The notes: a model not told the origin generated them from the letters alone. Counted from the first letter of the stretch, positions 1 through 64,000 are shown. The stretch is 64,000 bases of DNA from an uncultured Gemmatimonadales bacterium (GCA_963701965.1 OY969695.1:3264001-3328000), one strand, 5' to 3'. Numbers and translations are program-made.

Positions 1-336
1 CATGCGGCAGAAGTTCGCCCCGAACGCATGGTAGGGCTCGTCTCGGGACGGCATGAAGACTGCTGTGAAACCCGTCAAACGGGCATGATTGCATGAGGCG
101 GACATCATGCATGTGCAGCGAGACATCGCGGTCGAGCTCCAAAAACTGCTCGGCTGCATCCCGCTAGTGGCTCCGGCGTTCACCCTCGTCGTCATCTGCG
201 ACGAGGAGACGCCCTGGGGCCCGTGTGATCCGCAGGAGCGCACGTTGCCCATCACTCGGCCCCCGTCGGATGGGCGAGTCAATTCCGAGTTGACCGCCTG
301 AGTCTCTCCGACTGGGGACCCCTGATCCTTCGGATC

Positions 337-672
337 ATGCTCGCCGTCGAGTTTCTGCCGAGTGGCGTGTTCAGCGTGCGTGATCCTGTCGGGCGCGCTC
401 AACAGAATGGCGTGAGCACGCCGTTCATGGTGTTCATTGGCGTCGCCGAGATCGCGGCGAGCCTGGGTCTACTGGCTGGCGTGCTGGCGCGGCAGGCCGC
501 TCTCGGACTCGTCATGATCATGGCCGGCGCCATCTACAAGAAAGCGTTCGTCTGGCACACCGGTTTCTGGGGCGCCCATAACGACGGTTGGCACTACGAG
601 CTGATGCTCGTGGCGATGTGCCTGGCCATCGCGCTGGGCGGCCCCGGCCGTCTCAGTCTCTTGCCCCGTTGA
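337..672 (+). CDS. DoxX family membrane protein (true start probably slightly upstream)
   Basis: Hydrophobic helices; motifs 'GVAEIAASLGLLAG', 'GWHYELML', 'GPGRLSL'. The frame is open upstream (LSLSDWGPLILRIM), which matches the DoxX N-terminus. Confidence 0.75.
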   Translation: MLAVEFLPSGVFSVRDPVGRAQQNGVSTPFMVFIGVAEIAASLGLLAGVLARQAALGLVMIMAGAIYKKAFVWHTGFWGAHNDGWHYELMLVAMCLAIALGGPGRLSLLPR

Positions 673-3600
673 TCAGCCGTCGTCCTCGTTTTGATCGAGG
701 TCGACGCCCATGTCGGGGTCCGCATCGGCATTGGCGTTCAGGCGCGGCAGGGTGATGAGGGGCTGACCGTCGGCCTTGCGCTTCGCGTTGAGCGCCGAGA
801 GACCCTTCGCTTTCATGGTCTTCCAGTGCTCGAGAATCTCCGCGAACTCCTCGTGCGCCTTGCGGCAGGCCGCGATCTCCGCCGTCGTCGGCGCGACATC
901 GGCGTTCTGCAGCGCCATGAACGCCGAGACCAGCTCTTCACTGGCGCTGGCCAGCGTGGTGTGCTCTTCGCGCTGGGCGCCGAAACGACGACGGCCGCGC
1001 GCGGGCGGCGGGGCGAGCGACTCGACCTGTGCCCGGAACGCGTTGATGCCATCGCCCGATTGTTTCCCAAGCTGGTCGACCAGCGCGCGCGCCTCGACGT
1101 AGGCATGGTGCGCCGCCTGCGCGTCGCGATACGTGCTCTTGGACTGCGTGGCGAGGATCGTGAGACCGGTGGCCGACGTCTTGATGCGCGGGTCGAGTCG
1201 CACGACGAGCGGCTGGCGGTACTGTTTGCCGCCGACGGTGAGGCGCACCGTGTACGTGCCGGGGGGCGCCCACGGGGCGTTCACCACCGGGTACGTCCGG
1301 TGCGGCACCGCACCCAACGCGGCGTCACCCCCGCCGGGGATCGGCGTGTACCGCAGGTCCCACGCAAACCGGTGCATGCCGGCGTCCGATGAGAGGTGCG
1401 CGTCGGGAGCCGGCCAGTACAGTGGCAAGCCGCAGTCGCGCGCGCTGGGGTTCTTCTGGCACAGGCGATTGTACGCCGCCGGATCGAGCGCGGGATCCGG
1501 TGACCGGACCGAGTCCGTGCTGGTGTACGAGCGCACGACCGCGCCGGTAGCATCCAGAATGTCGAGCGTCGCCGCGCCGGCGGCGTCGCTCAGATAGTAG
1601 TCGATGATGGCGCCGACCGGCGGGTTTTCGCCGGCCGGCCACTCCGGCGGCCACGGCGTGGGATCGTTCGTGCCCGAGCGCATGCGCACGGCCAGTTCCG
1701 GCTTGAAGAGATACGCCCCCTGCGCCGCGCGGGCGGCGGCCGCCTGGCGCAACGGCGTGAGGTCATCCAGGATCCAAAATCCGCGACCGTGCGTGCCGGC
1801 GACGAGATCGGCGCACAGGCACGTGGAGTCGTCCTTGACCTGGAGGTCGCGGACCGAGATGGCGGGCATGTTGAGCTGGAGCGACGACCAGTGGTCCCCG
1901 TCATCGTACGAGACCCAGACCTGCGCATCCGTCGAGGCATAGAGTAGTCCGGGCACGCGCGGATCCTCGCGGATCGCGTTCGCGACATTCCCGGAGTCGA
2001 TGCCCGTATCGATCTCCGTCCAGTGCTTGCCACCGTCGTGCGTGCGCCAGAAGTGGGGGCGCAGGTCGTCGATGCGGAACGTGTTCGCGGCCGCGTACGC
2101 CGTACGGGTGTCGAAGTGGCCGGCGTCGATATTGAAGATGCGCGTCCAGGGTTTGATCGCGGTTGGCGTCACGTTGGTCCACGTGGCGCCGCCGTTCGCA
2201 GTCGTCTGGATGTTGCCGTCGTCCGTGCCGGCCCAGAGCACCGTTGCCGTCTTCGGCGAGATCGACAAGGCCGTGATGGAGCCCTTCGGGCCCGCTTTCA
2301 CGTCTTTGGCGTACTCTCCGGCGGTTGCGGGAACGTCCCACGTTTGGCGGGTGAGGTCCGGGCTCATGCGCGTCCAGCTCTGCGCGTGATCAATGCTCTT
2401 CCAGACCGCGTCCGACGTGTAGAACAGGAGCGTGGGATTCGTGGGGGCCCAGGCGATCGGCATCGTGCGCACGTTGCGGTCGAATCCCGTGCGATCGGGA
2501 CCGACGAACGTCACTTGCCCCGTCTTCCTGTTGTAGAGCGAGATGTTCGTGCGCATGCTCCCATAGACGAGATCCGGGTTCCGCGGGTCCGGCGCCGCCA
2601 TGCCGTATTCCTGGATGTCCACCGGATGCCAGTCGTGGAACGTGATCTCGCCGTCCATGGAGCGACTGTCGACGCAACCCGACCCGGAGTCCTGTTGTCC
2701 GCTGCAGACCCGATAGGGGAAGGCGTTGTCGGTCGTGACGTGGTACATCGCCGCGGTCGGCTGCGTATACCAGTTGCTCCACGACTCGCCACGATTCGCG
2801 GAAACCACACCGCCCTGGTCGGAGACGACGAGCAGGATGTTCGGGTTCGTCGGATTGACCCACGGCTTCTGGTAGTCGTCGCCGCCCGGCGAGCCACGCA
2901 CGGCCGACCACGTGCGGCCGCCGTCCTCGGTGCGCCAGAAGACCACCGACGCGCTATAGACGACATTCTCGTTCGAGCCATCGACGGCGAGCGTCGGGAG
3001 GTCCCCGCCCCCGATGCGGCCCATGGGGCGCGGGTCCGTGCCGCTCGAATCGTGGTCCACGCGCTGCCAATGCTGCCCGCCGTCCGTCGTCTTGTAGAGA
3101 TTGACGGTGCCCGTGGCGCCCTGTTGGCTGGGTTTCGCCGACGTGTCGCCGGCGACTGCCGTGTAGAGCACCCGCGTGTTGCCGGGTGCGATGGCGAGAT
3201 TCGCCTCGATGACCGGCGGGAGGCCATCGTTGATCGGTTGCCACGTCGTGCCGCCATCGGTCGATTTGTAGACGCCACCGCCGACGCCGCCGAATCCGCC
3301 CCCTTCGATGAAGCTCTGTTGTTGCTTCCAGAGCGCCGCGTAGACGGTGTTCGGATCCGAGGGATCGATCCGGACGTCGTTGGCGCTCGTGTACTCGTCC
3401 TTGTACAGGACGCGCTGGAAGCTCTGCCCGCCGTCGGTCGAACGAAAGACGCCGCGCTCGCCGTTCGGTCCGTACGGGTGGCCCAGGGCGGCCACGAACA
3501 GGCGGTTGGGATCGCGGGGGTCGACGTCGATCATGGCGATCATTTGGGTCTGTCGGAGCCCCAGGTGCGTCCACGTCTTGCCGGCGTCCGTCGACTTGTA

Positions 3601-3969
3601 GACCCCATCACCGACGGCGAGATCGGGACGGATAATACCCGCCCCCGTTCCCACGTAGATCACATTGGGGTCCGAGGGCGCGACCGCGATGGCGCCGATC
3701 GAGCCGGTGGGCTCGCGATCGAAAAGCGGCTGCCACGTGGACCCGTAGTCGGTCGATCGCCAGACCCCGCCGTTGTCGAATCCGATGTAGAAGACGTTGG
3801 GCTGGCTGGGCACGCCGGCCAGGGCGCGGGCCCGGCCCGCACGGGTGGGGCCGATCGTCCGCCAGCGCATGGCGGCGGACGGGTCAACCGATTGCGCTGG
3901 GGCCACGGCAGCCCACGCGGATGCCGCAACGCCGCACGCATAGGCTACGCGGGACAGAGTTTGACGCAT
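673..3969 (-). CDS. Secreted BNR/Asp-box repeat (VPS10/sortilin-like) beta-propeller protein, putative glycosyl hydrolase
   Basis: Signal peptide; many SxDxGxTW Asp-box repeats (STDYGSTW, STDAGKTW, STDGGTTW, THDGGKHW); conserved 'WRTIGPTRAGR' and 'GTHGRGFWILDD'. Confidence 0.85.
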   Translation of the reverse strand: MRQTLSRVAYACGVAASAWAAVAPAQSVDPSAAMRWRTIGPTRAGRARALAGVPSQPNVFYIGFDNGGVWRSTDYGSTWQPLFDREPTGSIGAIAVAPSDPNVIYVGTGAGIIRPDLAVGDGVYKSTDAGKTWTHLGLRQTQMIAMIDVDPRDPNRLFVAALGHPYGPNGERGVFRSTDGGQSFQRVLYKDEYTSANDVRIDPSDPNTVYAALWKQQQSFIEGGGFGGVGGGVYKSTDGGTTWQPINDGLPPVIEANLAIAPGNTRVLYTAVAGDTSAKPSQQGATGTVNLYKTTDGGQHWQRVDHDSSGTDPRPMGRIGGGDLPTLAVDGSNENVVYSASVVFWRTEDGGRTWSAVRGSPGGDDYQKPWVNPTNPNILLVVSDQGGVVSANRGESWSNWYTQPTAAMYHVTTDNAFPYRVCSGQQDSGSGCVDSRSMDGEITFHDWHPVDIQEYGMAAPDPRNPDLVYGSMRTNISLYNRKTGQVTFVGPDRTGFDRNVRTMPIAWAPTNPTLLFYTSDAVWKSIDHAQSWTRMSPDLTRQTWDVPATAGEYAKDVKAGPKGSITALSISPKTATVLWAGTDDGNIQTTANGGATWTNVTPTAIKPWTRIFNIDAGHFDTRTAYAAANTFRIDDLRPHFWRTHDGGKHWTEIDTGIDSGNVANAIREDPRVPGLLYASTDAQVWVSYDDGDHWSSLQLNMPAISVRDLQVKDDSTCLCADLVAGTHGRGFWILDDLTPLRQAAAARAAQGAYLFKPELAVRMRSGTNDPTPWPPEWPAGENPPVGAIIDYYLSDAAGAATLDILDATGAVVRSYTSTDSVRSPDPALDPAAYNRLCQKNPSARDCGLPLYWPAPDAHLSSDAGMHRFAWDLRYTPIPGGGDAALGAVPHRTYPVVNAPWAPPGTYTVRLTVGGKQYRQPLVVRLDPRIKTSATGLTILATQSKSTYRDAQAAHHAYVEARALVDQLGKQSGDGINAFRAQVESLAPPPARGRRRFGAQREEHTTLASASEELVSAFMALQNADVAPTTAEIAACRKAHEEFAEILEHWKTMKAKGLSALNAKRKADGQPLITLPRLNANADADPDMGVDLDQNEDDG

Positions 3970-4161
3970 GACACGATTCTAGCGCGCGACGATCGAGTAC
4001 GCGAGGCCATGGAATGGGCCGCGCCTCGCGTCTTGACGCCGCCAAGGGACGTCTCTGGGTCGGCGGCGGCCGTGTCGGCGGTGGAGCGGATCCGTGACAG
4101 CGCGTCGATCGCGGGGTATGATCGCGATATGATGGGGTTGATGATAGGTCACGGAGGGCCA

Positions 4162-4590
4162 TCAGTCACGGGTCGCGCCGCCGTCGGCGCGGCGCCGGCG
4201 GCCGAGCGCCCAGGACCCGGGTCCGTACGCGGCGATCATGAGCAGCCCGCCCATGATGCCTAGGTTCTTGAAGAACTCGGTGAGGTTGGTGCCACTCCGC
4301 ATGCCGGATTGATTCCAGAAGTCGTGAAGGCGCACGGTCACGATGCCGAGATACACGAACAGGACCGCTGCTGCCGAGCGGGCGCGATAACCGGTGATGA
4401 CGCAGAGAGATCCGACGAGCTCGATCACCAACGCCGCGGCCAGCAACGGGCCGATGAGACTCATGCCTTTGGCCGCCATGTAGGCGGCTTGGCTCGACCA
4501 CCCGAAAATCTTGCCGTTGACCGCGACGAGAAACTCCGCGCATACCAGGAGGCGCGCGACGAACGGCAAAAGACCGAACCGGATCTTCAT
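4162..4590 (-). CDS. DoxX family membrane protein
   Basis: Four TM segments; motifs 'IELVGSL', 'HDFW', 'FFKNLGIMGGLL', 'GPGSWAL'. Confidence 0.85.
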   Translation of the reverse strand: MKIRFGLLPFVARLLVCAEFLVAVNGKIFGWSSQAAYMAAKGMSLIGPLLAAALVIELVGSLCVITGYRARSAAAVLFVYLGIVTVRLHDFWNQSGMRSGTNLTEFFKNLGIMGGLLMIAAYGPGSWALGRRRRADGGATRD

Positions 4591-4595
4591 CTCGG

Positions 4596-5351
4596 CTAAC
4601 GCAACAGCGCGTGCAAGCGCGCGCTGTGCGACCGGCTCGAGGCCAAGCGGCTGCCGTCTCGCATCGTGATCAGGTATTCGCCGTGGCCCTGCGGCTCGAG
4701 TCGCTGCACATGATTGATATTGACCATGATCGACCGATGGACGCGGATGAAGCGGTCGGGGTCCAGCTTGGCCGCGAACGCCTTCATCGTGTCGCGGATG
4801 AGGTGCGTTCGTCCGCCCACATGCACGCGGACGTAGTTTGCCTGCGCGTCAACCCACCCGATCTCGGCGGCCGGCACGAAGTAGAGATGGTGTGGCCCGC
4901 GCACGAGAAACCGTTCCGGAAAAGCCTGATGCGCCCGCAGCCGTTCGAGAAACCGGCGCAGCTCCGGATCCAGTCCTCCGCCCGACAACCGTTGCTCGGC
5001 GCGGGCCAACGCCAGGTCGAAGCGCCCGACGTCGAACGGCTTGAGCAGGTAGTCGACCGCGCTCACGTCGAACGCCTTGGCCCCGAATGTCTCGAAGGCG
5101 GTGACGAAGATGACTGCCGGCGGCACCCGCACCTCGGTCAGCGCGGTCAACACCTCGAACCCATCGAGTCCCGGCATCTTGACGTCGAGGAACACGATCG
5201 CGGGATCCAGCGCCAGGATCGCCTCGACCGTCGCCACGCCATCCTGGCATTCGGCGACGACTTCGTAGGTCGGTCGGCCCGCGAGCATCGTCCCGATTCG
5301 CTCCCGCGCCAGCGGCTCGTCGTCGGCGATCACCACCCGGCGGACCGTCAT
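4596..5351 (-). CDS. LytR/AlgR (LytTR) family response regulator
   Basis: Receiver domain (IADDEPLAR, FLDVKMP, DYLLKPF) plus LytTR domain (FIRVHRSIMVN). Confidence 0.93.
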   Translation of the reverse strand: MTVRRVVIADDEPLARERIGTMLAGRPTYEVVAECQDGVATVEAILALDPAIVFLDVKMPGLDGFEVLTALTEVRVPPAVIFVTAFETFGAKAFDVSAVDYLLKPFDVGRFDLALARAEQRLSGGGLDPELRRFLERLRAHQAFPERFLVRGPHHLYFVPAAEIGWVDAQANYVRVHVGGRTHLIRDTMKAFAAKLDPDRFIRVHRSIMVNINHVQRLEPQGHGEYLITMRDGSRLASSRSHSARLHALLR

Positions 5352-6424
5352 GTGCGAACGCGGAATGGCAGGGTAATGGTGGCCCGTGCGCCCGCCGGGG
5401 CGACGTCCTCCAGGCGCAACGTCTGGGCGTCGCCGTACAGTTGCTCCAGACGCGACCGGGTGTTCGCCAATCCCACGCCGCCGTTCAACGGGGTGTCACT
5501 GAGGCCCAGTCCGTCATCCGCGATCGTGATCCGCAGCCGGTCGCCGTCACGCGCGGCGGCGATCGCGAGCCGGCCGGGCCCCGGCCGCCGCGCGATCCCG
5601 TGTTCCAGCGCGTTTTCGACCAACGGTTGGAGGACAAAATGGGGGACGAGCGCGTCTCCCAGGCCATCCGCGATGTCGCGGACAATGGTCAATCGGTCGC
5701 CGAACCGGGTCCGTACGATCGACAGATAGCGGTCGAGCAGCGCCAGCTCCTCGGCTAGTGGGATCTCCTGGCTTCCTGGCACTTGCAGCGTGACGCGCAG
5801 CAATGCGGCCAACTGCGTCAGCATCTGGTCGGCCGCGCCGACATCGCGGTGCATGAGGGTAGCGATGCCGTTCAGGGTATTGAACAGAAAGTGCGGCTGC
5901 AGTTGTCCCTTGAGCGTTTCGAGTTGCGCCGTCGAGAGCTGCGCCCGCAACCGCGACGCCGTGCGCTCGCGCTCGACCGCGGCGCGCGCGAACGCAATGG
6001 CGTGCGCGACCGCAATGACGCCCAGGAATACGGTCACCACGGCCACCGTATTCCCCAAGAACAGTCGCCGCACCGACAGCGTGCTGGTTGGAACGAGGGA
6101 GCGAAAGAGGGCGACCAGCAGTACATCTTTGAGCGCCACGCACCCCGCCACAACACCCAGTTCAAGCGGGACATTCCGGCGCCAGTGATCGCGATCGATC
6201 GGGGCGCGACGCGCCACAGCGAAGAGGACCGGCGTGAACAGCGCGCAGGTCGACCAATCGATCGCCCAGAACAGCACGTCGCCGCGTCGCATCGTCTCCC
6301 CATGGTCGCCCAGGGCGAGCATGGTCTGGCCCAGCGACATCGTCGCCAGGAGCGCCCAACATCCCAAGGCCAGCAGGACAGCGATGGGGGCATTCCGACG
6401 CGCGCCGGAGGCGGCGGTCATCAT
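5348..6424 (-). CDS. LytS/YehU-type sensor histidine kinase
   Basis: N-terminal TM region; 'QLQPHFLFNTLN', 'LQPLVENALEHG', 'GVGLANTRSRL'; 4-nt overlap with the LytTR regulator. Confidence 0.92.
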   Translation of the reverse strand: MMTAASGARRNAPIAVLLALGCWALLATMSLGQTMLALGDHGETMRRGDVLFWAIDWSTCALFTPVLFAVARRAPIDRDHWRRNVPLELGVVAGCVALKDVLLVALFRSLVPTSTLSVRRLFLGNTVAVVTVFLGVIAVAHAIAFARAAVERERTASRLRAQLSTAQLETLKGQLQPHFLFNTLNGIATLMHRDVGAADQMLTQLAALLRVTLQVPGSQEIPLAEELALLDRYLSIVRTRFGDRLTIVRDIADGLGDALVPHFVLQPLVENALEHGIARRPGPGRLAIAAARDGDRLRITIADDGLGLSDTPLNGGVGLANTRSRLEQLYGDAQTLRLEDVAPAGARATITLPFRVRT

Positions 6425-6535
6425 GGTACGAAGATAGTCACGGCGTCATGTGACCGCCGTCCACTTCGTCCCGCCAACGGGCCGCGCTGTCCCTGCGACA
6501 TGGCATCCGGGAGGCGGGCGCCCGACTATTGCGCC

Positions 6536-7009
6536 ATGACGATGCCACAGTCGTACGTTCGCGCGCTCACCGTGAGCGCCACCCTGTTCATACTCGCCGC
6601 GCGCGCCGTCCCGGCACAGACGGCGGCCGACACGGCCGGCATCCGGGCGGCGGCCATGGACTACATCGAAGGCTGGTACGCTGGGGACGCGGACCGCATG
6701 GCCCGCGCCTTACACCCAGAGCTGGCCAAGCGGATCGTCATCACCGATACGGCCGGCCACAGCAGAATAGGCCAGATGAGCGCGATGACGCTCGTGGGGA
6801 ACACGCGCGCGGGAGGAGGCAAGGGGATCGCGCCGGAGCGTCGTCGAAAGGAGTTCCGCGTGCTCGACATCTATCGGGGCGCGGCGGTTGCGAAGGTCGT
6901 CGCCTCCGATTGGGTCGACTACCTGGAGCTCGGCAAGTGGAACGGCCAGTGGACGATCGTCAACGTACTCTGGGAGCTCACACCCAAGGACGAGCGCCCG
7001 GCACCCTAG
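6536..7009 (+). CDS. Secreted NTF2-like / putative lumazine-binding family protein
   Basis: Signal peptide, then 'DYIEGWYAGDADRMARALHPEL' and 'WVDYLELGKWNGQWTIVNVLW'. ATG at 6536 lies in frame within the 5783..7009 ORF. Confidence 0.8.
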   Translation: MTMPQSYVRALTVSATLFILAARAVPAQTAADTAGIRAAAMDYIEGWYAGDADRMARALHPELAKRIVITDTAGHSRIGQMSAMTLVGNTRAGGGKGIAPERRRKEFRVLDIYRGAAVAKVVASDWVDYLELGKWNGQWTIVNVLWELTPKDERPAP

Positions 7010-7032
7010 ATGGTCGGTGTCCAACCCGTCGG

Positions 7033-9372
7033 TCACAGTCTCCAGAGGTAACTCACTTTGAACACCAAGCCGTCCTCGCTCCGCGTGAAGTCGCGGAAGG
7101 CGAAGGCGTTGGGTTCGTTCAGCGTGGCGCCGTAGCCGAGGAGGATCACCGTCCCCGGCGTGGGTTGATAGGAGAACAGGACGTCTTGCCGGAAGATCCG
7201 CGACGGCGCCAGCCCCAGGTTGGCGAACGTCGCGGAGTCGACGAGCAGCGGCTCGCCGGTGCGCGGATCCTCGAGTGGCGACTCGGTCTGCGCCGTGTAC
7301 TGGCCCACGTAGCGAAAGAAGATCGCCGGCGTGAGCTGGTATTCGACTTTGAGGCGGGGGATGTCCGCGGTGATGGCGCGCGAGCCGTCGCGCGCGCGGT
7401 CGAACGTCTGGTGCGTCCAGAGGGCATCGAAGCGCAGCGACCGCGTCGGATGCCACAGCACTTCGCCCTGAAACGAGATCTCGTTGCTGAGCGCCGCCTC
7501 CGGAAAAATTGGCGCGGCGCCAACGGCGACGGTGAAGATGCCGATCACGGCGCGATTCGGCGTCGTGAGGCTCCCCTGCTCCGACCACATGTTATAGAGA
7601 CCGTGCGGCAGCGTGAATGCCACCGTGTCCGTTTGGCGGACGACGCGGTACGAGGCGTACGAGGCCGGGTCCCACTGCTGGATGTTGTTGGCGACCCCGC
7701 CGCTGATCACCCAACCGCCCCGGATGTTGGCGGAGAGCACGCTGTTGTATCCCCCTTCGAACGCGCCGCGGAATTTCTCCATGTCGCCGTAGCGCCAGAG
7801 CGGGTTGGCGCCGAGCATCAACGTGACCTGCTCGATCAGGTTTCCCGGCGCGCCATAGAGACTGAATCGCTGCCCCGTATTGGCCCGCTCGTACCCCACG
7901 CGGTTGATGAATCCGCTCTGGGCATCGAAGCCGTTGCTCAAGCCCGAGATTTCAAAGTGATTGCCGTACGCGCGTCCGGTACGGTCGGCGAGTACGAAGT
8001 CCCAGAGGGTGCCGGGGCGATAGCCCGCCGAGTCGGTCCACGATTGGACGATCTGCGCTTGCGAGAACCAGAGCTTGCCCCACGCGTAGCGGGCGTCCCC
8101 GCCGAGGACCCTATTGTACTGCGCGCCATCAATGCGGTCGGTGTAGACGAGGCCGAGCAATGTGTTGGGGTTCACGTCCTCGCGAAGCCTCAGGATATTG
8201 AAGATCGGGTGGTTCCCCGACGTGCTGTCCTTCGTGTCTACCGCCCCCAGGTAGGCGATCGTGGTGTTGCCGACCTGCCCGATGAGTTTCGCCCCGCCGT
8301 CGGGTTGAACGATCTGGCGGGTGTAGATGAGCGTGTTCGGGGTGTTGAAGAGTTGCAGCCCTTCGAGGAAGAACGGTCGCTTCTCCGGATAGAAGAGCGC
8401 GAAGCGTTGGTTGGATGACACTTGTCCCACGTCGGCTTCGACCTGCGAGAAATCCGGACGCACGGTGCCCAGCGCGCTCAGGTTCGCGGCCAGGCCAAAC
8501 CGTACCTGTCCGCCCAGGTTCGTCGATCCCTGATATCCGTACTTGGTGTTGGCGGCATTGGGCGCGCCGTCGACCTTCGTCGTCCACTCCGGATTGACAT
8601 CGAGGAGGAGACCGCGATGGATCTTGGTGAGGCCGACCAACGACCCGGATTGGATGAGAAAGCTCGCGCTGGCGCGCACGACGGGGGTCCACGTCTCCTC
8701 GTACCCGCTGTGCTGGACCACGCGATCGATCTGAAAGCCCCACGTCTGCGGATCCCGGCTTTGATAGTGCAGCGTCTTGAACGGGATACGGACGACGACC
8801 TCGTAGCCCCAGTCCGTGACGTGCCCCCGCGAGGCGTACACGTAGTCCGGGTTGAGATCGATCGACGCGTCGAACCGGTTGTTGGTGCTCTGGCCGCCGG
8901 CGGCCGCGCCCGCGCCGTCGCTCCACACGCCGTCCTCCTGCACGCCCAGCGGATTCACGGCGAAGAGGAGCGCCTGGCGGCGATTGTCGTACGTGTCCAG
9001 CAGGATGTTGATGTGGTCGTCCGCGTCAATGTTGTCGCGATTGGCCAGCGTGGCGCGGACGACGGTCCCGTGGGCCTCGAACGCCCGGATGCCGAAGTAG
9101 ATCGCGTCCGGCGCGTACCAGACGAACACTTCCGTGGAGTCGCTCGCCGGACGCCCGTCGACGGGGCGGTACTCGGAGAATCCGTTGAGCAATGCGGCGC
9201 GGCGCCACACCGGGGCATCCATGTGGCCGTCGACGACAATGGTCGTGTCGATCCGCGGGATGGAGGCCGCCGTTGCACCAGCGCGGCCGTTGTACACCTG
9301 TTGCGCCCGCCCTCGCGCGGCTGTGCCAACCGAAACGAGAGCGACCACGAGAAGAGTTGCGAATCGAAGCAC
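7033..9372 (-). CDS. CBM9-like / DUF5916 domain secreted or outer-membrane protein
   Basis: Signal peptide; N-terminal 'IVVDGHMDAPVW...IPFKTLHY' CBM9-like domain; 'PDFSQVEAD...FYPEKRPFFLEG'; C-terminal beta-strand 'FKVSYLWRL'. Confidence 0.85.
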   Translation of the reverse strand: MLRFATLLVVALVSVGTAARGRAQQVYNGRAGATAASIPRIDTTIVVDGHMDAPVWRRAALLNGFSEYRPVDGRPASDSTEVFVWYAPDAIYFGIRAFEAHGTVVRATLANRDNIDADDHINILLDTYDNRRQALLFAVNPLGVQEDGVWSDGAGAAAGGQSTNNRFDASIDLNPDYVYASRGHVTDWGYEVVVRIPFKTLHYQSRDPQTWGFQIDRVVQHSGYEETWTPVVRASASFLIQSGSLVGLTKIHRGLLLDVNPEWTTKVDGAPNAANTKYGYQGSTNLGGQVRFGLAANLSALGTVRPDFSQVEADVGQVSSNQRFALFYPEKRPFFLEGLQLFNTPNTLIYTRQIVQPDGGAKLIGQVGNTTIAYLGAVDTKDSTSGNHPIFNILRLREDVNPNTLLGLVYTDRIDGAQYNRVLGGDARYAWGKLWFSQAQIVQSWTDSAGYRPGTLWDFVLADRTGRAYGNHFEISGLSNGFDAQSGFINRVGYERANTGQRFSLYGAPGNLIEQVTLMLGANPLWRYGDMEKFRGAFEGGYNSVLSANIRGGWVISGGVANNIQQWDPASYASYRVVRQTDTVAFTLPHGLYNMWSEQGSLTTPNRAVIGIFTVAVGAAPIFPEAALSNEISFQGEVLWHPTRSLRFDALWTHQTFDRARDGSRAITADIPRLKVEYQLTPAIFFRYVGQYTAQTESPLEDPRTGEPLLVDSATFANLGLAPSRIFRQDVLFSYQPTPGTVILLGYGATLNEPNAFAFRDFTRSEDGLVFKVSYLWRL

Positions 9373-9567
9373 AGCGTGATCTCTCGGCCTGAGCGCCCGA
9401 GCGGCGAGCTCGGGAATAAGCCCGCATAGTTAAGCGGGTTGTTGACGGATCGTCAATGCACGGTCTTGCGGTCATGATCCGGACGCCGCATATTGGCCGC
9501 GCACGACACGCCACATCTGACATGTGCGCTGTCGCTGACACACAGCATCGCTGGGGCCCCTCGAGCC

Positions 9568-9660
9568 CGGGATAACGGCAAACCCGCCGAAAGGCGGCGA
9601 CGCAAAGCTCCGAGGCTATCGCGCGCTTCCCGCGCGCCACGCCGGTCGAGCCGCCGAACG
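9568..9660 (+). ncRNA. Cyclic di-GMP-I (GEMM-I) riboswitch
   Basis: GGCAAAC-CCGCC-GAAA-GGCGG-CGACGCAAAGC...GGCTA...GCCGCCGA matches the GEMM-I pattern (GAAA tetraloop on P2, GACGCAAAGC junction). It ends about 25 nt before ATG 9686. Confidence 0.88.
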
Positions 9661-9685
9661 GATTCTCATAGCGAGAGAGGTCGCC

Positions 9686-10801
9686 ATGCGTTCATCGCAC
9701 CTTGCCATCCTCGGCGCTCTGATCGCGTCCCTCGCCGGTTGTGATTCCGGCGACCGCTCCGCCACCACCGGCCCGTCCGTCGACGTGTCGTCCAATACCG
9801 TGGCCAGCGCCGCGCGGACCGGCCAACCACTGTCCGGACTTACGTCGCCGGAGCTCGGCCAGTTTCAAGCCGGCGCCAGCGTCTTCAATCGCGTCTTCAC
9901 GCCGCAGGCCGGATTGGGCCCGCTGTTCAATGCGGCGAGTTGGACTCGGTGGGCGGACAAGTCTTTCAGGACCACGCGACGCCGCAGCTGACGGCGGCGA
10001 CCGGTCTCACGAAGGAACCGATTCCGAGCTACGCGATGATCGGTCACCGGTCCACGCCGCAGTTGTTCGGTCGCGGATTGTTGGAGGCGATCTCCGACGC
10101 GACGATCAAACAACTGGCGGCCGAGGAACGCCGCGACGATCCGCGGGCCGCGGGGCGCGTCGCGTTGTTTCCGGACGGCACGGTAGGACGGTTCGGTCGC
10201 AAGGACAACGCGCCGACGCTCGGGGATTTCAACACCGATGCCTTTCTCTATGAAATCGGGATCACCACGCCGACGGAAGACAGCGTCGACGGGGCGATCG
10301 GTCCGTTCCCGGTCCCACCGGGAGTGGATCTCGCCAAGGACCCGGAGCTCTCACTCAAGGACCTGAACGCGACCACCGCTTTCGTGCGGTATCTGGCGCC
10401 GCCGGCGACGAGCAAGGCGACCGCCGGGGCGAATAGCACTGGCGACGCGATGTTCCGACGCATCGGATGCGCCACGTGCCACGTGCCGTCGCTCACGACG
10501 GACGTCAACGCTGTCCCCGCGCTCAGCCGCCGTTCCGTCCGCGCCTACACGGACCTGCTGCTCCACGACATGGGTCCGGGACTCTCCGATATCTGCCTCG
10601 GGGTCGCCAAACCCAGTGAATTCCGCACCGAGCCGCTGATGGGACTCGCCGCGCGCACCACGTACCTGCACGACGGACGGGCGACGACCCTGCCGTCGGC
10701 GATCGCGGCGCACGGCGGTCAAGCGACCGGCGCGCCAGCGGTACTACGCGCTCACCGCGCAGCAGCGCGCGGTATTGATCCGGTACTTACAGTTGCTCTA
10801 G
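9686..10801 (+). pseudogene. Di-heme oxidoreductase (DHOR-like) lipoprotein, disrupted in this sequence
   Basis: Lipobox LAGC. 'GLGPLFNAAS' breaks at ~9942 where the first CxxCH is expected. The next frame carries 'GRFGRK', 'GCATCH', 'YTDLLLHDMG', 'FRTEPLMG', 'YLHDGRA'. A second shift at ~10735 restores 'QRYYALTAQQRAVLIRYLQLL*' (TAG 10799-10801). May be an assembly error. Confidence 0.8.
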
Positions 10802-10815
10802 GTCCCGTCGCATGC

Positions 10816-12243
10816 TCACGCATGCACGGCCGGTCGAATGTTCTGGTTGACGCGGAATAGATTCGCGGGATCGTAGCGGTTCTTGAGCTCGACGAGGCGT
10901 TGGTAATTGGTGCCGTAGGCCGCCGGAATGCGGTCCTCCTCTTCCTGCGTCAGAAAGTTGACGTAGGCGCCGCCGGTGGCGAATGGCGCCGCCGCGGTGT
11001 ACAGGGCGCGCGCCCAGGCGATGCACTCGGTGTCTTTGGCCGGGTCCTGCCACCGGCCGTGGACGTTGACCACGAACTCGGCGTCCCGGTGCGTGTACGC
11101 CGTCGCCTTGGCTGGTACGCGACCGACGGCGCCGCCCAACTCGGCGAACGCGATCTCGGTCTGGGGGTCGGGAATCAGCCGCGCGTACTGGAGCAGGACG
11201 TCGATGAGTCCGTCGCTCAGTTCGCGAAAATCGTGTGTCTTCCAATAGTTGCGCATCCCGGGAGCGAGGAGCGGGTCGAGGATGGTCTGCCACGCGGCAT
11301 ACGGCACCGGGGCGATGACGTCGGCCAACGGTTCGCCGAATGCCCGGAGTGGCGCGGCCGCGCGCTCGCCGTCGGCGATATTACCCGCATAGCACACGGC
11401 CAATACCAGAATGTGCCGCCCATGCCACTCGGTGGGCAGGAAGGGCAGGGGGGGCGCCTGGCGCATCACGAACCAGCAGACGAGCTCCTCGGGCGCCGCG
11501 GCGACGAAGTCGCGGTAAAAGCGCAGCACGTCGGGCGCGGCGTCGAGTGGATGCACGATGAGTCCCGCCAACACCTCGGGGCCGACGGGGTGCAGTCGGA
11601 AGTCGAACGCGGTGGCGACGCCGAAATTACCGCCGCCGCCCCGAATGCCCCAGAAAAGCTCGGGGCTCTCGGTCTCGCTTGCGCGCAGCAGCTCGCCATC
11701 GGCCGTGACGATGTCGGCCGACACGAGGTTATCGATGGTCAGGCCGTAGGGCCGGCTCAGCCAACCGAACCCGCCGCCGAGCGTGAGCCCGGCCACGCCG
11801 GTGGTGGAGTTGACCCCCAGCGGCGTGGCTAGGCCGTGCGCTTGGGCCTGCGCGTCGAACTCGCCAAGCGTGACGCCCGGCTCCACGCGGGCCAGCCGCC
11901 CGGCCGGATCAATACGCACCGCCTTCATGGGCGACAGATCGATCATGAATCCGCCATCGCAGACGGCATTGCCCGCGATGTTATGCCCGCCCCCGCGCAC
12001 CGCCACGAGCAGGTCCTGGTCGCGGGCGAAACGGACCGCGCGGACGACGTCGGTGAATGTCGTGCAACGGACGATCACCGCCGGCCGGCGGTCGATCATC
12101 GCGTTCCACACCGTGCGGGCCTCGTCGTAGCCCGGAGATGTCGCCGTCAGGACGCGACCGCGGAGACTGGCGGCCAGTCGGGCCACCGCATCGGTCGGGA
12201 CGTCCCGTTCGCTGCCGTACGATGTGCGGATGCTGATGCTCAT
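10816..12243 (-). CDS. FAD-binding oxidoreductase (PCMH-type FAD domain plus BBE C-terminal domain)
   Basis: 'VRGGGHN' covalent FAD motif, 'GLTLGGGFGWL', 'WGIRGGGGNFGV', 'YVNF', 'KNRYDPANLFRVNQNI'. Start placed at MSISIRT. Confidence 0.92.
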   Translation of the reverse strand: MSISIRTSYGSERDVPTDAVARLAASLRGRVLTATSPGYDEARTVWNAMIDRRPAVIVRCTTFTDVVRAVRFARDQDLLVAVRGGGHNIAGNAVCDGGFMIDLSPMKAVRIDPAGRLARVEPGVTLGEFDAQAQAHGLATPLGVNSTTGVAGLTLGGGFGWLSRPYGLTIDNLVSADIVTADGELLRASETESPELFWGIRGGGGNFGVATAFDFRLHPVGPEVLAGLIVHPLDAAPDVLRFYRDFVAAAPEELVCWFVMRQAPPLPFLPTEWHGRHILVLAVCYAGNIADGERAAAPLRAFGEPLADVIAPVPYAAWQTILDPLLAPGMRNYWKTHDFRELSDGLIDVLLQYARLIPDPQTEIAFAELGGAVGRVPAKATAYTHRDAEFVVNVHGRWQDPAKDTECIAWARALYTAAAPFATGGAYVNFLTQEEEDRIPAAYGTNYQRLVELKNRYDPANLFRVNQNIRPAVHA

Positions 12244-12367
12244 GCCGATCTCCGGTCGGGGTTTCGCAATGTGGCTCGCCCCTGTCGGTGGCATCATGGG
12301 CCCTTAGGCTTATACGCAATTCATTTTCGCTTGTCGGGCTCGGCTCACCGTCCCATACTGAGGCATC

Positions 12368-13579
12368 ATGCCCATCGACCGCCGCTCATTCATCACGAAC
12401 GCCGCGGCGTTTGCGGCGTTCGGCGCCCTCGGCGATCCGCCGGGGATGCAAAGGACGGGGGAGCCCGATCCGCTCGGCGTGCGCGCCGACTTCCCCATCG
12501 TCGCCGATCGGACGTACCTCAACTCGGCCTATATCGCGCCGATCCCGCGCCCTGTTGTCGAGGCCGGCACGGCGTTCCTGGAAGCCAAATCCCGCCGGCC
12601 GCTTCTGGTCGACGAGCTTCTGGCGACCGACGAGATGGTCCGGACGCAATTCGCGCGACTGGTGAACGCCACGCCCGACGCGGTCGGGCTTCTGTTCTCG
12701 ACGGCGGAGGGCGAGAACGTCGTGGCGCACGGCCTCGAGCTCGCGGCCGGCGACAACGTCGTGGTCGACGAGTTGCACTACCCCACGTCGTTTGTGCTGT
12801 ACCGCGCGCTGGAAGCGTCGCGAGGGATCGAGCTCCGCATCGTGAAGCATCGCGACGGCGCGGTCACCGCGAGCGACTTCGAGCCGTACGTGGACCGTCG
12901 GACGCGCATCGTGTCAGTGGCCTGGGTGTCGAACCAGAATGGCTTTCGCCACGACATGCGGCCCATCGCCGATCTGGCGCACGCCCACGGCGCCGTGTTC
13001 TACACGGACGCGATCCAGGCGGTCGGCATGTTTCCGATCGACGTGCAAGCGGCGGGCGTCGATGCGATGTGCTGCGGGTCCTACAAGTGGATGTTGGCGG
13101 GATTCGGGATCGCGCCGTTCTTCATTCGTCCCGAGCTCAACGAGCGCCTCCGCATCGACCGGTTCGGCGAATTCCAAATCGACCGGGAGTTACCGGAGCA
13201 TCACGATGATCTCATCAAGACGGCCAAGCGCTTCGATTATTCGAGCCGGGCGTTCGGCGCCGCCCATCAGTTGAGCGCGGGCCTGTCGTATCTGGAAAAA
13301 ACCGGCGTGGCGCGTATCGAGTCGCACACGGTGGCGTTGGCCCTCCGGCTCTCCGACGGTCTCGCCAAGCAAGGCCACCGGCTGTTTACGCCGCCGGGCA
13401 ACCGGTCGTCGATCGTGACGATGTACGTGGCCAAGCCGGCGGACGATGTTCGCTCGGCATTTCACGCCGGCCATGTCGACGTGACGGCGCGCAACGGCCA
13501 GGTGCGCATCTCCCCCGCGCTGTTCAACACCGCCGACGATGTCGATCGCTGCCTCGACGTCACCCGCCGGCTGGCGTAG
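12368..13579 (+). CDS. Tat-exported aminotransferase class V-fold PLP-dependent enzyme
   Basis: 'DRRSFI' twin-arginine signal; 'YLNSA', 'DAIQAVG', PLP lysine motif 'GSYKWML', 'VRISPALFNT'. Confidence 0.88.
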   Translation: MPIDRRSFITNAAAFAAFGALGDPPGMQRTGEPDPLGVRADFPIVADRTYLNSAYIAPIPRPVVEAGTAFLEAKSRRPLLVDELLATDEMVRTQFARLVNATPDAVGLLFSTAEGENVVAHGLELAAGDNVVVDELHYPTSFVLYRALEASRGIELRIVKHRDGAVTASDFEPYVDRRTRIVSVAWVSNQNGFRHDMRPIADLAHAHGAVFYTDAIQAVGMFPIDVQAAGVDAMCCGSYKWMLAGFGIAPFFIRPELNERLRIDRFGEFQIDRELPEHHDDLIKTAKRFDYSSRAFGAAHQLSAGLSYLEKTGVARIESHTVALALRLSDGLAKQGHRLFTPPGNRSSIVTMYVAKPADDVRSAFHAGHVDVTARNGQVRISPALFNTADDVDRCLDVTRRLA

Positions 13580-14044
13580 GTGGTGAAGACGAGCGCGGGC
13601 TTGTTGATGTTCCGGCTCCGGTCGGAAGCCGCTGACATGGAAGTGCTGCTCGTGCATCCCGGCGGGCCCTTTTGGGCCAAGAAGGACGTCGGGGCGTGGT
13701 TTATCCCAAAGGGGGAAGTGGAGGCCGGCGAAGACGAGTTGGCGGCCGCGCAGCGCGAGTTCGGCGAGGAGACGGGATTCGCGGTGGGTGGTCCCTTCAT
13801 CCCGCTCGGGCGCCTCGACGTCCGCCGCGACAAGATCGTGGTGGCGTGGGCGTTCGAGGGCGACGCCGATCCGTCGACGCTCGTCAGCAATACGTTCTCG
13901 ATGGAGTGGCCGCCCCGTTCCGGGCGGCGGCAGGAATTCCCGGAAGTGGACCGGGCGCGGTTCTTCCCCCTGGCGGAAGCGCGCGAGATGATCGGCCCCG
14001 GCGAGCGCGAATTTCTGACGCGGCTCGCGGAGACGCGCGCCTAA
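13580..14044 (+). CDS. NUDIX hydrolase (predicted NTP pyrophosphohydrolase)
   Basis: 'LLVHPGGPFWAKKD.GAW.IPKGE' and Nudix box 'AAQREFGEETG'. Confidence 0.9.
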   Translation: MVKTSAGLLMFRLRSEAADMEVLLVHPGGPFWAKKDVGAWFIPKGEVEAGEDELAAAQREFGEETGFAVGGPFIPLGRLDVRRDKIVVAWAFEGDADPSTLVSNTFSMEWPPRSGRRQEFPEVDRARFFPLAEAREMIGPGEREFLTRLAETRA

Positions 14045-14132
14045 CCTCTGTCCGCTTTGGGCGGTCGATTCCGTTTGAGAAAGGGAGAGGGAGTCACAGG
14101 GACTCCATTCAACACTCCCGAGGAATCGTCAC

Positions 14133-14531
14133 GTGGACGTCGCCCACTTTTCCCGTCACATTGGCCTGATCATTCAGATGGCGTTGGTTACGCCGCCCGC
14201 GGTCGCGTGGGGGCAGAGCGCTAGCCCGCCGGCGAGCGTCGTGCGCCTCGACATTACCAACGATGGCATGCTCGACGTCGATGTGTACGCCTACCGTCAG
14301 GGACAACGCCGCCATCTCGGCCTCGTCGTCGCGCATCAGACCGCGACGCTGACGCTGCCGCTCAGCTTCACCGAAGATGGCGAAGCCCAGCTCTACGTGC
14401 ACCGGATCGGCGAGCGGCCGGACAAGGACTTTCTCTCCAACGCCGCCCGCGTCCGGAGCTACGGTCACCCCGTGTTTCACATTGACGCGGACGTGCAGAT
14501 GTCGAGCCTCGCGGTTTTTCCCGAGTCATAA
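14133..14531 (+). CDS. Hypothetical secreted protein
   Basis: Signal-like N-terminus (AVAWGQ) followed by a beta-rich domain; start uncertain. Confidence 0.5.
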   Translation: MDVAHFSRHIGLIIQMALVTPPAVAWGQSASPPASVVRLDITNDGMLDVDVYAYRQGQRRHLGLVVAHQTATLTLPLSFTEDGEAQLYVHRIGERPDKDFLSNAARVRSYGHPVFHIDADVQMSSLAVFPES

Positions 14532-14640
14532 GGAGCATCACGAGGCGCTGGAAGCGGACCTCTACGCGTTGCTCGACCGGTCCAACATTGCCGAGGATGG
14601 CACGCTGGTGGTGCCCAGTGAGTACCTGGAGGTGGTCGAC
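14530..14640 (+). pseudogene. Remnant of a class I SAM-dependent methyltransferase C-terminus
   Basis: Reads 'ALEADLYALLDRSNIAEDGTLVVPSEYLEVV', resembling the terminal motif of UbiE-like methyltransferases. No SAM-binding domain upstream. Confidence 0.5.
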
Positions 14641-14663
14641 CAAGAGGCCCGGTTGATCCACTC

Positions 14664-14882
14664 CTAGGGGTTCGTGAGCGCGTCCTTGACCTTGCCCACC
14701 GTCTTCTTGGTCTGCCCCTTGGCCTTGTCCTCGGCGCCGTCGGCTTTGAGGGACGAGTCGCCCACGACGTCGCCAGCGGTCTGTTCGACCTTGCCCTTGG
14801 TTTCTTGGTTCTTGCCTTCGCGCGTCCAATTCCCGCATGCCGCGAGACTCAGCACGGTCATTGATATCATAAGTATTCGCAT
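14664..14882 (-). CDS. CsbD-like stress protein with lipoprotein signal
   Basis: Lipobox 'LAAC', then 'KGKVEQTAGDVVGDSSLKADGAEDKAKGQTKKTVGKVKD'. Confidence 0.75.
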   Translation of the reverse strand: MRILMISMTVLSLAACGNWTREGKNQETKGKVEQTAGDVVGDSSLKADGAEDKAKGQTKKTVGKVKDALTNP

Positions 14883-14925
14883 ACGGCGTCGTAACGCACG
14901 TGTCGTACCACGCCGCCGAGCGGCC

Positions 14926-15207
14926 TCAGCCCGCGACCTGGGTGCCGATGATGAATGTCAGCGCCAGCAACACACCGGCCGCGAGCGCATCGTCCTCACG
15001 GTACCAGGTGACCACGATGTATAGCGCCAACGTCGCGATCAGGAACGAGAGCGTGCCCAAGTCCGTCAATCCCGGCGAGTGGCTGCGGTTACCGATCAAA
15101 TGCAACGCACTGCCAATGCAGGCCGCCCCGGTGTACGCGAGACCCAAACGTTGAGGCGGGAGGCGACCCAAACGACGGAGCGGCGAATCATCGCTGGCGG
15201 GTGCCAT
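14926..15207 (-). CDS. Small hypothetical membrane protein (possibly truncated)
   Basis: Three hydrophobic segments; start uncertain. Confidence 0.35.
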   Translation of the reverse strand: MAPASDDSPLRRLGRLPPQRLGLAYTGAACIGSALHLIGNRSHSPGLTDLGTLSFLIATLALYIVVTWYREDDALAAGVLLALTFIIGTQVAG

Positions 15208-15323
15208 GTGCAATTGCCCGGAGTGACGGGGGGCGGGTCGGAGGCGGTCCAAGATACCCCTCATGAAGGCATTCGCCAGTGATCCCCGACTTGCGGGCGA
15301 GCGGAGGGCCACTACTCTCCGGC

Positions 15324-16241
15324 ATGCGCAGTGTCTGGGTGGTACTCGTCGCGGCGAGCGGGTTGGTGACCGGGGTGTGGTCCACGGCCGCCCCGATTCC
15401 CGAGCGGTTGCAGGAGCACCATGGTGCCGTGCTCCAAGGGCAGATCTACATTGCTGGCGGATTCGACTCGACGGATTCGCCGACCGCGGTCGCGTATCGG
15501 TACGATCCGCGGTCCAATGCGTGGAGTCGCATTGCCAATCTTCCGGAGGACCGCCACCACATGCCGCTGGTGGTGGTCAACGATACGCTCTACGCCATTG
15601 GCGGGTTGGAAGGGCAGAAGTTCGTGCCCAAGACGAACCTGTGGATCTATCGCCCTGAGCGGAACGTGTGGGAGGATCGCGCGGCGCTGCCCGCGCCGCG
15701 CGGCGCCTCGGCGGCCGGCGTCGTGTCCGGCAAGATCGTCGTCGTGGGAGGGTTCGGGGATGCCCGCCGGTTGCTCGACTCGATTGTCGTGTACGATCCC
15801 GGTACGAATCGGTGGACGACGCGCGCGCCGATCCCGACCGTCCGCGATCATCTGACCGCCGAAGTCGTCGACCGGATCGTGTTTGCGATCGGCGGTCGCC
15901 CGCTCGATCCGGGCAAGAACTTCGATGTCGTCGAGGCGTACGATTTGGCGACCGATCGCTGGACGACCAAAGCTCCGATGCCGAGCCGGCGCGGCGGGCT
16001 CGCGTCCGCGGTGCTGGGCGGGCAGATCCACACGTTCGGCGGGGAGCGGCGCGATGGCGTGTTCGCGAACCACGAGGTGTACGACCCCGCGCACAACACG
16101 TGGACCGTGGCCGAGCCATTGCCGACCGCGCGGCACGGATTCGCGGCGGTGACGCTCGGCGACCGCATTTACACGATCGGGGGCGGTCCCAAAGAAGGGT
16201 CGGCGCAGACCGCCGTCGTCGAGGTGTGGCGCCCCCAGTAG
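15324..16241 (+). CDS. Secreted Kelch-repeat beta-propeller protein
   Basis: Signal peptide plus six Kelch repeats (IYIAGG...YDP...W...P..R). Confidence 0.88.
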   Translation: MRSVWVVLVAASGLVTGVWSTAAPIPERLQEHHGAVLQGQIYIAGGFDSTDSPTAVAYRYDPRSNAWSRIANLPEDRHHMPLVVVNDTLYAIGGLEGQKFVPKTNLWIYRPERNVWEDRAALPAPRGASAAGVVSGKIVVVGGFGDARRLLDSIVVYDPGTNRWTTRAPIPTVRDHLTAEVVDRIVFAIGGRPLDPGKNFDVVEAYDLATDRWTTKAPMPSRRGGLASAVLGGQIHTFGGERRDGVFANHEVYDPAHNTWTVAEPLPTARHGFAAVTLGDRIYTIGGGPKEGSAQTAVVEVWRPQ

Positions 16242-16243
16242 CG

Positions 16244-17063
16244 CTAACGCGGTAGCGCGGACACGCGGGCCGCGAGGCGCGCGTCGCCCAAAGTGTCGGC
16301 CAATGCCGCGAACGCCGGTGTGGGCCCGCGCCACCGCAGCGAATCCACGTCGTCGAACAGCGGCGCGTCCGTTCGCAAGGTCGCCAGCCGTTTGAAGAGA
16401 AGCGCCAGGTCGCGCCGGTCGCCGAGCACTTCGGGCGGGAAGTCCTCGATCGCACCATGGCGCCCGATGAGGCGGGCGGCGGTCTTGGCGCCGTATCCCG
16501 GAATGCCCGGATAGCCATCGGCCGCATTGCCGACGAGCGCCAGGTAATCCGGAATACGTTCGGGATTCACGCCGAACTTGGCGTGCACTCCGGCGGCGTC
16601 GCGGATCTGGTTGCCCCGGCGATCCATTCTGCACCACGCGATCCCCGACGACGCACTGGGCCAGGTCCTTGTCCGGCGTCCAGATGCAGACTTTTTCGAC
16701 GCGGTCATCCCGCTCGGAGAGCCACGCGGCCGATGCCAGCGCGTCGTCGGCCTCGAGCTCGACCATTGGCCAGACCACGACACCCATTGCGGCCAGCGCC
16801 TCCTCCAACGGATGGAATTGGGCCCACAGTGCCGGTTCGATCCCCTCGCCCGTCTTGTAGTCCGCCCACAGCGCGTTCCGAAACGACTCGATTACGTGAT
16901 CCGTCGCCACGCCCACGTGCGTGGCGCCGCTCTCGATCATTTGGGCGACAGTGTTCAGCACGCCGGTGACGGCGCCACGCGGCGGGTCGAACTTTGCGAA
17001 GCGCCGGATGCCGTAAAAGTGGCGAAAGAGCTCGTACGTGCCGTCGATCAGGTGCACGATCAT
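16244..17063 (-). pseudogene. Stand-alone 5'-3' exonuclease/flap endonuclease, +1 frameshift at ~16629
   Basis: 'HLIDGTYELFR', 'SFRNALWADYK', 'EADDALAS', 'DKDLAQ'. The adjacent frame continues 'DYLALVGNAADGYPGIPGYGAKTA' (H3TH motif). One extra base in minus-strand GTG CAG a ATG GAT. Confidence 0.85.
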
Positions 17064-18517
17064 GAGTTCCCCATGGCTATCGCCAGACGCTGGACGCCGG
17101 CGCGGATCTGCGCGGCGTCCGTTCCAGCGTAGCCGAGGATGAGGCCCCCGCGCGAGGGCCTCCGCCGGAAGCAGGATGAGAGCGGCATGGCCGAAACGCC
17201 GAGGCGGCCGGCGTTCTGAGAGACCGCGGTATCGGACACGTCCGGGTGTAGCAGGCCCACGAGATGCATGCCCGCCTCCGCGCCGATGATTTCCAGGCGC
17301 GAGCCCAAGTCCGTGGCGATGGCATCGACCAAGGCTTTCCGCCGCTCCCGGTAGAGGGCGCGTGACCGGCGGATGTGTCGCGCGAAGTGTCCTTCGGTGA
17401 TGAAGTCGGCCAGGGCCGCCTGGTAGAGCGTCGGCGCGAAGATATCGACGGCGTCCCGCGTGGCGACGAAAGCCGGCACCAGATCCTTTGGGAGGATCAG
17501 ATAGCCGACGCGCAGCGACGGGAACATCACCTTGCTGAACGTGCCGAGGTAGATCACGCGGGCGTCCTGATCCATGCCGTGCAGTGCCGCGATCGGCTTG
17601 CTGTCGAACCGGTACTCACTGTCGTAGTCGTCCTCGATGATCCACGCGCCCGCCGCGGACGCCCACGACAGGAGCTCCATGCGCCGCCCCACGCTCATGG
17701 TGACGCCGAGCGGGTATTGATGCGATGGCGTGACGTACGCTGCCCGTGCGTGGGGACACCGGCGGACGCCCGTGAAGACCCGCATCCCTTCGTCGTCGAC
17801 CGGGATGCGGACCATGCGGGCGCCCGCCAAGAGCAGCGCGCGTTGCGCGCCTGGATATCCCGGCTCTTCGATCCAGACCGCGTCCGTCCGATCGAGCAGT
17901 GTCCTCGTCACGAGGGACAGACCGTGCTGGGATCCCGCCACGATCATGATCTGCGACGCGTCGCACCGGATGCCCCTGGTGGCGCCGACATACTCGGCGA
18001 TCGCCTCGCGGAGCGGCGGGATGCCCATGGCATCCCCGTACATCATGAGATGCCGGGGTGCGGCGCGCGCGTGTCGGGCGACGAGCGTGCCCCAGGTCCC
18101 CGTGGGGAAATGGTCGAGCGCCGGCAGACTGACGCGGAACGCCCCCGCGTTGCGCAACCACGTGTCGGGCGGGAGCTCGAGCAACGCCTTGGCGCCGCGG
18201 GCGATTCGGAGCGGCCGTTCCCGTGCGGCGGGCACCTGCGAGAGGTCGGGAATTCGTCGGGCGACGCGCGTGGCCGATCCGACGAAGGCCTCCAGATAGC
18301 CTTCGGCGCACAGCTGTTCGTACGCCTTGAGCACCGGAATGCGCGAGAGACCTAACTCTGATGCCAGAGTCCGGGTCGACGGGATGCGGCGTCCCGGTTG
18401 GAGCCGGCCGCTGGCGATGGCATCGCGAAAGTAGTGATACAGTTGCCGGTAGAGCGGGACATTGGACGCCGGGTCGACGCTCGTGGGTGGTACGTAGTAG
18501 GCCCGCGCGGCGCGCAT
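17060..18517 (-). CDS. MocR/GabR family transcriptional regulator (GntR HTH plus PLP aminotransferase-like domain)
   Basis: 'PLYRQLY...IPSTRTLASELGLSR', 'YVTPSHQYPLG', 'IIEDDYDSEYR', 'GTFSK'. Confidence 0.92.
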   Translation of the reverse strand: MRAARAYYVPPTSVDPASNVPLYRQLYHYFRDAIASGRLQPGRRIPSTRTLASELGLSRIPVLKAYEQLCAEGYLEAFVGSATRVARRIPDLSQVPAARERPLRIARGAKALLELPPDTWLRNAGAFRVSLPALDHFPTGTWGTLVARHARAAPRHLMMYGDAMGIPPLREAIAEYVGATRGIRCDASQIMIVAGSQHGLSLVTRTLLDRTDAVWIEEPGYPGAQRALLLAGARMVRIPVDDEGMRVFTGVRRCPHARAAYVTPSHQYPLGVTMSVGRRMELLSWASAAGAWIIEDDYDSEYRFDSKPIAALHGMDQDARVIYLGTFSKVMFPSLRVGYLILPKDLVPAFVATRDAVDIFAPTLYQAALADFITEGHFARHIRRSRALYRERRKALVDAIATDLGSRLEIIGAEAGMHLVGLLHPDVSDTAVSQNAGRLGVSAMPLSSCFRRRPSRGGLILGYAGTDAAQIRAGVQRLAIAMGNS

Positions 18518-18566
18518 AAGTGGTAATATAAAATCCGGGAAAAGTGGCGATTGCAAGCATCCACTT
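18518..18566. promoter_or_regulatory. Putative MocR-family operator in a divergent promoter
   Basis: AAGTGG (18518), AAGTGG (18542) and inverted CCACTT (18561): two direct repeats plus one inverted copy, a layout typical of MocR-type sites. Confidence 0.55.
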
Positions 18567-18587
18567 GCCGATATATTGCTTTGCCAC

Positions 18588-19130
18588 ATGACCTCTCCCG
18601 CCCGCCTGCTGCTGTCGAGTCTTTTCGTGCTGTGGGGGGCCACAGCCCTCGCCCAGGACGGATCTCACGATTTCGACTTCGAGATCGGCACGTGGAAGAC
18701 CCACCTGTCGCGCCGGCTTCATCCCCTCACCGGCTCTTCCACGTGGGTCCAATACGACGGCACCACGGTCGTGCGAAAGGTGTGGAACGGCGGCGCCAAT
18801 CTCGTGGAGCTCGAAGTCACCGGCCCGGCGGGTCATATCGAGGCCCTTTCCCTCCGCCTCTACGATCCGGCCGCGCACCAGTGGAGTCTCAACTTCTCCA
18901 ACAGTGCCTCGGGCACGCTCAGCCAACCGACCATCGGCGGATTCAAGAACGGGCGCGGCGAGTTCTACGATCAGGAGATGCTGAACGGTCGGGCGATCTT
19001 CGTCCGATTCGTCATCTCGGACGTCACACCCAACTCGTGCCACTTCGAGCAGGCTTTTTCCGACGACGGCGGCAAGACGTGGGAGGTCAACTGGGTGGCC
19101 ACGGATACCCGGGTGCCCGGCCAGCCGTAG
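18588..19130 (+). CDS. Secreted DUF1579-like beta-barrel protein
   Basis: Signal peptide; 'HDFDFEIGTW', 'LRLYDP...QW', 'EQAFSDDGGKTWEVNW'; divergent from the MocR regulator. Confidence 0.75.
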   Translation: MTSPARLLLSSLFVLWGATALAQDGSHDFDFEIGTWKTHLSRRLHPLTGSSTWVQYDGTTVVRKVWNGGANLVELEVTGPAGHIEALSLRLYDPAAHQWSLNFSNSASGTLSQPTIGGFKNGRGEFYDQEMLNGRAIFVRFVISDVTPNSCHFEQAFSDDGGKTWEVNWVATDTRVPGQP

Positions 19131-20120
19131 TCAGTATCCGCGCGCCTTGTCGTAGAGATTTTCCAAGGGGCAGCCGTCGAGATACCGCTGGAGATTGTTC
19201 GCGAAGAGCGCCGCCATCCGCGTGAAGTAGTACGGCGTCAGGCCGGCGACGTGCGGCGTGACGATGACGTTGGGCATGTCCCACAGCGGATTGTCCGCCG
19301 GCAACGGCTCGGTCTCGAAGACATCGAGCCCCGCGCCCGCCAGCCGACCGGCGCCTAGTGCCGCGATCAGCGCGGCCTCGTCGACCACCGCGCCGCGCGA
19401 GATGTTGTAGAGGTAGGCGCCCGGTTTCATGCGGGCGAAGAGCGCGGCGTCGAACAGACGGTGGGTCTCCGTCGTGTACGGGACCGTGATCGCTACGTGG
19501 TCGGCGGCGCCGACGAGCGCGGGGAGATCGCGCGGCGCGTACAGCTCTACGCCCTCGCCGCCCCGCGCGACATCGCGTCGGGTCGCCACGATCCGCATGC
19601 CGAATCCCCGCGCCCGTTCCGCCAGCGCGCGCCCGATCGCGCCAAAGCCCACGATGCCGAGCGTCTGTCCGGTCAACTCGGCAGACGGGCCCTCGTCGTG
19701 CGTCCACCGGTGCGCCCGCTGGGCGTGCGCGTACGTATCCAACCGTCGCGTGAACACCAGCATGTAGCCCATGATGTGCTCGGCGATGTTGGGCCCGTGC
19801 ACGCCGGCGGCGTTGGTCACCATCACCTGCCGCGCTTCAATGTCCGGCGGCACACGACGATCCAGGCCCGAGGCCCAAAAACTGACCCAGCGGAGTCGCG
19901 GCGCCATCGCCGACACTTCAGCCGGCAGATTGCCGCAGACGATCACCTCGGCGTCTCGCACGATCGCCAGATCGCCGGTGGACGTCGCGAAATGCAGCTC
20001 GACCCGGTCGCGCAACGCCGGGCGCGCATCAATCGCATCCTGAAACGGCGTCGCGCCGTCCCGGAGTTGCACGCCGTCCCGCGGCGTCGCCAGCACCACG
20101 ACGATCGTTTTGGCCATCAC
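19131..20120 (-). CDS. D-2-hydroxyacid dehydrogenase
   Basis: 'GIVGFGAIG', 'NISRGAVVDE', 'LDVFETEPLP', 'TPHVAG'. Confidence 0.92.
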   Translation of the reverse strand: MMAKTIVVVLATPRDGVQLRDGATPFQDAIDARPALRDRVELHFATSTGDLAIVRDAEVIVCGNLPAEVSAMAPRLRWVSFWASGLDRRVPPDIEARQVMVTNAAGVHGPNIAEHIMGYMLVFTRRLDTYAHAQRAHRWTHDEGPSAELTGQTLGIVGFGAIGRALAERARGFGMRIVATRRDVARGGEGVELYAPRDLPALVGAADHVAITVPYTTETHRLFDAALFARMKPGAYLYNISRGAVVDEAALIAALGAGRLAGAGLDVFETEPLPADNPLWDMPNVIVTPHVAGLTPYYFTRMAALFANNLQRYLDGCPLENLYDKARGY

Positions 20121-21079
20121 GCGCCGCCTCGCAACGTTCGCACTAATCGCAACAATCCTCCCACCATATCGCCAAAGACATTCCGCGCGGGCGGGACGGG
20201 TTCCGTCAACGCCCGCGCAAACGCGCCCGCCGAATCGTGCCGGTCCGACGGTTCGATGGCCATGGCTTTGGCGATCGCGACGTCGATGCTCTTGGGTACA
20301 TCGGGACGCCGCGCCCGCACGCGCGGGGTGATCGAGAGGTCCGGTGCCAGCGCCACCGCCAGACCGGTAAACCCCGGAAAAGCCTGTTCGCCCGCCAGCA
20401 TCTCGTACAGCACGACGGCGAGGGAGTACACGTCCGACCGGGAATCGATCCGGAGGCCCGCGGACTGCTCCGGACTCATATAGGATGGTGTCCCGACCGT
20501 GTATCCCGTGTCCGTCAACCGGGGGTCGCCCGTCGACGACAGCGGCCGGGCGATGCCAAAATCCACGAGAAGCGCCCGACCGTCGGCGATGAGAATGTTC
20601 TCGGGTTTGATGTCCCGGTGCACGATGCCAATGTCATGGGCATGATCGAGGGCGTCCGCCAGCCCGAGCGTGATGGTGAGCGCGGCGTCGATGGGCATCC
20701 GCCGCTCGCGCCGCACGCGCTCCCGCAGCGTCTCGCCCTCGACGTATGGCATCGTGAGCCACAGCTGTCCGGAGCCGATCTCTCCGGAATCGAGCGCCAC
20801 CAGGATGTTCGGGTGTTGCAACCGGGGCGCCAGGCTGATCTCGCGTCGAAAACGCTCCGATCCCACGTTCCCGGCGAGCTCCGGGCGGAGCACCTTGAGG
20901 GCAACGCGACACTGGCGGATCGTATCCTCGGCCAGATACACCGTCGCCGTCGCGCCGCGCGCCACTTCGCGCTCGATGCGAAGGCTCCCCAGCGCCGCTC
21001 GGAGCATCGACAATTCATCGGTTTCTGCGGTCACCGCGGCAGAAGATGCCACGAGACGTGCCGGTTCCGCCACCGGCAT
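20117..21079 (-). CDS. Hanks-type serine/threonine protein kinase (cytoplasmic, kinase domain only)
   Basis: 'VALKVL', 'HRDIKPENIL', 'DFG', 'GTPSYMSPEQ', 'SDVYSL'. Confidence 0.92.
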   Translation of the reverse strand: MPVAEPARLVASSAAVTAETDELSMLRAALGSLRIEREVARGATATVYLAEDTIRQCRVALKVLRPELAGNVGSERFRREISLAPRLQHPNILVALDSGEIGSGQLWLTMPYVEGETLRERVRRERRMPIDAALTITLGLADALDHAHDIGIVHRDIKPENILIADGRALLVDFGIARPLSSTGDPRLTDTGYTVGTPSYMSPEQSAGLRIDSRSDVYSLAVVLYEMLAGEQAFPGFTGLAVALAPDLSITPRVRARRPDVPKSIDVAIAKAMAIEPSDRHDSAGAFARALTEPVPPARNVFGDMVGGLLRLVRTLRGGA

Positions 21080-21136
21080 TACGCAGAGCGGCCTACGGAG
21101 GTACGATGAACGACGGCCGGTTGGGCAGTCGCCCGC

Positions 21137-21823
21137 TTACTTGATCGGTGGCGGCGACGTCTTGGTGTAGCCCTCGGGGATGACGAACTCCTTGTCCCCG
21201 ACGTCGTGCCGGTCGATGCTCGTGACCTGCCACACCACCCGTTCGGGCCCATTGGCCCGCGAGATGATCTTGAGGGGGAAGTAGCCGCCCGGGAACCGGC
21301 TCCCGAGGTCATCGTACGTCGTGTCGGTGGAGGTGTTCGTGGTGCCACCCATCGCCTGCGCGCCGTTGATTTCGGGGTCGGCGACGAAGACGCCCATGTT
21401 GTTGGCCACGCACACATCGATCATTTGCGCGGATCCCACCGTGAAGAACTTGCACGGGTGGCCAGCGATCTCGTCGGTCCGTGATGTCTTCGAGACGACG
21501 ACGGTGCCCGCGCGCGGTTGGTACCCGTCCTCCTCGAGCGCTTGGCGCCATTCCTTGGCGCGTTCGCCCATGTCCACGGTCCAATACTGCTTCTTGGAGG
21601 GATTGATCACCGTCCGTGTCCGGGCGTCAAAATCGTACAACACGGTGACCTTGCCGATCGCCGTCAATGTGACGTCGAGGCGTTCCTTTGGCCACTTCTG
21701 GGTGAACGTAGCCTTGCCCGTGTGGCCTTTGATGAAAGCGGTATTGGCCGTGACCGTTCCTTCGAATCGCCCCTGCTGAACGACGAAGAGGATCGCCAGC
21801 GGGGCCAACAGAATCGGGCGCAT
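21137..21823 (-). CDS. Secreted DUF4412-like protein
   Basis: Signal peptide; 'FEGTV', 'TDEIAGHPC', 'FPLK', 'FVIPEGY'. Confidence 0.7.
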   Translation of the reverse strand: MRPILLAPLAILFVVQQGRFEGTVTANTAFIKGHTGKATFTQKWPKERLDVTLTAIGKVTVLYDFDARTRTVINPSKKQYWTVDMGERAKEWRQALEEDGYQPRAGTVVVSKTSRTDEIAGHPCKFFTVGSAQMIDVCVANNMGVFVADPEINGAQAMGGTTNTSTDTTYDDLGSRFPGGYFPLKIISRANGPERVVWQVTSIDRHDVGDKEFVIPEGYTKTSPPPIK

Positions 21824-21893
21824 GTGAGGACGATAGTCGTGTGCCCTCCCGGTCGACTATTCGACTTTAGTCTATGGTCGCTAGTATTCATCC

Positions 21894-22625
21894 ATGAGCC
21901 TGGACGGACGCGTTGCCTTGGTGACGGGAGGCAGTCGGGGGATCGGCCAGGCGATCGCCATCGCGCTCGCCGCGGCGGGGGCCCATGTCGCCGTCAATTA
22001 TCGAGAGGACGCGGCCGGTGCGGACAGGACGGTGGCTGACATCAAGAAGGCCGGTGGCCATGCGCTCGCCGTGCGGGCCGATGTCGCATCGCTCGATGAT
22101 GTCGCGACGATGATCGCCACAGTCGTCAGCCAGCTCGGCAACCCGGCGATTCTCGTGAACAATGCCGGCATGGCCCAGGTGCGGACGATCGACACGTTGG
22201 GACTCGCCGACTTCGACGACGCGATCCGCGTGAACCTGCGCTCGGCGTTCATGGTGACGGCGGCCGTCGTGCCGGCCATGCGCCAAGCGCGCTGGGGCCG
22301 GTTGATCTGGATCTCGTCGATCGCCGCCAACCTCGGCGGCGCCATCGGCCCGCACTACGCCGCGTCGAAGGCCGGCATGCTCGGCCTCATGCACGGCTAC
22401 GCGGCGCAGCTCATCAAAGAGGGCATCACGTCGAACGCCATCTCGCCCGCCCTGATCGACACCGATATGGTGCGCGCCGCGCCCCACATCACACCCGACC
22501 GTGTGCCGATCGGACGATTTGGCTCGGTCGACGAAGTCGCCGATATCGCCGTCCTTCTCGCCCAGAACGGCTACCTCACGGGACAGACGATCCACGCCAA
22601 CGGCGGCATGTACTTCACGAGCTGA
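21894..22625 (+). CDS. SDR family oxidoreductase (FabG-like)
   Basis: 'TGGSRGIG', 'NNAG', 'YAASK'. Confidence 0.93.
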   Translation: MSLDGRVALVTGGSRGIGQAIAIALAAAGAHVAVNYREDAAGADRTVADIKKAGGHALAVRADVASLDDVATMIATVVSQLGNPAILVNNAGMAQVRTIDTLGLADFDDAIRVNLRSAFMVTAAVVPAMRQARWGRLIWISSIAANLGGAIGPHYAASKAGMLGLMHGYAAQLIKEGITSNAISPALIDTDMVRAAPHITPDRVPIGRFGSVDEVADIAVLLAQNGYLTGQTIHANGGMYFTS

Positions 22626-23850
22626 GCACGGCGCGCGCCGCGCGCGCCACGAGGTAGTTCCGCTCCGGTACACTCGTCGTCCGCCCGGCCGCCGCGCGGT
22701 AATGCGTCGCCGCCGCCTGGCGATCCCCCGCCATCTCCAACAAATGCGCGCGGACCGCGTCCAGGCGATAGTGGCCGGCAAGACGCTTGTCGGCGCCGAG
22801 CGTGTCCAACAGCGCCAACCCCTCGGCGGCACCATGCACCATGGCGACGGCGATCGCCCGGTTGAGTGTCACCATGGGATTGTCGGACATGCGCTCGAGG
22901 AGCCCATACAACGCGAGAATCTGCGGCCAGTCGGTCTCCGCGGCTCGCGCCGCCTCATCGTGGACGGCCGCGATCGCCGCTTGTAATTGGTACACCCCGA
23001 CTGATCCCCTCGACAACGTCGCCGTAATGAGCGCCACCCCCTGGGCGATCTCGCGCTGATCCCACAGGCCGCGATCCTGCTCCGCGAGCGGAATCAACTC
23101 TCCTGCTGCTCCCGTCCGCGCGCTCCGGCGCGCATCCGTCAGCAGCATCAAGGCCAGCAACCCCGCGACCTCCCCATCGCGCGGCAGCTCGAGCCGCACG
23201 GCCCGCGTGAGGCGAATCGCCTCGTTGGCGAGATCGCGGCGTTGCAGGCGCTCGCCGCGGCTCGCGGTATACCCTTCATTGAAGATCAGGTACAACACGT
23301 GGAGCACCGCGGCGAGTCGTTCGTCGCGCTCGTCGGGCGTCGGCAGACGGAACGGCACCCCCGACGTTTTGATCCGCTCCTTGGCCCGGCTGATGCGCTG
23401 CGCCATCGTCGCCTCGGGCACCAGAAACGCGCTGGCGACCTCAGCGGTCGTCAACCCGCCAACCGCCCGCAGCGTGAGCGCGATCGCCGATGGCGTCGTA
23501 AGGGCCGGATGGCAACACATGAAGAGCAGGATGAGCGTGTCGTCCCGCTCGACCGCGTCGCCGTCCGGCGCCAGGTCGGTTGGACTGGTCCCGGCGCTGG
23601 GATCCATAGCCACGGCTCCTTCGCGGCGCCGCCGCGCGAAATCGGCGCGTAATTGGTCCGTCATGCGGCGCGCTGCGACATGGACCAACCACGCGCGCGG
23701 GTTGTCCGGCACCCCGGCTTTCGGCCACTGCGCCGCGGCCGCCATCAGCGCCTCTTGCACAGCGTCCTCGGCCGCATCGAAATCGCCGAATCGCCGGACG
23801 ACCGCGCCGAGTACCTGCGGCGCCAGACTGCGCAGCAGGTCCTCGCTCAT
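22615..23850 (-). CDS. ECF RNA polymerase sigma factor with long C-terminal extension (YciI/DGPF-associated type)
   Basis: 'AEDAVQEAL', 'FMCCHPAL', 'TMAQRISRAK', 'LYLIFNEGY', 'YQLQAAIAAVH'. ATG at 23850 overlaps the yciI-like stop. Confidence 0.9.
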   Translation of the reverse strand: MSEDLLRSLAPQVLGAVVRRFGDFDAAEDAVQEALMAAAAQWPKAGVPDNPRAWLVHVAARRMTDQLRADFARRRREGAVAMDPSAGTSPTDLAPDGDAVERDDTLILLFMCCHPALTTPSAIALTLRAVGGLTTAEVASAFLVPEATMAQRISRAKERIKTSGVPFRLPTPDERDERLAAVLHVLYLIFNEGYTASRGERLQRRDLANEAIRLTRAVRLELPRDGEVAGLLALMLLTDARRSARTGAAGELIPLAEQDRGLWDQREIAQGVALITATLSRGSVGVYQLQAAIAAVHDEAARAAETDWPQILALYGLLERMSDNPMVTLNRAIAVAMVHGAAEGLALLDTLGADKRLAGHYRLDAVRAHLLEMAGDRQAAATHYRAAAGRTTSVPERNYLVARAARAVLSS

Positions 23851-24248
23851 GCGTCGTGCGGTGGCGGCTCGCTCATCACCTGGCGCACTTCGATCGGCAT
23901 GTTGAGCGGCTTGCCTCCCGGCCCCGGCGCCGCCGAGGCGCGCGCGGCGAGCGCGTACGCGCGCCCGGCGTTCTCCACGTCCACGATCCAGTATCCGGCG
24001 AGAAATTCCTTTGCCTCGGCGAACGGCCCATCGGTCACCGCGGGCGCGCCGCCGTTGGTCGCGCGCACGATCCGCGCTTCGGCCGGCGCCGCCAGGCCTT
24101 CGCCTCCCACGAACTCTCCGGACGCCCGCAGTTCCTTGTCGAACCGCATCATGAACGCGATGTGTGCCTGGAAATCCGCCGGGGTCCACTGGGCGACATT
24201 CCAATCCCCAGTCCCGCGCGGCGCGTGCATCATTAACATGTACTTCAT
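23847..24248 (-). CDS. YciI family (DGPF domain) protein
   Basis: 'TDGPFAEAKEFLAGYW', 'IEVRQV'. Confidence 0.9.
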   Translation of the reverse strand: MKYMLMMHAPRGTGDWNVAQWTPADFQAHIAFMMRFDKELRASGEFVGGEGLAAPAEARIVRATNGGAPAVTDGPFAEAKEFLAGYWIVDVENAGRAYALAARASAAPGPGGKPLNMPIEVRQVMSEPPPHDA

Positions 24249-24325
24249 GGTCTTTGCTCCCGTGGTTTTCCTTCAGTCGGAGCTGAGCCCCCGTTCTCGA
24301 CATCCCTCATGCGCTGGATCCGCCG

Positions 24326-24598
24326 ATGACTCACCAACGCACCCTCGCCATGTTGTTCGAGCATCCCCTCAATCACAATATCGAGTGGCCGGACGTCCTT
24401 CACCTCCTCGAGTCTCTCGGGACCGTCTCCGAAGGGGGGAAGGGCTCGCTCCACGTCACGGTGAACGGCCAGACGACGGTCCTTCACCCGCCCAAACACA
24501 AGGATCTCAAAGACAGCGAACAGCTGATGGAGATCCGGCATTTCCTCCGCCGCGCCGGGATCCAGCCGCCGCACCCGGACAAAGGACCGACAGCCTGA
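24326..24598 (+). CDS. HicA-like small protein
   Basis: 'TLAMLFEHP...NIEWPDV..LL..LG', 'LHPPKH', 'RHFL..AGI.P' resemble the HicA-like family. Confidence 0.6.
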   Translation: MTHQRTLAMLFEHPLNHNIEWPDVLHLLESLGTVSEGGKGSLHVTVNGQTTVLHPPKHKDLKDSEQLMEIRHFLRRAGIQPPHPDKGPTA

Positions 24599-24734
24599 AC
24601 GTCATCGCGTACGCCGCCACGGCCGTGATCGGCTTGCCCTCACAGTATCGCTCGCCACGTGGACCGAGACTCGATCGAGATAGATTGTAAATCCACTGGT
24701 AACAGAGCGGGCAACGACTCACGAGGAGCGTACC

Positions 24735-25589
24735 ATGCATCGCATTACGCTTGTCGGCGTCGCGTGCGCAGCGACGCTCGTCCTCCCGGCATGCACCAGC
24801 GACACGCCCACCGCCCCGACGGACGATCCCAACATCGCGACAGCGGCGCAGATGGCCGCGGCCTACGCCGGATTCCACGTCGCCAACATCCAACAGCTCC
24901 ACGCCGCGCTCCAGCAAGCGCTCGATGCGGCACAGAAGACCGAGAACGGCGGCTTCGGCCTCAACATGTGGGGCACCATCGTCAGCCAGGAAGGCTTCGT
25001 CCTGGCCGTGGTGTTCACGGGCGAGAAAGAGGCGGATCAGTGGCAAGGTAGCCGGGTGATCTCGGCGCAAAAGGCGAACACGGCGCGCGATTTCAGCCTG
25101 CCATCCCTCGCGCTGTCCTCCGCCAATCTGTACTCGGCGACCCAACCCGGCGGCACGCTGTTCGGTCTCCAGGAGTCGAATCCGATCAACACCGACGCCG
25201 CCTACGGCGGTCACGCGAGTCAGTACGGCACCGTGAATGACCACATGGTCGGGAAGCGCATCGGTGGCATCAACGTGTTCGGCGGTGGCCTCGCCCTATA
25301 CGACAACGGCGGCAACTTCCTCGGCGGCGTCGGCGTGTCGGGCGATGCGTCGTGCGCCGATCACAACATCGCCTGGAAGGTCCGCAGCCTCATGGAGCTC
25401 GACTTCGTGCCCGCCGGCGTCGATCCGGTGATCACGGTCAAAGGGCATACGGACGACAACATTGTCTACGACATCGACGCCAGTGGGAAGAGTCCCAGTG
25501 GCTGGGGACACCCGGTGTGCAACCAAGCCACGGAGGACATCGGCCTCAAGCTCCCCGTGGACTTCCCTATCCACTTCGTGACGCAATAG
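24735..25589 (+). CDS. GlcG/HbpS-like heme-binding lipoprotein
   Basis: GAGGAG RBS; lipobox 'LPAC'; 'ISAQKANTA', 'FGGGLALY', 'GGVGVSGD...DHNIA'. Confidence 0.8.
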   Translation: MHRITLVGVACAATLVLPACTSDTPTAPTDDPNIATAAQMAAAYAGFHVANIQQLHAALQQALDAAQKTENGGFGLNMWGTIVSQEGFVLAVVFTGEKEADQWQGSRVISAQKANTARDFSLPSLALSSANLYSATQPGGTLFGLQESNPINTDAAYGGHASQYGTVNDHMVGKRIGGINVFGGGLALYDNGGNFLGGVGVSGDASCADHNIAWKVRSLMELDFVPAGVDPVITVKGHTDDNIVYDIDASGKSPSGWGHPVCNQATEDIGLKLPVDFPIHFVTQ

Positions 25590-25677
25590 CTGATGTGAGG
25601 CTCCGCGAGGTCGTCGAAGAAGCCGGGCTCGCGGAGCAGGGTCTAGCGGAGCGTTCGACCGAGCGCCAAGATATGGC

Positions 25678-27099
25678 ATGGCAACTAAAATTTTCGGGGT
25701 TCTCGCCGGCGGGCTCCTCGGATCGAGCCTAGCCAGCGGCCAACAGCTCGCACCCGCCACCCGCCAGTTCGTCACGGTGGCCGAGCCCGCGGTCGTCCTC
25801 ACGAACGCGATGGTGATCGATGGAACGGGCGCGCCGGCCGCGCGCGGCCAGACCATCGTCCTTCGGGACGGCAAGATCGTCCAGATTGGCCCCGCGTCGA
25901 GCGTCCAGGCGCCGACGGGCGCGCGCACGATCGACCTCCACGGGCAGACCGTGATCCCGGGACTCGTCGGGATGCACGACCACCTGTTCTATTCGGCGGT
26001 CGGCGGCCGCGAGATGATCATCTCGTACTCGGGGCCGCGTCTCTACCTCGGCTCGGGCGTGACCACGATCCGCACGACCGGATCGGTGTCACCATACGCC
26101 GACATCGCGACGAAGACCGATATCGACAACGGACGCCAGCCCGGCCCGCACATCTATATCACGGCGCCGTACATCACCGGCCGGGGCCCGAACGGCAGCG
26201 GCATCATGGCCGTGCTGGATTCTCCCGACCAGGCGAAGCACTTCATCGACTACTGGGCGTCCGAAGGCGCCACGTGGGTCAAGGCGTACACCGACATCCG
26301 GCGGGCCGAGCTCAAAGCGGCCATCGATGAGGCCCACGCGCGCGGGCTCAAAGTCACCGGCCACCTGTGCTCCGTCACCTACGAGGAAGCGGTCGATTTG
26401 GGCATCGACAACCTCGAGCACGGGTACGCGACCGACACCGATTTCGATCCCCAGAAGACGCCCGATGTGTGTCCGGCCGGCAGCCTCGCCCGGGTTGGCG
26501 GGACGGCGCCCGACGCCGCGACATCGCGCGCGGTGTTCACCAAGATGATCGACCACAAAGTGTCGATGACCTCGACGCTCGACGTGATCGAGTCGCTGTT
26601 GCCGCAGCGGCCCTACGATCCCCGGACGCCCGACCTCATGGCGCCCGATCTCCGCAAGGCATTTCTGGCGTTGCGCGCCCACATCGATTCGTCCGCCGAC
26701 TGGCCGTTCAAGACCGTCGTGATCAAGAACGCCGAAGCCTACGAAAAAGCGTTCGTGGATGCGGGCGGGTTGCTGGCGGCCGGCTGCGACCCCACGGGAA
26801 TCGGCGGCGCGCCGGCCGGACTCGGCGACCAACGCAACTATGAGCTCTTCATCGAGGCCGGCTTCACGCCCGCGCAAGCCGTGCAGATCATGACGGCCAA
26901 CGGCGCCAAGATCCTCGGCGCCTACGCGACGATCGGCTCGATCGAACGCGGGAAAGCCGCGGATTTGGTAGTACTGGACGGGGACCTCACCGCGGATCCG
27001 TCCGTGATCCACAAAGTCACGACCGTGTTCAAAGACGGTGTGGGATATGATTCCAACAAGCTCATCGCTTCAGCCAAAGGCCACGTCGGAATAGATTGA
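25678..27099 (+). CDS. Secreted metal-dependent amidohydrolase
   Basis: Signal peptide; 'PGLVGMHDH', 'GVTTIR', 'LEHG', 'GSIERGKAADLVV'. Confidence 0.9.
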   Translation: MATKIFGVLAGGLLGSSLASGQQLAPATRQFVTVAEPAVVLTNAMVIDGTGAPAARGQTIVLRDGKIVQIGPASSVQAPTGARTIDLHGQTVIPGLVGMHDHLFYSAVGGREMIISYSGPRLYLGSGVTTIRTTGSVSPYADIATKTDIDNGRQPGPHIYITAPYITGRGPNGSGIMAVLDSPDQAKHFIDYWASEGATWVKAYTDIRRAELKAAIDEAHARGLKVTGHLCSVTYEEAVDLGIDNLEHGYATDTDFDPQKTPDVCPAGSLARVGGTAPDAATSRAVFTKMIDHKVSMTSTLDVIESLLPQRPYDPRTPDLMAPDLRKAFLALRAHIDSSADWPFKTVVIKNAEAYEKAFVDAGGLLAAGCDPTGIGGAPAGLGDQRNYELFIEAGFTPAQAVQIMTANGAKILGAYATIGSIERGKAADLVVLDGDLTADPSVIHKVTTVFKDGVGYDSNKLIASAKGHVGID

Positions 27100-27102
27100 A
27101 GG

Positions 27103-27867
27103 ATGGATCACACAATAGTCTCACGCGACGAATGGCTGGAGGCGCGGAAGCGCCTGCTGGTCAAAGAGAAGGAGCTGACGCGCGCTCGTGATGCGGTGGC
27201 GACCGAGCGGCGGGCATTGCCGTGGGTCAAGATCGAGAAGACCTACGTGTTCGACGGTCCCAACGGGCCGGTGACGCTCAGCGAGCTCTTCGAGGGCAGA
27301 AGTCAACTCATCCTGCAGCACTTCATGTTCGGCCCGGACTGGGACGAGGGGTGTGTCGGCTGTTCGTTCAAGTCCGATCACATCGACGGTGCCCGGATGC
27401 ACTTCGAGCACCACGATGTGGCGTTCGCCTCGGTGTCGCGGGCGCCGATCGAGAAGATCGAAGCGTATCGCCGGCGCATGGGTTGGACGTTCACGTGGGT
27501 GTCGTCGACGCGGAACGACTTCAACTTCGACTTTCACGTGTCGTTCACGCCCGACCAGATCGCCCGGGACCGCGTCTACTATAACTACGCCGAGCAGCGC
27601 GCCCAGGGCATGGACGAGGCGTCCGGCGACAGCGTCTTCTATAAAGATGCGGCCGGCGATATTTATCATACGTATTCGACGTTCGCCCGCGGCGATGAGA
27701 TGCTCGTCGGCGCATACAACTATCTCGATCTGACTCCCAAAGGGCGCAACGAGACGGGTCCGGGCTTCAATCTCATGGACTGGGTGAAGCGCCACGATCG
27801 GTACGTGGACGAATCCCAGCCCCACCAGATCGCGTCGCGACGCCGGGCAGGCTCTGCCAATGTGTAG
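27103..27867 (+). CDS. DUF899 thioredoxin-like protein
   Basis: 'EWLEARKRLLVKEKELTR', 'FMFGPDWDEGCVGCS', 'LDLTPKGRNE'. Confidence 0.9.
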   Translation: MDHTIVSRDEWLEARKRLLVKEKELTRARDAVATERRALPWVKIEKTYVFDGPNGPVTLSELFEGRSQLILQHFMFGPDWDEGCVGCSFKSDHIDGARMHFEHHDVAFASVSRAPIEKIEAYRRRMGWTFTWVSSTRNDFNFDFHVSFTPDQIARDRVYYNYAEQRAQGMDEASGDSVFYKDAAGDIYHTYSTFARGDEMLVGAYNYLDLTPKGRNETGPGFNLMDWVKRHDRYVDESQPHQIASRRRAGSANV

Positions 27868-28129
27868 AAATATCCGGCCTCTCTTCAACTTCGAGCCGCC
27901 CGTCACCGAGGATGAAGTGCGGGCGGCTTCCCTGCAGTTCGTGCGCAAGATCAGCGGTTTTCACAAACCCTCGAAAGCGAACGAAGCCGCTTTCGCGGCC
28001 GCGATCGAGGACATCGCCGCCGTCTCGCGCCGCCTGATGGCGTCGCTCGAGACCCACGCGCCGCCCCGCAATCGCGAGGAAGAAGCCGCCAAGGCGAAAG
28101 CCCGCGCCGCGACGCGGTACGGGACCTAG
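27860..28129 (+). CDS. DUF2277 family protein
   Basis: 'MCRNIRPLFNFEPP...AASLQFVRKISGF.KPS'. Confidence 0.9.
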   Translation: MCRNIRPLFNFEPPVTEDEVRAASLQFVRKISGFHKPSKANEAAFAAAIEDIAAVSRRLMASLETHAPPRNREEEAAKAKARAATRYGT

Positions 28130-29766
28130 GCCAACGGCAGCGCGAGCGTGAAGGTCGTGCCGACGCCGACCACGCTCGTGACGCGCAAATCCCCGCCCAT
28201 GCCCCGCGCCAGATCGCGGCTGATGGCGAGCCCCAGGCCGGTCCCCTGCTCCGACGCCGTGCATTCGAGTTGCACGAACGGCTCGAAGATCGACTCCAGC
28301 TTTTCCCACGGGATGCCCGGCCCCGTGTCCGTGACCTGCAGCAACGCGAGCGTCGGCGTGTCCGGCGGCGTGGTGCACACCAGCTCCACGTGGCCGCCGG
28401 CCGGCGTGAACTTGGCCGCGTTCCCCAGCAGGTTCGTCAGGATCTGCACCAGACGCTCGCGGTCGGCGCGGACGCGTACTCCCTGCGGCAGACGCGGCGT
28501 GAACCGAATGTGTTTTTCCCTGAACTGCGGCCCCACCAGCGACGCGATGTCGGCCACGATGTCGGCGACCCGGATGGGCACCAGCTCGTAGGCGACCTGC
28601 CCCGATTCGACGCGTGCCAGATCCAGGACGTCGTTGATGAGCCGCATCAAATGCCCGTGCGCCCGGTTCACCCGCTGCAGCGCTTCGTGTTGCGCCTCGG
28701 TGACCGGTCCGTGCACCCCCATGTCCACGAGCTGTACGTGTCCAACGATGGCGTTGAGCGGCGTGCGCAATTCGTGACTCATGGTCGCCAGAAATGCCGA
28801 CTTGGCGTGGCTCGCCGCCTCGGCCGCGGAGCGCGCCCCTTCTGCTTCGGCGCGCGCGTGCAGCTCGGCGTCGTACAGTCGGGCGCGTTCCAGCGCCAGG
28901 CTGCACTGCGCCGCGATGGCGAGCAGAAAGAGACGCTCGCTCTCACTGAACGGCCGCGGTTCGGGGAAGAGAAACGCGATGCTTCCCAGGATGCGATCGC
29001 CCACCGCGAGCGGCAGGACGGCGACCGCCTCGTGTCCATAGTCGTTGGCGATGCGCCTGAGGTGCGGATACTGGCCGAGCGCGTCGGCGATCGACGGGAT
29101 CCACTGTGCGACCCCCGTGCGCGCCGCTGTCGCCACGACCAGGCCGCTCGACAGCGACACCGTGGTGTAGTCGTCGAGCAAGCTTTGGGGGAAGGCGTGG
29201 GAGCCCGCGATCGTGAGCTTCGTGCCCGCGCGATCGATAACGTAGACTGAACCGCTCCGCGCGCCCACGGTCTCCAGCGCGTGCGTCAGAATCGTGTCCG
29301 CCACCTCGCGCGGGGTGACCGCGCCGGCCAGCGCCGCTGTTACCGACTGGAGGCGCGCCGCGCGTTCGGCGTCCCGCTCCGCCGCGGCCCGCGCTTGGAT
29401 CAACGCGGCGACATCGTTCGCGAGGTGCGCGATCCGGGACGCCGGGGCCGCGATGTCGCCCGACAGCCGGATCGCGCCAATCAGCGCGCCCCGCGAGTCG
29501 AAGACCGGCGCGTCCGTCATCCAGGCTATGAACTCGGTGCCGTCGCGGCGGCGCGCGATCATTTCCGCGGCGCGGGCCTGGGAGGATCGCATCGGCGCCC
29601 GGGCCAAGACATTCTCCCCGATCGTCTCCTCGGCCGCCCACCCATACAGCTCTTCGGCGGCACGATTCCAATAGACGATCGTGCCTTCAAGGTCCGTCGC
29701 GATGACGGCGCAGCCGAGGGCGTCCATGATGCGCGCCTCGTGCGCGATGTTCGCCGAGTTCGGCAT
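28126..29766 (-). CDS. PAS-GAF sensor histidine kinase (soluble)
   Basis: PAS ('YWNRAAEELYGW'), GAF, HisKA ('FLATMSHELRTPL') and HATPase ('NLLGNAAKFT', 'GTGLGLAIS'). Confidence 0.92.
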   Translation of the reverse strand: MPNSANIAHEARIMDALGCAVIATDLEGTIVYWNRAAEELYGWAAEETIGENVLARAPMRSSQARAAEMIARRRDGTEFIAWMTDAPVFDSRGALIGAIRLSGDIAAPASRIAHLANDVAALIQARAAAERDAERAARLQSVTAALAGAVTPREVADTILTHALETVGARSGSVYVIDRAGTKLTIAGSHAFPQSLLDDYTTVSLSSGLVVATAARTGVAQWIPSIADALGQYPHLRRIANDYGHEAVAVLPLAVGDRILGSIAFLFPEPRPFSESERLFLLAIAAQCSLALERARLYDAELHARAEAEGARSAAEAASHAKSAFLATMSHELRTPLNAIVGHVQLVDMGVHGPVTEAQHEALQRVNRAHGHLMRLINDVLDLARVESGQVAYELVPIRVADIVADIASLVGPQFREKHIRFTPRLPQGVRVRADRERLVQILTNLLGNAAKFTPAGGHVELVCTTPPDTPTLALLQVTDTGPGIPWEKLESIFEPFVQLECTASEQGTGLGLAISRDLARGMGGDLRVTSVVGVGTTFTLALPLA

Positions 29767-29797
29767 GGTACGCGACCAGCCAAATGGTCAAGGCTAC

Positions 29798-29867
29798 AGT
29801 AACGACGATGTCACTCCCAAGCGAGCACAGCGGGGCGGGTTGTAACGCCGGCGCCACGGCATGCAAC
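29798..29867 (+). promoter_or_regulatory. PhoB-box-like 11-bp repeats upstream of the T2SS operon
   Basis: GTAAC (29799) and GTCAC (29810) are 11 bp apart. GTAAC (29842), GCCAC (29853) and GCAAC (29863) form a second series. Confidence 0.35.
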
Positions 29868-29962
29868 AACGCGGTCGCGCTGTAGGGCAGACGGGGTCGA
29901 CGGCAGAGCGTGACTAGTGCGATGCGCTATGCTGCGGGGGTGTCGGAGGCTACCCAGGGGCA

Positions 29963-31240
29963 ATGACGCGAGTCGGAGTGCAGCTCGGCGCGCGGCAGGC
30001 GCGAGCCGTCGTGTTGACCGGCTGGCCGCGGCGCAGCGCGCGGGCGGTCGACGTGCCGTTCGATCCGGAGCGACCGGACGAGGCCGTCGCCGCGCTGCGC
30101 GCGCTCCTCGGCAACGTGCGGCGCATGGCGGTCGCTATCGATCTGCAGCTGCTGCGCACGAAGCGCATCACGCTGCCCGCCCTGCCGGCCGCCGAGCGGC
30201 GCAATATCGTCCGCCTCGAGCCGGACCGGTTTTTCGCGGTGCGGGGTGAGGAGATCGTGCCCGCCGTGCGGGCCGAGGATGGGCTCGTGTTCGCGGTCAC
30301 TGCGGCCCGGGTCGAGCGTTGGGTTGCGGCGCTCGAGCAGATCGCCCCGGTCGATGTCGTGGAGCCGACGCCGGTGGCATTGGCGCGGGCGCTGGCCACC
30401 GCCTCAACCACGGATGCCGTCGTATTGTTTGATGGAGCGGATGCCGGCATCGCGGTCGCCGAGATCCGGCAGGGGCGCGTGACGCGAGCCCGGCGCCTGT
30501 TCGGCGGTGCCACGCTCGCGGCCCGTGCGGTGGCCGAGGATCGTATCCCAGGCGATGCCACGCGCCTCTATTGCGATCCGTGGACCGAGGACACGCAAGC
30601 GACCGCCGCCGAGGTGTGGCCCGGCGGGGCGTGCGCGCCCGTGCCGGGGGTCGGCGGTGTGGCCGGCGCCTACGCGGCGGCCTACGGCGCGGCGCTCGCC
30701 ATCGAGAGTCCGCCGCCGGTCGCCGAGACTCTGGTATCGGCCACGCACGGCGCGGCGATTCAGCGGCGCCGTTTCCGCGATATGGCGGTGGCCGTCGCCG
30801 CCTGTGCGACCGCCTGCCTGTTCGCCTTGTCGTCACTCGACAGCCGGCGCGAGCGCGAGGCGCGCGACTTGGAGGCGGCGACGGCCGCGCTGGCGTCGCG
30901 CGCCGCGCCGGCGCTGGCACTGCAGACCGAGCTCGCCAGTCTGGCGCGGCGCGGTACGGCCATGCGGGCCATCGACGCCGAGCGATCCGACCCGCTCCGC
31001 GTGCTGCGCGCGTTGTCGGCCAAGCTGCCACCGGGCGCCTTTGTGCGCGGCGTCCGCGGCACGAGCGCCGGTTGGCAGGTCGATGGCTACGCGCCCAACG
31101 CGTCGGCGGTGATCACCGCGCTGGGCGCCGACGCCGAATTTCGCGACGTGCATTTTCTGGCTGGCACCACCCGGAATCAGATCGGCAACCGTCCGTATGA
31201 AAGCTTCGCCCTCGCTTTTCGATTCGTTCCAGCGCCTTAA
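29963..31240 (+). CDS. gspL: Type II secretion GspL-like / PilN-domain protein
   Basis: First gene of the T2SS operon; cytoplasmic domain, single TM, coiled coil, PilN-like C-terminus ('LSAKLPPGAFV...GYAPNAS'). Confidence 0.65.
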   Translation: MTRVGVQLGARQARAVVLTGWPRRSARAVDVPFDPERPDEAVAALRALLGNVRRMAVAIDLQLLRTKRITLPALPAAERRNIVRLEPDRFFAVRGEEIVPAVRAEDGLVFAVTAARVERWVAALEQIAPVDVVEPTPVALARALATASTTDAVVLFDGADAGIAVAEIRQGRVTRARRLFGGATLAARAVAEDRIPGDATRLYCDPWTEDTQATAAEVWPGGACAPVPGVGGVAGAYAAAYGAALAIESPPPVAETLVSATHGAAIQRRRFRDMAVAVAACATACLFALSSLDSRREREARDLEAATAALASRAAPALALQTELASLARRGTAMRAIDAERSDPLRVLRALSAKLPPGAFVRGVRGTSAGWQVDGYAPNASAVITALGADAEFRDVHFLAGTTRNQIGNRPYESFALAFRFVPAP

Positions 31241-32009
31241 GCCGCGCGAGCAACGCGTGGTTGCCGGCGGGGCGGTCGTCAGCGTGGTGCTGATGATCGC
31301 CGTCTGGGTCGTGCTGCCGTTCGCCCAGCACTGGGCGAGCCGGTCGGCGCAGCTGGCCGAGGCCCGGGCCCATTGGGCGCGCTTGTCGGCGCTCGTCGCC
31401 AACACCGGCCGTCTCAACCGGACCCTCGATCTCGCCCGGCAGTCATCGGGATCCGACCAAGACCGCCTCATCACCGGTGCCACTCCGGCCCTCGCCGCCT
31501 CGGCGCTCCAGAGTCTCGTGCAGCGCTACGCCGGTGAGACGGCCGTTCAACTGGAGCGCGTGGACGCCGCTGGCGAGCCCCATCCCGACAAACCCGGGCT
31601 CCTCGCCATCCCCGTCCAGTTGCAGGCCCGGGGCGATCTCTATGGTCTCGTCGATTTCCTGAGCCGCCTCGAGCACGGCGGCCCCTTGGTGGTCATCGAC
31701 GAGCTCAATGTGAGCGCCGGTCTCGATGCCGGCGACGACGAGGCGCGCGTGACCGCGGTCGCCGACGCGCCGCGGCAATCGCTCATGTGGACCCTGCGAT
31801 TGCACGCCCTCTACGAGGGCAGCGCCGCGACGAACGGGGACACCGGTCGCGCCGACGAGAGCAATGTCGACGCCGGCCGCGCCGGCGCGAGCAACGTCGA
31901 CGTCAGCCCACGCGACGCGAATCCGCCGCAAGTCAGCCAGATCGAGGCCAGCCAACCCGCGCCGCCCGCCGCCACTCAAACGCCGGTCCCGTGGAAGCGC
32001 GCCCAATGA
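31197..32009 (+). CDS. gspM: Type II secretion protein GspM
   Basis: 'LKPREQRVV' followed by a TM; 'ASALQSLV', 'LVDFLSRLE...LVVIDEL'; low-complexity C-terminal tail. Confidence 0.7.
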   Translation: MKASPSLFDSFQRLKPREQRVVAGGAVVSVVLMIAVWVVLPFAQHWASRSAQLAEARAHWARLSALVANTGRLNRTLDLARQSSGSDQDRLITGATPALAASALQSLVQRYAGETAVQLERVDAAGEPHPDKPGLLAIPVQLQARGDLYGLVDFLSRLEHGGPLVVIDELNVSAGLDAGDDEARVTAVADAPRQSLMWTLRLHALYEGSAATNGDTGRADESNVDAGRAGASNVDVSPRDANPPQVSQIEASQPAPPAATQTPVPWKRAQ

Positions 32010-32596
32010 ACGCCGCGCGCCGGTTTTTCAAACGCCCATTGTTCCCGCGAGCGCTGCTCCCGCGCACGCTACACCCGCGCACGCTCGTCACGCGCGCGGC
32101 ATTGACGCACACGCTCTACGGCGCCGCCGCACTTTTCGCGGCCGTTGGCCTGATGCTCCGTCTGACGCCAATCCCCCGGCCCCGCGTGCCTCAACCCGAC
32201 GTCCGCGACGGCGACCTCCCGGTCACCCGCCACGTACAGACGGCCGCCGCCGGCGGCATTACCCCCAACGGATCCGATCCGATCATCAACGCCAACATTT
32301 TCGCGCGCTCCCGCGTCGCACCGATCCGCGCGGGCGCCGTTCCCCACGCCGACCACAAGCCCGCCACCCCCACCGTCCACGAGCCGACCTTTGCGCTCTT
32401 CGGCACGACCATCGGCCCCCGCGGCGCGGTCGCGTTGATCTCGGCCGGCGGCGCTCCAGGCGGCCACGTCCACGCTATCGGCGATATCATAGATGGCGCC
32501 CGCCTCGTCGCCATCACCGACTCGACCGTCACGCTGGAACGCGGCGGCAAGCCGTTCTCGCTGCACGTGCCGCGCATCGTGCGCCAGCAACCGTGA
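32006..32596 (+). CDS. Putative GspC-like T2SS protein
   Basis: Single TM, Pro-rich linker, 'NIF' motif and HR-like domain ('LFGT...ALI...IGDII.GARLVAIT...VTLE.GG'); lies between gspM and gspD with 4-nt overlaps. Confidence 0.6.
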   Translation: MNAARRFFKRPLFPRALLPRTLHPRTLVTRAALTHTLYGAAALFAAVGLMLRLTPIPRPRVPQPDVRDGDLPVTRHVQTAAAGGITPNGSDPIINANIFARSRVAPIRAGAVPHADHKPATPTVHEPTFALFGTTIGPRGAVALISAGGAPGGHVHAIGDIIDGARLVAITDSTVTLERGGKPFSLHVPRIVRQQP

Positions 32597-34422
32597 CGCG
32601 CCGCGAGACGATAGCCACCCTCGCGCTCGCCGCCTTGCTCACCGCGCCGGCGCGCGCGCAGTCCGCCGCGACGGCCACCAACGTCGCGTCCCCCTCGACG
32701 CTGCGGATCAATTTCGTGAACGCCGACCTGAGCGACGTAATCCGGTCGCTCAGCATCGCCCTTGGCGTCAACGTCGTCCTGACCGACGTGCCGGCCCGCC
32801 GCATCACGTTCCAGATCCCGGACCCCGTTCCCGCCACACAAGCCGGCGCCGTCCTGGAGAGCATTTTGGCCGGCCAGGGCTTGGTGCTCGTCCAGAATGG
32901 TCCGGTGGACGAGGTGGTGTCCGACGACAAGCGTCCGACGAGTGGTCCGGTGCGCGTCGGCAAGGCGTTTCCCGATCCGCCGCCCTTGGGCCTCGTCACG
33001 CAGATCGTGCCGCTCGAGTTCATGCGCGCCGACGAAGCGCTCCCGCTCGTGCGTGGCATCGCGTCCAAGCAGGCCCGGGTCGAAGTCGTGCCGCGGTCGA
33101 ACGCGATCCTCATGACCGATCGCGGCGTGTTCGTCGCGCGCTATCTCGACCTGCTCAAACAACTCGACGTCAAGGCCGGGGGCGAGTCGGGGCTCGCGAC
33201 CTTCGTGTACCCCCTCAAGCACGCGAATGCCGGCGAGCTGGCGACGACGCTGGGGTCCGTCTTCGGCGTCACCGTCGTCGCGCCGCAGGCGCCGGCGCGG
33301 GTGCAGGCCCTGGAGGGGCACAACCTGTCGTCGGCGCTCCAAGGGCTGCAGTCCCGCCAGCTCGAGTCCATGCAGCAGCGGCCGCAGATCCCGGTCGAGC
33401 CACCGACGACGGTCACGCCGGTCTCGGCGGACAGCGCGCCGAATCGCGGCCCGAACGGCAACGCGTCGGGTGGCACGACGATCGTGCCGGATCAAGCCAC
33501 CAACTCGCTCATCATTCGGACCTCGCCGCCCAACTATCAGGTGCTCGTGAGCACGATCGAGCAGCTCGACACCCGGCCGGCCCAGGTGCTGTTGGAGGTC
33601 CTGATCGCTGAAGTGACGCTCGACAAGTCGAGCCAGTTCGGCGTGAACTGGAGCTTCTTTTCATCCAAGGGGTTCAGCGGCACGGACAGCACGCGTGGCA
33701 TTTTCGCCGGCCTCGGGCCTCAGATACCGGATTCGGCGCTGCACTCGATCCCCGGCTTGGCGGCGCGGGTGGTGAGCATTGGCTCCGTCAACGTGCGCGC
33801 CGTGCTGCAGGCGGTGGCTTCGCGCACCAACGTACGGGTGTTGTCGGCCCCGCGCGTGATGGCGCTCAACAACGAAAAGGCGCGCATCCTGGTGGGCAGC
33901 CAGGTGCCGTTCACGTCGGCCAGCTTGACGAGCCTGAACTCCATCGTCGATCAGGTGGTTCAGTATCAGAACGTCGGCACGCAGCTCACGATCTTGCCGA
34001 CGATCAATAACGACGGGTATGTCACGTTCCGGCTGCTGCAAGAGGTCAGCGAGCTGTCCTCGCAGACGATCGCGGCCGCCCAGAATTCGCCGATCATCAC
34101 GACGCGGGAGGCCGAGACGAGCGCGATCGTGAAGACGGGGCACAGCGTAGTCATTGGCGGACTGATCGGCGAGATGAAGAGCGACATGGAAACCGGCGTG
34201 CCGATACTCAAGGACATTCCGCTGCTCGGCAACTTGTTCAAGACCAAAACGAAGGATCACACGCGGACCGAATTGGCGATTTTCTTGACGCCGTATGTCG
34301 TCACCAACGACGACCAGTCCGATTCCTTGCTCGACAGCGAAAATCGCAAGCTCGAGATCATGGGTCCGCAGATCGACAGCGTACTCACGGACTCGGCGTC
34401 CCACCGGTACCACAAGCCATGA
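32593..34422 (+). CDS. gspD: Type II secretion secretin GspD
   Basis: GTG start and signal peptide; N0 'INFVNADL'; 'DQATNSLII'; 'QVLLEVLIAEV'; 'GVPILKDIPLLGNLFK'; 'ELAIFLTP'. Confidence 0.92.
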   Translation: MTRRETIATLALAALLTAPARAQSAATATNVASPSTLRINFVNADLSDVIRSLSIALGVNVVLTDVPARRITFQIPDPVPATQAGAVLESILAGQGLVLVQNGPVDEVVSDDKRPTSGPVRVGKAFPDPPPLGLVTQIVPLEFMRADEALPLVRGIASKQARVEVVPRSNAILMTDRGVFVARYLDLLKQLDVKAGGESGLATFVYPLKHANAGELATTLGSVFGVTVVAPQAPARVQALEGHNLSSALQGLQSRQLESMQQRPQIPVEPPTTVTPVSADSAPNRGPNGNASGGTTIVPDQATNSLIIRTSPPNYQVLVSTIEQLDTRPAQVLLEVLIAEVTLDKSSQFGVNWSFFSSKGFSGTDSTRGIFAGLGPQIPDSALHSIPGLAARVVSIGSVNVRAVLQAVASRTNVRVLSAPRVMALNNEKARILVGSQVPFTSASLTSLNSIVDQVVQYQNVGTQLTILPTINNDGYVTFRLLQEVSELSSQTIAAAQNSPIITTREAETSAIVKTGHSVVIGGLIGEMKSDMETGVPILKDIPLLGNLFKTKTKDHTRTELAIFLTPYVVTNDDQSDSLLDSENRKLEIMGPQIDSVLTDSASHRYHKP

Positions 34423-35921
34423 GCAACGATCTCCGCGCCGGCGCCGCCGGCACGCTGGCGCGGCGACTCTCGCCCAAGTATCTCGACGAGCATTGCCTCA
34501 TCCCGCTCTCGATCACGGCCGGCGACGAGCTCCTGGTGGCGGCCGGCGCGCCGCTCGATCCGACGGTGATCGACGAGCTGGCGTGGACGTACGAGCGGCC
34601 GGTGCGCGTGATCGAGGCGCCCGCGGCCGAAATCCACGCCGCCGTGATGTCCGCGCAGTCGGATGCGCCGGTCGAGAGTGACGGGCGGGACGTCGAGCTG
34701 GTGGCCGAGGATGAGGCCAACATCGATGATTTGCGGGCGCTGGCGAATCAGACGCCCGTGATCAAGCTGGTGAACCTCATCGTGCTGGAGGCGCTCCGGG
34801 CCCGGGCGAGCGACATCCACCTCGAGGCCGAAGCCGACGGGCTGCGGGTGCGCTACCGTATAGACGGCGTCCTGCAGGAGATGGCCAATCCTCCCCGGCA
34901 GTATCAGGCCGCCGTGATCAGCCGCGTCAAGATCATGGCCGCGCTCAACATCGCCGAGCGGCGCCAGGCCCAGGACGGGCGCATTCGTCTCCGGCTCTCC
35001 GACCGCGACCTCGATCTTCGTGTCTCGATCACGCCGACGCTGCACGGCGAGAGCGTGGTGCTGCGCATCCTCGATCGTGGCGTCGGCGTTCGAACATTGC
35101 GGGATCTCGGGTTGCCGTCGAGGGTCCTCGACGAGTTCGAGGAGTTGATCCGGCAGCCGCACGGCATCGTGTTGGTAACGGGGCCGACCGGATCGGGGAA
35201 GACCACGACGTTGTACGGGGCCATCGACCGGCTCAACCAGCCGGGTGTCAAGATCGTGACGGTTGAAGATCCGGTAGAGTATCAGATCGCCGGCGTGAGC
35301 CAGATCGCGGTCAACACCAAGACCGGGCTCACCTTCGCGGCGGCCTTGCGCTCCATCCTGCGGCATGACCCCAATGTCATCATGGTGGGCGAGATGCGCG
35401 ATCGGGAGGCCGCGCAGATCGCGATTCAGGCAGCGCTCACCGGGCACCTGGTGTTCTCCACCTTGCACACCAATGATGCGCCGTCCGGGGTGACGCGCAT
35501 GGTGGACATGGGCGTCGAGCCGTATCTCGTCGCCGCCACGGTACTCGGCATCGTGGCGCAGCGGCTCGTGCGCGTCATCTGTGACGATTGCGCCGAGGAA
35601 GTGCAGCCGTCGGACGACGTATTGGCGCGGATTGCGGCAGGGCAGACCACCATCGAGTCGCCCCGGTTTCGGCGGGGGCGCGGGTGTGAGCAGTGTAGCG
35701 GCACCGGCTATCGCGGCCGCACGGGCTTGTACGAGCTCATGCCAATGACGCCCGGGTTGCGCAATGCCGTGGTCCGGCAAGCCCCCTTGTCCGAGCTGCG
35801 CGCGCTGGCGGGCGCGCGGGGCATGGCCTCGTTGCGCGGCGCCGGGTGGGAGAAGGCGTGCCAGGGGATCACCACGGTGGAAGAGATCCTCCGCGCCACC
35901 CGGGACGAAGGGCAAGAGTGA
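34419..35921 (+). CDS. gspE: Type II secretion ATPase GspE
   Basis: 'ASDIHLE', Walker A 'GPTGSGKTT', 'TVEDPVEY', 'GEMRD', 'STLHTND', two CxxC. Confidence 0.95.
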   Translation: MSNDLRAGAAGTLARRLSPKYLDEHCLIPLSITAGDELLVAAGAPLDPTVIDELAWTYERPVRVIEAPAAEIHAAVMSAQSDAPVESDGRDVELVAEDEANIDDLRALANQTPVIKLVNLIVLEALRARASDIHLEAEADGLRVRYRIDGVLQEMANPPRQYQAAVISRVKIMAALNIAERRQAQDGRIRLRLSDRDLDLRVSITPTLHGESVVLRILDRGVGVRTLRDLGLPSRVLDEFEELIRQPHGIVLVTGPTGSGKTTTLYGAIDRLNQPGVKIVTVEDPVEYQIAGVSQIAVNTKTGLTFAAALRSILRHDPNVIMVGEMRDREAAQIAIQAALTGHLVFSTLHTNDAPSGVTRMVDMGVEPYLVAATVLGIVAQRLVRVICDDCAEEVQPSDDVLARIAAGQTTIESPRFRRGRGCEQCSGTGYRGRTGLYELMPMTPGLRNAVVRQAPLSELRALAGARGMASLRGAGWEKACQGITTVEEILRATRDEGQE

Positions 35922-37120
35922 GCCCGGCCGGCCAGTTCCGCTATCGGGCGTCGACGCCCGACGGCCAGATCGTCGAGGGGGTCATGCACGCCGCCTCGCG
36001 GGAATCGGTGCTGGACGGCCTCCGCCGGCAACAGCTCTATCCGGTGCGTGTCGACGACGCGCCGGTCCCGGCCGCGTCGTCGGCCGGCCGGCGTCTGAGC
36101 CGCCACGCCGCCGTGGTCCTCTGGACGCGCAACACCGCGACCTTGTTGGCCGCCGGTGTGCCGCTCGACCGCGCGCTGGGATTCACGGCGCAGCACGCGG
36201 GACACGAGGGCCTCGCCGAGGCGGTCCGCGACGTGCGGCGCGCGGTGCAGGGAGGCGCGACGCTGGCCAATGCCTTCAACCGACAACCGCGCTACTTCGA
36301 CGCGCTCTTCTCGGTGATGGTCTCGGCTGGCGAAGCCAGTGGGGCGCTCAATGCCGTGTTCGCGCAACTGTCGGAGCAGTTGGAGGAGAGCGCGGCGCTC
36401 ACTTCCCAGGTGCGCTCGACGCTGCTCTACCCGGCCTTGATGGCGGTCGTGGCGGTCGTCGGCCTCGTCGTGCTCCTCGGTTTCGTGATCCCGCGGTTCG
36501 CGACGGTATTGGCCGATATGGGCGGTACGCTCCCGTTCAGCACGCGGCTCTTGCTCGCGATCAGCCATGTGCTGACCGCGTGGTGGTGGTTGTGGCTCGC
36601 GCTGGTCGTCGGCGCCATCGCCGCCGTGCCGCGCGTGCTGGCCCGTCCCGGGGTCCTCCTCCGTTGGCATCGCGCCCGGCTCGGCTGGCCGGTCGTCGGC
36701 GACATCGAGCGGAAGTACTCGACGGCGCGCGTGGCGCGCACGCTCGGCCTCCTCCTCAAGAGCGGCGTCTCGGCGCTGCCCGCGCTCAAGCTCGCGCGGG
36801 CCTCGGCCACCAACCTCGTCGTCCGCGAGGGCATCGATCGCGCGGCCACCGCGCTGGCGGAAGGGAGCGCGCTGGCGCCCGCGTTGACGGGTACGCTCCC
36901 GCCGCTCGCCGTGCAGATGTTGGCGGTCGGAGAAGAAAGCGGGCGACTCGATGAGCTGTGCCTCAAAGTCGCCGCCAGCTACGACGTCGAAGTCCGCCAG
37001 GCGATGCGCACGGCCGTCACGCTGATCGAACCCGTGTTGATCCTCACGTTCGGCGCCCTGGTCGGCTTCGTGGCGCTCGCCATGCTGCAGGCGATCTACG
37101 GGATCGATCTCAAAGGTTAG
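35918..37120 (+). CDS. gspF: Type II secretion inner-membrane platform GspF
   Basis: Two T2SSF repeats ('AGVPL', 'GEASGAL', 'LLYP', 'GEESGRL', 'LIEP'). Confidence 0.93.
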   Translation: MSPAGQFRYRASTPDGQIVEGVMHAASRESVLDGLRRQQLYPVRVDDAPVPAASSAGRRLSRHAAVVLWTRNTATLLAAGVPLDRALGFTAQHAGHEGLAEAVRDVRRAVQGGATLANAFNRQPRYFDALFSVMVSAGEASGALNAVFAQLSEQLEESAALTSQVRSTLLYPALMAVVAVVGLVVLLGFVIPRFATVLADMGGTLPFSTRLLLAISHVLTAWWWLWLALVVGAIAAVPRVLARPGVLLRWHRARLGWPVVGDIERKYSTARVARTLGLLLKSGVSALPALKLARASATNLVVREGIDRAATALAEGSALAPALTGTLPPLAVQMLAVGEESGRLDELCLKVAASYDVEVRQAMRTAVTLIEPVLILTFGALVGFVALAMLQAIYGIDLKG

Positions 37121-37176
37121 CCCAAAGGATCTTAGCGACGCTACGCGTCGCACGATCCCGGATCGGTGGGACGGAC

Positions 37177-37306
37177 CTCGCCTCACGATCTCGCCTCACG
37201 ATCTCGCCTCACGATCTCGCCTCACGATCTCGCCTCACGATCTCGCCTCACGATCTCGCCTCACGATCTCGCCTCACGATCTCGCCTCACGACCTCGCCT
37301 AGCGAT
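37177..37306. repeat. 13-bp tandem repeat (CTCGCCTCACGAT), 9 copies plus one degenerate copy
   Basis: Counted directly: eight perfect units 37177-37280, a ninth with one mismatch, and a tenth degenerate unit overlapping the gspK stop. Confidence 0.95.
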
Positions 37307-38123
37307 CCCGCTCTTCCCAGCTTTGCAGCGACATCGTGCCGCCGAGGACAAAGTAGACGGCTTGAATCTCGTGCGTGAGCGGCGAGCCCCGTTGCCACCC
37401 GCGACTCACGATCATGATCCGCGACGGCGCGATCGTCAGCAGGCTGCCATCCAGTGACGCGACGCCCGGCGCCCGGAACGCATCGACCGATGCGATCACC
37501 TCGCCCGCCTCACGCCGGGCGACGATCGCCCCGGCCTTGCCCGGCCCGATGCCGGGGATCGACGCCAACACCGCTTCCGGCGCCGAGTTCAGGTTGACGA
37601 GCCCATCGCTCCCGACCGTGACGTATGGGGCGACCGCCAGCGCCAGCGCGTCGTCGGATCCCGGCACGCGCGCCAGCTCGCCGTACCGCGTGATAGGCGT
37701 CCGCCGGAGCCCATCGACAATGGTGCTGGCCCGCCCGGCCGGCACGAACCGCGTGAACAGCGCGCGCAATGCCGCCGAATCGTGGGCCAGGTCGAGCCGG
37801 GAGTTGAGGTCGACGACCGCGACCGCATACTGCCCGTTGCCCGACGAGCCATCGGCGGGTCGGCGGCCGAGCGTGTCCAAACGTCGTGCCCGGGTCGCCA
37901 GGTCTTCCGGCTCGGGCGCCGAGGCGACGAGCGTCTCCAGCGCCGAGCTGGTCGCCAGAATCCCACTCTCGGCCGCGTAGCGCGCCACCGCCCGCGCTTT
38001 GAGCGTGGCGACGATGCCCGACTCCGTGCGCGCGCGCGTCAGGAGATCGGTGACCACCAATCCCAGGATCACCAGGATCCAGAGCACGAAGATGAGCGCC
38101 ACTCCGCGCCGCGGCCGCGTCAC
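37299..38123 (-). CDS. gspK: Type II secretion minor pseudopilin GspK
   Basis: 'RRGVALIFVLWIL', 'YAAESG', 'VNLNSAPEAVLASIPGIG' HhH-like motif. Confidence 0.85.
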   Translation of the reverse strand: MTRPRRGVALIFVLWILVILGLVVTDLLTRARTESGIVATLKARAVARYAAESGILATSSALETLVASAPEPEDLATRARRLDTLGRRPADGSSGNGQYAVAVVDLNSRLDLAHDSAALRALFTRFVPAGRASTIVDGLRRTPITRYGELARVPGSDDALALAVAPYVTVGSDGLVNLNSAPEAVLASIPGIGPGKAGAIVARREAGEVIASVDAFRAPGVASLDGSLLTIAPSRIMIVSRGWQRGSPLTHEIQAVYFVLGGTMSLQSWEERDR

Positions 38124-38476
38124 CACCGCTCCCCGCCGTTGCGATCGATACGCGCCAACCGGTCCAGATCGAATCGCGCCCCACCGGGGAGGATCACGGA
38201 GACCGTCACTGTCTCGAACCCCTTGACCGCCGCCGGCCGGCGCGTGATCTGCCGGTGGAACCCGCCGGGCAACACTTCGCCCGGCGGCCCCCGCAACGTC
38301 GTGCTCCCCATCTTGGCCAACTCCATCCCATCCTCGGCGTAGGCCACGGCCTCCGACCACGTGCGGGCGTTGTCGACCACCTGGTGGCTCATGTGCGTCA
38401 GCTCGAGCGCGCCGAGCCCCACGAGGCTCAACACCACGAGCGCGACCATGACCTCGAGCAGTATGAGTCCCCTCAT
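38120..38476 (-). CDS. gspI: Minor pseudopilin, GspI-like
   Basis: Class III signal 'MRG/LILLEVMVAL'; about 118 aa; 4-nt overlaps on both sides. Confidence 0.7.
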   Translation of the reverse strand: MRGLILLEVMVALVVLSLVGLGALELTHMSHQVVDNARTWSEAVAYAEDGMELAKMGSTTLRGPPGEVLPGGFHRQITRRPAAVKGFETVTVSVILPGGARFDLDRLARIDRNGGERW

Positions 38477-39033
38477 CGCGCGTGCGCGGGCAAGGCGACA
38501 TGCAGCGGCAGTCCCGACAGGCGATCTCCATTCCAGAACGTGATGAGCGCCGCGGCCGGCATGAACGTCGTATCGTGCCACGCATTCACCCACGACTGCC
38601 CGTCGGGCGCCAGCAGCCGCACCGACCACCGCGTCACCTCCGGCACCGCGAACGCCACCGTTGCGGGCCTCGCGTGACCAATGGCGATCGCCGTTACGCC
38701 GAGCGCTCCACGTCCGGGCGCGACGGTGAACTGCCAGTCGTAGTCCGGGTCCAATGGCGAGACCCCACTCGACGCGATGAACGACAACGTATCGTGCGAC
38801 AGGTAGACCCCGCCGGGGATCGACGGCGGGCGCGGCGCGCGCGCATTGCGGAGCGCGTCACGGAGCATCTCACGCGCCGCGCGCGACCCCTGGACGGTGC
38901 GCAACCCGGACGTCAGTCGCGCGCGGGCGTCGATGGCCGCGCTCGACATGGCGTAGGCGACGGAGACGACGATCGCCGTGAGCACGAGCGCCACCATGAC
39001 TTCGAGCAGCGTAAAACCCTGACGCGACCGCAT
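38473..39033 (-). CDS. gspJ: Minor pseudopilin, GspJ-like
   Basis: 'RQG/FTLLEVMVAL', 'MLRDALRNA', 'WVNAW...MPAA' fit the GspJ pattern. Confidence 0.75.
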   Translation of the reverse strand: MRSRQGFTLLEVMVALVLTAIVVSVAYAMSSAAIDARARLTSGLRTVQGSRAAREMLRDALRNARAPRPPSIPGGVYLSHDTLSFIASSGVSPLDPDYDWQFTVAPGRGALGVTAIAIGHARPATVAFAVPEVTRWSVRLLAPDGQSWVNAWHDTTFMPAAALITFWNGDRLSGLPLHVALPAHAR

Positions 39034-39140
39034 ATGATGAGATGGCTGGCGGATGTAACAGTTGTACCACGCGCCCCGCCACGGGAACGTGACAGGCTCC
39101 TTGCCGATCCACCGACGGACCGTGACACGGCGGACTGTTC

Positions 39141-40994
39141 ATGAGACTCATGGGAAAGATGGTATTGGTCATGGCCTGGCTCCGCGCGCTCGGCCTGGCC
39201 GCTGGCTTGCTCCGCCCGGCTCCGATGATGTCCGTCCAGCGCGCGTTCGAGGGCGACCTGGACGCGTTGCTCGCCGCGTTCGACACCCTCGGCGCCCGGG
39301 TCACGTCCGGCAGGACCCTGGAAGCGCAACAGGCCTTTCGGCGAGCCCGCACGTCGTACAAGCGTGTAGAGGGTCTGCTCGGCTACTACGCCCCGGAAGC
39401 GATCGTTGCGCTGCAGGGCCCGTTGGAATCCGAAGGCGAGGACGACGTGCTGCCGCGCCCCTTCAACATGCCCGGCGGATTCCCCCAGATCGAAGAGGCC
39501 ATCTTCCCGCGCCTGGCCGACTCGTCGCGCAACATGGTGTTGGCCCGGCTCCGGGCCATGCGGGAGCGCGTGGCCCTGCTCCGGTCCGAGACCGGGTCAC
39601 TGGAGATGGAGGAGGCGGCGGTGTTCGACGCCGCGCGCGAGGAGATCGCGCGCGTCAGCACCCTCGACATCGCCGGGTTCGACTCCGACCGTCAGGACGA
39701 CGCGCTGCTCGACGCCGCGGCTGCTCTCGACGGCGTGCGCGCGACGCTGGTGGCGCCGGCGGAGCCGGAAAGCGACCGCGCCGCGGCCGACCGGCGCCGC
39801 GCCGCTGACGCGCTGCTCGCCGCCGCCGACTACCTGCGCCAGCATCCGGCGTTCGAGCGCATGGACCGATTCACGTTTCTCACCCACTACAGTCAGCCGG
39901 CCGCGCACGCGGTGGCCGCTTTGCGGTCTTCGCGGTCGGTCCCCCGCCGCCCCATCGGGCGCGTCTGGCGCGACGGCGCCGCGTCGGTGTACGACAGCGC
40001 GGCGTTCAATCCCTTCGCCTACGCGCCCCGCTTCGCCTCGATCGCGGAGATGGACACGTCCGTCTTCGGGTTGGGCGCGCGCCTCTTCGCCGACCCGCAG
40101 CTCTCCGGGCCCAAGGTGCGCGCCTGCGCCGGGTGCCATCTGCCGACGCGCGCGTTTACCGACGGCCTCCCGAAGCGGACCCCGCTCGTGCCGGGGATCC
40201 CGCGCCCCGACGGCGCGCCGCCGGCGCGGCACACGCCGACGTTACTCAACGCCGGCCTCCAACCCGCGTTGTTCGACGATGAGCGGGCGCGGTCGTTGGA
40301 ACAACAGATCGCGTTCGTGTTGGCCGACCCCGATGAGATGCACAGCTCGACCGATACCGCGGTGGCGCGCGTGGGAGCCGACTCCAGCTACCGCGCCGCA
40401 TTCGCGCGTGCGTTCGGCACGACGCCAGAGCACGCTGTTACGCCCATCACGCTCCGCGTCGCGCTGGCGACGTATGTCCGCTCGTTGACGGCGCTCAACG
40501 CGCCGTTCGACCGGGCCGTGCGCGGGGACACGGCAGCGTTGTCCCAGGAAGCCAAGCGCGGATTCACCGTATTCATGGGCAAGGGCCGCTGCGGCACCTG
40601 TCATTTTGCCCCGCTCTTCAACGGGACCGAACCGCCGCTCTACCGGACGACGGATCCCGAGATCATCGGCGTCCCGGAGCGACCGGTCTTGCATCAGGGC
40701 CGGCTCGACACGGACCCGGGGCGCGGGCTCATCGACCGCGTGGGGAGTCATTGCTTTGCTTTCAAGGTGCCGACGGTGCGGAACGCCGCCCTGACCGCGC
40801 CGTACATGCACAACGGCGCCTTCCGCACGCTCGACGACGTGGTCGCGTTTTACAACGCCGGGGGCGGCACGGGCATTGGGATCGATCTGCCGTATCAGAC
40901 CCTGTTTGACCAACCCCTCAACTTGACGCGGCGCGAGCAAGGCGATCTCATTGCGTTCCTGCGCGCCCTCACTGACACTTCCAGTCGCCTATGA
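39141..40994 (+). CDS. Di-heme cytochrome c peroxidase/MauG-family protein with N-terminal imelysin-like helical domain
   Basis: Two heme motifs CAGCH and CGTCH; 'LGARLFADPQLS', 'RHTPTLLN', 'FKVPTVRN...TAPYMHNG'; ~300-aa N-terminal extension with 'ARTSYKRVE...GFPQIEE'. Confidence 0.88.
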   Translation: MRLMGKMVLVMAWLRALGLAAGLLRPAPMMSVQRAFEGDLDALLAAFDTLGARVTSGRTLEAQQAFRRARTSYKRVEGLLGYYAPEAIVALQGPLESEGEDDVLPRPFNMPGGFPQIEEAIFPRLADSSRNMVLARLRAMRERVALLRSETGSLEMEEAAVFDAAREEIARVSTLDIAGFDSDRQDDALLDAAAALDGVRATLVAPAEPESDRAAADRRRAADALLAAADYLRQHPAFERMDRFTFLTHYSQPAAHAVAALRSSRSVPRRPIGRVWRDGAASVYDSAAFNPFAYAPRFASIAEMDTSVFGLGARLFADPQLSGPKVRACAGCHLPTRAFTDGLPKRTPLVPGIPRPDGAPPARHTPTLLNAGLQPALFDDERARSLEQQIAFVLADPDEMHSSTDTAVARVGADSSYRAAFARAFGTTPEHAVTPITLRVALATYVRSLTALNAPFDRAVRGDTAALSQEAKRGFTVFMGKGRCGTCHFAPLFNGTEPPLYRTTDPEIIGVPERPVLHQGRLDTDPGRGLIDRVGSHCFAFKVPTVRNAALTAPYMHNGAFRTLDDVVAFYNAGGGTGIGIDLPYQTLFDQPLNLTRREQGDLIAFLRALTDTSSRL

Positions 40995-41425
40995 CCCGCC
41001 GTCCTGGATTCACGCTGATCGAGATGCTCGTCGTGATCATCGTCATCGGCTTGCTCGCCGCGCTCGTCGGACCGCGCATTCTGGGGCGCGTGTCGGAAGC
41101 GAAGAGCGCGACGGCCAAGACGCAGATCGAGCTCCTGGGCACGGCGCTGGATAATTATCGGTTGGACAACGGATCGTACCCCACGAGCGAGCAGGGATTG
41201 GGCGCGCTCCAGGCCAAGCCCACGCGCGATCCCGTGCCGCTCGACTGGCGGGGTCCGTACCTCAAGCGCGAAGTCCCGAACGATCCGTGGGGGCGCCCGT
41301 ACGTCTACAAGAGCCCCGGGGAACACAACCCGACCAGCTATGACATCTCGACGCTGGGACGCGACGGGCAGCCGGGCGGCACCAATGAAGACGCCGACAT
41401 CATGAACTGGAAGGCGCAGCAGTAG
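40991..41425 (+). CDS. gspG: Type II secretion major pseudopilin GspG
   Basis: 'G/FTLIEMLVVIIVIGLLA', 'ALDNYRLDNGSYPT..QGL.AL', 'GPYL...DPWG.PY.Y.SPG', 'DGQPGG'. Confidence 0.95.
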   Translation: MTRRPGFTLIEMLVVIIVIGLLAALVGPRILGRVSEAKSATAKTQIELLGTALDNYRLDNGSYPTSEQGLGALQAKPTRDPVPLDWRGPYLKREVPNDPWGRPYVYKSPGEHNPTSYDISTLGRDGQPGGTNEDADIMNWKAQQ

Positions 41426-41819
41426 GCGGCCGTCCGACCGTACAGGTCAGCGGGTCGATCGCGAAGGCGCGACCCGCGGCGGCGCTCCGGACATCGAACG
41501 CACACGTCCCCGCCGGCGACACCAGCAACGTGAGCGCTTCGCGCGCCAGCGGCGCCACGCGTCCGCTGGCCAGCGCGAGCTCGAGCGGCGAGCCCGCGCC
41601 TTCCAGGTGCCAGGCGCCGGTGGGCTCGATGCGCACGTAGATCAATTCGCCGCGGCGGGCGGCCGCGTCGCGCGCGTGGTCGATCACGGTTTGTAACGAC
41701 GGCGCGCCCAGACGCGAGCGCACGAGCGCCGGCAGCACGATGGCCGCCGCCAGCCCCAGGATGGCGATGACCACGAGCATCTCGATCAGCGTGTAGCCGC
41801 GCCGCATCCCGTGTCGCAT
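41400..41819 (-). CDS. gspH: Minor pseudopilin, GspH/FimT-like
   Basis: 'RRG/YTLIEMLVVIAILGL', 'ARDAAARRG'. Confidence 0.65.
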   Translation of the reverse strand: MRHGMRRGYTLIEMLVVIAILGLAAAIVLPALVRSRLGAPSLQTVIDHARDAAARRGELIYVRIEPTGAWHLEGAGSPLELALASGRVAPLAREALTLLVSPAGTCAFDVRSAAAGRAFAIDPLTCTVGRPPTAAPSSS

Positions 41820-42084
41820 GACAAACCAACGTATCGCGTGCCACGACGATCCGCAAACGCGCGCTGGCCGCCCGCGGCGCGGTCATCGTTACGCGATGTG
41901 TCACTATTGGTGTGCGTCGATTGTGACGTACGCCGTTTGTGGTGCTCGCCACCTGTGGCGGCCCGCGCGTTATGGTTGGGCTCAGTCACCACATCGTGCC
42001 AATGGTACATCGCGAACGTGACAAGTCCGCGATCAACGGCCACTACTCTCCGGCGTGAGTAAAACCATCCAGCGGAGGACAGGC

Positions 42085-43977
42085 ATGAAAGCAGTGAGTC
42101 TACGGAGAACGATCGTGGGCTGTGCGATCGGCGCCGGGTATGCGGTTGGCATGCCGCTGATCGCCCAGGCCCAGATCGGCGGGAACCAGAACGACCGCAA
42201 CACGGCGACGCCGATCAAGCACATCGTCTACATCATCGGCGAGAATCGCACCTTCGACCATATCTTCGCGACCTACGTGCCGCCGAAGGGGTCGACGGTG
42301 TGGAATCTCCTCTCCGAGGGGATCATCAAGGCCGATGGCACGCCCGGCCCGAACTTCTCCAAGGCGCTGCAGTGGAAGGCGACGGACACCGACAAGTTCT
42401 CGGTGCACCCGCACAAGACCGACCCGTACACCACGCTCCCCCCGGTCCACGTCGGGGGCCCCACCAACGCTCCGTTCGCGACCGTCGCCGCGGCCAAGGC
42501 CGTCGAGCCTTCGATGTGGTCGGAGAGCTATTTCAAGCTGACGACCGGCGGCAACGGGCAAACGAACACGATCTACGATTCGCGTTTCCCGACGAACCTG
42601 CCTGATGGTCCGTTCGACATCAGCCGTTACACGTCCTACGATTCGTACACCTCGAGCCCCGTGCACCGGTTCTACCAGATGTGGCAGCAGCTCGACTGCG
42701 ACATCACGCGGGCGACGGCGCAGAATCCGAGCGGCTGCCAGAGCGACCTGTTCCCCTGGGTCGAGACGCAGTTCGGCGCCGGCTCCAACGGCGCGCCGCC
42801 CCCGGCTGGCTTCAACAACCAGACCACGGGCGAAGGCTCGACGGCCATGGGCTTCTTCAACGTCCAGGCCGGTGATGCGCCGTATTTCACGTCGCTCGCC
42901 AACGAGTACGGCATGAGCGACAACTTCCACCAGGCGATCCAGGGTGGCACGGGCGCCAACCACATCGCCCTCGGCTTCGGCACGCTGATCTACTACGCCG
43001 ACTCGAACGGCAACGCGGTCACCCCGCCGTCCAACCAGATCGAGAACCCGGATCCGATGCCCGGGACGAATGACTGGTACACGCAGGATGGGTACGGCGG
43101 CGGCTCGTACGTGAACTGCGCCGACTCGACGAAGCCCGGCATTGGCGCGGTGCGCGATTACCTCAAGTCGCTGCCGTACAAGACGCTCAAGCACGACTGC
43201 AAAGACGGCGCGTACTACCTGGTCAACAACTACAACCCTGGCTACTTCGGCACGGGCGTCGCCGCGCCGCTGGCCGACACGCTGTTCACGATCCCGCCGA
43301 CGCGCCAGCGCAACATCGGCCTCCTGCTGTCCGAGCACCACATCTCGTGGAAGTACTATGGCGAAGGCTGGGCCAATGGCACGGAGACGGGCGAGAACAG
43401 CACGTACTGCAACATCTGCAATCCGTTCCTGTATTCGACGCAGATCATGACCAACCCCAAGCTGCGCGCGAACCTGCAGGACGTATCGGATCTCTATGAC
43501 GACATCAGCAAGGGCACGCTCCCGGCGGTCTCGATCGTGAAGCCCGATGGCTTCATGGACGGCCACCCGGCGTCGTCGAAGTGGGACCTGTACGAGGCGT
43601 TCACCAAGAAGATTGTGCAGATGATCCAGGCGAATCCGGCGCTCTTTGCCGAGACCGCGATCATCATCACGCAGGACGAGGGCGGTGGGTATTGGGATTC
43701 CGGCTACGTCCAGCCGATCGACTTCTTCGGCGACGGCACCCGGATGCCCCTCATCGTGGTGTCGCCGTTCAGCAAGGGCGTTGGCGTCGTGCACTCGTAT
43801 GGCGATCACGTGTCGTTCGACAAGTTCGTCGAAGCGAACTGGGGCCTGCAGACGATCACGCCGCAGACCCGCGACAACCTGCCGAACCCGATCGTGAACG
43901 CGAGCAACCCGTATGCTCCCGTGAACGCTCCCGCGATCACGGATTTCATGGACCTGTTCAGATTTCCGGCGCACTAG
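42085..43977 (+). CDS. Secreted phosphoesterase (AcpA acid phosphatase / phospholipase C family), copy 1
   Basis: GGAGG RBS; signal peptide with RR; 'IKHIVYIIGENRTFDH', 'VHRFYQ', 'GGTGANH', 'DGHP', 'DEGGG', 'GTRMP'. Confidence 0.9.
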   Translation: MKAVSLRRTIVGCAIGAGYAVGMPLIAQAQIGGNQNDRNTATPIKHIVYIIGENRTFDHIFATYVPPKGSTVWNLLSEGIIKADGTPGPNFSKALQWKATDTDKFSVHPHKTDPYTTLPPVHVGGPTNAPFATVAAAKAVEPSMWSESYFKLTTGGNGQTNTIYDSRFPTNLPDGPFDISRYTSYDSYTSSPVHRFYQMWQQLDCDITRATAQNPSGCQSDLFPWVETQFGAGSNGAPPPAGFNNQTTGEGSTAMGFFNVQAGDAPYFTSLANEYGMSDNFHQAIQGGTGANHIALGFGTLIYYADSNGNAVTPPSNQIENPDPMPGTNDWYTQDGYGGGSYVNCADSTKPGIGAVRDYLKSLPYKTLKHDCKDGAYYLVNNYNPGYFGTGVAAPLADTLFTIPPTRQRNIGLLLSEHHISWKYYGEGWANGTETGENSTYCNICNPFLYSTQIMTNPKLRANLQDVSDLYDDISKGTLPAVSIVKPDGFMDGHPASSKWDLYEAFTKKIVQMIQANPALFAETAIIITQDEGGGYWDSGYVQPIDFFGDGTRMPLIVVSPFSKGVGVVHSYGDHVSFDKFVEANWGLQTITPQTRDNLPNPIVNASNPYAPVNAPAITDFMDLFRFPAH

Positions 43978-44060
43978 GTGCCGCTGCGCGGCACTAGTGG
44001 CCGCTCCGCGGCACTAGTGCTTTCCGGTTGGAGTGAGCCCGGCTCTGCCGGGCTCGGAAC
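43971..44060 (+). repeat. Structured 3' region: 20-bp palindromic tandem units plus a GC hairpin
   Basis: GCACTAG units at 43971, 43991 and 44011; hairpin GAGCCCGGC-TCT-GCCGGGCTC at 44035-44055. Confidence 0.7.
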
Positions 44061-44108
44061 GGCCCAGTGTCACGCACTGCACCGCTAGTCGAACGAGTTC
44101 CTGATCAC

Positions 44109-44138
44109 CCGGGGTGGCGAAAGCCACCCCGGTTTTTT
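44109..44138 (+). terminator. Intrinsic terminator
   Basis: CCGGGGTGGC-GAAA-GCCACCCCGG followed by TTTTTT. Confidence 0.9.
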
Positions 44139-44316
44139 GTCGTGACACGATTTCGGGGCCCGCGCGCAGCGCGGCGCGGTGTGTCACGGGATGTCACGGA
44201 GACCAGACTAAGAGCATCCGACTACCAGGCTGTCGCTATGGCCCATCGGATGTGCGAAGTACGGGGATCCTCGCCGACCCCGCCTTTGCAAAGTCCCCGT
44301 ATTTCCTCGCGCTCAA

Positions 44317-44353
44317 TGTCACGACGTTTTCACGACAGTTTCTCTTTTATGCT
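44317..44353 (+). promoter_or_regulatory. PhoB-box-like repeat plus -10 element upstream of phosphoesterase 2
   Basis: TGTCACGACGT/TTTCACGACAG (11-bp period, 44317-44338), then TATGCT at 44348-44353. Confidence 0.55.
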
Positions 44354-44484
44354 CGGGCTGGGTCACCACATCAAGACGATCGCGTGTCATTCGCCGTCGT
44401 CAGCCGTGACAACTTCGCGAAGAACCCAGGCTAGGGTCCGGTTGCGACGCCTCTGTCGCATCCACTCAGGGGAGGATCCGAAGC

Positions 44485-46368
44485 ATGCATGGAGTCGGAT
44501 TTCGCAGGACCATCGCAGGCTGCGCGATCGGCGCTGGCTGCGCGTTCGGCCTGCCAATGCAGGCCCACGCCCAGAACCAGAACGATCGCAACACCGCCAC
44601 GCCGATCAAACACGTGATCTACATCATCGGCGAGAACCGCACGTTCGACCACCTCTTCGCGACGTTTGTCCCGAAGCCCGGACAGACCGTCTGGAACCTC
44701 CTGTCCGAGGGCATCATCAATGCCGACGGCACCGCCGGCCCGAATTTCTCCTCAGCGCGGCAGTGGAAGGCGGTCGACACCGACGTCTTCTCGGTCCACC
44801 CGCACAAGACCGACCCGTACCACACCCTGCCGCCCATCAACACCGACGGCGCCCCGACGACCGCGTTCTTCACCACGATCGCACAAGCCAAGTCGATCGA
44901 ACCCGGGCTCTGGTCCGGGAGCTACGTCAAGCTGACGACCGGCGGCACGGGCCAGGCCGGGGGTGTCGAAGACAAGCACTTCCCGCAGAACCTCGCGGAT
45001 GGCCCGTTCCAGATCACCCGCTTCGTGCCGTACGATTCATACACATCGAGCCCGGTCCACCGCTTCTTTCAGATGTGGCAGCAAATCGACTGCGACATCA
45101 CCCGCGCCACGCCGAAGATCCCGAGCGGCTGCCAGAACGACCTCTTCCCCTGGGTCGAGACCCAGGAGGGCGCCGGCTCCAACGGCGCGCCGCCGCCGGC
45201 CGGCATGAACAACCAGACCACGGGTGAAGGGTCGACGGCGATGGGCTTCTTCAACGTCCAGGCGGGCGACCAGCCGTACTTCGAGCAACTGGCGACGCAG
45301 TTCGCCATGAACGACAACTATCACCAGGCGATCCAGGGTGGCACGGGCGCCAACCACATCGCGTTGGGCTTCGGCACGCTCATCTACTTCGCCGACTCGA
45401 ACGGCAATCCCGCCACGCCGCCCAAGAATCAGATCGAGAACCCGAACCCGCTGGCCGGCACGAACGACTGGTACGTGCAGGATGGGTTCGGCGGCGGCTC
45501 GTACGTGAACTGCGCCGACACCACGCAGCCGGGCGTCGCCTCGGTCAAGGACTACCTCGAGTCCCTGCCGTACAAGACGCTCGAGCACGACTGCAAGGAT
45601 GGCGCGTACTACCTGGTCAACAACTACAACCCCGGCTTCCTCGGCACCGGCCAGCCGGCGCCGCTCGGCGACACGCTTTTCACGATCCCGCCGACCCGGC
45701 AGAAGAACATCGGTCTGCTCCTGACCGAGAACAAGATCTCGTGGCACTACTACGGGGAAGGCTGGGCCAACGGCACGGAGACGGGCGAGGCGAGCACGTA
45801 TTGCAACATCTGCAATCCGTTCCTGTACTCGACGCAGATCATGACCAACCCGAAGCTCCGCGCCAATCTGAAAGACGTCACCGATCTCTACAACGACATC
45901 ACCAACAGCACGTTGCCCGCCGTCTCCATCGTCAAGCCGGACGGTCTCCTCGACGGCCACCCGGCGTCGTCGAAGTGGGACCTCTTCGAGTCGTTCACCA
46001 AGAAGATCGTGCAGATGGTCCAGGCCAACCCGTCGCTGTTCGCCGAGACGGCCATCATGATCACGAACGATGAGGGCGGTGGGTACTACGATTCGGGCTA
46101 CATCCAGCCCGTCGACTTCTTCGGCGATGGCACCCGCATCCCGATGATCGTCGTGTCGCCGTTCTCCCAAGGCGTCGGCGTCGTGCACTCGTACGGCGAC
46201 CACGTGTCGTTCGACAAGTTCGTGGAAGCCAACTGGGGCCTGCAGACGATCACGGGTCAGACTCGCGACAACCTGCCCAACCCGATCGTGAACGCCAACA
46301 ACCCGTACGCGCCGCTCAACGCTCCGGCGTTGTCCGATCTTATGGACATGTTCAAATTCCCGCACTAG
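44485..46368 (+). CDS. Secreted phosphoesterase (AcpA acid phosphatase / phospholipase C family), copy 2
   Basis: GGAGG RBS; same motifs as copy 1 and colinear with it over the whole length. Confidence 0.9.
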   Translation: MHGVGFRRTIAGCAIGAGCAFGLPMQAHAQNQNDRNTATPIKHVIYIIGENRTFDHLFATFVPKPGQTVWNLLSEGIINADGTAGPNFSSARQWKAVDTDVFSVHPHKTDPYHTLPPINTDGAPTTAFFTTIAQAKSIEPGLWSGSYVKLTTGGTGQAGGVEDKHFPQNLADGPFQITRFVPYDSYTSSPVHRFFQMWQQIDCDITRATPKIPSGCQNDLFPWVETQEGAGSNGAPPPAGMNNQTTGEGSTAMGFFNVQAGDQPYFEQLATQFAMNDNYHQAIQGGTGANHIALGFGTLIYFADSNGNPATPPKNQIENPNPLAGTNDWYVQDGFGGGSYVNCADTTQPGVASVKDYLESLPYKTLEHDCKDGAYYLVNNYNPGFLGTGQPAPLGDTLFTIPPTRQKNIGLLLTENKISWHYYGEGWANGTETGEASTYCNICNPFLYSTQIMTNPKLRANLKDVTDLYNDITNSTLPAVSIVKPDGLLDGHPASSKWDLFESFTKKIVQMVQANPSLFAETAIMITNDEGGGYYDSGYIQPVDFFGDGTRIPMIVVSPFSQGVGVVHSYGDHVSFDKFVEANWGLQTITGQTRDNLPNPIVNANNPYAPLNAPALSDLMDMFKFPH

Positions 46369-46483
46369 GCGCCGCTACGCGACGCTAGTGCTCGTTCTGT
46401 TGGAGGGAGCTCGGCTCCGCCGAGCTCGGAACGGCTGGGGCATCGTGCCATCGTGAGCTGGTTCGGTTTGTGGCGGGAGACCG

Positions 46484-47260
46484 CTACAAACCGAACCGGT
46501 GGCCGAGTATGACTTTGTAGATCACGTGATCCGTGGCCCGCGTCCAACCGTTGCCCACTCCGGCGTTGAACTCCCACCGGGGACCCAGGTCGAGGTTGAC
46601 GACTCCGAACAGCTGGTGCTCCTGCTCCTGATACGGATCGAATTGTTGAATCGATCCCCACGACCCGTAGTACTCGGCGCCCAGATTGATCTTACGCGTG
46701 ATGTCGTAGGTCACGGTCGCCGCGGGCGAGAACTCGAGCCCCTTGGTCACGCTCGGCCCGTGCCACGAGCGCTCCAGCGCGGGATTGATCGCGAGATACC
46801 ACGGTCCCAGCGTCTTGTCGACGATCGGCCGGATCTCCCACGTCCACGTGTCGGTCGAGACCTGCGGGCGTTGATAGCCGATCTCGGTCGACAGACTCAC
46901 GCCCACCGGCCAGCCCCAGGACGCGGGCACGCGCACGCGGGGCCGAATATGGTCGCCGGCCCATTGCCAACCGTTGCCGTCCCGCGCGTACGTGAAGATG
47001 TAAAATCCGGTCTCGAGCCAGCTCGTCCAGCCGTGCGTGATCTCGACGGTCTCGTGTTCGGCGTCCTCCGTCGGCCACAGTCCGTCCTGCACCGTGCGCC
47101 GGCCGTCGCCCGTGAAGTTGCTGTGCAACTCGACCATCGTCACCGCGGGCGCCACGGTCTCCGAGGCGTAGACCTGGATCTCGTAGTTGTCTTGCGCCTC
47201 GACGCGAGCCGCCGCCGCCGCGCACCACACGGCGATCCCGACGGCCCACCGCGGGGTCAC
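46484..47260 (-). CDS. Putative outer-membrane beta-barrel protein
   Basis: Signal peptide ending 'VEA-QDNYEIQVY'; amphipathic beta strands; C-terminus 'GHRFGL'; GTG start overlaps the cytochrome c stop. Confidence 0.65.
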   Translation of the reverse strand: MTPRWAVGIAVWCAAAAARVEAQDNYEIQVYASETVAPAVTMVELHSNFTGDGRRTVQDGLWPTEDAEHETVEITHGWTSWLETGFYIFTYARDGNGWQWAGDHIRPRVRVPASWGWPVGVSLSTEIGYQRPQVSTDTWTWEIRPIVDKTLGPWYLAINPALERSWHGPSVTKGLEFSPAATVTYDITRKINLGAEYYGSWGSIQQFDPYQEQEHQLFGVVNLDLGPRWEFNAGVGNGWTRATDHVIYKVILGHRFGL

Positions 47261-47802
47261 GGCGTCGCGGCGCTGGGAAGGCTCTTCCACTCCGCCAACG
47301 CCCCGGGCGGCAAGGAGTCCTCGTGTCGCAAGAACGCCGCGATCGCCCAGCGCTCGTCATCCGTCAGGGTCTTGGTGTAGGACGGCATGCCAGTCAGCCG
47401 AATCCCGTGCGTGATCTTCCAGTAGGTCATCTCGATCGGATCATCCGCCACGTCGTGCTTCCCGAATTGCGGCGGATGCTGATAGAGCCCGGCGGCGACC
47501 GACGATTGCTTCCCATCGGACGCGCCATGGCACACGAGGCAGTTGGCCTTGTACAGGTGCACGCCTTTGATCAGCACCGAGTCCGGGGTCTGGGCCGGAC
47601 CGTGAAGGCTGCGCATGTCCCGCGCCAGGACGGCGCGTAACGCCGTGTGGGCCGCCCAGCGCTCGAACTGGGGCGGACGGGCGTCCGCGTTCGCCGGTAC
47701 CATTCCAGCGTGCAGGCAATAGAAACCGACCAATAACAAGAACACAATCGTTCCGACGAACGTCAGAACCATGACCCGGAATGGGGACGAGAGGCTCGGC
47801 AT
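47257..47802 (-). CDS. Membrane-anchored mono-heme c-type cytochrome
   Basis: N-terminal TM, CLVCH, 'HGIRLTGMP', 'RWAIAAFL'. Confidence 0.88.
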   Translation of the reverse strand: MPSLSSPFRVMVLTFVGTIVFLLLVGFYCLHAGMVPANADARPPQFERWAAHTALRAVLARDMRSLHGPAQTPDSVLIKGVHLYKANCLVCHGASDGKQSSVAAGLYQHPPQFGKHDVADDPIEMTYWKITHGIRLTGMPSYTKTLTDDERWAIAAFLRHEDSLPPGALAEWKSLPSAATP

Positions 47803-47848
47803 GCCCGGCAATATAGCCGTCATGGCCCCGAGCCACTTCCCCTGATGG

Positions 47849-48310
47849 TCACGTACCCGGCACGAGCCGCGCCGCCACGGAAAGCCGATTCCACGAGTTC
47901 ATGCTGGCGATGGCGAACGTGAGGTCCGCGAGCTCCCGGTCCGAGAAGTGTGGCCCCACGGACTCGTACACCGCGTCCGGAACACGGTCGTCGGCCAGGA
48001 GCGTGACCGCCTCCGTCCACCGGAGCGCCGCCCGCTCGCGCTCCGAGTACAAACTCACCTCGTCCCACACCGGCAGCGAATAGAGCCGGTGCTCGCTCTC
48101 GCCGAGCGCACGGAGATCCTTCCAGTGCGCGTCGATGCAGTACGCGCAGCCGTTCAGCTGTGACGCGCGGAGCTGGACCATCAGCAGCAGGGGGCGCTCA
48201 ATGCTGCAGGTGGCCAGGTATTGCTCGTGGGCATCCATCGCCTGATAGACGCCGGGTGCGCTCTTGGAGTAGTTGAGTCGCGCCGTCAATGTTGGGGATG
48301 TCGTTGTCAT
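47849..48310 (-). CDS. Carboxymuconolactone decarboxylase / AhpD-like protein
   Basis: 'LRASQLNGCAYCIDAH', 'ERAALRWTEAVT', 'NSWNR'. Confidence 0.92.
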   Translation of the reverse strand: MTTTSPTLTARLNYSKSAPGVYQAMDAHEQYLATCSIERPLLLMVQLRASQLNGCAYCIDAHWKDLRALGESEHRLYSLPVWDEVSLYSERERAALRWTEAVTLLADDRVPDAVYESVGPHFSDRELADLTFAIASMNSWNRLSVAARLVPGT

Positions 48311-48362
48311 GTCGGAACGTACCAGTGGCATTGACCAGCCACCAGCGCCAAATTATCGACAA

Positions 48363-49856
48363 ATGCCTGGTCCAAGTTCTCCCCCGCTTCTCCTGTTGCC
48401 GCTGGATCCCGACGCGGCGACGCCCCTCTACCGGCAGGTCTACGATGGCCTCCGCTCGACGATCCTGGCGGGTCGTCTCGCCGCGGGCGCGCGACTGCCG
48501 TCCAGTCGCGCGCTGGCCACGGAGCTGGGCGTCGCGCGGAACACCGTGGTCCTGGCGTTCGACCTGCTGCGCGCCGAGGGGTACCTCGCGGGGCATAAGG
48601 GCGGCGGGACGCGGGTGCGGGCGCAGGTGCCGGATCGGTTGCTGACGGCGACGCCAGCCCGCGCGCCGGCCGCACGGCGCGCAGTGGCCGCGGTTGTGCC
48701 TTCCCGGTGGACGCGGATTGTGGCCGAGGCCGGCGAGTGGGGCGCCACGCATCGCGTCCGTGCCACGGCGTTCGCGCTCGGCGTCCCTGCGATCGACGCG
48801 TTTCCGGTCGCGCTCTGGACGCGACTCACCACGCGCCGGTGGCGCCGGCATGGCGTGTTCTTGGGACAACCCGCGGCGCCCGGCGAGCGCGCGTTGCGCG
48901 CCGCCATCGCGGACTACGTCACGACCGCGCGCGGAGCCCGATGCTCGGCGGACCACGTCATAGTCGTGGGAGGCGCGCAGCAGGCGCTGGACCTCATCGC
49001 CCGCGTGCTCGTCGAGCCCGGTGATCGCGTCTGGATCGAGAACCCCGGATACACCGGTGCGCGCGCCGTGCTCATCGCCGCGGGCGCGGACGTGTGTCCA
49101 GTGCCGGTCAATGACGAAGGGCTCGATGTCAGCGCCGGGATACGAGCCGCGCCGCGGGCGCGGCTCGTCTATGTGACGCCGTCGCATCAGTTTCCGCTGG
49201 GTGCGGTCATGAGCGCGTCCCGACGGCTCGCCCTTCTCACGTGGGCGCGGCGGGCTGGCGCGTGGATCGTGGAAGACGACTATGACGGCGAGTTTCGGTA
49301 CGCGGGTCGGCCGCTGCCGTGTCTCCAAGGACTCGACGCGACGCAGACGGAGCCCGCGCGGGTGCTCTACGTCGGGACGTTCAGCAAGACGCTGGCGCCG
49401 GCCCTCCGGCTTGGGTACGTCATCGTGCCCGAACAGCTCGTCGAGACGTTTCGCGTCGCCGGGGCCATCACGAGCGGCGCGGTCGCCACCATGGATCAAG
49501 GCGTGCTCACGGACTTCATCACTGAAGGGCATTACGCGCGTCATGTGCGGCGTGTGCGCGCGCTCTGCGCCGAGCGACAAGAAGTCCTACTCGACGCTTC
49601 GCGTCGTCGTCTGGCGGGCGCTCTGGATCTGGTGCCTGATGTTGCCGGATTGCATCTGGTTGGATGGCTTCAGGGTATCAGCGAAGGCGCAGCCGCGGAA
49701 GCGGCTCGCGCCGGCGGCGTGCAGGTGTCCCGGCTCTCGGCGTTCACCATGGGGAGGACCGCGCGGGGAGCGTTATTACTCGGCTACGCCGCGTCGGACT
49801 CCCGTGCGATTCGCACGGGAGTCGAGCGGCTCAGTCGCGCGCTAGGCGATCGGTAG
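48363..49856 (+). CDS. MocR/GabR family transcriptional regulator
   Basis: 'PLYRQVY...LPSSRALATELGVARNTV', 'YVTPSHQFPLG', 'EDDYDGEFR', 'GTFSK'; divergent from the AhpD-like gene. Confidence 0.92.
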   Translation: MPGPSSPPLLLLPLDPDAATPLYRQVYDGLRSTILAGRLAAGARLPSSRALATELGVARNTVVLAFDLLRAEGYLAGHKGGGTRVRAQVPDRLLTATPARAPAARRAVAAVVPSRWTRIVAEAGEWGATHRVRATAFALGVPAIDAFPVALWTRLTTRRWRRHGVFLGQPAAPGERALRAAIADYVTTARGARCSADHVIVVGGAQQALDLIARVLVEPGDRVWIENPGYTGARAVLIAAGADVCPVPVNDEGLDVSAGIRAAPRARLVYVTPSHQFPLGAVMSASRRLALLTWARRAGAWIVEDDYDGEFRYAGRPLPCLQGLDATQTEPARVLYVGTFSKTLAPALRLGYVIVPEQLVETFRVAGAITSGAVATMDQGVLTDFITEGHYARHVRRVRALCAERQEVLLDASRRRLAGALDLVPDVAGLHLVGWLQGISEGAAAEAARAGGVQVSRLSAFTMGRTARGALLLGYAASDSRAIRTGVERLSRALGDR

Positions 49857-49882
49857 TCAGACGATCGGTAGCGCTTCTCGCG

Positions 49883-52800
49883 TCAATCGTCTCCGGCCAC
49901 GGGCACGAGGCCCGCCGGCACCTGCGAACGGGCCTCTTTCCTCCGCTCGACGATCGCCCGGATCGTCACATAGAACACCGGTGTCAGCAACAATCCGAAG
50001 AATGTCACCCCCAGCATCCCCGAAAACACGGCCACGCCCATGGCGTGCCGCATCTCGGCGCCCGCGCCCCGCGAGATCACCAACGGCGTGACGCCCATGA
50101 TGAACGCGAACGACGTCATGAGAATGGGCCGCAAGCGCAGCCGGCACGCCTCGAGCGCCGCGGCAACCCGGCCGCGCCCTTCGCGCAGCTGGAGCTCGCG
50201 CGCAAACTCCACGATCAGGATCGCGTTCTTGCACGCCAGCCCCACGAGCACGACGAGGCCGACCTGGGTAAACACGTTGTTGTCGCCCTTGCTCAGCCAG
50301 ACACCCGTCATGGCCGACAGGAGGCACATCGGGACGATCAAGATCACGGCCAAAGGCAGCGACCAACTCTCGTACTGCGCGGCCAACACCAGAAACGCCA
50401 GGAGCACGCACAGCGGAAAGACCAGCAGCGCCGTATCGCCCGCCAGAATCTGTTGGTACGTCAGCTCCGTCCACTCGTACCCGATACCGTTGGGTAGCGT
50501 CTCCGTCGCCAACCGGTCCATGATCGCTTGCGCTTGCCCCGAGCTCACGCCCGGCGCGGGCCCGCCGTTGACGTCCGCCGTCGGATAGGCGTTGTAGTGC
50601 AGCACGCGATCCGGCCCGAAGGACTGCTTGACGTTCAACATCGAAGCCAGCGGAATCATCCCGCCCTGCGCGTTCCGCACCTGCAGCCGCCCGATGTCCT
50701 CGGCGTTGGCCCGATACGCGGCGTCGGCCTGGGCGATGACTTGGTACGTCCGCCCGAACCGGTTGAAATCGTTCACGTAGATCGAACCCAAGTACGTCTG
50801 CAGCGTCTCGAACACATCGTCGAGCGCGACGCCTTGCCGCAGCACCTTCGCGCGGTCCACGTCGGCGTAGAGCTGCGGGACGTTGATCTGATAGCTGGAG
50901 AAGAGGCCAGTGAGCCGCGGATCCTGATAGGCCTTGCCGAGCAACGCTTGCGTGGCGTCATACAACGCCCGCTCGCCCAATCCGGCCCGATCCTCGACCT
51001 GGAACTTGAACCCGCCCACGGTCCCGAGACCGTTCACCGGCGGGGGCGGGAAGACCGCGATGAACGCGTCCTGCACGCCGCCGAACTTCTGGTTGAGACG
51101 CTGCGCGATCACCAGTCCGTTGTCTTCCGCCCGCGGCCGTTGGTCGAACGGCTTGAGCGTGAAGAACACGATGCCGGCGTTGGCGCTGTTCACGAACCCG
51201 TTGATCGAGAGTCCGGGAAACTGCACGGCCGACTGGACCCCCGGCTCCTTGAGCCCAATAGCCGTCATCTCCCGGATGACCCCTTCGGTCCGATCGATCG
51301 TGGATGCGTCGGGCAACTGCGCGAACGCCACCAGGTATTGTTTGTCCTGCGTCGGCACGAAGCCCGTCGGCACGGCCCGGAACGCCATCACCGCCAGCAC
51401 CACCAGGCCGGCGTAGACGACGAGGACCGCCGGTGTCCGCCCGATGAAGCGCGACACCGTGGCGCGATACCGCTGGGAGCCTGAGGCGAACGCGCGATTG
51501 AACGGCCGGAAGAACCAGCCGAGGAGGCCGTTGAGGAGACGGGTCGGGGCATCCGCGGGGGCATGCTGACCCCGCAACAGGATCGCGCACAGCGCCGGCG
51601 ACAACGTCAGCGAGTTGAACGCGGAGATGATCGTGGAGAACGCGATCGTCAGCGCGAACTGCCGATAGAACTGTCCCGTCAGGCCGGAGATGAACGCGAT
51701 CGGCACGAACACCGCGCACAAGACCAGCGCGATGGCGATGATGGGGCCACTGACCTCCTCCATGGCCCGATAGCTCGCCTCCCGCGGCGACATGCCCAAC
51801 TCAATGTTGCGCTCGACATTCTCCACGACCACGATCGAATCGTCGACCACGATGCCGATCGCCAGCACGAGACCAAACAGCGTCAGCGTGTTGATCGAGA
51901 ACCCGAACAGTAAGAGCACGCCGAACGTGCCGATGATCGAGACCGGGACCGCGACGAGCGGGATCACGGACGCCCGCCACGTCTGCAGGAACACCACGAC
52001 CGTGATCACCACGAGGAGCACGGCCTCCAGCAGCGTCTTCACGACCTCGTGGATCGAGTCGCGCACGAAGGTCGTCGGGTCGTACACGATCTGATAGTCC
52101 AGCCCTTGCGGGAAGCTCTTCTTGAGCTCGGCCATGGTCTTGCGGACGAGCGCCGACAGCGCCAGGGCATTCGAGCCCGGCGCCTGGAAGATCGGAATGG
52201 CGACGGCCGATTTGTTGTCGAGGAGTGACCGGAGCGAATAGTCGCCGGCCGCCAGCTCGATGCGGGCCACGTCGCGCAGGTGCGTGAGCGCGCCGTCGGG
52301 CCCGGCCTTGATGATGATGTCGCCGAACTCCTGCTCGTCGACCAGCCGCCCATGCGCGTTGACGCTCAGTTGATGGGCGAGCGGCACCGGCATGGGCGGC
52401 GCGCCGATCGACCCGGCTGCCACTTCGACGTTCTGGGCCCGGATCGCCCGCACGATATCGCCCGCCGTGAGCCCGCGCGAGGCGACCTTCTGGGGGTCGA
52501 GCCACACCCGCATGGCGTAGTCGCCCGACCCGAACAACTGGACTTGGCCCACGCCTTGGAGACGGGCCAGGACGTCGCGCACCTGCAAGGTCGCGTAGTT
52601 CCGGACGTATACCGGATCGTAGCGCCCGTCGGGCAATGTCAGGTGCACGACCATCGTCAGGTCGGGCGAGCTCTTCACGGTCGTGACGCCGAGGGAGCGG
52701 ACTTCATCGGGCAACCGCGGCAACGCTTGGCTGACCCGATTTTGCACCTGCACCTGGGCAATGTCGACGTTCGTGCCGATGCGGAACGTCACCGTCAGCG

Positions 52801-53071
52801 TGAGGGTCCCGTCGGCCGTCCCCTGGGACGACATGTACAACATGTTCTCGACGCCGTTGATCTGCTCCTCCAACGGCGTGGCCACGGTCTGACCGAGGAC
52901 CGTAGGATTGGCACCCGGGTATTGCGCGCGCACGACGATCGTGGGCGGCACGACTTCCGGATATTCGCTGATCGGCAGCGTCACGATGGCGATCGCGCCC
53001 GCGATGACGATGAGCACCGACAGGACCGCCGCGAAGATCGGGCGGTCAATGAAAAATCGGGAGATGTTCAT
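49883..53071 (-). CDS. RND efflux permease (HAE1; MexF/OqxB-like)
   Basis: 'FFIDRPIFA', 'GIVVDD', 'KNAILIVEFA', 'RLRPILMTS'; 1062 aa. Confidence 0.95.
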   Translation of the reverse strand: MNISRFFIDRPIFAAVLSVLIVIAGAIAIVTLPISEYPEVVPPTIVVRAQYPGANPTVLGQTVATPLEEQINGVENMLYMSSQGTADGTLTLTVTFRIGTNVDIAQVQVQNRVSQALPRLPDEVRSLGVTTVKSSPDLTMVVHLTLPDGRYDPVYVRNYATLQVRDVLARLQGVGQVQLFGSGDYAMRVWLDPQKVASRGLTAGDIVRAIRAQNVEVAAGSIGAPPMPVPLAHQLSVNAHGRLVDEQEFGDIIIKAGPDGALTHLRDVARIELAAGDYSLRSLLDNKSAVAIPIFQAPGSNALALSALVRKTMAELKKSFPQGLDYQIVYDPTTFVRDSIHEVVKTLLEAVLLVVITVVVFLQTWRASVIPLVAVPVSIIGTFGVLLLFGFSINTLTLFGLVLAIGIVVDDSIVVVENVERNIELGMSPREASYRAMEEVSGPIIAIALVLCAVFVPIAFISGLTGQFYRQFALTIAFSTIISAFNSLTLSPALCAILLRGQHAPADAPTRLLNGLLGWFFRPFNRAFASGSQRYRATVSRFIGRTPAVLVVYAGLVVLAVMAFRAVPTGFVPTQDKQYLVAFAQLPDASTIDRTEGVIREMTAIGLKEPGVQSAVQFPGLSINGFVNSANAGIVFFTLKPFDQRPRAEDNGLVIAQRLNQKFGGVQDAFIAVFPPPPVNGLGTVGGFKFQVEDRAGLGERALYDATQALLGKAYQDPRLTGLFSSYQINVPQLYADVDRAKVLRQGVALDDVFETLQTYLGSIYVNDFNRFGRTYQVIAQADAAYRANAEDIGRLQVRNAQGGMIPLASMLNVKQSFGPDRVLHYNAYPTADVNGGPAPGVSSGQAQAIMDRLATETLPNGIGYEWTELTYQQILAGDTALLVFPLCVLLAFLVLAAQYESWSLPLAVILIVPMCLLSAMTGVWLSKGDNNVFTQVGLVVLVGLACKNAILIVEFARELQLREGRGRVAAALEACRLRLRPILMTSFAFIMGVTPLVISRGAGAEMRHAMGVAVFSGMLGVTFFGLLLTPVFYVTIRAIVERRKEARSQVPAGLVPVAGDD

Positions 53072-53079
53072 GGCCGCTC

Positions 53080-54242
53080 CTAGTGCCCCTCGGCCAGTGC
53101 CGTGCGCCGCTTGGTAGACGTGTCGGCGCTCGCCGGCTCGGCGTTGGCGATCACCTTCACGCCGGGGCGTACGCGCTGCAGGCCGTTCACCACGATCAGA
53201 TCGCCGGGGTGCACGCCATCGGTCACGACGCGCAGGCCGTCGACGAGCCGGCCCGTGTGCACGGCGCGATAGGCGACGGTGCTGTCGGGTTGGAGCACGT
53301 ACACGAACTTCTTGTCCTGATCGGTGCCGATAGCGCGATCTTCAACCAGCGTGGCCGGCAATGGCTGGCCGCCCACCAGCTTGACGCGGGCGAAGAGGCC
53401 GGGCGTGAACGCGTGGTCGTGGTTGGCCAACACGGCCCGCGCCCGGATCGTCCCGGTCTCCGGCGCCAGATGATTGTCGACGAAATCGACGATGCCCTGG
53501 TGAGGGAATCCTTCTTCGTTGGCCAAGCCGATGAAAATTTGATCGTTCGCGTGCCGCGCCGTACCGGACAAGACATCCTGCTTGAGATACGCCTGCTCGT
53601 CGCCGTCGAAGTACACATAGATGGGATCGAGCGACACGACGTTCGTCAGCAGCGTCGCGGTGGGGGGGCCGGCAAGCACGAGATTCCCCTCGGTGACCTC
53701 GGCACGACTGACGCGACCCGCGATCGGCGAGCGGATCTCCGTCCAGGTCAGATTCAATCGCGCGGTTTCCACCGCGGCTTCGGCGGAGCGGACAGCGGCC
53801 TCGGCCTCGGCGCGCGCGTTCTGCCGCGAGTCCATTTCCTCGACCGAAATCGCATGGCTCGCCGCCAACGGGCGCACCCGCTCGGCCAGATCGGCCGCGT
53901 TTTGCGCCGCGGCCCGCGCCTTGGCCAGATCGGCCTGGGCGCCGTCGAGCGCCGCTGCGTAGGGCCGCGGATCGATCACGAACAGGACGTCGCCGGCATG
54001 GACTTCGGCGCCGTCACGAAACGCGACGCGTTCGATGTATCCGGAGATGCGCGGCCGGATCTCGACCACGCGCACGGCGTCGAAACGTCCCGTAAACTCG
54101 TCCCAGTCGGCGACGGCGCGCCGTTCGGCGGGCGCGACTGTGACCGCGGGCGGAGGGGGGGCGGGGGCGCGGCGGCGCGACAGCCAATGACGCCGGCCAT
54201 GGTCGCTACCGCCATCAGGGACACTGCAGATCGGATCATCAT
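53080..54242 (-). pseudogene. RND periplasmic adaptor (MFP) lipoprotein, frameshift in a G7 tract at 54155-54161
   Basis: Lipoprotein N-terminus (...VIGC) is in one frame; 'PPAVTVA...DEFTGRF...EIRPRISG...IRSPIAG' is in the next. One extra base in the homopolymer restores the frame. Confidence 0.88.
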
Positions 54243-54328
54243 GTTATCATCCCGGTTAACTTCTATTACGAACCCGGTGAATCCGGGCCGGGACGATTTC
54301 GTTCACCGTATGGTGCAGCGTACGTGGT

Positions 54329-54712
54329 ATGGTTGACCGTACTCCAGTTGATGACGAATGCGTCGCCGAGTTCTCGTGTAGCGTTGATGTCACGCTGAGC
54401 GTGATCGGCGGCAAGTGGAAGCTGATCATCTACCAGCATCTCGCAAACGGCGCGAACCGTTACAGCGAGCTGCGGCGCGCCATCCCGCGCATCACGCCAA
54501 CAGTCTTGGCGACGCAGCTCCGGGAGATGGAGCGGGATGGGATCGTGTCACGGACGATGCACACGGGCAGCCCCGTACGCGTGCAATACGCGTTGACCGA
54601 CTTTGGACGCTCGCTCGAGGGTGTGCTGGACGTGATGGCCCGCTGGGGCGAGCGGTATCACGCCCAGGTTGTGTCCAAGCGTCTCGCGCGACCGCCCGCC
54701 GACGCTCAGTAG
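54329..54712 (+). CDS. HxlR family winged-helix transcriptional regulator
   Basis: 'CSVDVTLSVIGGKWK', 'QLREMERDGIV.R', 'VQYALT..G'; divergent from the RND operon. Confidence 0.9.
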   Translation: MVDRTPVDDECVAEFSCSVDVTLSVIGGKWKLIIYQHLANGANRYSELRRAIPRITPTVLATQLREMERDGIVSRTMHTGSPVRVQYALTDFGRSLEGVLDVMARWGERYHAQVVSKRLARPPADAQ

Positions 54713-56355
54713 TTCCAGCTGCTGGTATCCTCGCCCTGGGGCGCGGCTTTCTTCATGGCGTCCGCCATCTTCTTCACCATCTCGGCCCAGGTGAACGAAT
54801 GCCAGCCGTGGCCTTTTTCCGGACGCCCGTACACGAACTCAACCGCCGGGTCGTGTAAGAAATCCTCGAAATCGTACACGGCCAGATTCAGATAGTAGTT
54901 GTCCATGTCGCCGGCAAAGAAGTGCAGCTTGCCGGTGAGCTTCGGTCCGAGCGTCGACCAGTTCCGCGCCGCGTAGTCTCTCAGGTCGAACCCATGCTCC
55001 TTCATATAGTTGGCGACCGTGCGATCGATCGCGCCCGTGTGCTTGTCCCACAGCGGCACCGGATACCCGTCCGGGCCCACGGGGCCGTACACGGCTTCCC
55101 ACGCTTCGAGCTGATAGCTGGAGCGACCGTGTGATCCGAGCACGGCCTCGAACCGGCTGATCTCCCGGGCCGTGACCACCACCTGGCCCGCCGTCGTGCG
55201 CTGAAACGGCCGCTCGGTCGACGTGAACGGGCCCGTCACCACGGCGAACGCGTTGCTGTCCTGATAGATGTTGGTCTGCTGATAATGCCGAAAGTCGATC
55301 GGATCGGGCTGCAGCACCCATGCATCCCCGATGACGTCCGGGTGCTGCAGTTGAAGGGCCAGCGTCTGCCACCCGCTCGTGGATGCCCCTTCCACCTGTC
55401 GCGCGTACGGCTTGCGGATGATGCGGAAGTGCTCTTCCAGGTACGGCAGGACTTCATCGATGATGGCATCGCCGTACGGGCCGTTGTTGGCCGAGTTGAC
55501 CGAGTACGAGTCCGGGAAGTAGGGTGTCTGCTGCTCCAGGGTAATCGCGATGACGCGCGGGAACGCGTCGGCCGTCCACGCTTTGTAGAAATCGTATCCG
55601 GACTCGAGGCCCGAGACCGTGCCGATCGTCGCCCCGCGGCGCACCTCGGTCTTGCCGCGTGATTCTCCGGTCGAGTCGGGCGTGAACCCGAACGGTTCGG
55701 TCCCGTGTCCCAGCGCATACACGCTCGGGTAGTACGTCTTGGGATGTTGGGCGTACCCCTTGGGCAGGAGCACCGTCGCGTTGACATAGACCGGGCGTCC
55801 CCAGAATTGCGTGAGCTTCTGGCTTTGGACGCGGACGTGCTTGAGCCACTCGGTGTCGGCCGCCCGCGGCTGCGCCGGCATGACGCGCGTGACCGTGATG
55901 CGCGTCGAGGCGCCCCCGCTGCCGACGTGCAGCCGCTGAACGTCGCTGTACAAGTTCCCGGCCGCCGTGTTGAAGAACTCGACGGTCCCGTCATTCATGT
56001 GGACCCAGATCGTGTGGCCATCGGAGCGGTGCACTTGCTCGTACACGTTGACGACCGCCTGCACGAAGTAGTCGCCCGGCTTGAGCGCCGAGAGCGTCAT
56101 CGGGTAGCTGTCGGCGCTATCGGTGACCACGGCGGCCTGTCCCGGCTCCAACTGCGTGAGGTCGACCCCGAAGACCGCCGGGCCGGTGAGCGTGAGCCGG
56201 AAGCGCGGTTCGGGTGTCGAGTCTTTGGCGACGAAGAGCACCAGGCGTCCCGTGACCGGCCCCGCGTGCGCCGCCGGCGCGATCGTGACCTCGACGCGCT
56301 GCGCCTGCGCCAGGGCAGGGAGCAGCGCGAGTCCTATCCGGGCAATCCGGTTCAC
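54706..56355 (-). CDS. Secreted alpha/beta-hydrolase (putative esterase)
   Basis: Signal peptide; 'VLLPKGY', 'NSANNGPYGD', nucleophile elbow 'GASTSG'. Confidence 0.8.
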   Translation of the reverse strand: MNRIARIGLALLPALAQAQRVEVTIAPAAHAGPVTGRLVLFVAKDSTPEPRFRLTLTGPAVFGVDLTQLEPGQAAVVTDSADSYPMTLSALKPGDYFVQAVVNVYEQVHRSDGHTIWVHMNDGTVEFFNTAAGNLYSDVQRLHVGSGGASTRITVTRVMPAQPRAADTEWLKHVRVQSQKLTQFWGRPVYVNATVLLPKGYAQHPKTYYPSVYALGHGTEPFGFTPDSTGESRGKTEVRRGATIGTVSGLESGYDFYKAWTADAFPRVIAITLEQQTPYFPDSYSVNSANNGPYGDAIIDEVLPYLEEHFRIIRKPYARQVEGASTSGWQTLALQLQHPDVIGDAWVLQPDPIDFRHYQQTNIYQDSNAFAVVTGPFTSTERPFQRTTAGQVVVTAREISRFEAVLGSHGRSSYQLEAWEAVYGPVGPDGYPVPLWDKHTGAIDRTVANYMKEHGFDLRDYAARNWSTLGPKLTGKLHFFAGDMDNYYLNLAVYDFEDFLHDPAVEFVYGRPEKGHGWHSFTWAEMVKKMADAMKKAAPQGEDTSSWNY

Positions 56356-57068
56356 TTGGCCGCCTCGTCGGGGGACACCATCTTGATCACCTTGCCGGCG
56401 ACATCGAGGAACTGGATGCTTGCGGCTCCGGTGGAGTCGACCACCATTCGGAGGCGCGGCCGTCCTTGCGCGTCGGCCAGATTCACCACCGCGCTGCCCG
56501 ACGGGTCGCGGCCGGCGAACAGGCGTTGGGCGGCGATCGGATGACCGTTGTTCTCGACGAACGCTTTCATCGCCGAGTCGCGGGCCGGGCCCGCCGGCAT
56601 GGCGCGTATCGCATCGCGTTTGTCCAGCATCTTCGGAATCGGCATATCGAGCGCGCGGTCCGTCACCGAGAGTCCCTGGCGGTGGCGTCCGTTGTCGTCC
56701 GAGTAGCGGAGCGTGACCGATTCGTCCTGGTTGTACTGATCGAACGCCATGCCGCCATCGGCGTGGTATTTCCCGTTCTCGGTGCGCCCGCCAAAGCCAA
56801 ACCCTCCATCCTCTTCGCCTTCATCATTGAAGAAGATCATGCCCGCGCCTTTCGGCCGGCCCGGGTACAGCTTGCCGTGGAACACCCAGCCCGGTGAGCG
56901 CGCGGCGTCCGATATCGTCATCCGGAGCGTGCCATCGGGCTCGATGATGTCGATGCGCTCGACGGCGATCTCTTTGAAGCGCGGTGTTTCACTGGCTTTC
57001 GTAAAGGCCGCGAGGGCCAGTGCGCCGACGCCGATCAGCGCGCCGGTCAGATAGCGTTCACTTCGCAT
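56352..57068 (-). CDS. Conserved hypothetical exported protein
   Basis: N-terminal hydrophobic segment; 'VERIDIIEPDGTLRM', 'GMIFFNDEGEE.GG', 'FDQY'; coupled to both neighbours. Confidence 0.7.
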   Translation of the reverse strand: MRSERYLTGALIGVGALALAAFTKASETPRFKEIAVERIDIIEPDGTLRMTISDAARSPGWVFHGKLYPGRPKGAGMIFFNDEGEEDGGFGFGGRTENGKYHADGGMAFDQYNQDESVTLRYSDDNGRHRQGLSVTDRALDMPIPKMLDKRDAIRAMPAGPARDSAMKAFVENNGHPIAAQRLFAGRDPSGSAVVNLADAQGRPRLRMVVDSTGAASIQFLDVAGKVIKMVSPDEAAK

Positions 57069-59167
57069 TGGTGTCCTCGATGCGCTGGAGAGGTCGCACG
57101 GTGCGCACGCCGGCCCGCGCCGTCAAATCGCCGGGTGCCGCTTTGGCGGCGGCCAGCGCGGCGTCATCGCTCGGCGGGGTTCCGTCGACCCGCCACAGGT
57201 AGACGTATCGCCCTTCGGTCAGCGGCAGGGTGACCGTCCATTTGTCGCCGTCGCGGGTGGCGGCGGCCGGCGGCGTCGTGGAAATCGAGAGCTCCACGGA
57301 CTTCGCTTGCGGCGCGATCAGCTCGAACTTCGCCAACTCCCCCCAGTGCCTGCGGAGGAGGAAATGGTGATCCGGATCGACCCGCACCGCGGTCACGTCC
57401 CCGACACTCCCAACGTCGAGCGTATCCGCGCGTCCTGTCAGAATGCACCGCCCGCCGGCTCTCGCCGGCGGCGGTCTGCAGCGCGATATCGAGAGGCAAG
57501 TCGAAGAGGGCGCCAGGCTGCGACTGGGTGACGATCAGCCTCGATCCGTCGACGCGGGCGTCGACGTCGGGGACGTACTGGCTGGAGAGCCAGGGCATGA
57601 TGAACGCCGTCATGTCATGTCCCGCGGCGTGCGACATGGCGGCGATCAACTCCTCGTACCCGTCCGGCCCGTGCCCGCAGCGCGCAATGTACTCGCGCAT
57701 GCCGCGGTCGAACACCGCGTCGCCCAGCAATGTATTCAGCGCCCGGAGAATCCACGAGCCTTTCGTGTAATGAATGCGTCCGTTGTCGGGATTGCCGAGG
57801 ATGCTCTGTTTCCCTTCGAAGCGGTTGCCCGCGAAGTAGCCCGTGCTCGCCCGATCCCAGAATTTCTCCTCGGCGGCCGCGCCGAACACGTCGCGCAGGA
57901 GCAGGGACTCGGAGTACGTCGCCCATCCCTCGCGCAGGAAATTCGCCGCCGGGCCCGAGGCGTTCATGGTCCAGGCATGGGATACTTCGTGGGCGAACGG
58001 GTACGAGGGGCCGAGGTCCGGTTCATCGAGGAACGTGGCCTTGTCTCCCGAGACGATGGCATCGTTCATGCGGACCGCGAATCCGCCCCCGTGCAGCTCC
58101 CGGTCTTCGACGACCGCGAAGTAGTTCGTCATCCCGCGAGGCTCGCCAAAGCGCCCCGCGAGGATCCGGTGCACGCGGGCGATCACGGTGGCCATCGTGT
58201 CGATCGAGAATTTGAAGCCTGGCGTGACGAACGTCGCCACGCGGAGGCTGTCGATCGTGCGGTGTGCCGGCTGCCAATTCCGGTCGTAGATCAGCGCCAG
58301 GAGGAACTGCGGATATTGACTCTGTCCGTGCACCGTTCGCACACCGTCATGAACGGATTCGGTCTGGGGCGCGGTCGTGGTCAGATGATACGCCGCCGGC
58401 AGGGTGACGGTGACGCTCAGCGGCGCCAGGTCATTGCCACTGTCGTAGTTGAAGAACGGGTGCCAGGCGTCGGTGTTGTGCATCGCCCCGTGGGCGGCGG
58501 CGCTGTCCGGCGTATCTATAGTATAGGTCAGCACCAAGCGGGCTCGCGGCGCCTTGCTCGTCGTTACCCAGAGGACTCCGCCGGCAAACGCGTACGGGGA
58601 CTGGCGGCCGTCGACCGTCAGGGCGGTGATGCGGGCCGCGTTGTTGAGACGTGCGCCGAACCCGTACGGGCTCCCGACGGTGACGGCGAGCGTGTCGACG
58701 ATGCGCGCGGTTTTGCCGGGCGAGAGCGCGACGTGGAGCGTTTGCTCCCGGATGACGTTGGCGGAGTCGAACGGGATCTGGTGCGTGAGCGCCCAGGTCG
58801 TGCCGGAGCGCACGGCTTCGTAGATGCCGGAAAAGCGGCGGACCTGGTTCGTCTCATCGCCGCCCGCCGAGAGGCCGTGGGCTTTGCCTTCCCGCACGGT
58901 GCCGGTCAGCAGGAGCACCGCGCGCCCGGGCGTCGCGCTCAGCACGCGGGCGAGGCCCGCTTCCCGGGTCAGGTGCCGCTCGGCGGCCGTCCGCACCACC
59001 GTGCGCCCGACGGGATCGGGATCGAGGCTGTCGAACGCATCGGGTGTTCCGGACACGAAGCGCGCCAGCACGAGGTGCGCCAGTGAGTCCGGCGTGGGCG
59101 CCTGGGCTCCGGCGCCCGCCGCGCCGAGGAGCGTGAACAGCAGCACGGAATAGGCCGTCGTGCGCAT
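57058..59167 (-). pseudogene. Secreted M1-family (gluzincin) aminopeptidase-like protein, +1 frameshift at ~57442
   Basis: Signal peptide; HEVSH...E zinc motif; 'YTKGS'. An extra T in minus-strand CAT t CTG separates the tail 'VRVDPDH...YVYLWRVDG' (Ig/CBM48-like). Confidence 0.8.
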
Positions 59168-59245
59168 TACGATCTCCTTAGGAAGATCTGTGCGCTCTAC
59201 GAGCCGCAAAGATCCTGCTGGCGCAAGTATTTCGATCTCATTATC

Positions 59246-59281
59246 ATTTGTCCGGACTAATAGTAATTTGTACGGACCAAT
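59246..59281. promoter_or_regulatory. Two tandem 16-bp GntR-type (HutC/DasR-like) operator palindromes
   Basis: ATTTGTCCGGACTAAT (59246-59261) and ATTTGTACGGACCAAT (59266-59281), 20-bp period. Confidence 0.55.
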
Positions 59282-59290
59282 TCGCCAATC

Positions 59291-59866
59291 ATGGGATATA
59301 CCGGGAGTCCCACACTGGGAGCCATACATGGTCCCGACTGGATGCATCGCATCCAGTGCGGCGATGAGACCGCGCACGAGACCCTGTTTCGGACCTTCGC
59401 GCCCGGCCTCGCCGCCTTCCTCGCCCGGTACGTCGGCAGCGGCGAGACGGCCGAGGATCTCGTGCAGGACCTCTTTCTCACGCTCTGGGCGCAGCGGGCC
59501 CAGATGCGGATCGCGGGCTCGGTGCGCACCTATCTGTTCACCGCCGCCCGCAACCGCGCCCTCAATCATCTGAAGCGCGAGCGCGTGGCCGACCGGTTCC
59601 GGATGGCCGTGCGGCGCTCCACCGATGCCTCCGACCCCTCGGCCCCGGGCGAGGCCGACCTCCTCGCCGCCATCGAGGCCCAGCGCGCCATCGACGCGCT
59701 GCCCCCCAAACGCCGGCGGATTTTCTCCCTCTGCCGGCAGCAGCACATGTCCCACAGTCAAATCGCCACGTTGCTGGGCATTTCCGTGAAGACCGTCGAA
59801 GTCCAGATGGGCCGGGCACTGAAGACCCTTCGTGCCCAGCACCGCGATTCGTTCACCTCTCTATAG
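59291..59866 (+). CDS. ECF RNA polymerase sigma-70 factor (FecI/Bacteroidetes-like)
   Basis: 'AEDLVQDLFLTLW', 'YLFTAARNRALN', 'IATLLGISVKTVE.QM.RAL'. Confidence 0.9.
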   Translation: MGYTGSPTLGAIHGPDWMHRIQCGDETAHETLFRTFAPGLAAFLARYVGSGETAEDLVQDLFLTLWAQRAQMRIAGSVRTYLFTAARNRALNHLKRERVADRFRMAVRRSTDASDPSAPGEADLLAAIEAQRAIDALPPKRRRIFSLCRQQHMSHSQIATLLGISVKTVEVQMGRALKTLRAQHRDSFTSL

Positions 59867-59877
59867 AGGAAGGGGCC

Positions 59878-62800
59878 ATGAGTCTTCGTGTAGTGTGCGC
59901 TCTCTCGCTGTTCGTCGCGCTCGCGTCTCGCGCCACCGTGCTCCACGCACAGGGGACCGGTGGCGTCGCGTCCGGAAAGGTCACCAATGTGCGAAACGGC
60001 CAGGGGATCGCCGGGGCCACGATCACCGTGGAGGGGTCGGAGCTGGCCACCACCAGTGGGCCGGACGGCACCTATCGCATCATTCGCCTCTCGGTCGGCC
60101 AACACGCTCTCACCGTCCGCGCCTTGGGGTTCGCCATGGGCCACAAGGTCGTGGCCATCGCCGCCGGGGCCACAGCGACGGCGGACTTCCCGCTCCAATT
60201 CTCGGCCGCCAACCTGCAACAGATCGTCGTCACCGGCACAGCCGGCGATCAGACCCGCGCCGCCCAAGGCGCCACGATCGCCAGCGTCGACGTCGGTGAC
60301 CTGAACACGAAAGCCCCCATCGCCACGGTGACCGAGACCCTGCAGGGCCGGGTCGCGGGCGTCGCCGTGACCAATGGCGCGGGCACATCGGGGACATCGG
60401 CGCGCATCACCATCCGCGGCCCGGCGTCGATCTCGCTGTCTGACGCCCCAATCGTGTTCATTGACGGCGTCCGCATGGACGCCGGCCAGCGAAACAATGT
60501 CCAGAACTTTCACGGTCTCGAGCGACTCGGCGGACAGTCGGCGTCAGCTCTCGACGATCTCAATCCCGATGACATCGAGAGCATCGAGATCGTGAAGGGG
60601 CCAGCGGCAGCCACACTCTACGGGGCCGACGCGTCAGCGGGCGTGATCCAGATCATTACCAAGAAGGGCAAACTCGGAAACGTGGCGTTCCACCAGAGCG
60701 TGACCGGTGAGTGGAACCAGATCTCGCCAAACTTCACGCCCTACAGTGTCTTCGGCACCTGCACCTCGGCGCTCATCGGCACGGGTGGGCCTGATATCTG
60801 CCAGGGGAAGACGGCAGGCACCGTGGTGTCCGACAATCCGCTCGTGCGGAACAATATCTTCCGCGACGGCAATCTCGGCGCGCTCTCGTACAGCGGGTAC
60901 GGCGGAACGGACGCATTCGGCTACTACATGTCGGCCAGCGCAAAGAACGAGCAGGGCACGACGCCGAACAACTACAACAAATGGCGGAACGGTCGCGCCA
61001 ACATGCACTGGGTCATCACGCCCCAGTTGAGCGTCGACGCCACCGCGGCGCTGAGCAAGACAGACTACGAAATTCCGACCGGTGATGACTCGCAGTATGG
61101 CTTTCTCACCGACGGCCAGTTCGAGTCCAGTCCCTTCGCCGTGACCATCGGCCCCAACGGCGTGCGCTCGGGCGGCTCCGCGTTCGCGCTCCAAGGCCTC
61201 GAGGCTATTCATAACGAGATCACGACCCAGCGCTTCACCCCGACGGCGCAGATTCAGTATCAGCCGTTCTCGTGGCTCTCGAACCGCGTCACCCTGGGCG
61301 GCGATTTCTCCTCGACGCACGCCGTGTCGCTCTTTCCGCCGAACGATCAGGGATGGTACTCGGGCGATCAGGCGAACGGGTACGTCGAAGACGTGCAGAA
61401 TCCGGTCAACGTCTACACGGTGGACTACCTCGGCAACATTCGCGCAAAGTTCGGCCGCGCCGGATGGATCACGTCGAACCTCTCGTTCGGTAGCCAGTAC
61501 ATCGACATCACGAACAACCAGCTGACCGGCGTCGGGCTCGGCCTGGCGACGACCGCCTCGCCGCTCGTCTCCTCGGCCTCGACGTCGGAGTCGCACCAGA
61601 CCTTCACCGAGTCCAAGTCGCTGGGCCTTCTGGTGCAAGAAGGGCTGGGCTTCGATGACGTGCTCTTCGTCCAAGGCGGATTCCGCGTCGACGAAAACTC
61701 GGCGTTCGGCCAATCATTTGGCTGGTTCTTCTTGCCAAAGGTGAGCGGTTCCTACGTCATCTCTCAGGAGCCCTTCTGGCGGTCCCTCCAGAGCACGGTC
61801 TCGACGCTCCGCCTGCGTGCGGCGTACGGAGAGACCGGCCGTTCACCGACGCCGGGCGCCTCGCTCACGACGTACGCGCCGTTCCCATTCGTGAACGGCA
61901 ATGGCAGCACGGGGCCTGGCGTCGTTCCGTTCAGCCCCGGCAACGCGGGTCTCAAGCCGGAGCGTGGGACCGAGTTCGAGACGGGTATCGACGCGGGCTT
62001 CCTGCAAGATCGCTTCGGCTTCGAGCTGACGTACTTCAACAAGCGCAGCACGAATCTCCTGCTCCTCCAACCGATCGCGCCGTCACTCGCGTTCACCTCA
62101 CAGCCGTTCGTGAACGCCGGCACCGTGGACAACAGCGGTCTGGAATTCACGGTGCGAGCCACACCGATCAGCCAGCGCATCGTCCAGTGGGACGTCGCGT
62201 TTACCGGCAACACACTACGCAACAATCTGGTGAGCCTTGGCGCCAACACGATCCCCAACACGGCGTTCCTGTCACCAGACCTCACCCAGCGGTTCGCCAC
62301 GGGGAATCCGCTGGCATCGCTCTTCTCCAGCAAGATCATCGGCGTGAACACGCAGAAGGGCTTCGCGACGGTGACCGACCAGCCGGTCTACGACGGCCCG
62401 CAGTTCCCGACGTTCCAGGCCAACGTCAATACGACGGTGACCCTCTGGCACACGCTCAAGCTCTATGGGCTGCTCACGACGCAGCGCGGCGGCAAGATCA
62501 TCAACGCCGGCCAGTATATCTATGACCTCGTCGGGATCAGCAGCCAGACGAACCTGCCGGCAGGGAAGGGTGGGTACACGGCCGCCCAAAAGTTGGAGCG
62601 GTTTGGGCCGTTCCAGACGGCGGACGGCACGCCGGTCGGCGGCGTCCTGGATGCCTACGTGCAGCGGACGGACTACACCCGATTGAGCGAGCTTTCGGCG
62701 ACGCTCATGATCCCGAGCTGGATCGCCCGGAAGCTCCATGGCGACGGCGCGTCGATCACCTTTGGCGGGCGCAATCTCTACCTGTGGAAGGCCGGCGACT

Positions 62801-62949
62801 ATCAGGGGTTCGACCCAGACATTCTCTCGAGCACTGCGCTCGATCCGTCGAACCCTGCCTCGCAGCAGGTCAAGCAGCTGTCGACGGTGGAGGAATTCAC
62901 CGTACCGCCCACGCGCCGGTGGTTCGTTCGCATGAACCTTCAGTTCTAG
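59878..62949 (+). CDS. SusC/RagA-family TonB-dependent outer-membrane transporter
   Basis: Signal peptide, carboxypeptidase-regulatory-like N-domain, 'VVTG', plug 'LNPDDIESIEIVKGPAAATLYG', 'LKPE', terminal F. Confidence 0.93.
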   Translation: MSLRVVCALSLFVALASRATVLHAQGTGGVASGKVTNVRNGQGIAGATITVEGSELATTSGPDGTYRIIRLSVGQHALTVRALGFAMGHKVVAIAAGATATADFPLQFSAANLQQIVVTGTAGDQTRAAQGATIASVDVGDLNTKAPIATVTETLQGRVAGVAVTNGAGTSGTSARITIRGPASISLSDAPIVFIDGVRMDAGQRNNVQNFHGLERLGGQSASALDDLNPDDIESIEIVKGPAAATLYGADASAGVIQIITKKGKLGNVAFHQSVTGEWNQISPNFTPYSVFGTCTSALIGTGGPDICQGKTAGTVVSDNPLVRNNIFRDGNLGALSYSGYGGTDAFGYYMSASAKNEQGTTPNNYNKWRNGRANMHWVITPQLSVDATAALSKTDYEIPTGDDSQYGFLTDGQFESSPFAVTIGPNGVRSGGSAFALQGLEAIHNEITTQRFTPTAQIQYQPFSWLSNRVTLGGDFSSTHAVSLFPPNDQGWYSGDQANGYVEDVQNPVNVYTVDYLGNIRAKFGRAGWITSNLSFGSQYIDITNNQLTGVGLGLATTASPLVSSASTSESHQTFTESKSLGLLVQEGLGFDDVLFVQGGFRVDENSAFGQSFGWFFLPKVSGSYVISQEPFWRSLQSTVSTLRLRAAYGETGRSPTPGASLTTYAPFPFVNGNGSTGPGVVPFSPGNAGLKPERGTEFETGIDAGFLQDRFGFELTYFNKRSTNLLLLQPIAPSLAFTSQPFVNAGTVDNSGLEFTVRATPISQRIVQWDVAFTGNTLRNNLVSLGANTIPNTAFLSPDLTQRFATGNPLASLFSSKIIGVNTQKGFATVTDQPVYDGPQFPTFQANVNTTVTLWHTLKLYGLLTTQRGGKIINAGQYIYDLVGISSQTNLPAGKGGYTAAQKLERFGPFQTADGTPVGGVLDAYVQRTDYTRLSELSATLMIPSWIARKLHGDGASITFGGRNLYLWKAGDYQGFDPDILSSTALDPSNPASQQVKQLSTVEEFTVPPTRRWFVRMNLQF

Positions 62950-62961
62950 GAGACGACGACC

Positions 62962-64000
62962 ATGACGAACATCGCAAAAATCGCCGTGTGTGCGTCGGCC
63001 CTGCTGGCGGGATGCACGATGGACGTGACCAACCCGTCGGTGATCGACGCCACGAAGTTCAACCCGGCCACCAATGGTCAAACGCTGGCGCTCTCGGCGC
63101 AGACGAACTTCTACATCGCGTTCCAGGATGTCACGCTCTTCGGCGGCCTCATTTCCGAAGAGGCATGGACGGGCGCGCTTCGTCTCGAAACGAACCGCAC
63201 ATCGGCCCGGACATTCGTCGGAACCGATGACATCAACGTGGACTTCTTCGCACCCCTGAGCCTGGCGCTGGTGTCGAACATTCAGGCGGCGGAGGTGCTC
63301 AAGAAGGGCGCGCAGGCGGCCACGGACATCAATCTTGCGACGGCGTCCATGAACGCCGGGTACTCGTTCGTGTTGGAGGCGGAGACGATGTGCGCGAGCG
63401 CTATCAGCGAGGGACCGCAAGTCTCCGATGTCCAGCTGCTAGACTCGGCCGTCGTCCGATTCAAAGACGCCATCACCGTTGCAAACGCGGCGGGAGCCAG
63501 CTCGATCGTGGCGCAATCGAACGTCGGATTGGCGCGCGCGTACCTCCAACTCCACGACTATGCAAACGCGGCATCGACCGCGGCGCTGGTGCCCGCCGGG
63601 TTCCAAGCGAACGTGATCACGACAGCCAACTCGGCCACCCTCGCGACGCTCGGGAATTTGATCTTCGCCACGCAGATCGGAAATCAGTTCATCGTGCCAG
63701 CCCGTTATCGGAACCTGAATGACTCGCGGGTGAAGGTCCAGCCTAACCCGGGAACGGCCACCAACCCAAACGTGGGGCTGTTCGATCAGCTGAAATACAC
63801 GGGGTACGACACGCCGTACCGGCTCGCGTCGACGCTCGAAGCGCAGTTCATTGGCGCCGAAGCCAAGCTTCACCAGGGGAATACGGCGCCGGCGTTAGCG
63901 TTGATCGCGGCGGAGCGTGCCGGCCAAGCGCAGGATACCGCATCATTCGGCACCGACACGCTGTCCGTGCTCGGCGCGCTCCTCAACGAGCGGGCGCGAG
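62962..64000 (+). CDS. RagB/SusD-family lipoprotein (runs off the window end)
   Basis: AGGAG RBS; 'MTNIAKIAVCASALLAGC' lipobox, 'VTNP', 'ARAYLQ', 'AEA'; frame is open to the end; immediately after susC. Confidence 0.85.
   Translation, partial: MTNIAKIAVCASALLAGCTMDVTNPSVIDATKFNPATNGQTLALSAQTNFYIAFQDVTLFGGLISEEAWTGALRLETNRTSARTFVGTDDINVDFFAPLSLALVSNIQAAEVLKKGAQAATDINLATASMNAGYSFVLEAETMCASAISEGPQVSDVQLLDSAVVRFKDAITVANAAGASSIVAQSNVGLARAYLQLHDYANAASTAALVPAGFQANVITTANSATLATLGNLIFATQIGNQFIVPARYRNLNDSRVKVQPNPGTATNPNVGLFDQLKYTGYDTPYRLASTLEAQFIGAEAKLHQGNTAPALALIAAERAGQAQDTASFGTDTLSVLGALLNERAR

Follow-up and report, generated by a model that had tools for sequence, protein, structure and literature searches.

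A phosphatase-linked fusion of an EfeO-fold domain with a MauG-like di-heme domain and its possible role in phosphatase maturation

Introduction

Secreted phosphatases drive the turnover of organic phosphorus in soils and waters. In canonical bacterial cytochrome c peroxidases (CcPs), the electron-transfer heme has Met as its axial ligand, and a Trp lies between the two hemes. PhoX and the purple acid phosphatases have ferric centres. In Pseudomonas aeruginosa, a second type II secretion system (T2SS), Hxc, is tied to a phosphate-starvation phosphatase, LapA, an arrangement that resembles the gene cluster described here; we know of no EfeO-type or di-heme accessory protein of Hxc/LapA.

Pairs of a MauG-like enzyme and a phosphatase are already in print. 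In Flavobacterium johnsoniae, the CCP_MauG gene Fjoh_2477 and the gene of a secreted PhoX-like phosphatase, Fjoh_2478, form an operon, and the MauG-like gene is strongly induced by phosphate depletion (PMC8115612, PMC8812569). Fjoh_2477 was present in the whole-cell proteome and absent from the exoproteome (PMC8115612, Table 1). In Burkholderia thailandensis, BthA (6nx0, 6v59) always adjoins a putative phosphatase, and its function is called an open question; it has a Tyr-His heme and no inter-heme Trp, yet forms a bis-Fe(IV) state (PMC6405878). Imelysin-peroxidase fusions are in print as well. EfeO/EfeM and imelysin/IPPA proteins are usually paired with a heme peroxidase (PMC3143127, PMC9174327), and a 2011 paper on imelysin notes a small group of fusions with a peroxidase-like domain (PMC3143127, section 11), which may be the family described here.

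The locus analysed here encodes a fusion of an EfeO/imelysin-fold domain with a CCP_MauG di-heme domain. It resembles Fjoh_2477/Fjoh_2478. In the Flavobacterium loci L079 and L092, a PhoX-like lipoprotein gene precedes this fusion, so that Fjoh_2477 probably belongs to the same family. It differs in that its partner is AcpA-type, duplicated and located beside a T2SS; the consulted sections of the F. johnsoniae papers mention no EfeO domain for Fjoh_2477. The protein shares with BthA the Tyr-His heme and the missing inter-heme Trp, whereas BthA, judged by the structural match, is without an EfeO-fold domain and has a single partner type. MauG (TIGR03791) and MbnH (TIGR04039; 6e1c) are the solved sequences closest to the fusion protein and share with it the di-heme fold, the axial Tyr and the distal Gln/Glu. 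A literature search in running text found no EfeO/MauG fusion linked to several phosphatase folds; relevant material may be in Fig. 7 of PMC3143127 and in Suppl. Fig. 1 of PMC6405878. In the same scope, neither the charge-reversed pocket nor the module of AcpA-type phosphatase and T2SS described below was found. The fusion family is real and uncharacterised.

The locus and the protein family

The sequence analysed (the window) is a 64,000-nt stretch from an uncultured Gemmatimonadales bacterium (GCA_963701965.1 OY969695.1:3264001-3328000). The fusion gene is surrounded by a type II secretion cluster and two PF04185 phosphoesterase genes (Table 1). ORF calls bear out the preliminary description in that the TGA of the fusion gene shares an ATGA with the ATG of gspG at 40991-40994, and the gene is divergent from gspJ, whose start lies at 39033 (minus strand), with 107 nt between them. 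Such ATGA overlaps are commonplace in the cluster and also occur at gspD/gspE and gspJ/gspI. Translational coupling of the fusion gene to gspG is a possibility suggested by the overlap. The AF2 model of the fusion protein has a pLDDT of 89.5 and a pTM of 0.90.

Table 1. Positions of the fusion gene, its domains and neighbouring features in the window
Feature	Coordinates	Strand	Remarks
gspL-M-C-D-E-F-like genes, second type II secretion cluster	29963..37120	+	likely exporter of the phosphoesterases
gspJ-gspI-gspK-like minor pseudopilins	37299..39033	-	divergent from the fusion gene
Three GT(A/G)ACA half-sites	39055..39127	+	at 39055, 39089 and 39122; putatively Pho-box-like
EfeO/imelysin-fold + CCP_MauG di-heme fusion gene	39141..40994	+	617 aa; hydrophobic N-terminal leader
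EfeO/imelysin-fold domain	39228..39944	+	residues 30-268; pocket R70, K74, E77, E118, R171, D181, D191
GFPQIEE motif	39477..39497	+	residues 113-119; position of GxHxxE in EfeO
Di-heme domain	39984..40991	+	CAGCH 329-333, CGTCH 484-488; distal pocket Q389/V393/E399; D379; Y571
gspG major pseudopilin	40991..41425	+	likely co-transcribed with the fusion gene here; not a conserved partner
gspH-like minor pseudopilin	41400..41819	-	
AcpA-type phosphoesterase 1	42055..43977	+	PF04185; true start probably 42085; likely client
AcpA-type phosphoesterase 2	44485..46368	+	79% identical to phosphoesterase 1; likely client

Homologs were collected in a scan of GTDB, from which the best 80 of at least 601 stretches were used, mostly from Bacteroidota and Gemmatimonadota. 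A profile of the N-terminal domain matched 595 clusters (50% identity) at E up to 1e-30. The set of 91 full-length members omits three broken or partial GTDB genes (L075, L102, L116), the broken L034, two split pieces of G023 and one duplicate. Residue conservation was counted in an alignment of 92 rows, one of which is a duplicate. In an ESM Atlas search every match scored under 0.9. Open frames of 1195 aa (G074) and 1053 aa (G152) were considered as phosphatase-enzyme fusions and rejected as high-GC open frames.

The di-heme domain is MauG-like

The C-terminal domain belongs to the CCP_MauG superfamily. CCP_MauG (PF03150) spans residues 310-464 with an E of 3e-37 and 129 bits, against a cut-off of 25.6; two CxxCH motifs are present, and the fold matches BccP, MbnH, MauG and BthA at Z 25-28. 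In the alignment with MauG, Y571 corresponds to Tyr294, Q389 to Gln103, E399 to Glu113, V393 to Pro107 and D379 to Trp93. In other words, the residues of the MauG His/Tyr heme and of its distal Gln/Glu pair are present, and Tyr571 and Glu399 are unchanged in all 92 rows. The enzyme is not a canonical CcP, which agrees with the comparison to MauG and MbnH made at the outset: the axial residue is Tyr571 rather than Met, and the position of the inter-heme Trp is mostly occupied by other residues (Tyr in 50 of 92 rows, Ala in 15, Trp in 8 and Asp in 5).

The protein is also distinct from MauG and MbnH proper. It reaches 168.9 of 443.85 bits with the MauG equivalog (TIGR03791) and 159.4 of 362.85 bits with MbnH (TIGR04039). 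Unlike in MauG, Trp93 is replaced by Asp in the window protein and Pro107 by Val in 91/92 rows, and no mau genes were found among the scanned window genes or the neighbour clusters. The family neighbourhoods contained no mbn genes, the context being phosphatase rather than methanobactin or copper. Unlike BthA, the family retains the MauG calcium-site residues Thr552/Pro554.

The N-terminal domain keeps the EfeO fold with a remodelled pocket

The N-terminal domain had been described as imelysin/EfeO-like, and both structure and profile comparisons uphold this. Residues about 19-271 of the model matched five members of the superfamily (EfeO, IPPA, EfeM, ICMP and IrpA) at Z 18.6-20.6. The best match was EfeO 7wgu (Z 20.6, rmsd 4.1, 233 aligned), followed by IPPA 3pf0 (Z 20.3) and EfeM 7q1g (Z 20.1), while the best unrelated bundle reached Z 12 only. 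The domain has the two four-helix-bundle fold of the imelysin/EfeO superfamily. Further evidence comes from sequence profiles. The NCBIfam EfeO model (NF041757) matched residues 39-216 of the window protein at E 4.5e-8, with 35.5 of 270 bits and hence below its cut-off, and it matched 34 of 91 family members at E up to 0.001. Conversely, a profile built from 91 N-terminal domains found EfeO, EfeM and Algp7 at E about 1e-10.

The residues that serve metal binding in EfeM are largely changed. Profile alignment with the EfeM sites listed in PMC9174327 retains E93, E129 and E189 as E77, E118 and D181, while the ligands E90 and E179 become K74 and R171. In the same comparison (sites from PMC9174327), D103 becomes N/Q92, D107 is gone, and H126 is replaced by Gln family-wide and by P115 in the window. 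IPPA likewise has a Pro in place of the motif His (PMC3143127). GFPQIEE aligns with GFHRLE of EfeO, and 79/92 rows have the family version GxQxxE. The ligand changes run family-wide in the 92 rows, and R70, K74 and R171 are each present in 88-90 of them. The HxxE and GEEDRY motifs, the acidic site IV ligands and the EfeU/EfeB context of EfeO/EfeM proper are missing; the domain has GxQxxE/GxPxxE, G(I/L)xGFD, K74 and R171 instead. No EfeU permease gene lies nearby, and the context is phosphate rather than iron uptake. The N-terminal domain thus keeps the EfeO fold with an iron site remodelled towards basic residues. Canonical iron binding by it is doubtful because the EfeM metal ligands are largely lost.

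What might such a pocket bind? Replacement of the acids by Lys/Arg would suit an anion. One possibility is that the enzyme acts on iron-bound or reduced/organic phosphorus, with phosphate bound by the N-terminal domain and the phosphatase fed with the product, an activity from which any phosphatase fold would benefit. However, no transporter genes are conserved in the neighbourhood clusters of the family, and the dedicated enzyme copies per phosphatase described below would be unexplained, so we regard this as quite unlikely.

Linkage to gspG is local

The preliminary description also took conserved linkage to gspG as a test of its reading and proposed that the enzyme might modify or metal-load a pilus component. 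The ccp-gspG order was found in six other close loci (L127, L130, L131, L149, G174 and G235). An in-frame ATG overlapping the stop of the fusion gene is possible in two of them (L130 and L131), and the other four have no ATGA overlap. Among the best 80 of at least 601 GTDB loci, covering up to 6 kb per side and often less, none had gsp genes near the fusion, and in the metagenome set gsp genes occurred at 5/80 loci, all of them relatives of at least 63% identity. In sister genomes the fusion gene lies beside a phosphoesterase; direct adjacency was seen in G001, G002, G003, G005, L128 and L129. The linkage to gspG is local and limited to close relatives. Modification of GspG by the enzyme, or work of the enzyme within the T2SS, is therefore very improbable, even with the ATGA overlap and a T2SS that also adjoins the Bradyrhizobium module described next.

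A plasmid of Bradyrhizobium sp. 186 (L280/L282, 41920-57993) carries a full T2SS followed by separate genes for EfeM, a CCP_MauG protein and a long phosphoesterase. This EfeM has an intact HxxE motif, the CCP_MauG gene is distantly related to the fusion, and the phosphoesterase is 45% identical to the window type. The module, a single record, suggests that the same parts were assembled twice. The Bradyrhizobium EfeM also has three longer homologs that contain CCP_MauG parts (P0272-P0274). These were rejected as fusions; they look like read-through or frameshift joins and indicate adjacency only.

Two minor features of the secretion genes were also observed. Another gspE-G-F-D cluster lies elsewhere in the genome (G000:C1:2929500-2938400). 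A short tandem repeat occurs at about 37180-37300 of the window, between gspF and gspK, and shows up as a 13-residue unit that recurs in a spurious ORF.

Linkage to phosphatases is conserved across genomes

The conserved neighbours of the fusion gene are phosphatases, and this linkage, which the preliminary description had likewise set as a test, proved strongly conserved. A phosphatase is encoded near 80 of the 91 full-length members: within two genes in 78, three genes on in the window, and at L095 under a doubtful hand label. The partners are PhoX-like in 39 cases, AcpA-type in 28 and calcineurin-like/purple-acid type in 13. The other 11 members have no phosphatase within two genes, several of them being on short contigs.

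Similar results were obtained in two samples that were not picked by top score, overlap slightly with the GTDB set and contain kin that are not independent. In Gemmatimonadaceae, the N-terminal domain was found in 38 of 251 genomes with a phosphatase homolog nearby in 34, two of which rest on weak matches (95 and 112 bits); of the other four, three are cut by contig ends and one has none. The Pedobacter foliorum family gave 31 matches in 121 genomes, of which 28 adjoin a phosphatase, two are cut and one is degenerate.

The linkage was also checked in reverse. The long phosphoesterase of the window type has the fusion next to it in 7/8 genomes, the eighth being cut by a contig end. The fusion adjoins the PhoX-like type in 13/15 (one cut, one alone) and the short AcpA type in 5/5. 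Homologs of the window phosphoesterases without a fusion neighbour occur in two Paraburkholderia records and in Methylocella (45-57% identity set), solitary short AcpA genes occur in G009, G017 and G041, and a PhoX-like gene is solitary in G159. The need of these phosphatases for the fusion is not universal.

A FastTree tree of 91 proteins, with local support only and a midpoint root, requires at least six changes of partner fold, and AcpA-type partners occupy two separate regions of it. The heme and pocket residues are constant irrespective of the partner fold. Six genomes or loci (G001, G003, G005, G152, L049 and G385) have two copies of the fusion, each next to its own phosphatase.

Could the enzyme simply protect its neighbours? 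An ordinary peroxidase of the phosphate-starvation regulon could shield metal-containing phosphatases from peroxide without direct contact. This would suit the independence from partner fold and a fusion gene that has its own conserved promoter element, and efficient H2O2 turnover is known from BthA, likewise a Tyr-ligated enzyme with a phosphatase link (PMC6405878). A single copy should then do, yet genomes retain one per phosphatase; moreover, the constant EfeO-fold domain and the split Bradyrhizobium module would be left unexplained, and the enzyme has neither the Met nor the Trp of a canonical CcP. Such a guard function seems rather improbable.

In G152, two tandem cassettes (L247; G152:C8:52500-59100) consist of a calcineurin-like phosphatase gene, fusion copy 1, fusion copy 2 and an AcpA-type phosphatase gene.

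The partner phosphatases

The window phosphoesterases are of the AcpA/PLC type. They match PF04185 at 157 bits and 2d1g at E 4e-16, with the EN...DE metal ligands and the hydroxyl nucleophile in place; the motifs are ENRTFDH, GGTGANH, DGHP and DEGGG. The HHQPF of short AcpA relatives, with its two active-site His, is replaced by YCNICNPF in both. The CxxC, retained in Paraburkholderia and Bradyrhizobium homologs, could possibly form a disulfide or mark an altered substrate site. An iron centre is not an established feature of AcpA-type enzymes: no metal was detected in SapM by ICP-MS or EPR (PMC6635428), and NPC4 was unaffected by EDTA (PMC9837106).

The PhoX-like partners form cluster c1, in which five members gave weak Pfam PhoX matches; hhalign placed the cluster at 93% with a clear PhoX, and its profile had no PDB match. 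F. johnsoniae PhoX expressed alone in P. putida showed no activity, for which the authors suggest poor folding or localisation as possible causes (PMC8812569). A pattern search, run without a positive control, found a Tat motif in 0/79 partner ORFs, five of which were without a true start.

One reading of this association is a MauG-like modification, in which enzymatic oxidation of a Trp, Tyr or Cys in the partner yields a protein-derived cofactor or crosslink. The MauG-type axial Tyr and distal Gln/Glu, the dedicated copy per partner, and the CxxC of the window phosphoesterases at the place of two active-site His would fit, and the idea has been put forward for Flavobacterium PhoX (PMC8812569) and for BthA/PhosA (PMC6405878). 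However, one residue-specific chemistry is hard to picture across three unrelated folds and at least six switches during which the key residues of the enzyme stayed fixed, and homologs of the CxxC type exist without the enzyme. Residue modification is unlikely on this evidence.

Several further observations concern partners and other phosphatase-related genes. PhoX partners sorted by a T9SS (L096, L097, L101, L104 and L124) have a small protein of cluster c8 encoded between or beside the two genes, and four scanned c8 proteins contain leucine-rich repeats. A purple-acid-like phosphatase gene at G000:C1:4375436-4376410 has TGTCAC-type sites upstream, and its C-terminal translation looks frameshifted. 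Convergent with phosphoesterase 2, the window region 46484-47823 (minus strand) contains a mono-heme cytochrome c gene and then a gene for a 268-aa exported protein without a Pfam match.

Promoter repeats suggest phosphate control

The last two of the GT(A/G)ACA half-sites upstream of the fusion gene are spaced by 33 nt in the window and in 12/12 close loci, several of them near-identical, and the pair is conserved regardless of gspJ or gspG adjacency. A GT(A/G)ACA pair at 11, 22 or 33 nt has a single occurrence in the genome. Among Bacteroidota, 14/50 partner genes but 6/122 control genes are preceded by T(A/T/C)ACA repeats with a spacing of 11, 22 or 33 nt. We take direct repeats phased at 11 nt to be a mark of PhoB-type boxes. 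No matching half-site pair was seen before pstS of this genome, and an E. coli-type Pho box pattern gave 7 matches in the window versus 12 expected and was not enriched. Half-site clusters number 17 genome-wide versus 3.4 at random, and most point to no clear gene. These repeats suggest that the fusion gene and its partner are under phosphate-starvation control, with binding of PhoB as a prediction.

A model for the function of the fusion protein

How might the fusion protein serve phosphatases of unrelated folds? The proposal that the enzyme modifies or metal-loads the phosphoesterases stands as far as the link to phosphatases goes, and of its two branches residue modification is less likely than work on the metal site because the partners span three unrelated folds. 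A ferric centre, as in PhoX and purple acid phosphatases, is the sole nameable feature that unrelated folds could share. We predict that the fusion is a periplasmic maturation factor of phosphate starvation, which would build or restore the oxidised metal centre of its exported partner phosphatase with the help of peroxide. We place the probability of this reading somewhat below even, at about 0.45, because the metal of AcpA-type enzymes is unsettled and the N-terminal domain is without canonical iron ligands.

The maturation model would operate as follows. Phosphate shortage would induce the fusion gene and its partner, as the promoter repeats suggest and as was measured in the probable Flavobacterium counterpart. 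Both proteins would be exported by Sec, which is proposed because Tat motifs are missing, so that the metal site of the partner would form outside the cytoplasm. H2O2 would react at the heme served by Gln389/Glu399. The second oxidising equivalent would be kept at the His/Tyr571 heme, by analogy with MauG and BthA; both steps are suggested by the residues. The EfeO-like domain, with its remodelled pocket, may be a docking site for the partner or carry a metal-phosphate species. In this genus, the adjacent T2SS would likely export the matured phosphoesterases, with gspG probably sharing a transcript with the fusion rather than being a substrate.

A bolder form of the maturation model is a fold-blind metal loader driven by peroxide. 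Once phosphatases of the three unrelated folds had been exported by Sec, it would assemble or mend their ferric centres, and phosphate in the charge-reversed EfeO pocket would gate this activity. We consider this form possible, if doubtful. Were it true, the AcpA-type enzymes described here would contain iron, and many phosphatases of soils and waters would be inactive unless a helper were present. The maturation model itself, if true, would account for the failed heterologous expression of PhoX and would extend the reach of MauG-type high-valent chemistry to phosphate scavenging. The occurrence of one enzyme family beside PhoX, AcpA-type and purple-acid partners means that partner swaps can separate metal-site work from residue modification. 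A complex prediction for a Pedobacter fusion/AcpA pair, folded without alignments or controls, scored 0.00 and gives no verdict either way.

Related di-heme genes outside the family

Another di-heme/phosphatase pair was found at L274 (G020:C3:338520-341400), where a different, shorter CCP_MauG gene is divergent from an AcpA-type phosphoesterase gene. CCP_MauG proteins of 617 aa from the Roseobacter group were considered as family members and rejected as a separate family, their N-terminal domain having no match to the EfeO-like profile. On plasmids of Leisingera (L284:4785-9582) and Roseibium (L283:4790-7218), a gene for a 617-aa CCP_MauG protein is divergent from mntR, and in Leisingera it stands first before a phosphonate/phosphite ABC transporter.
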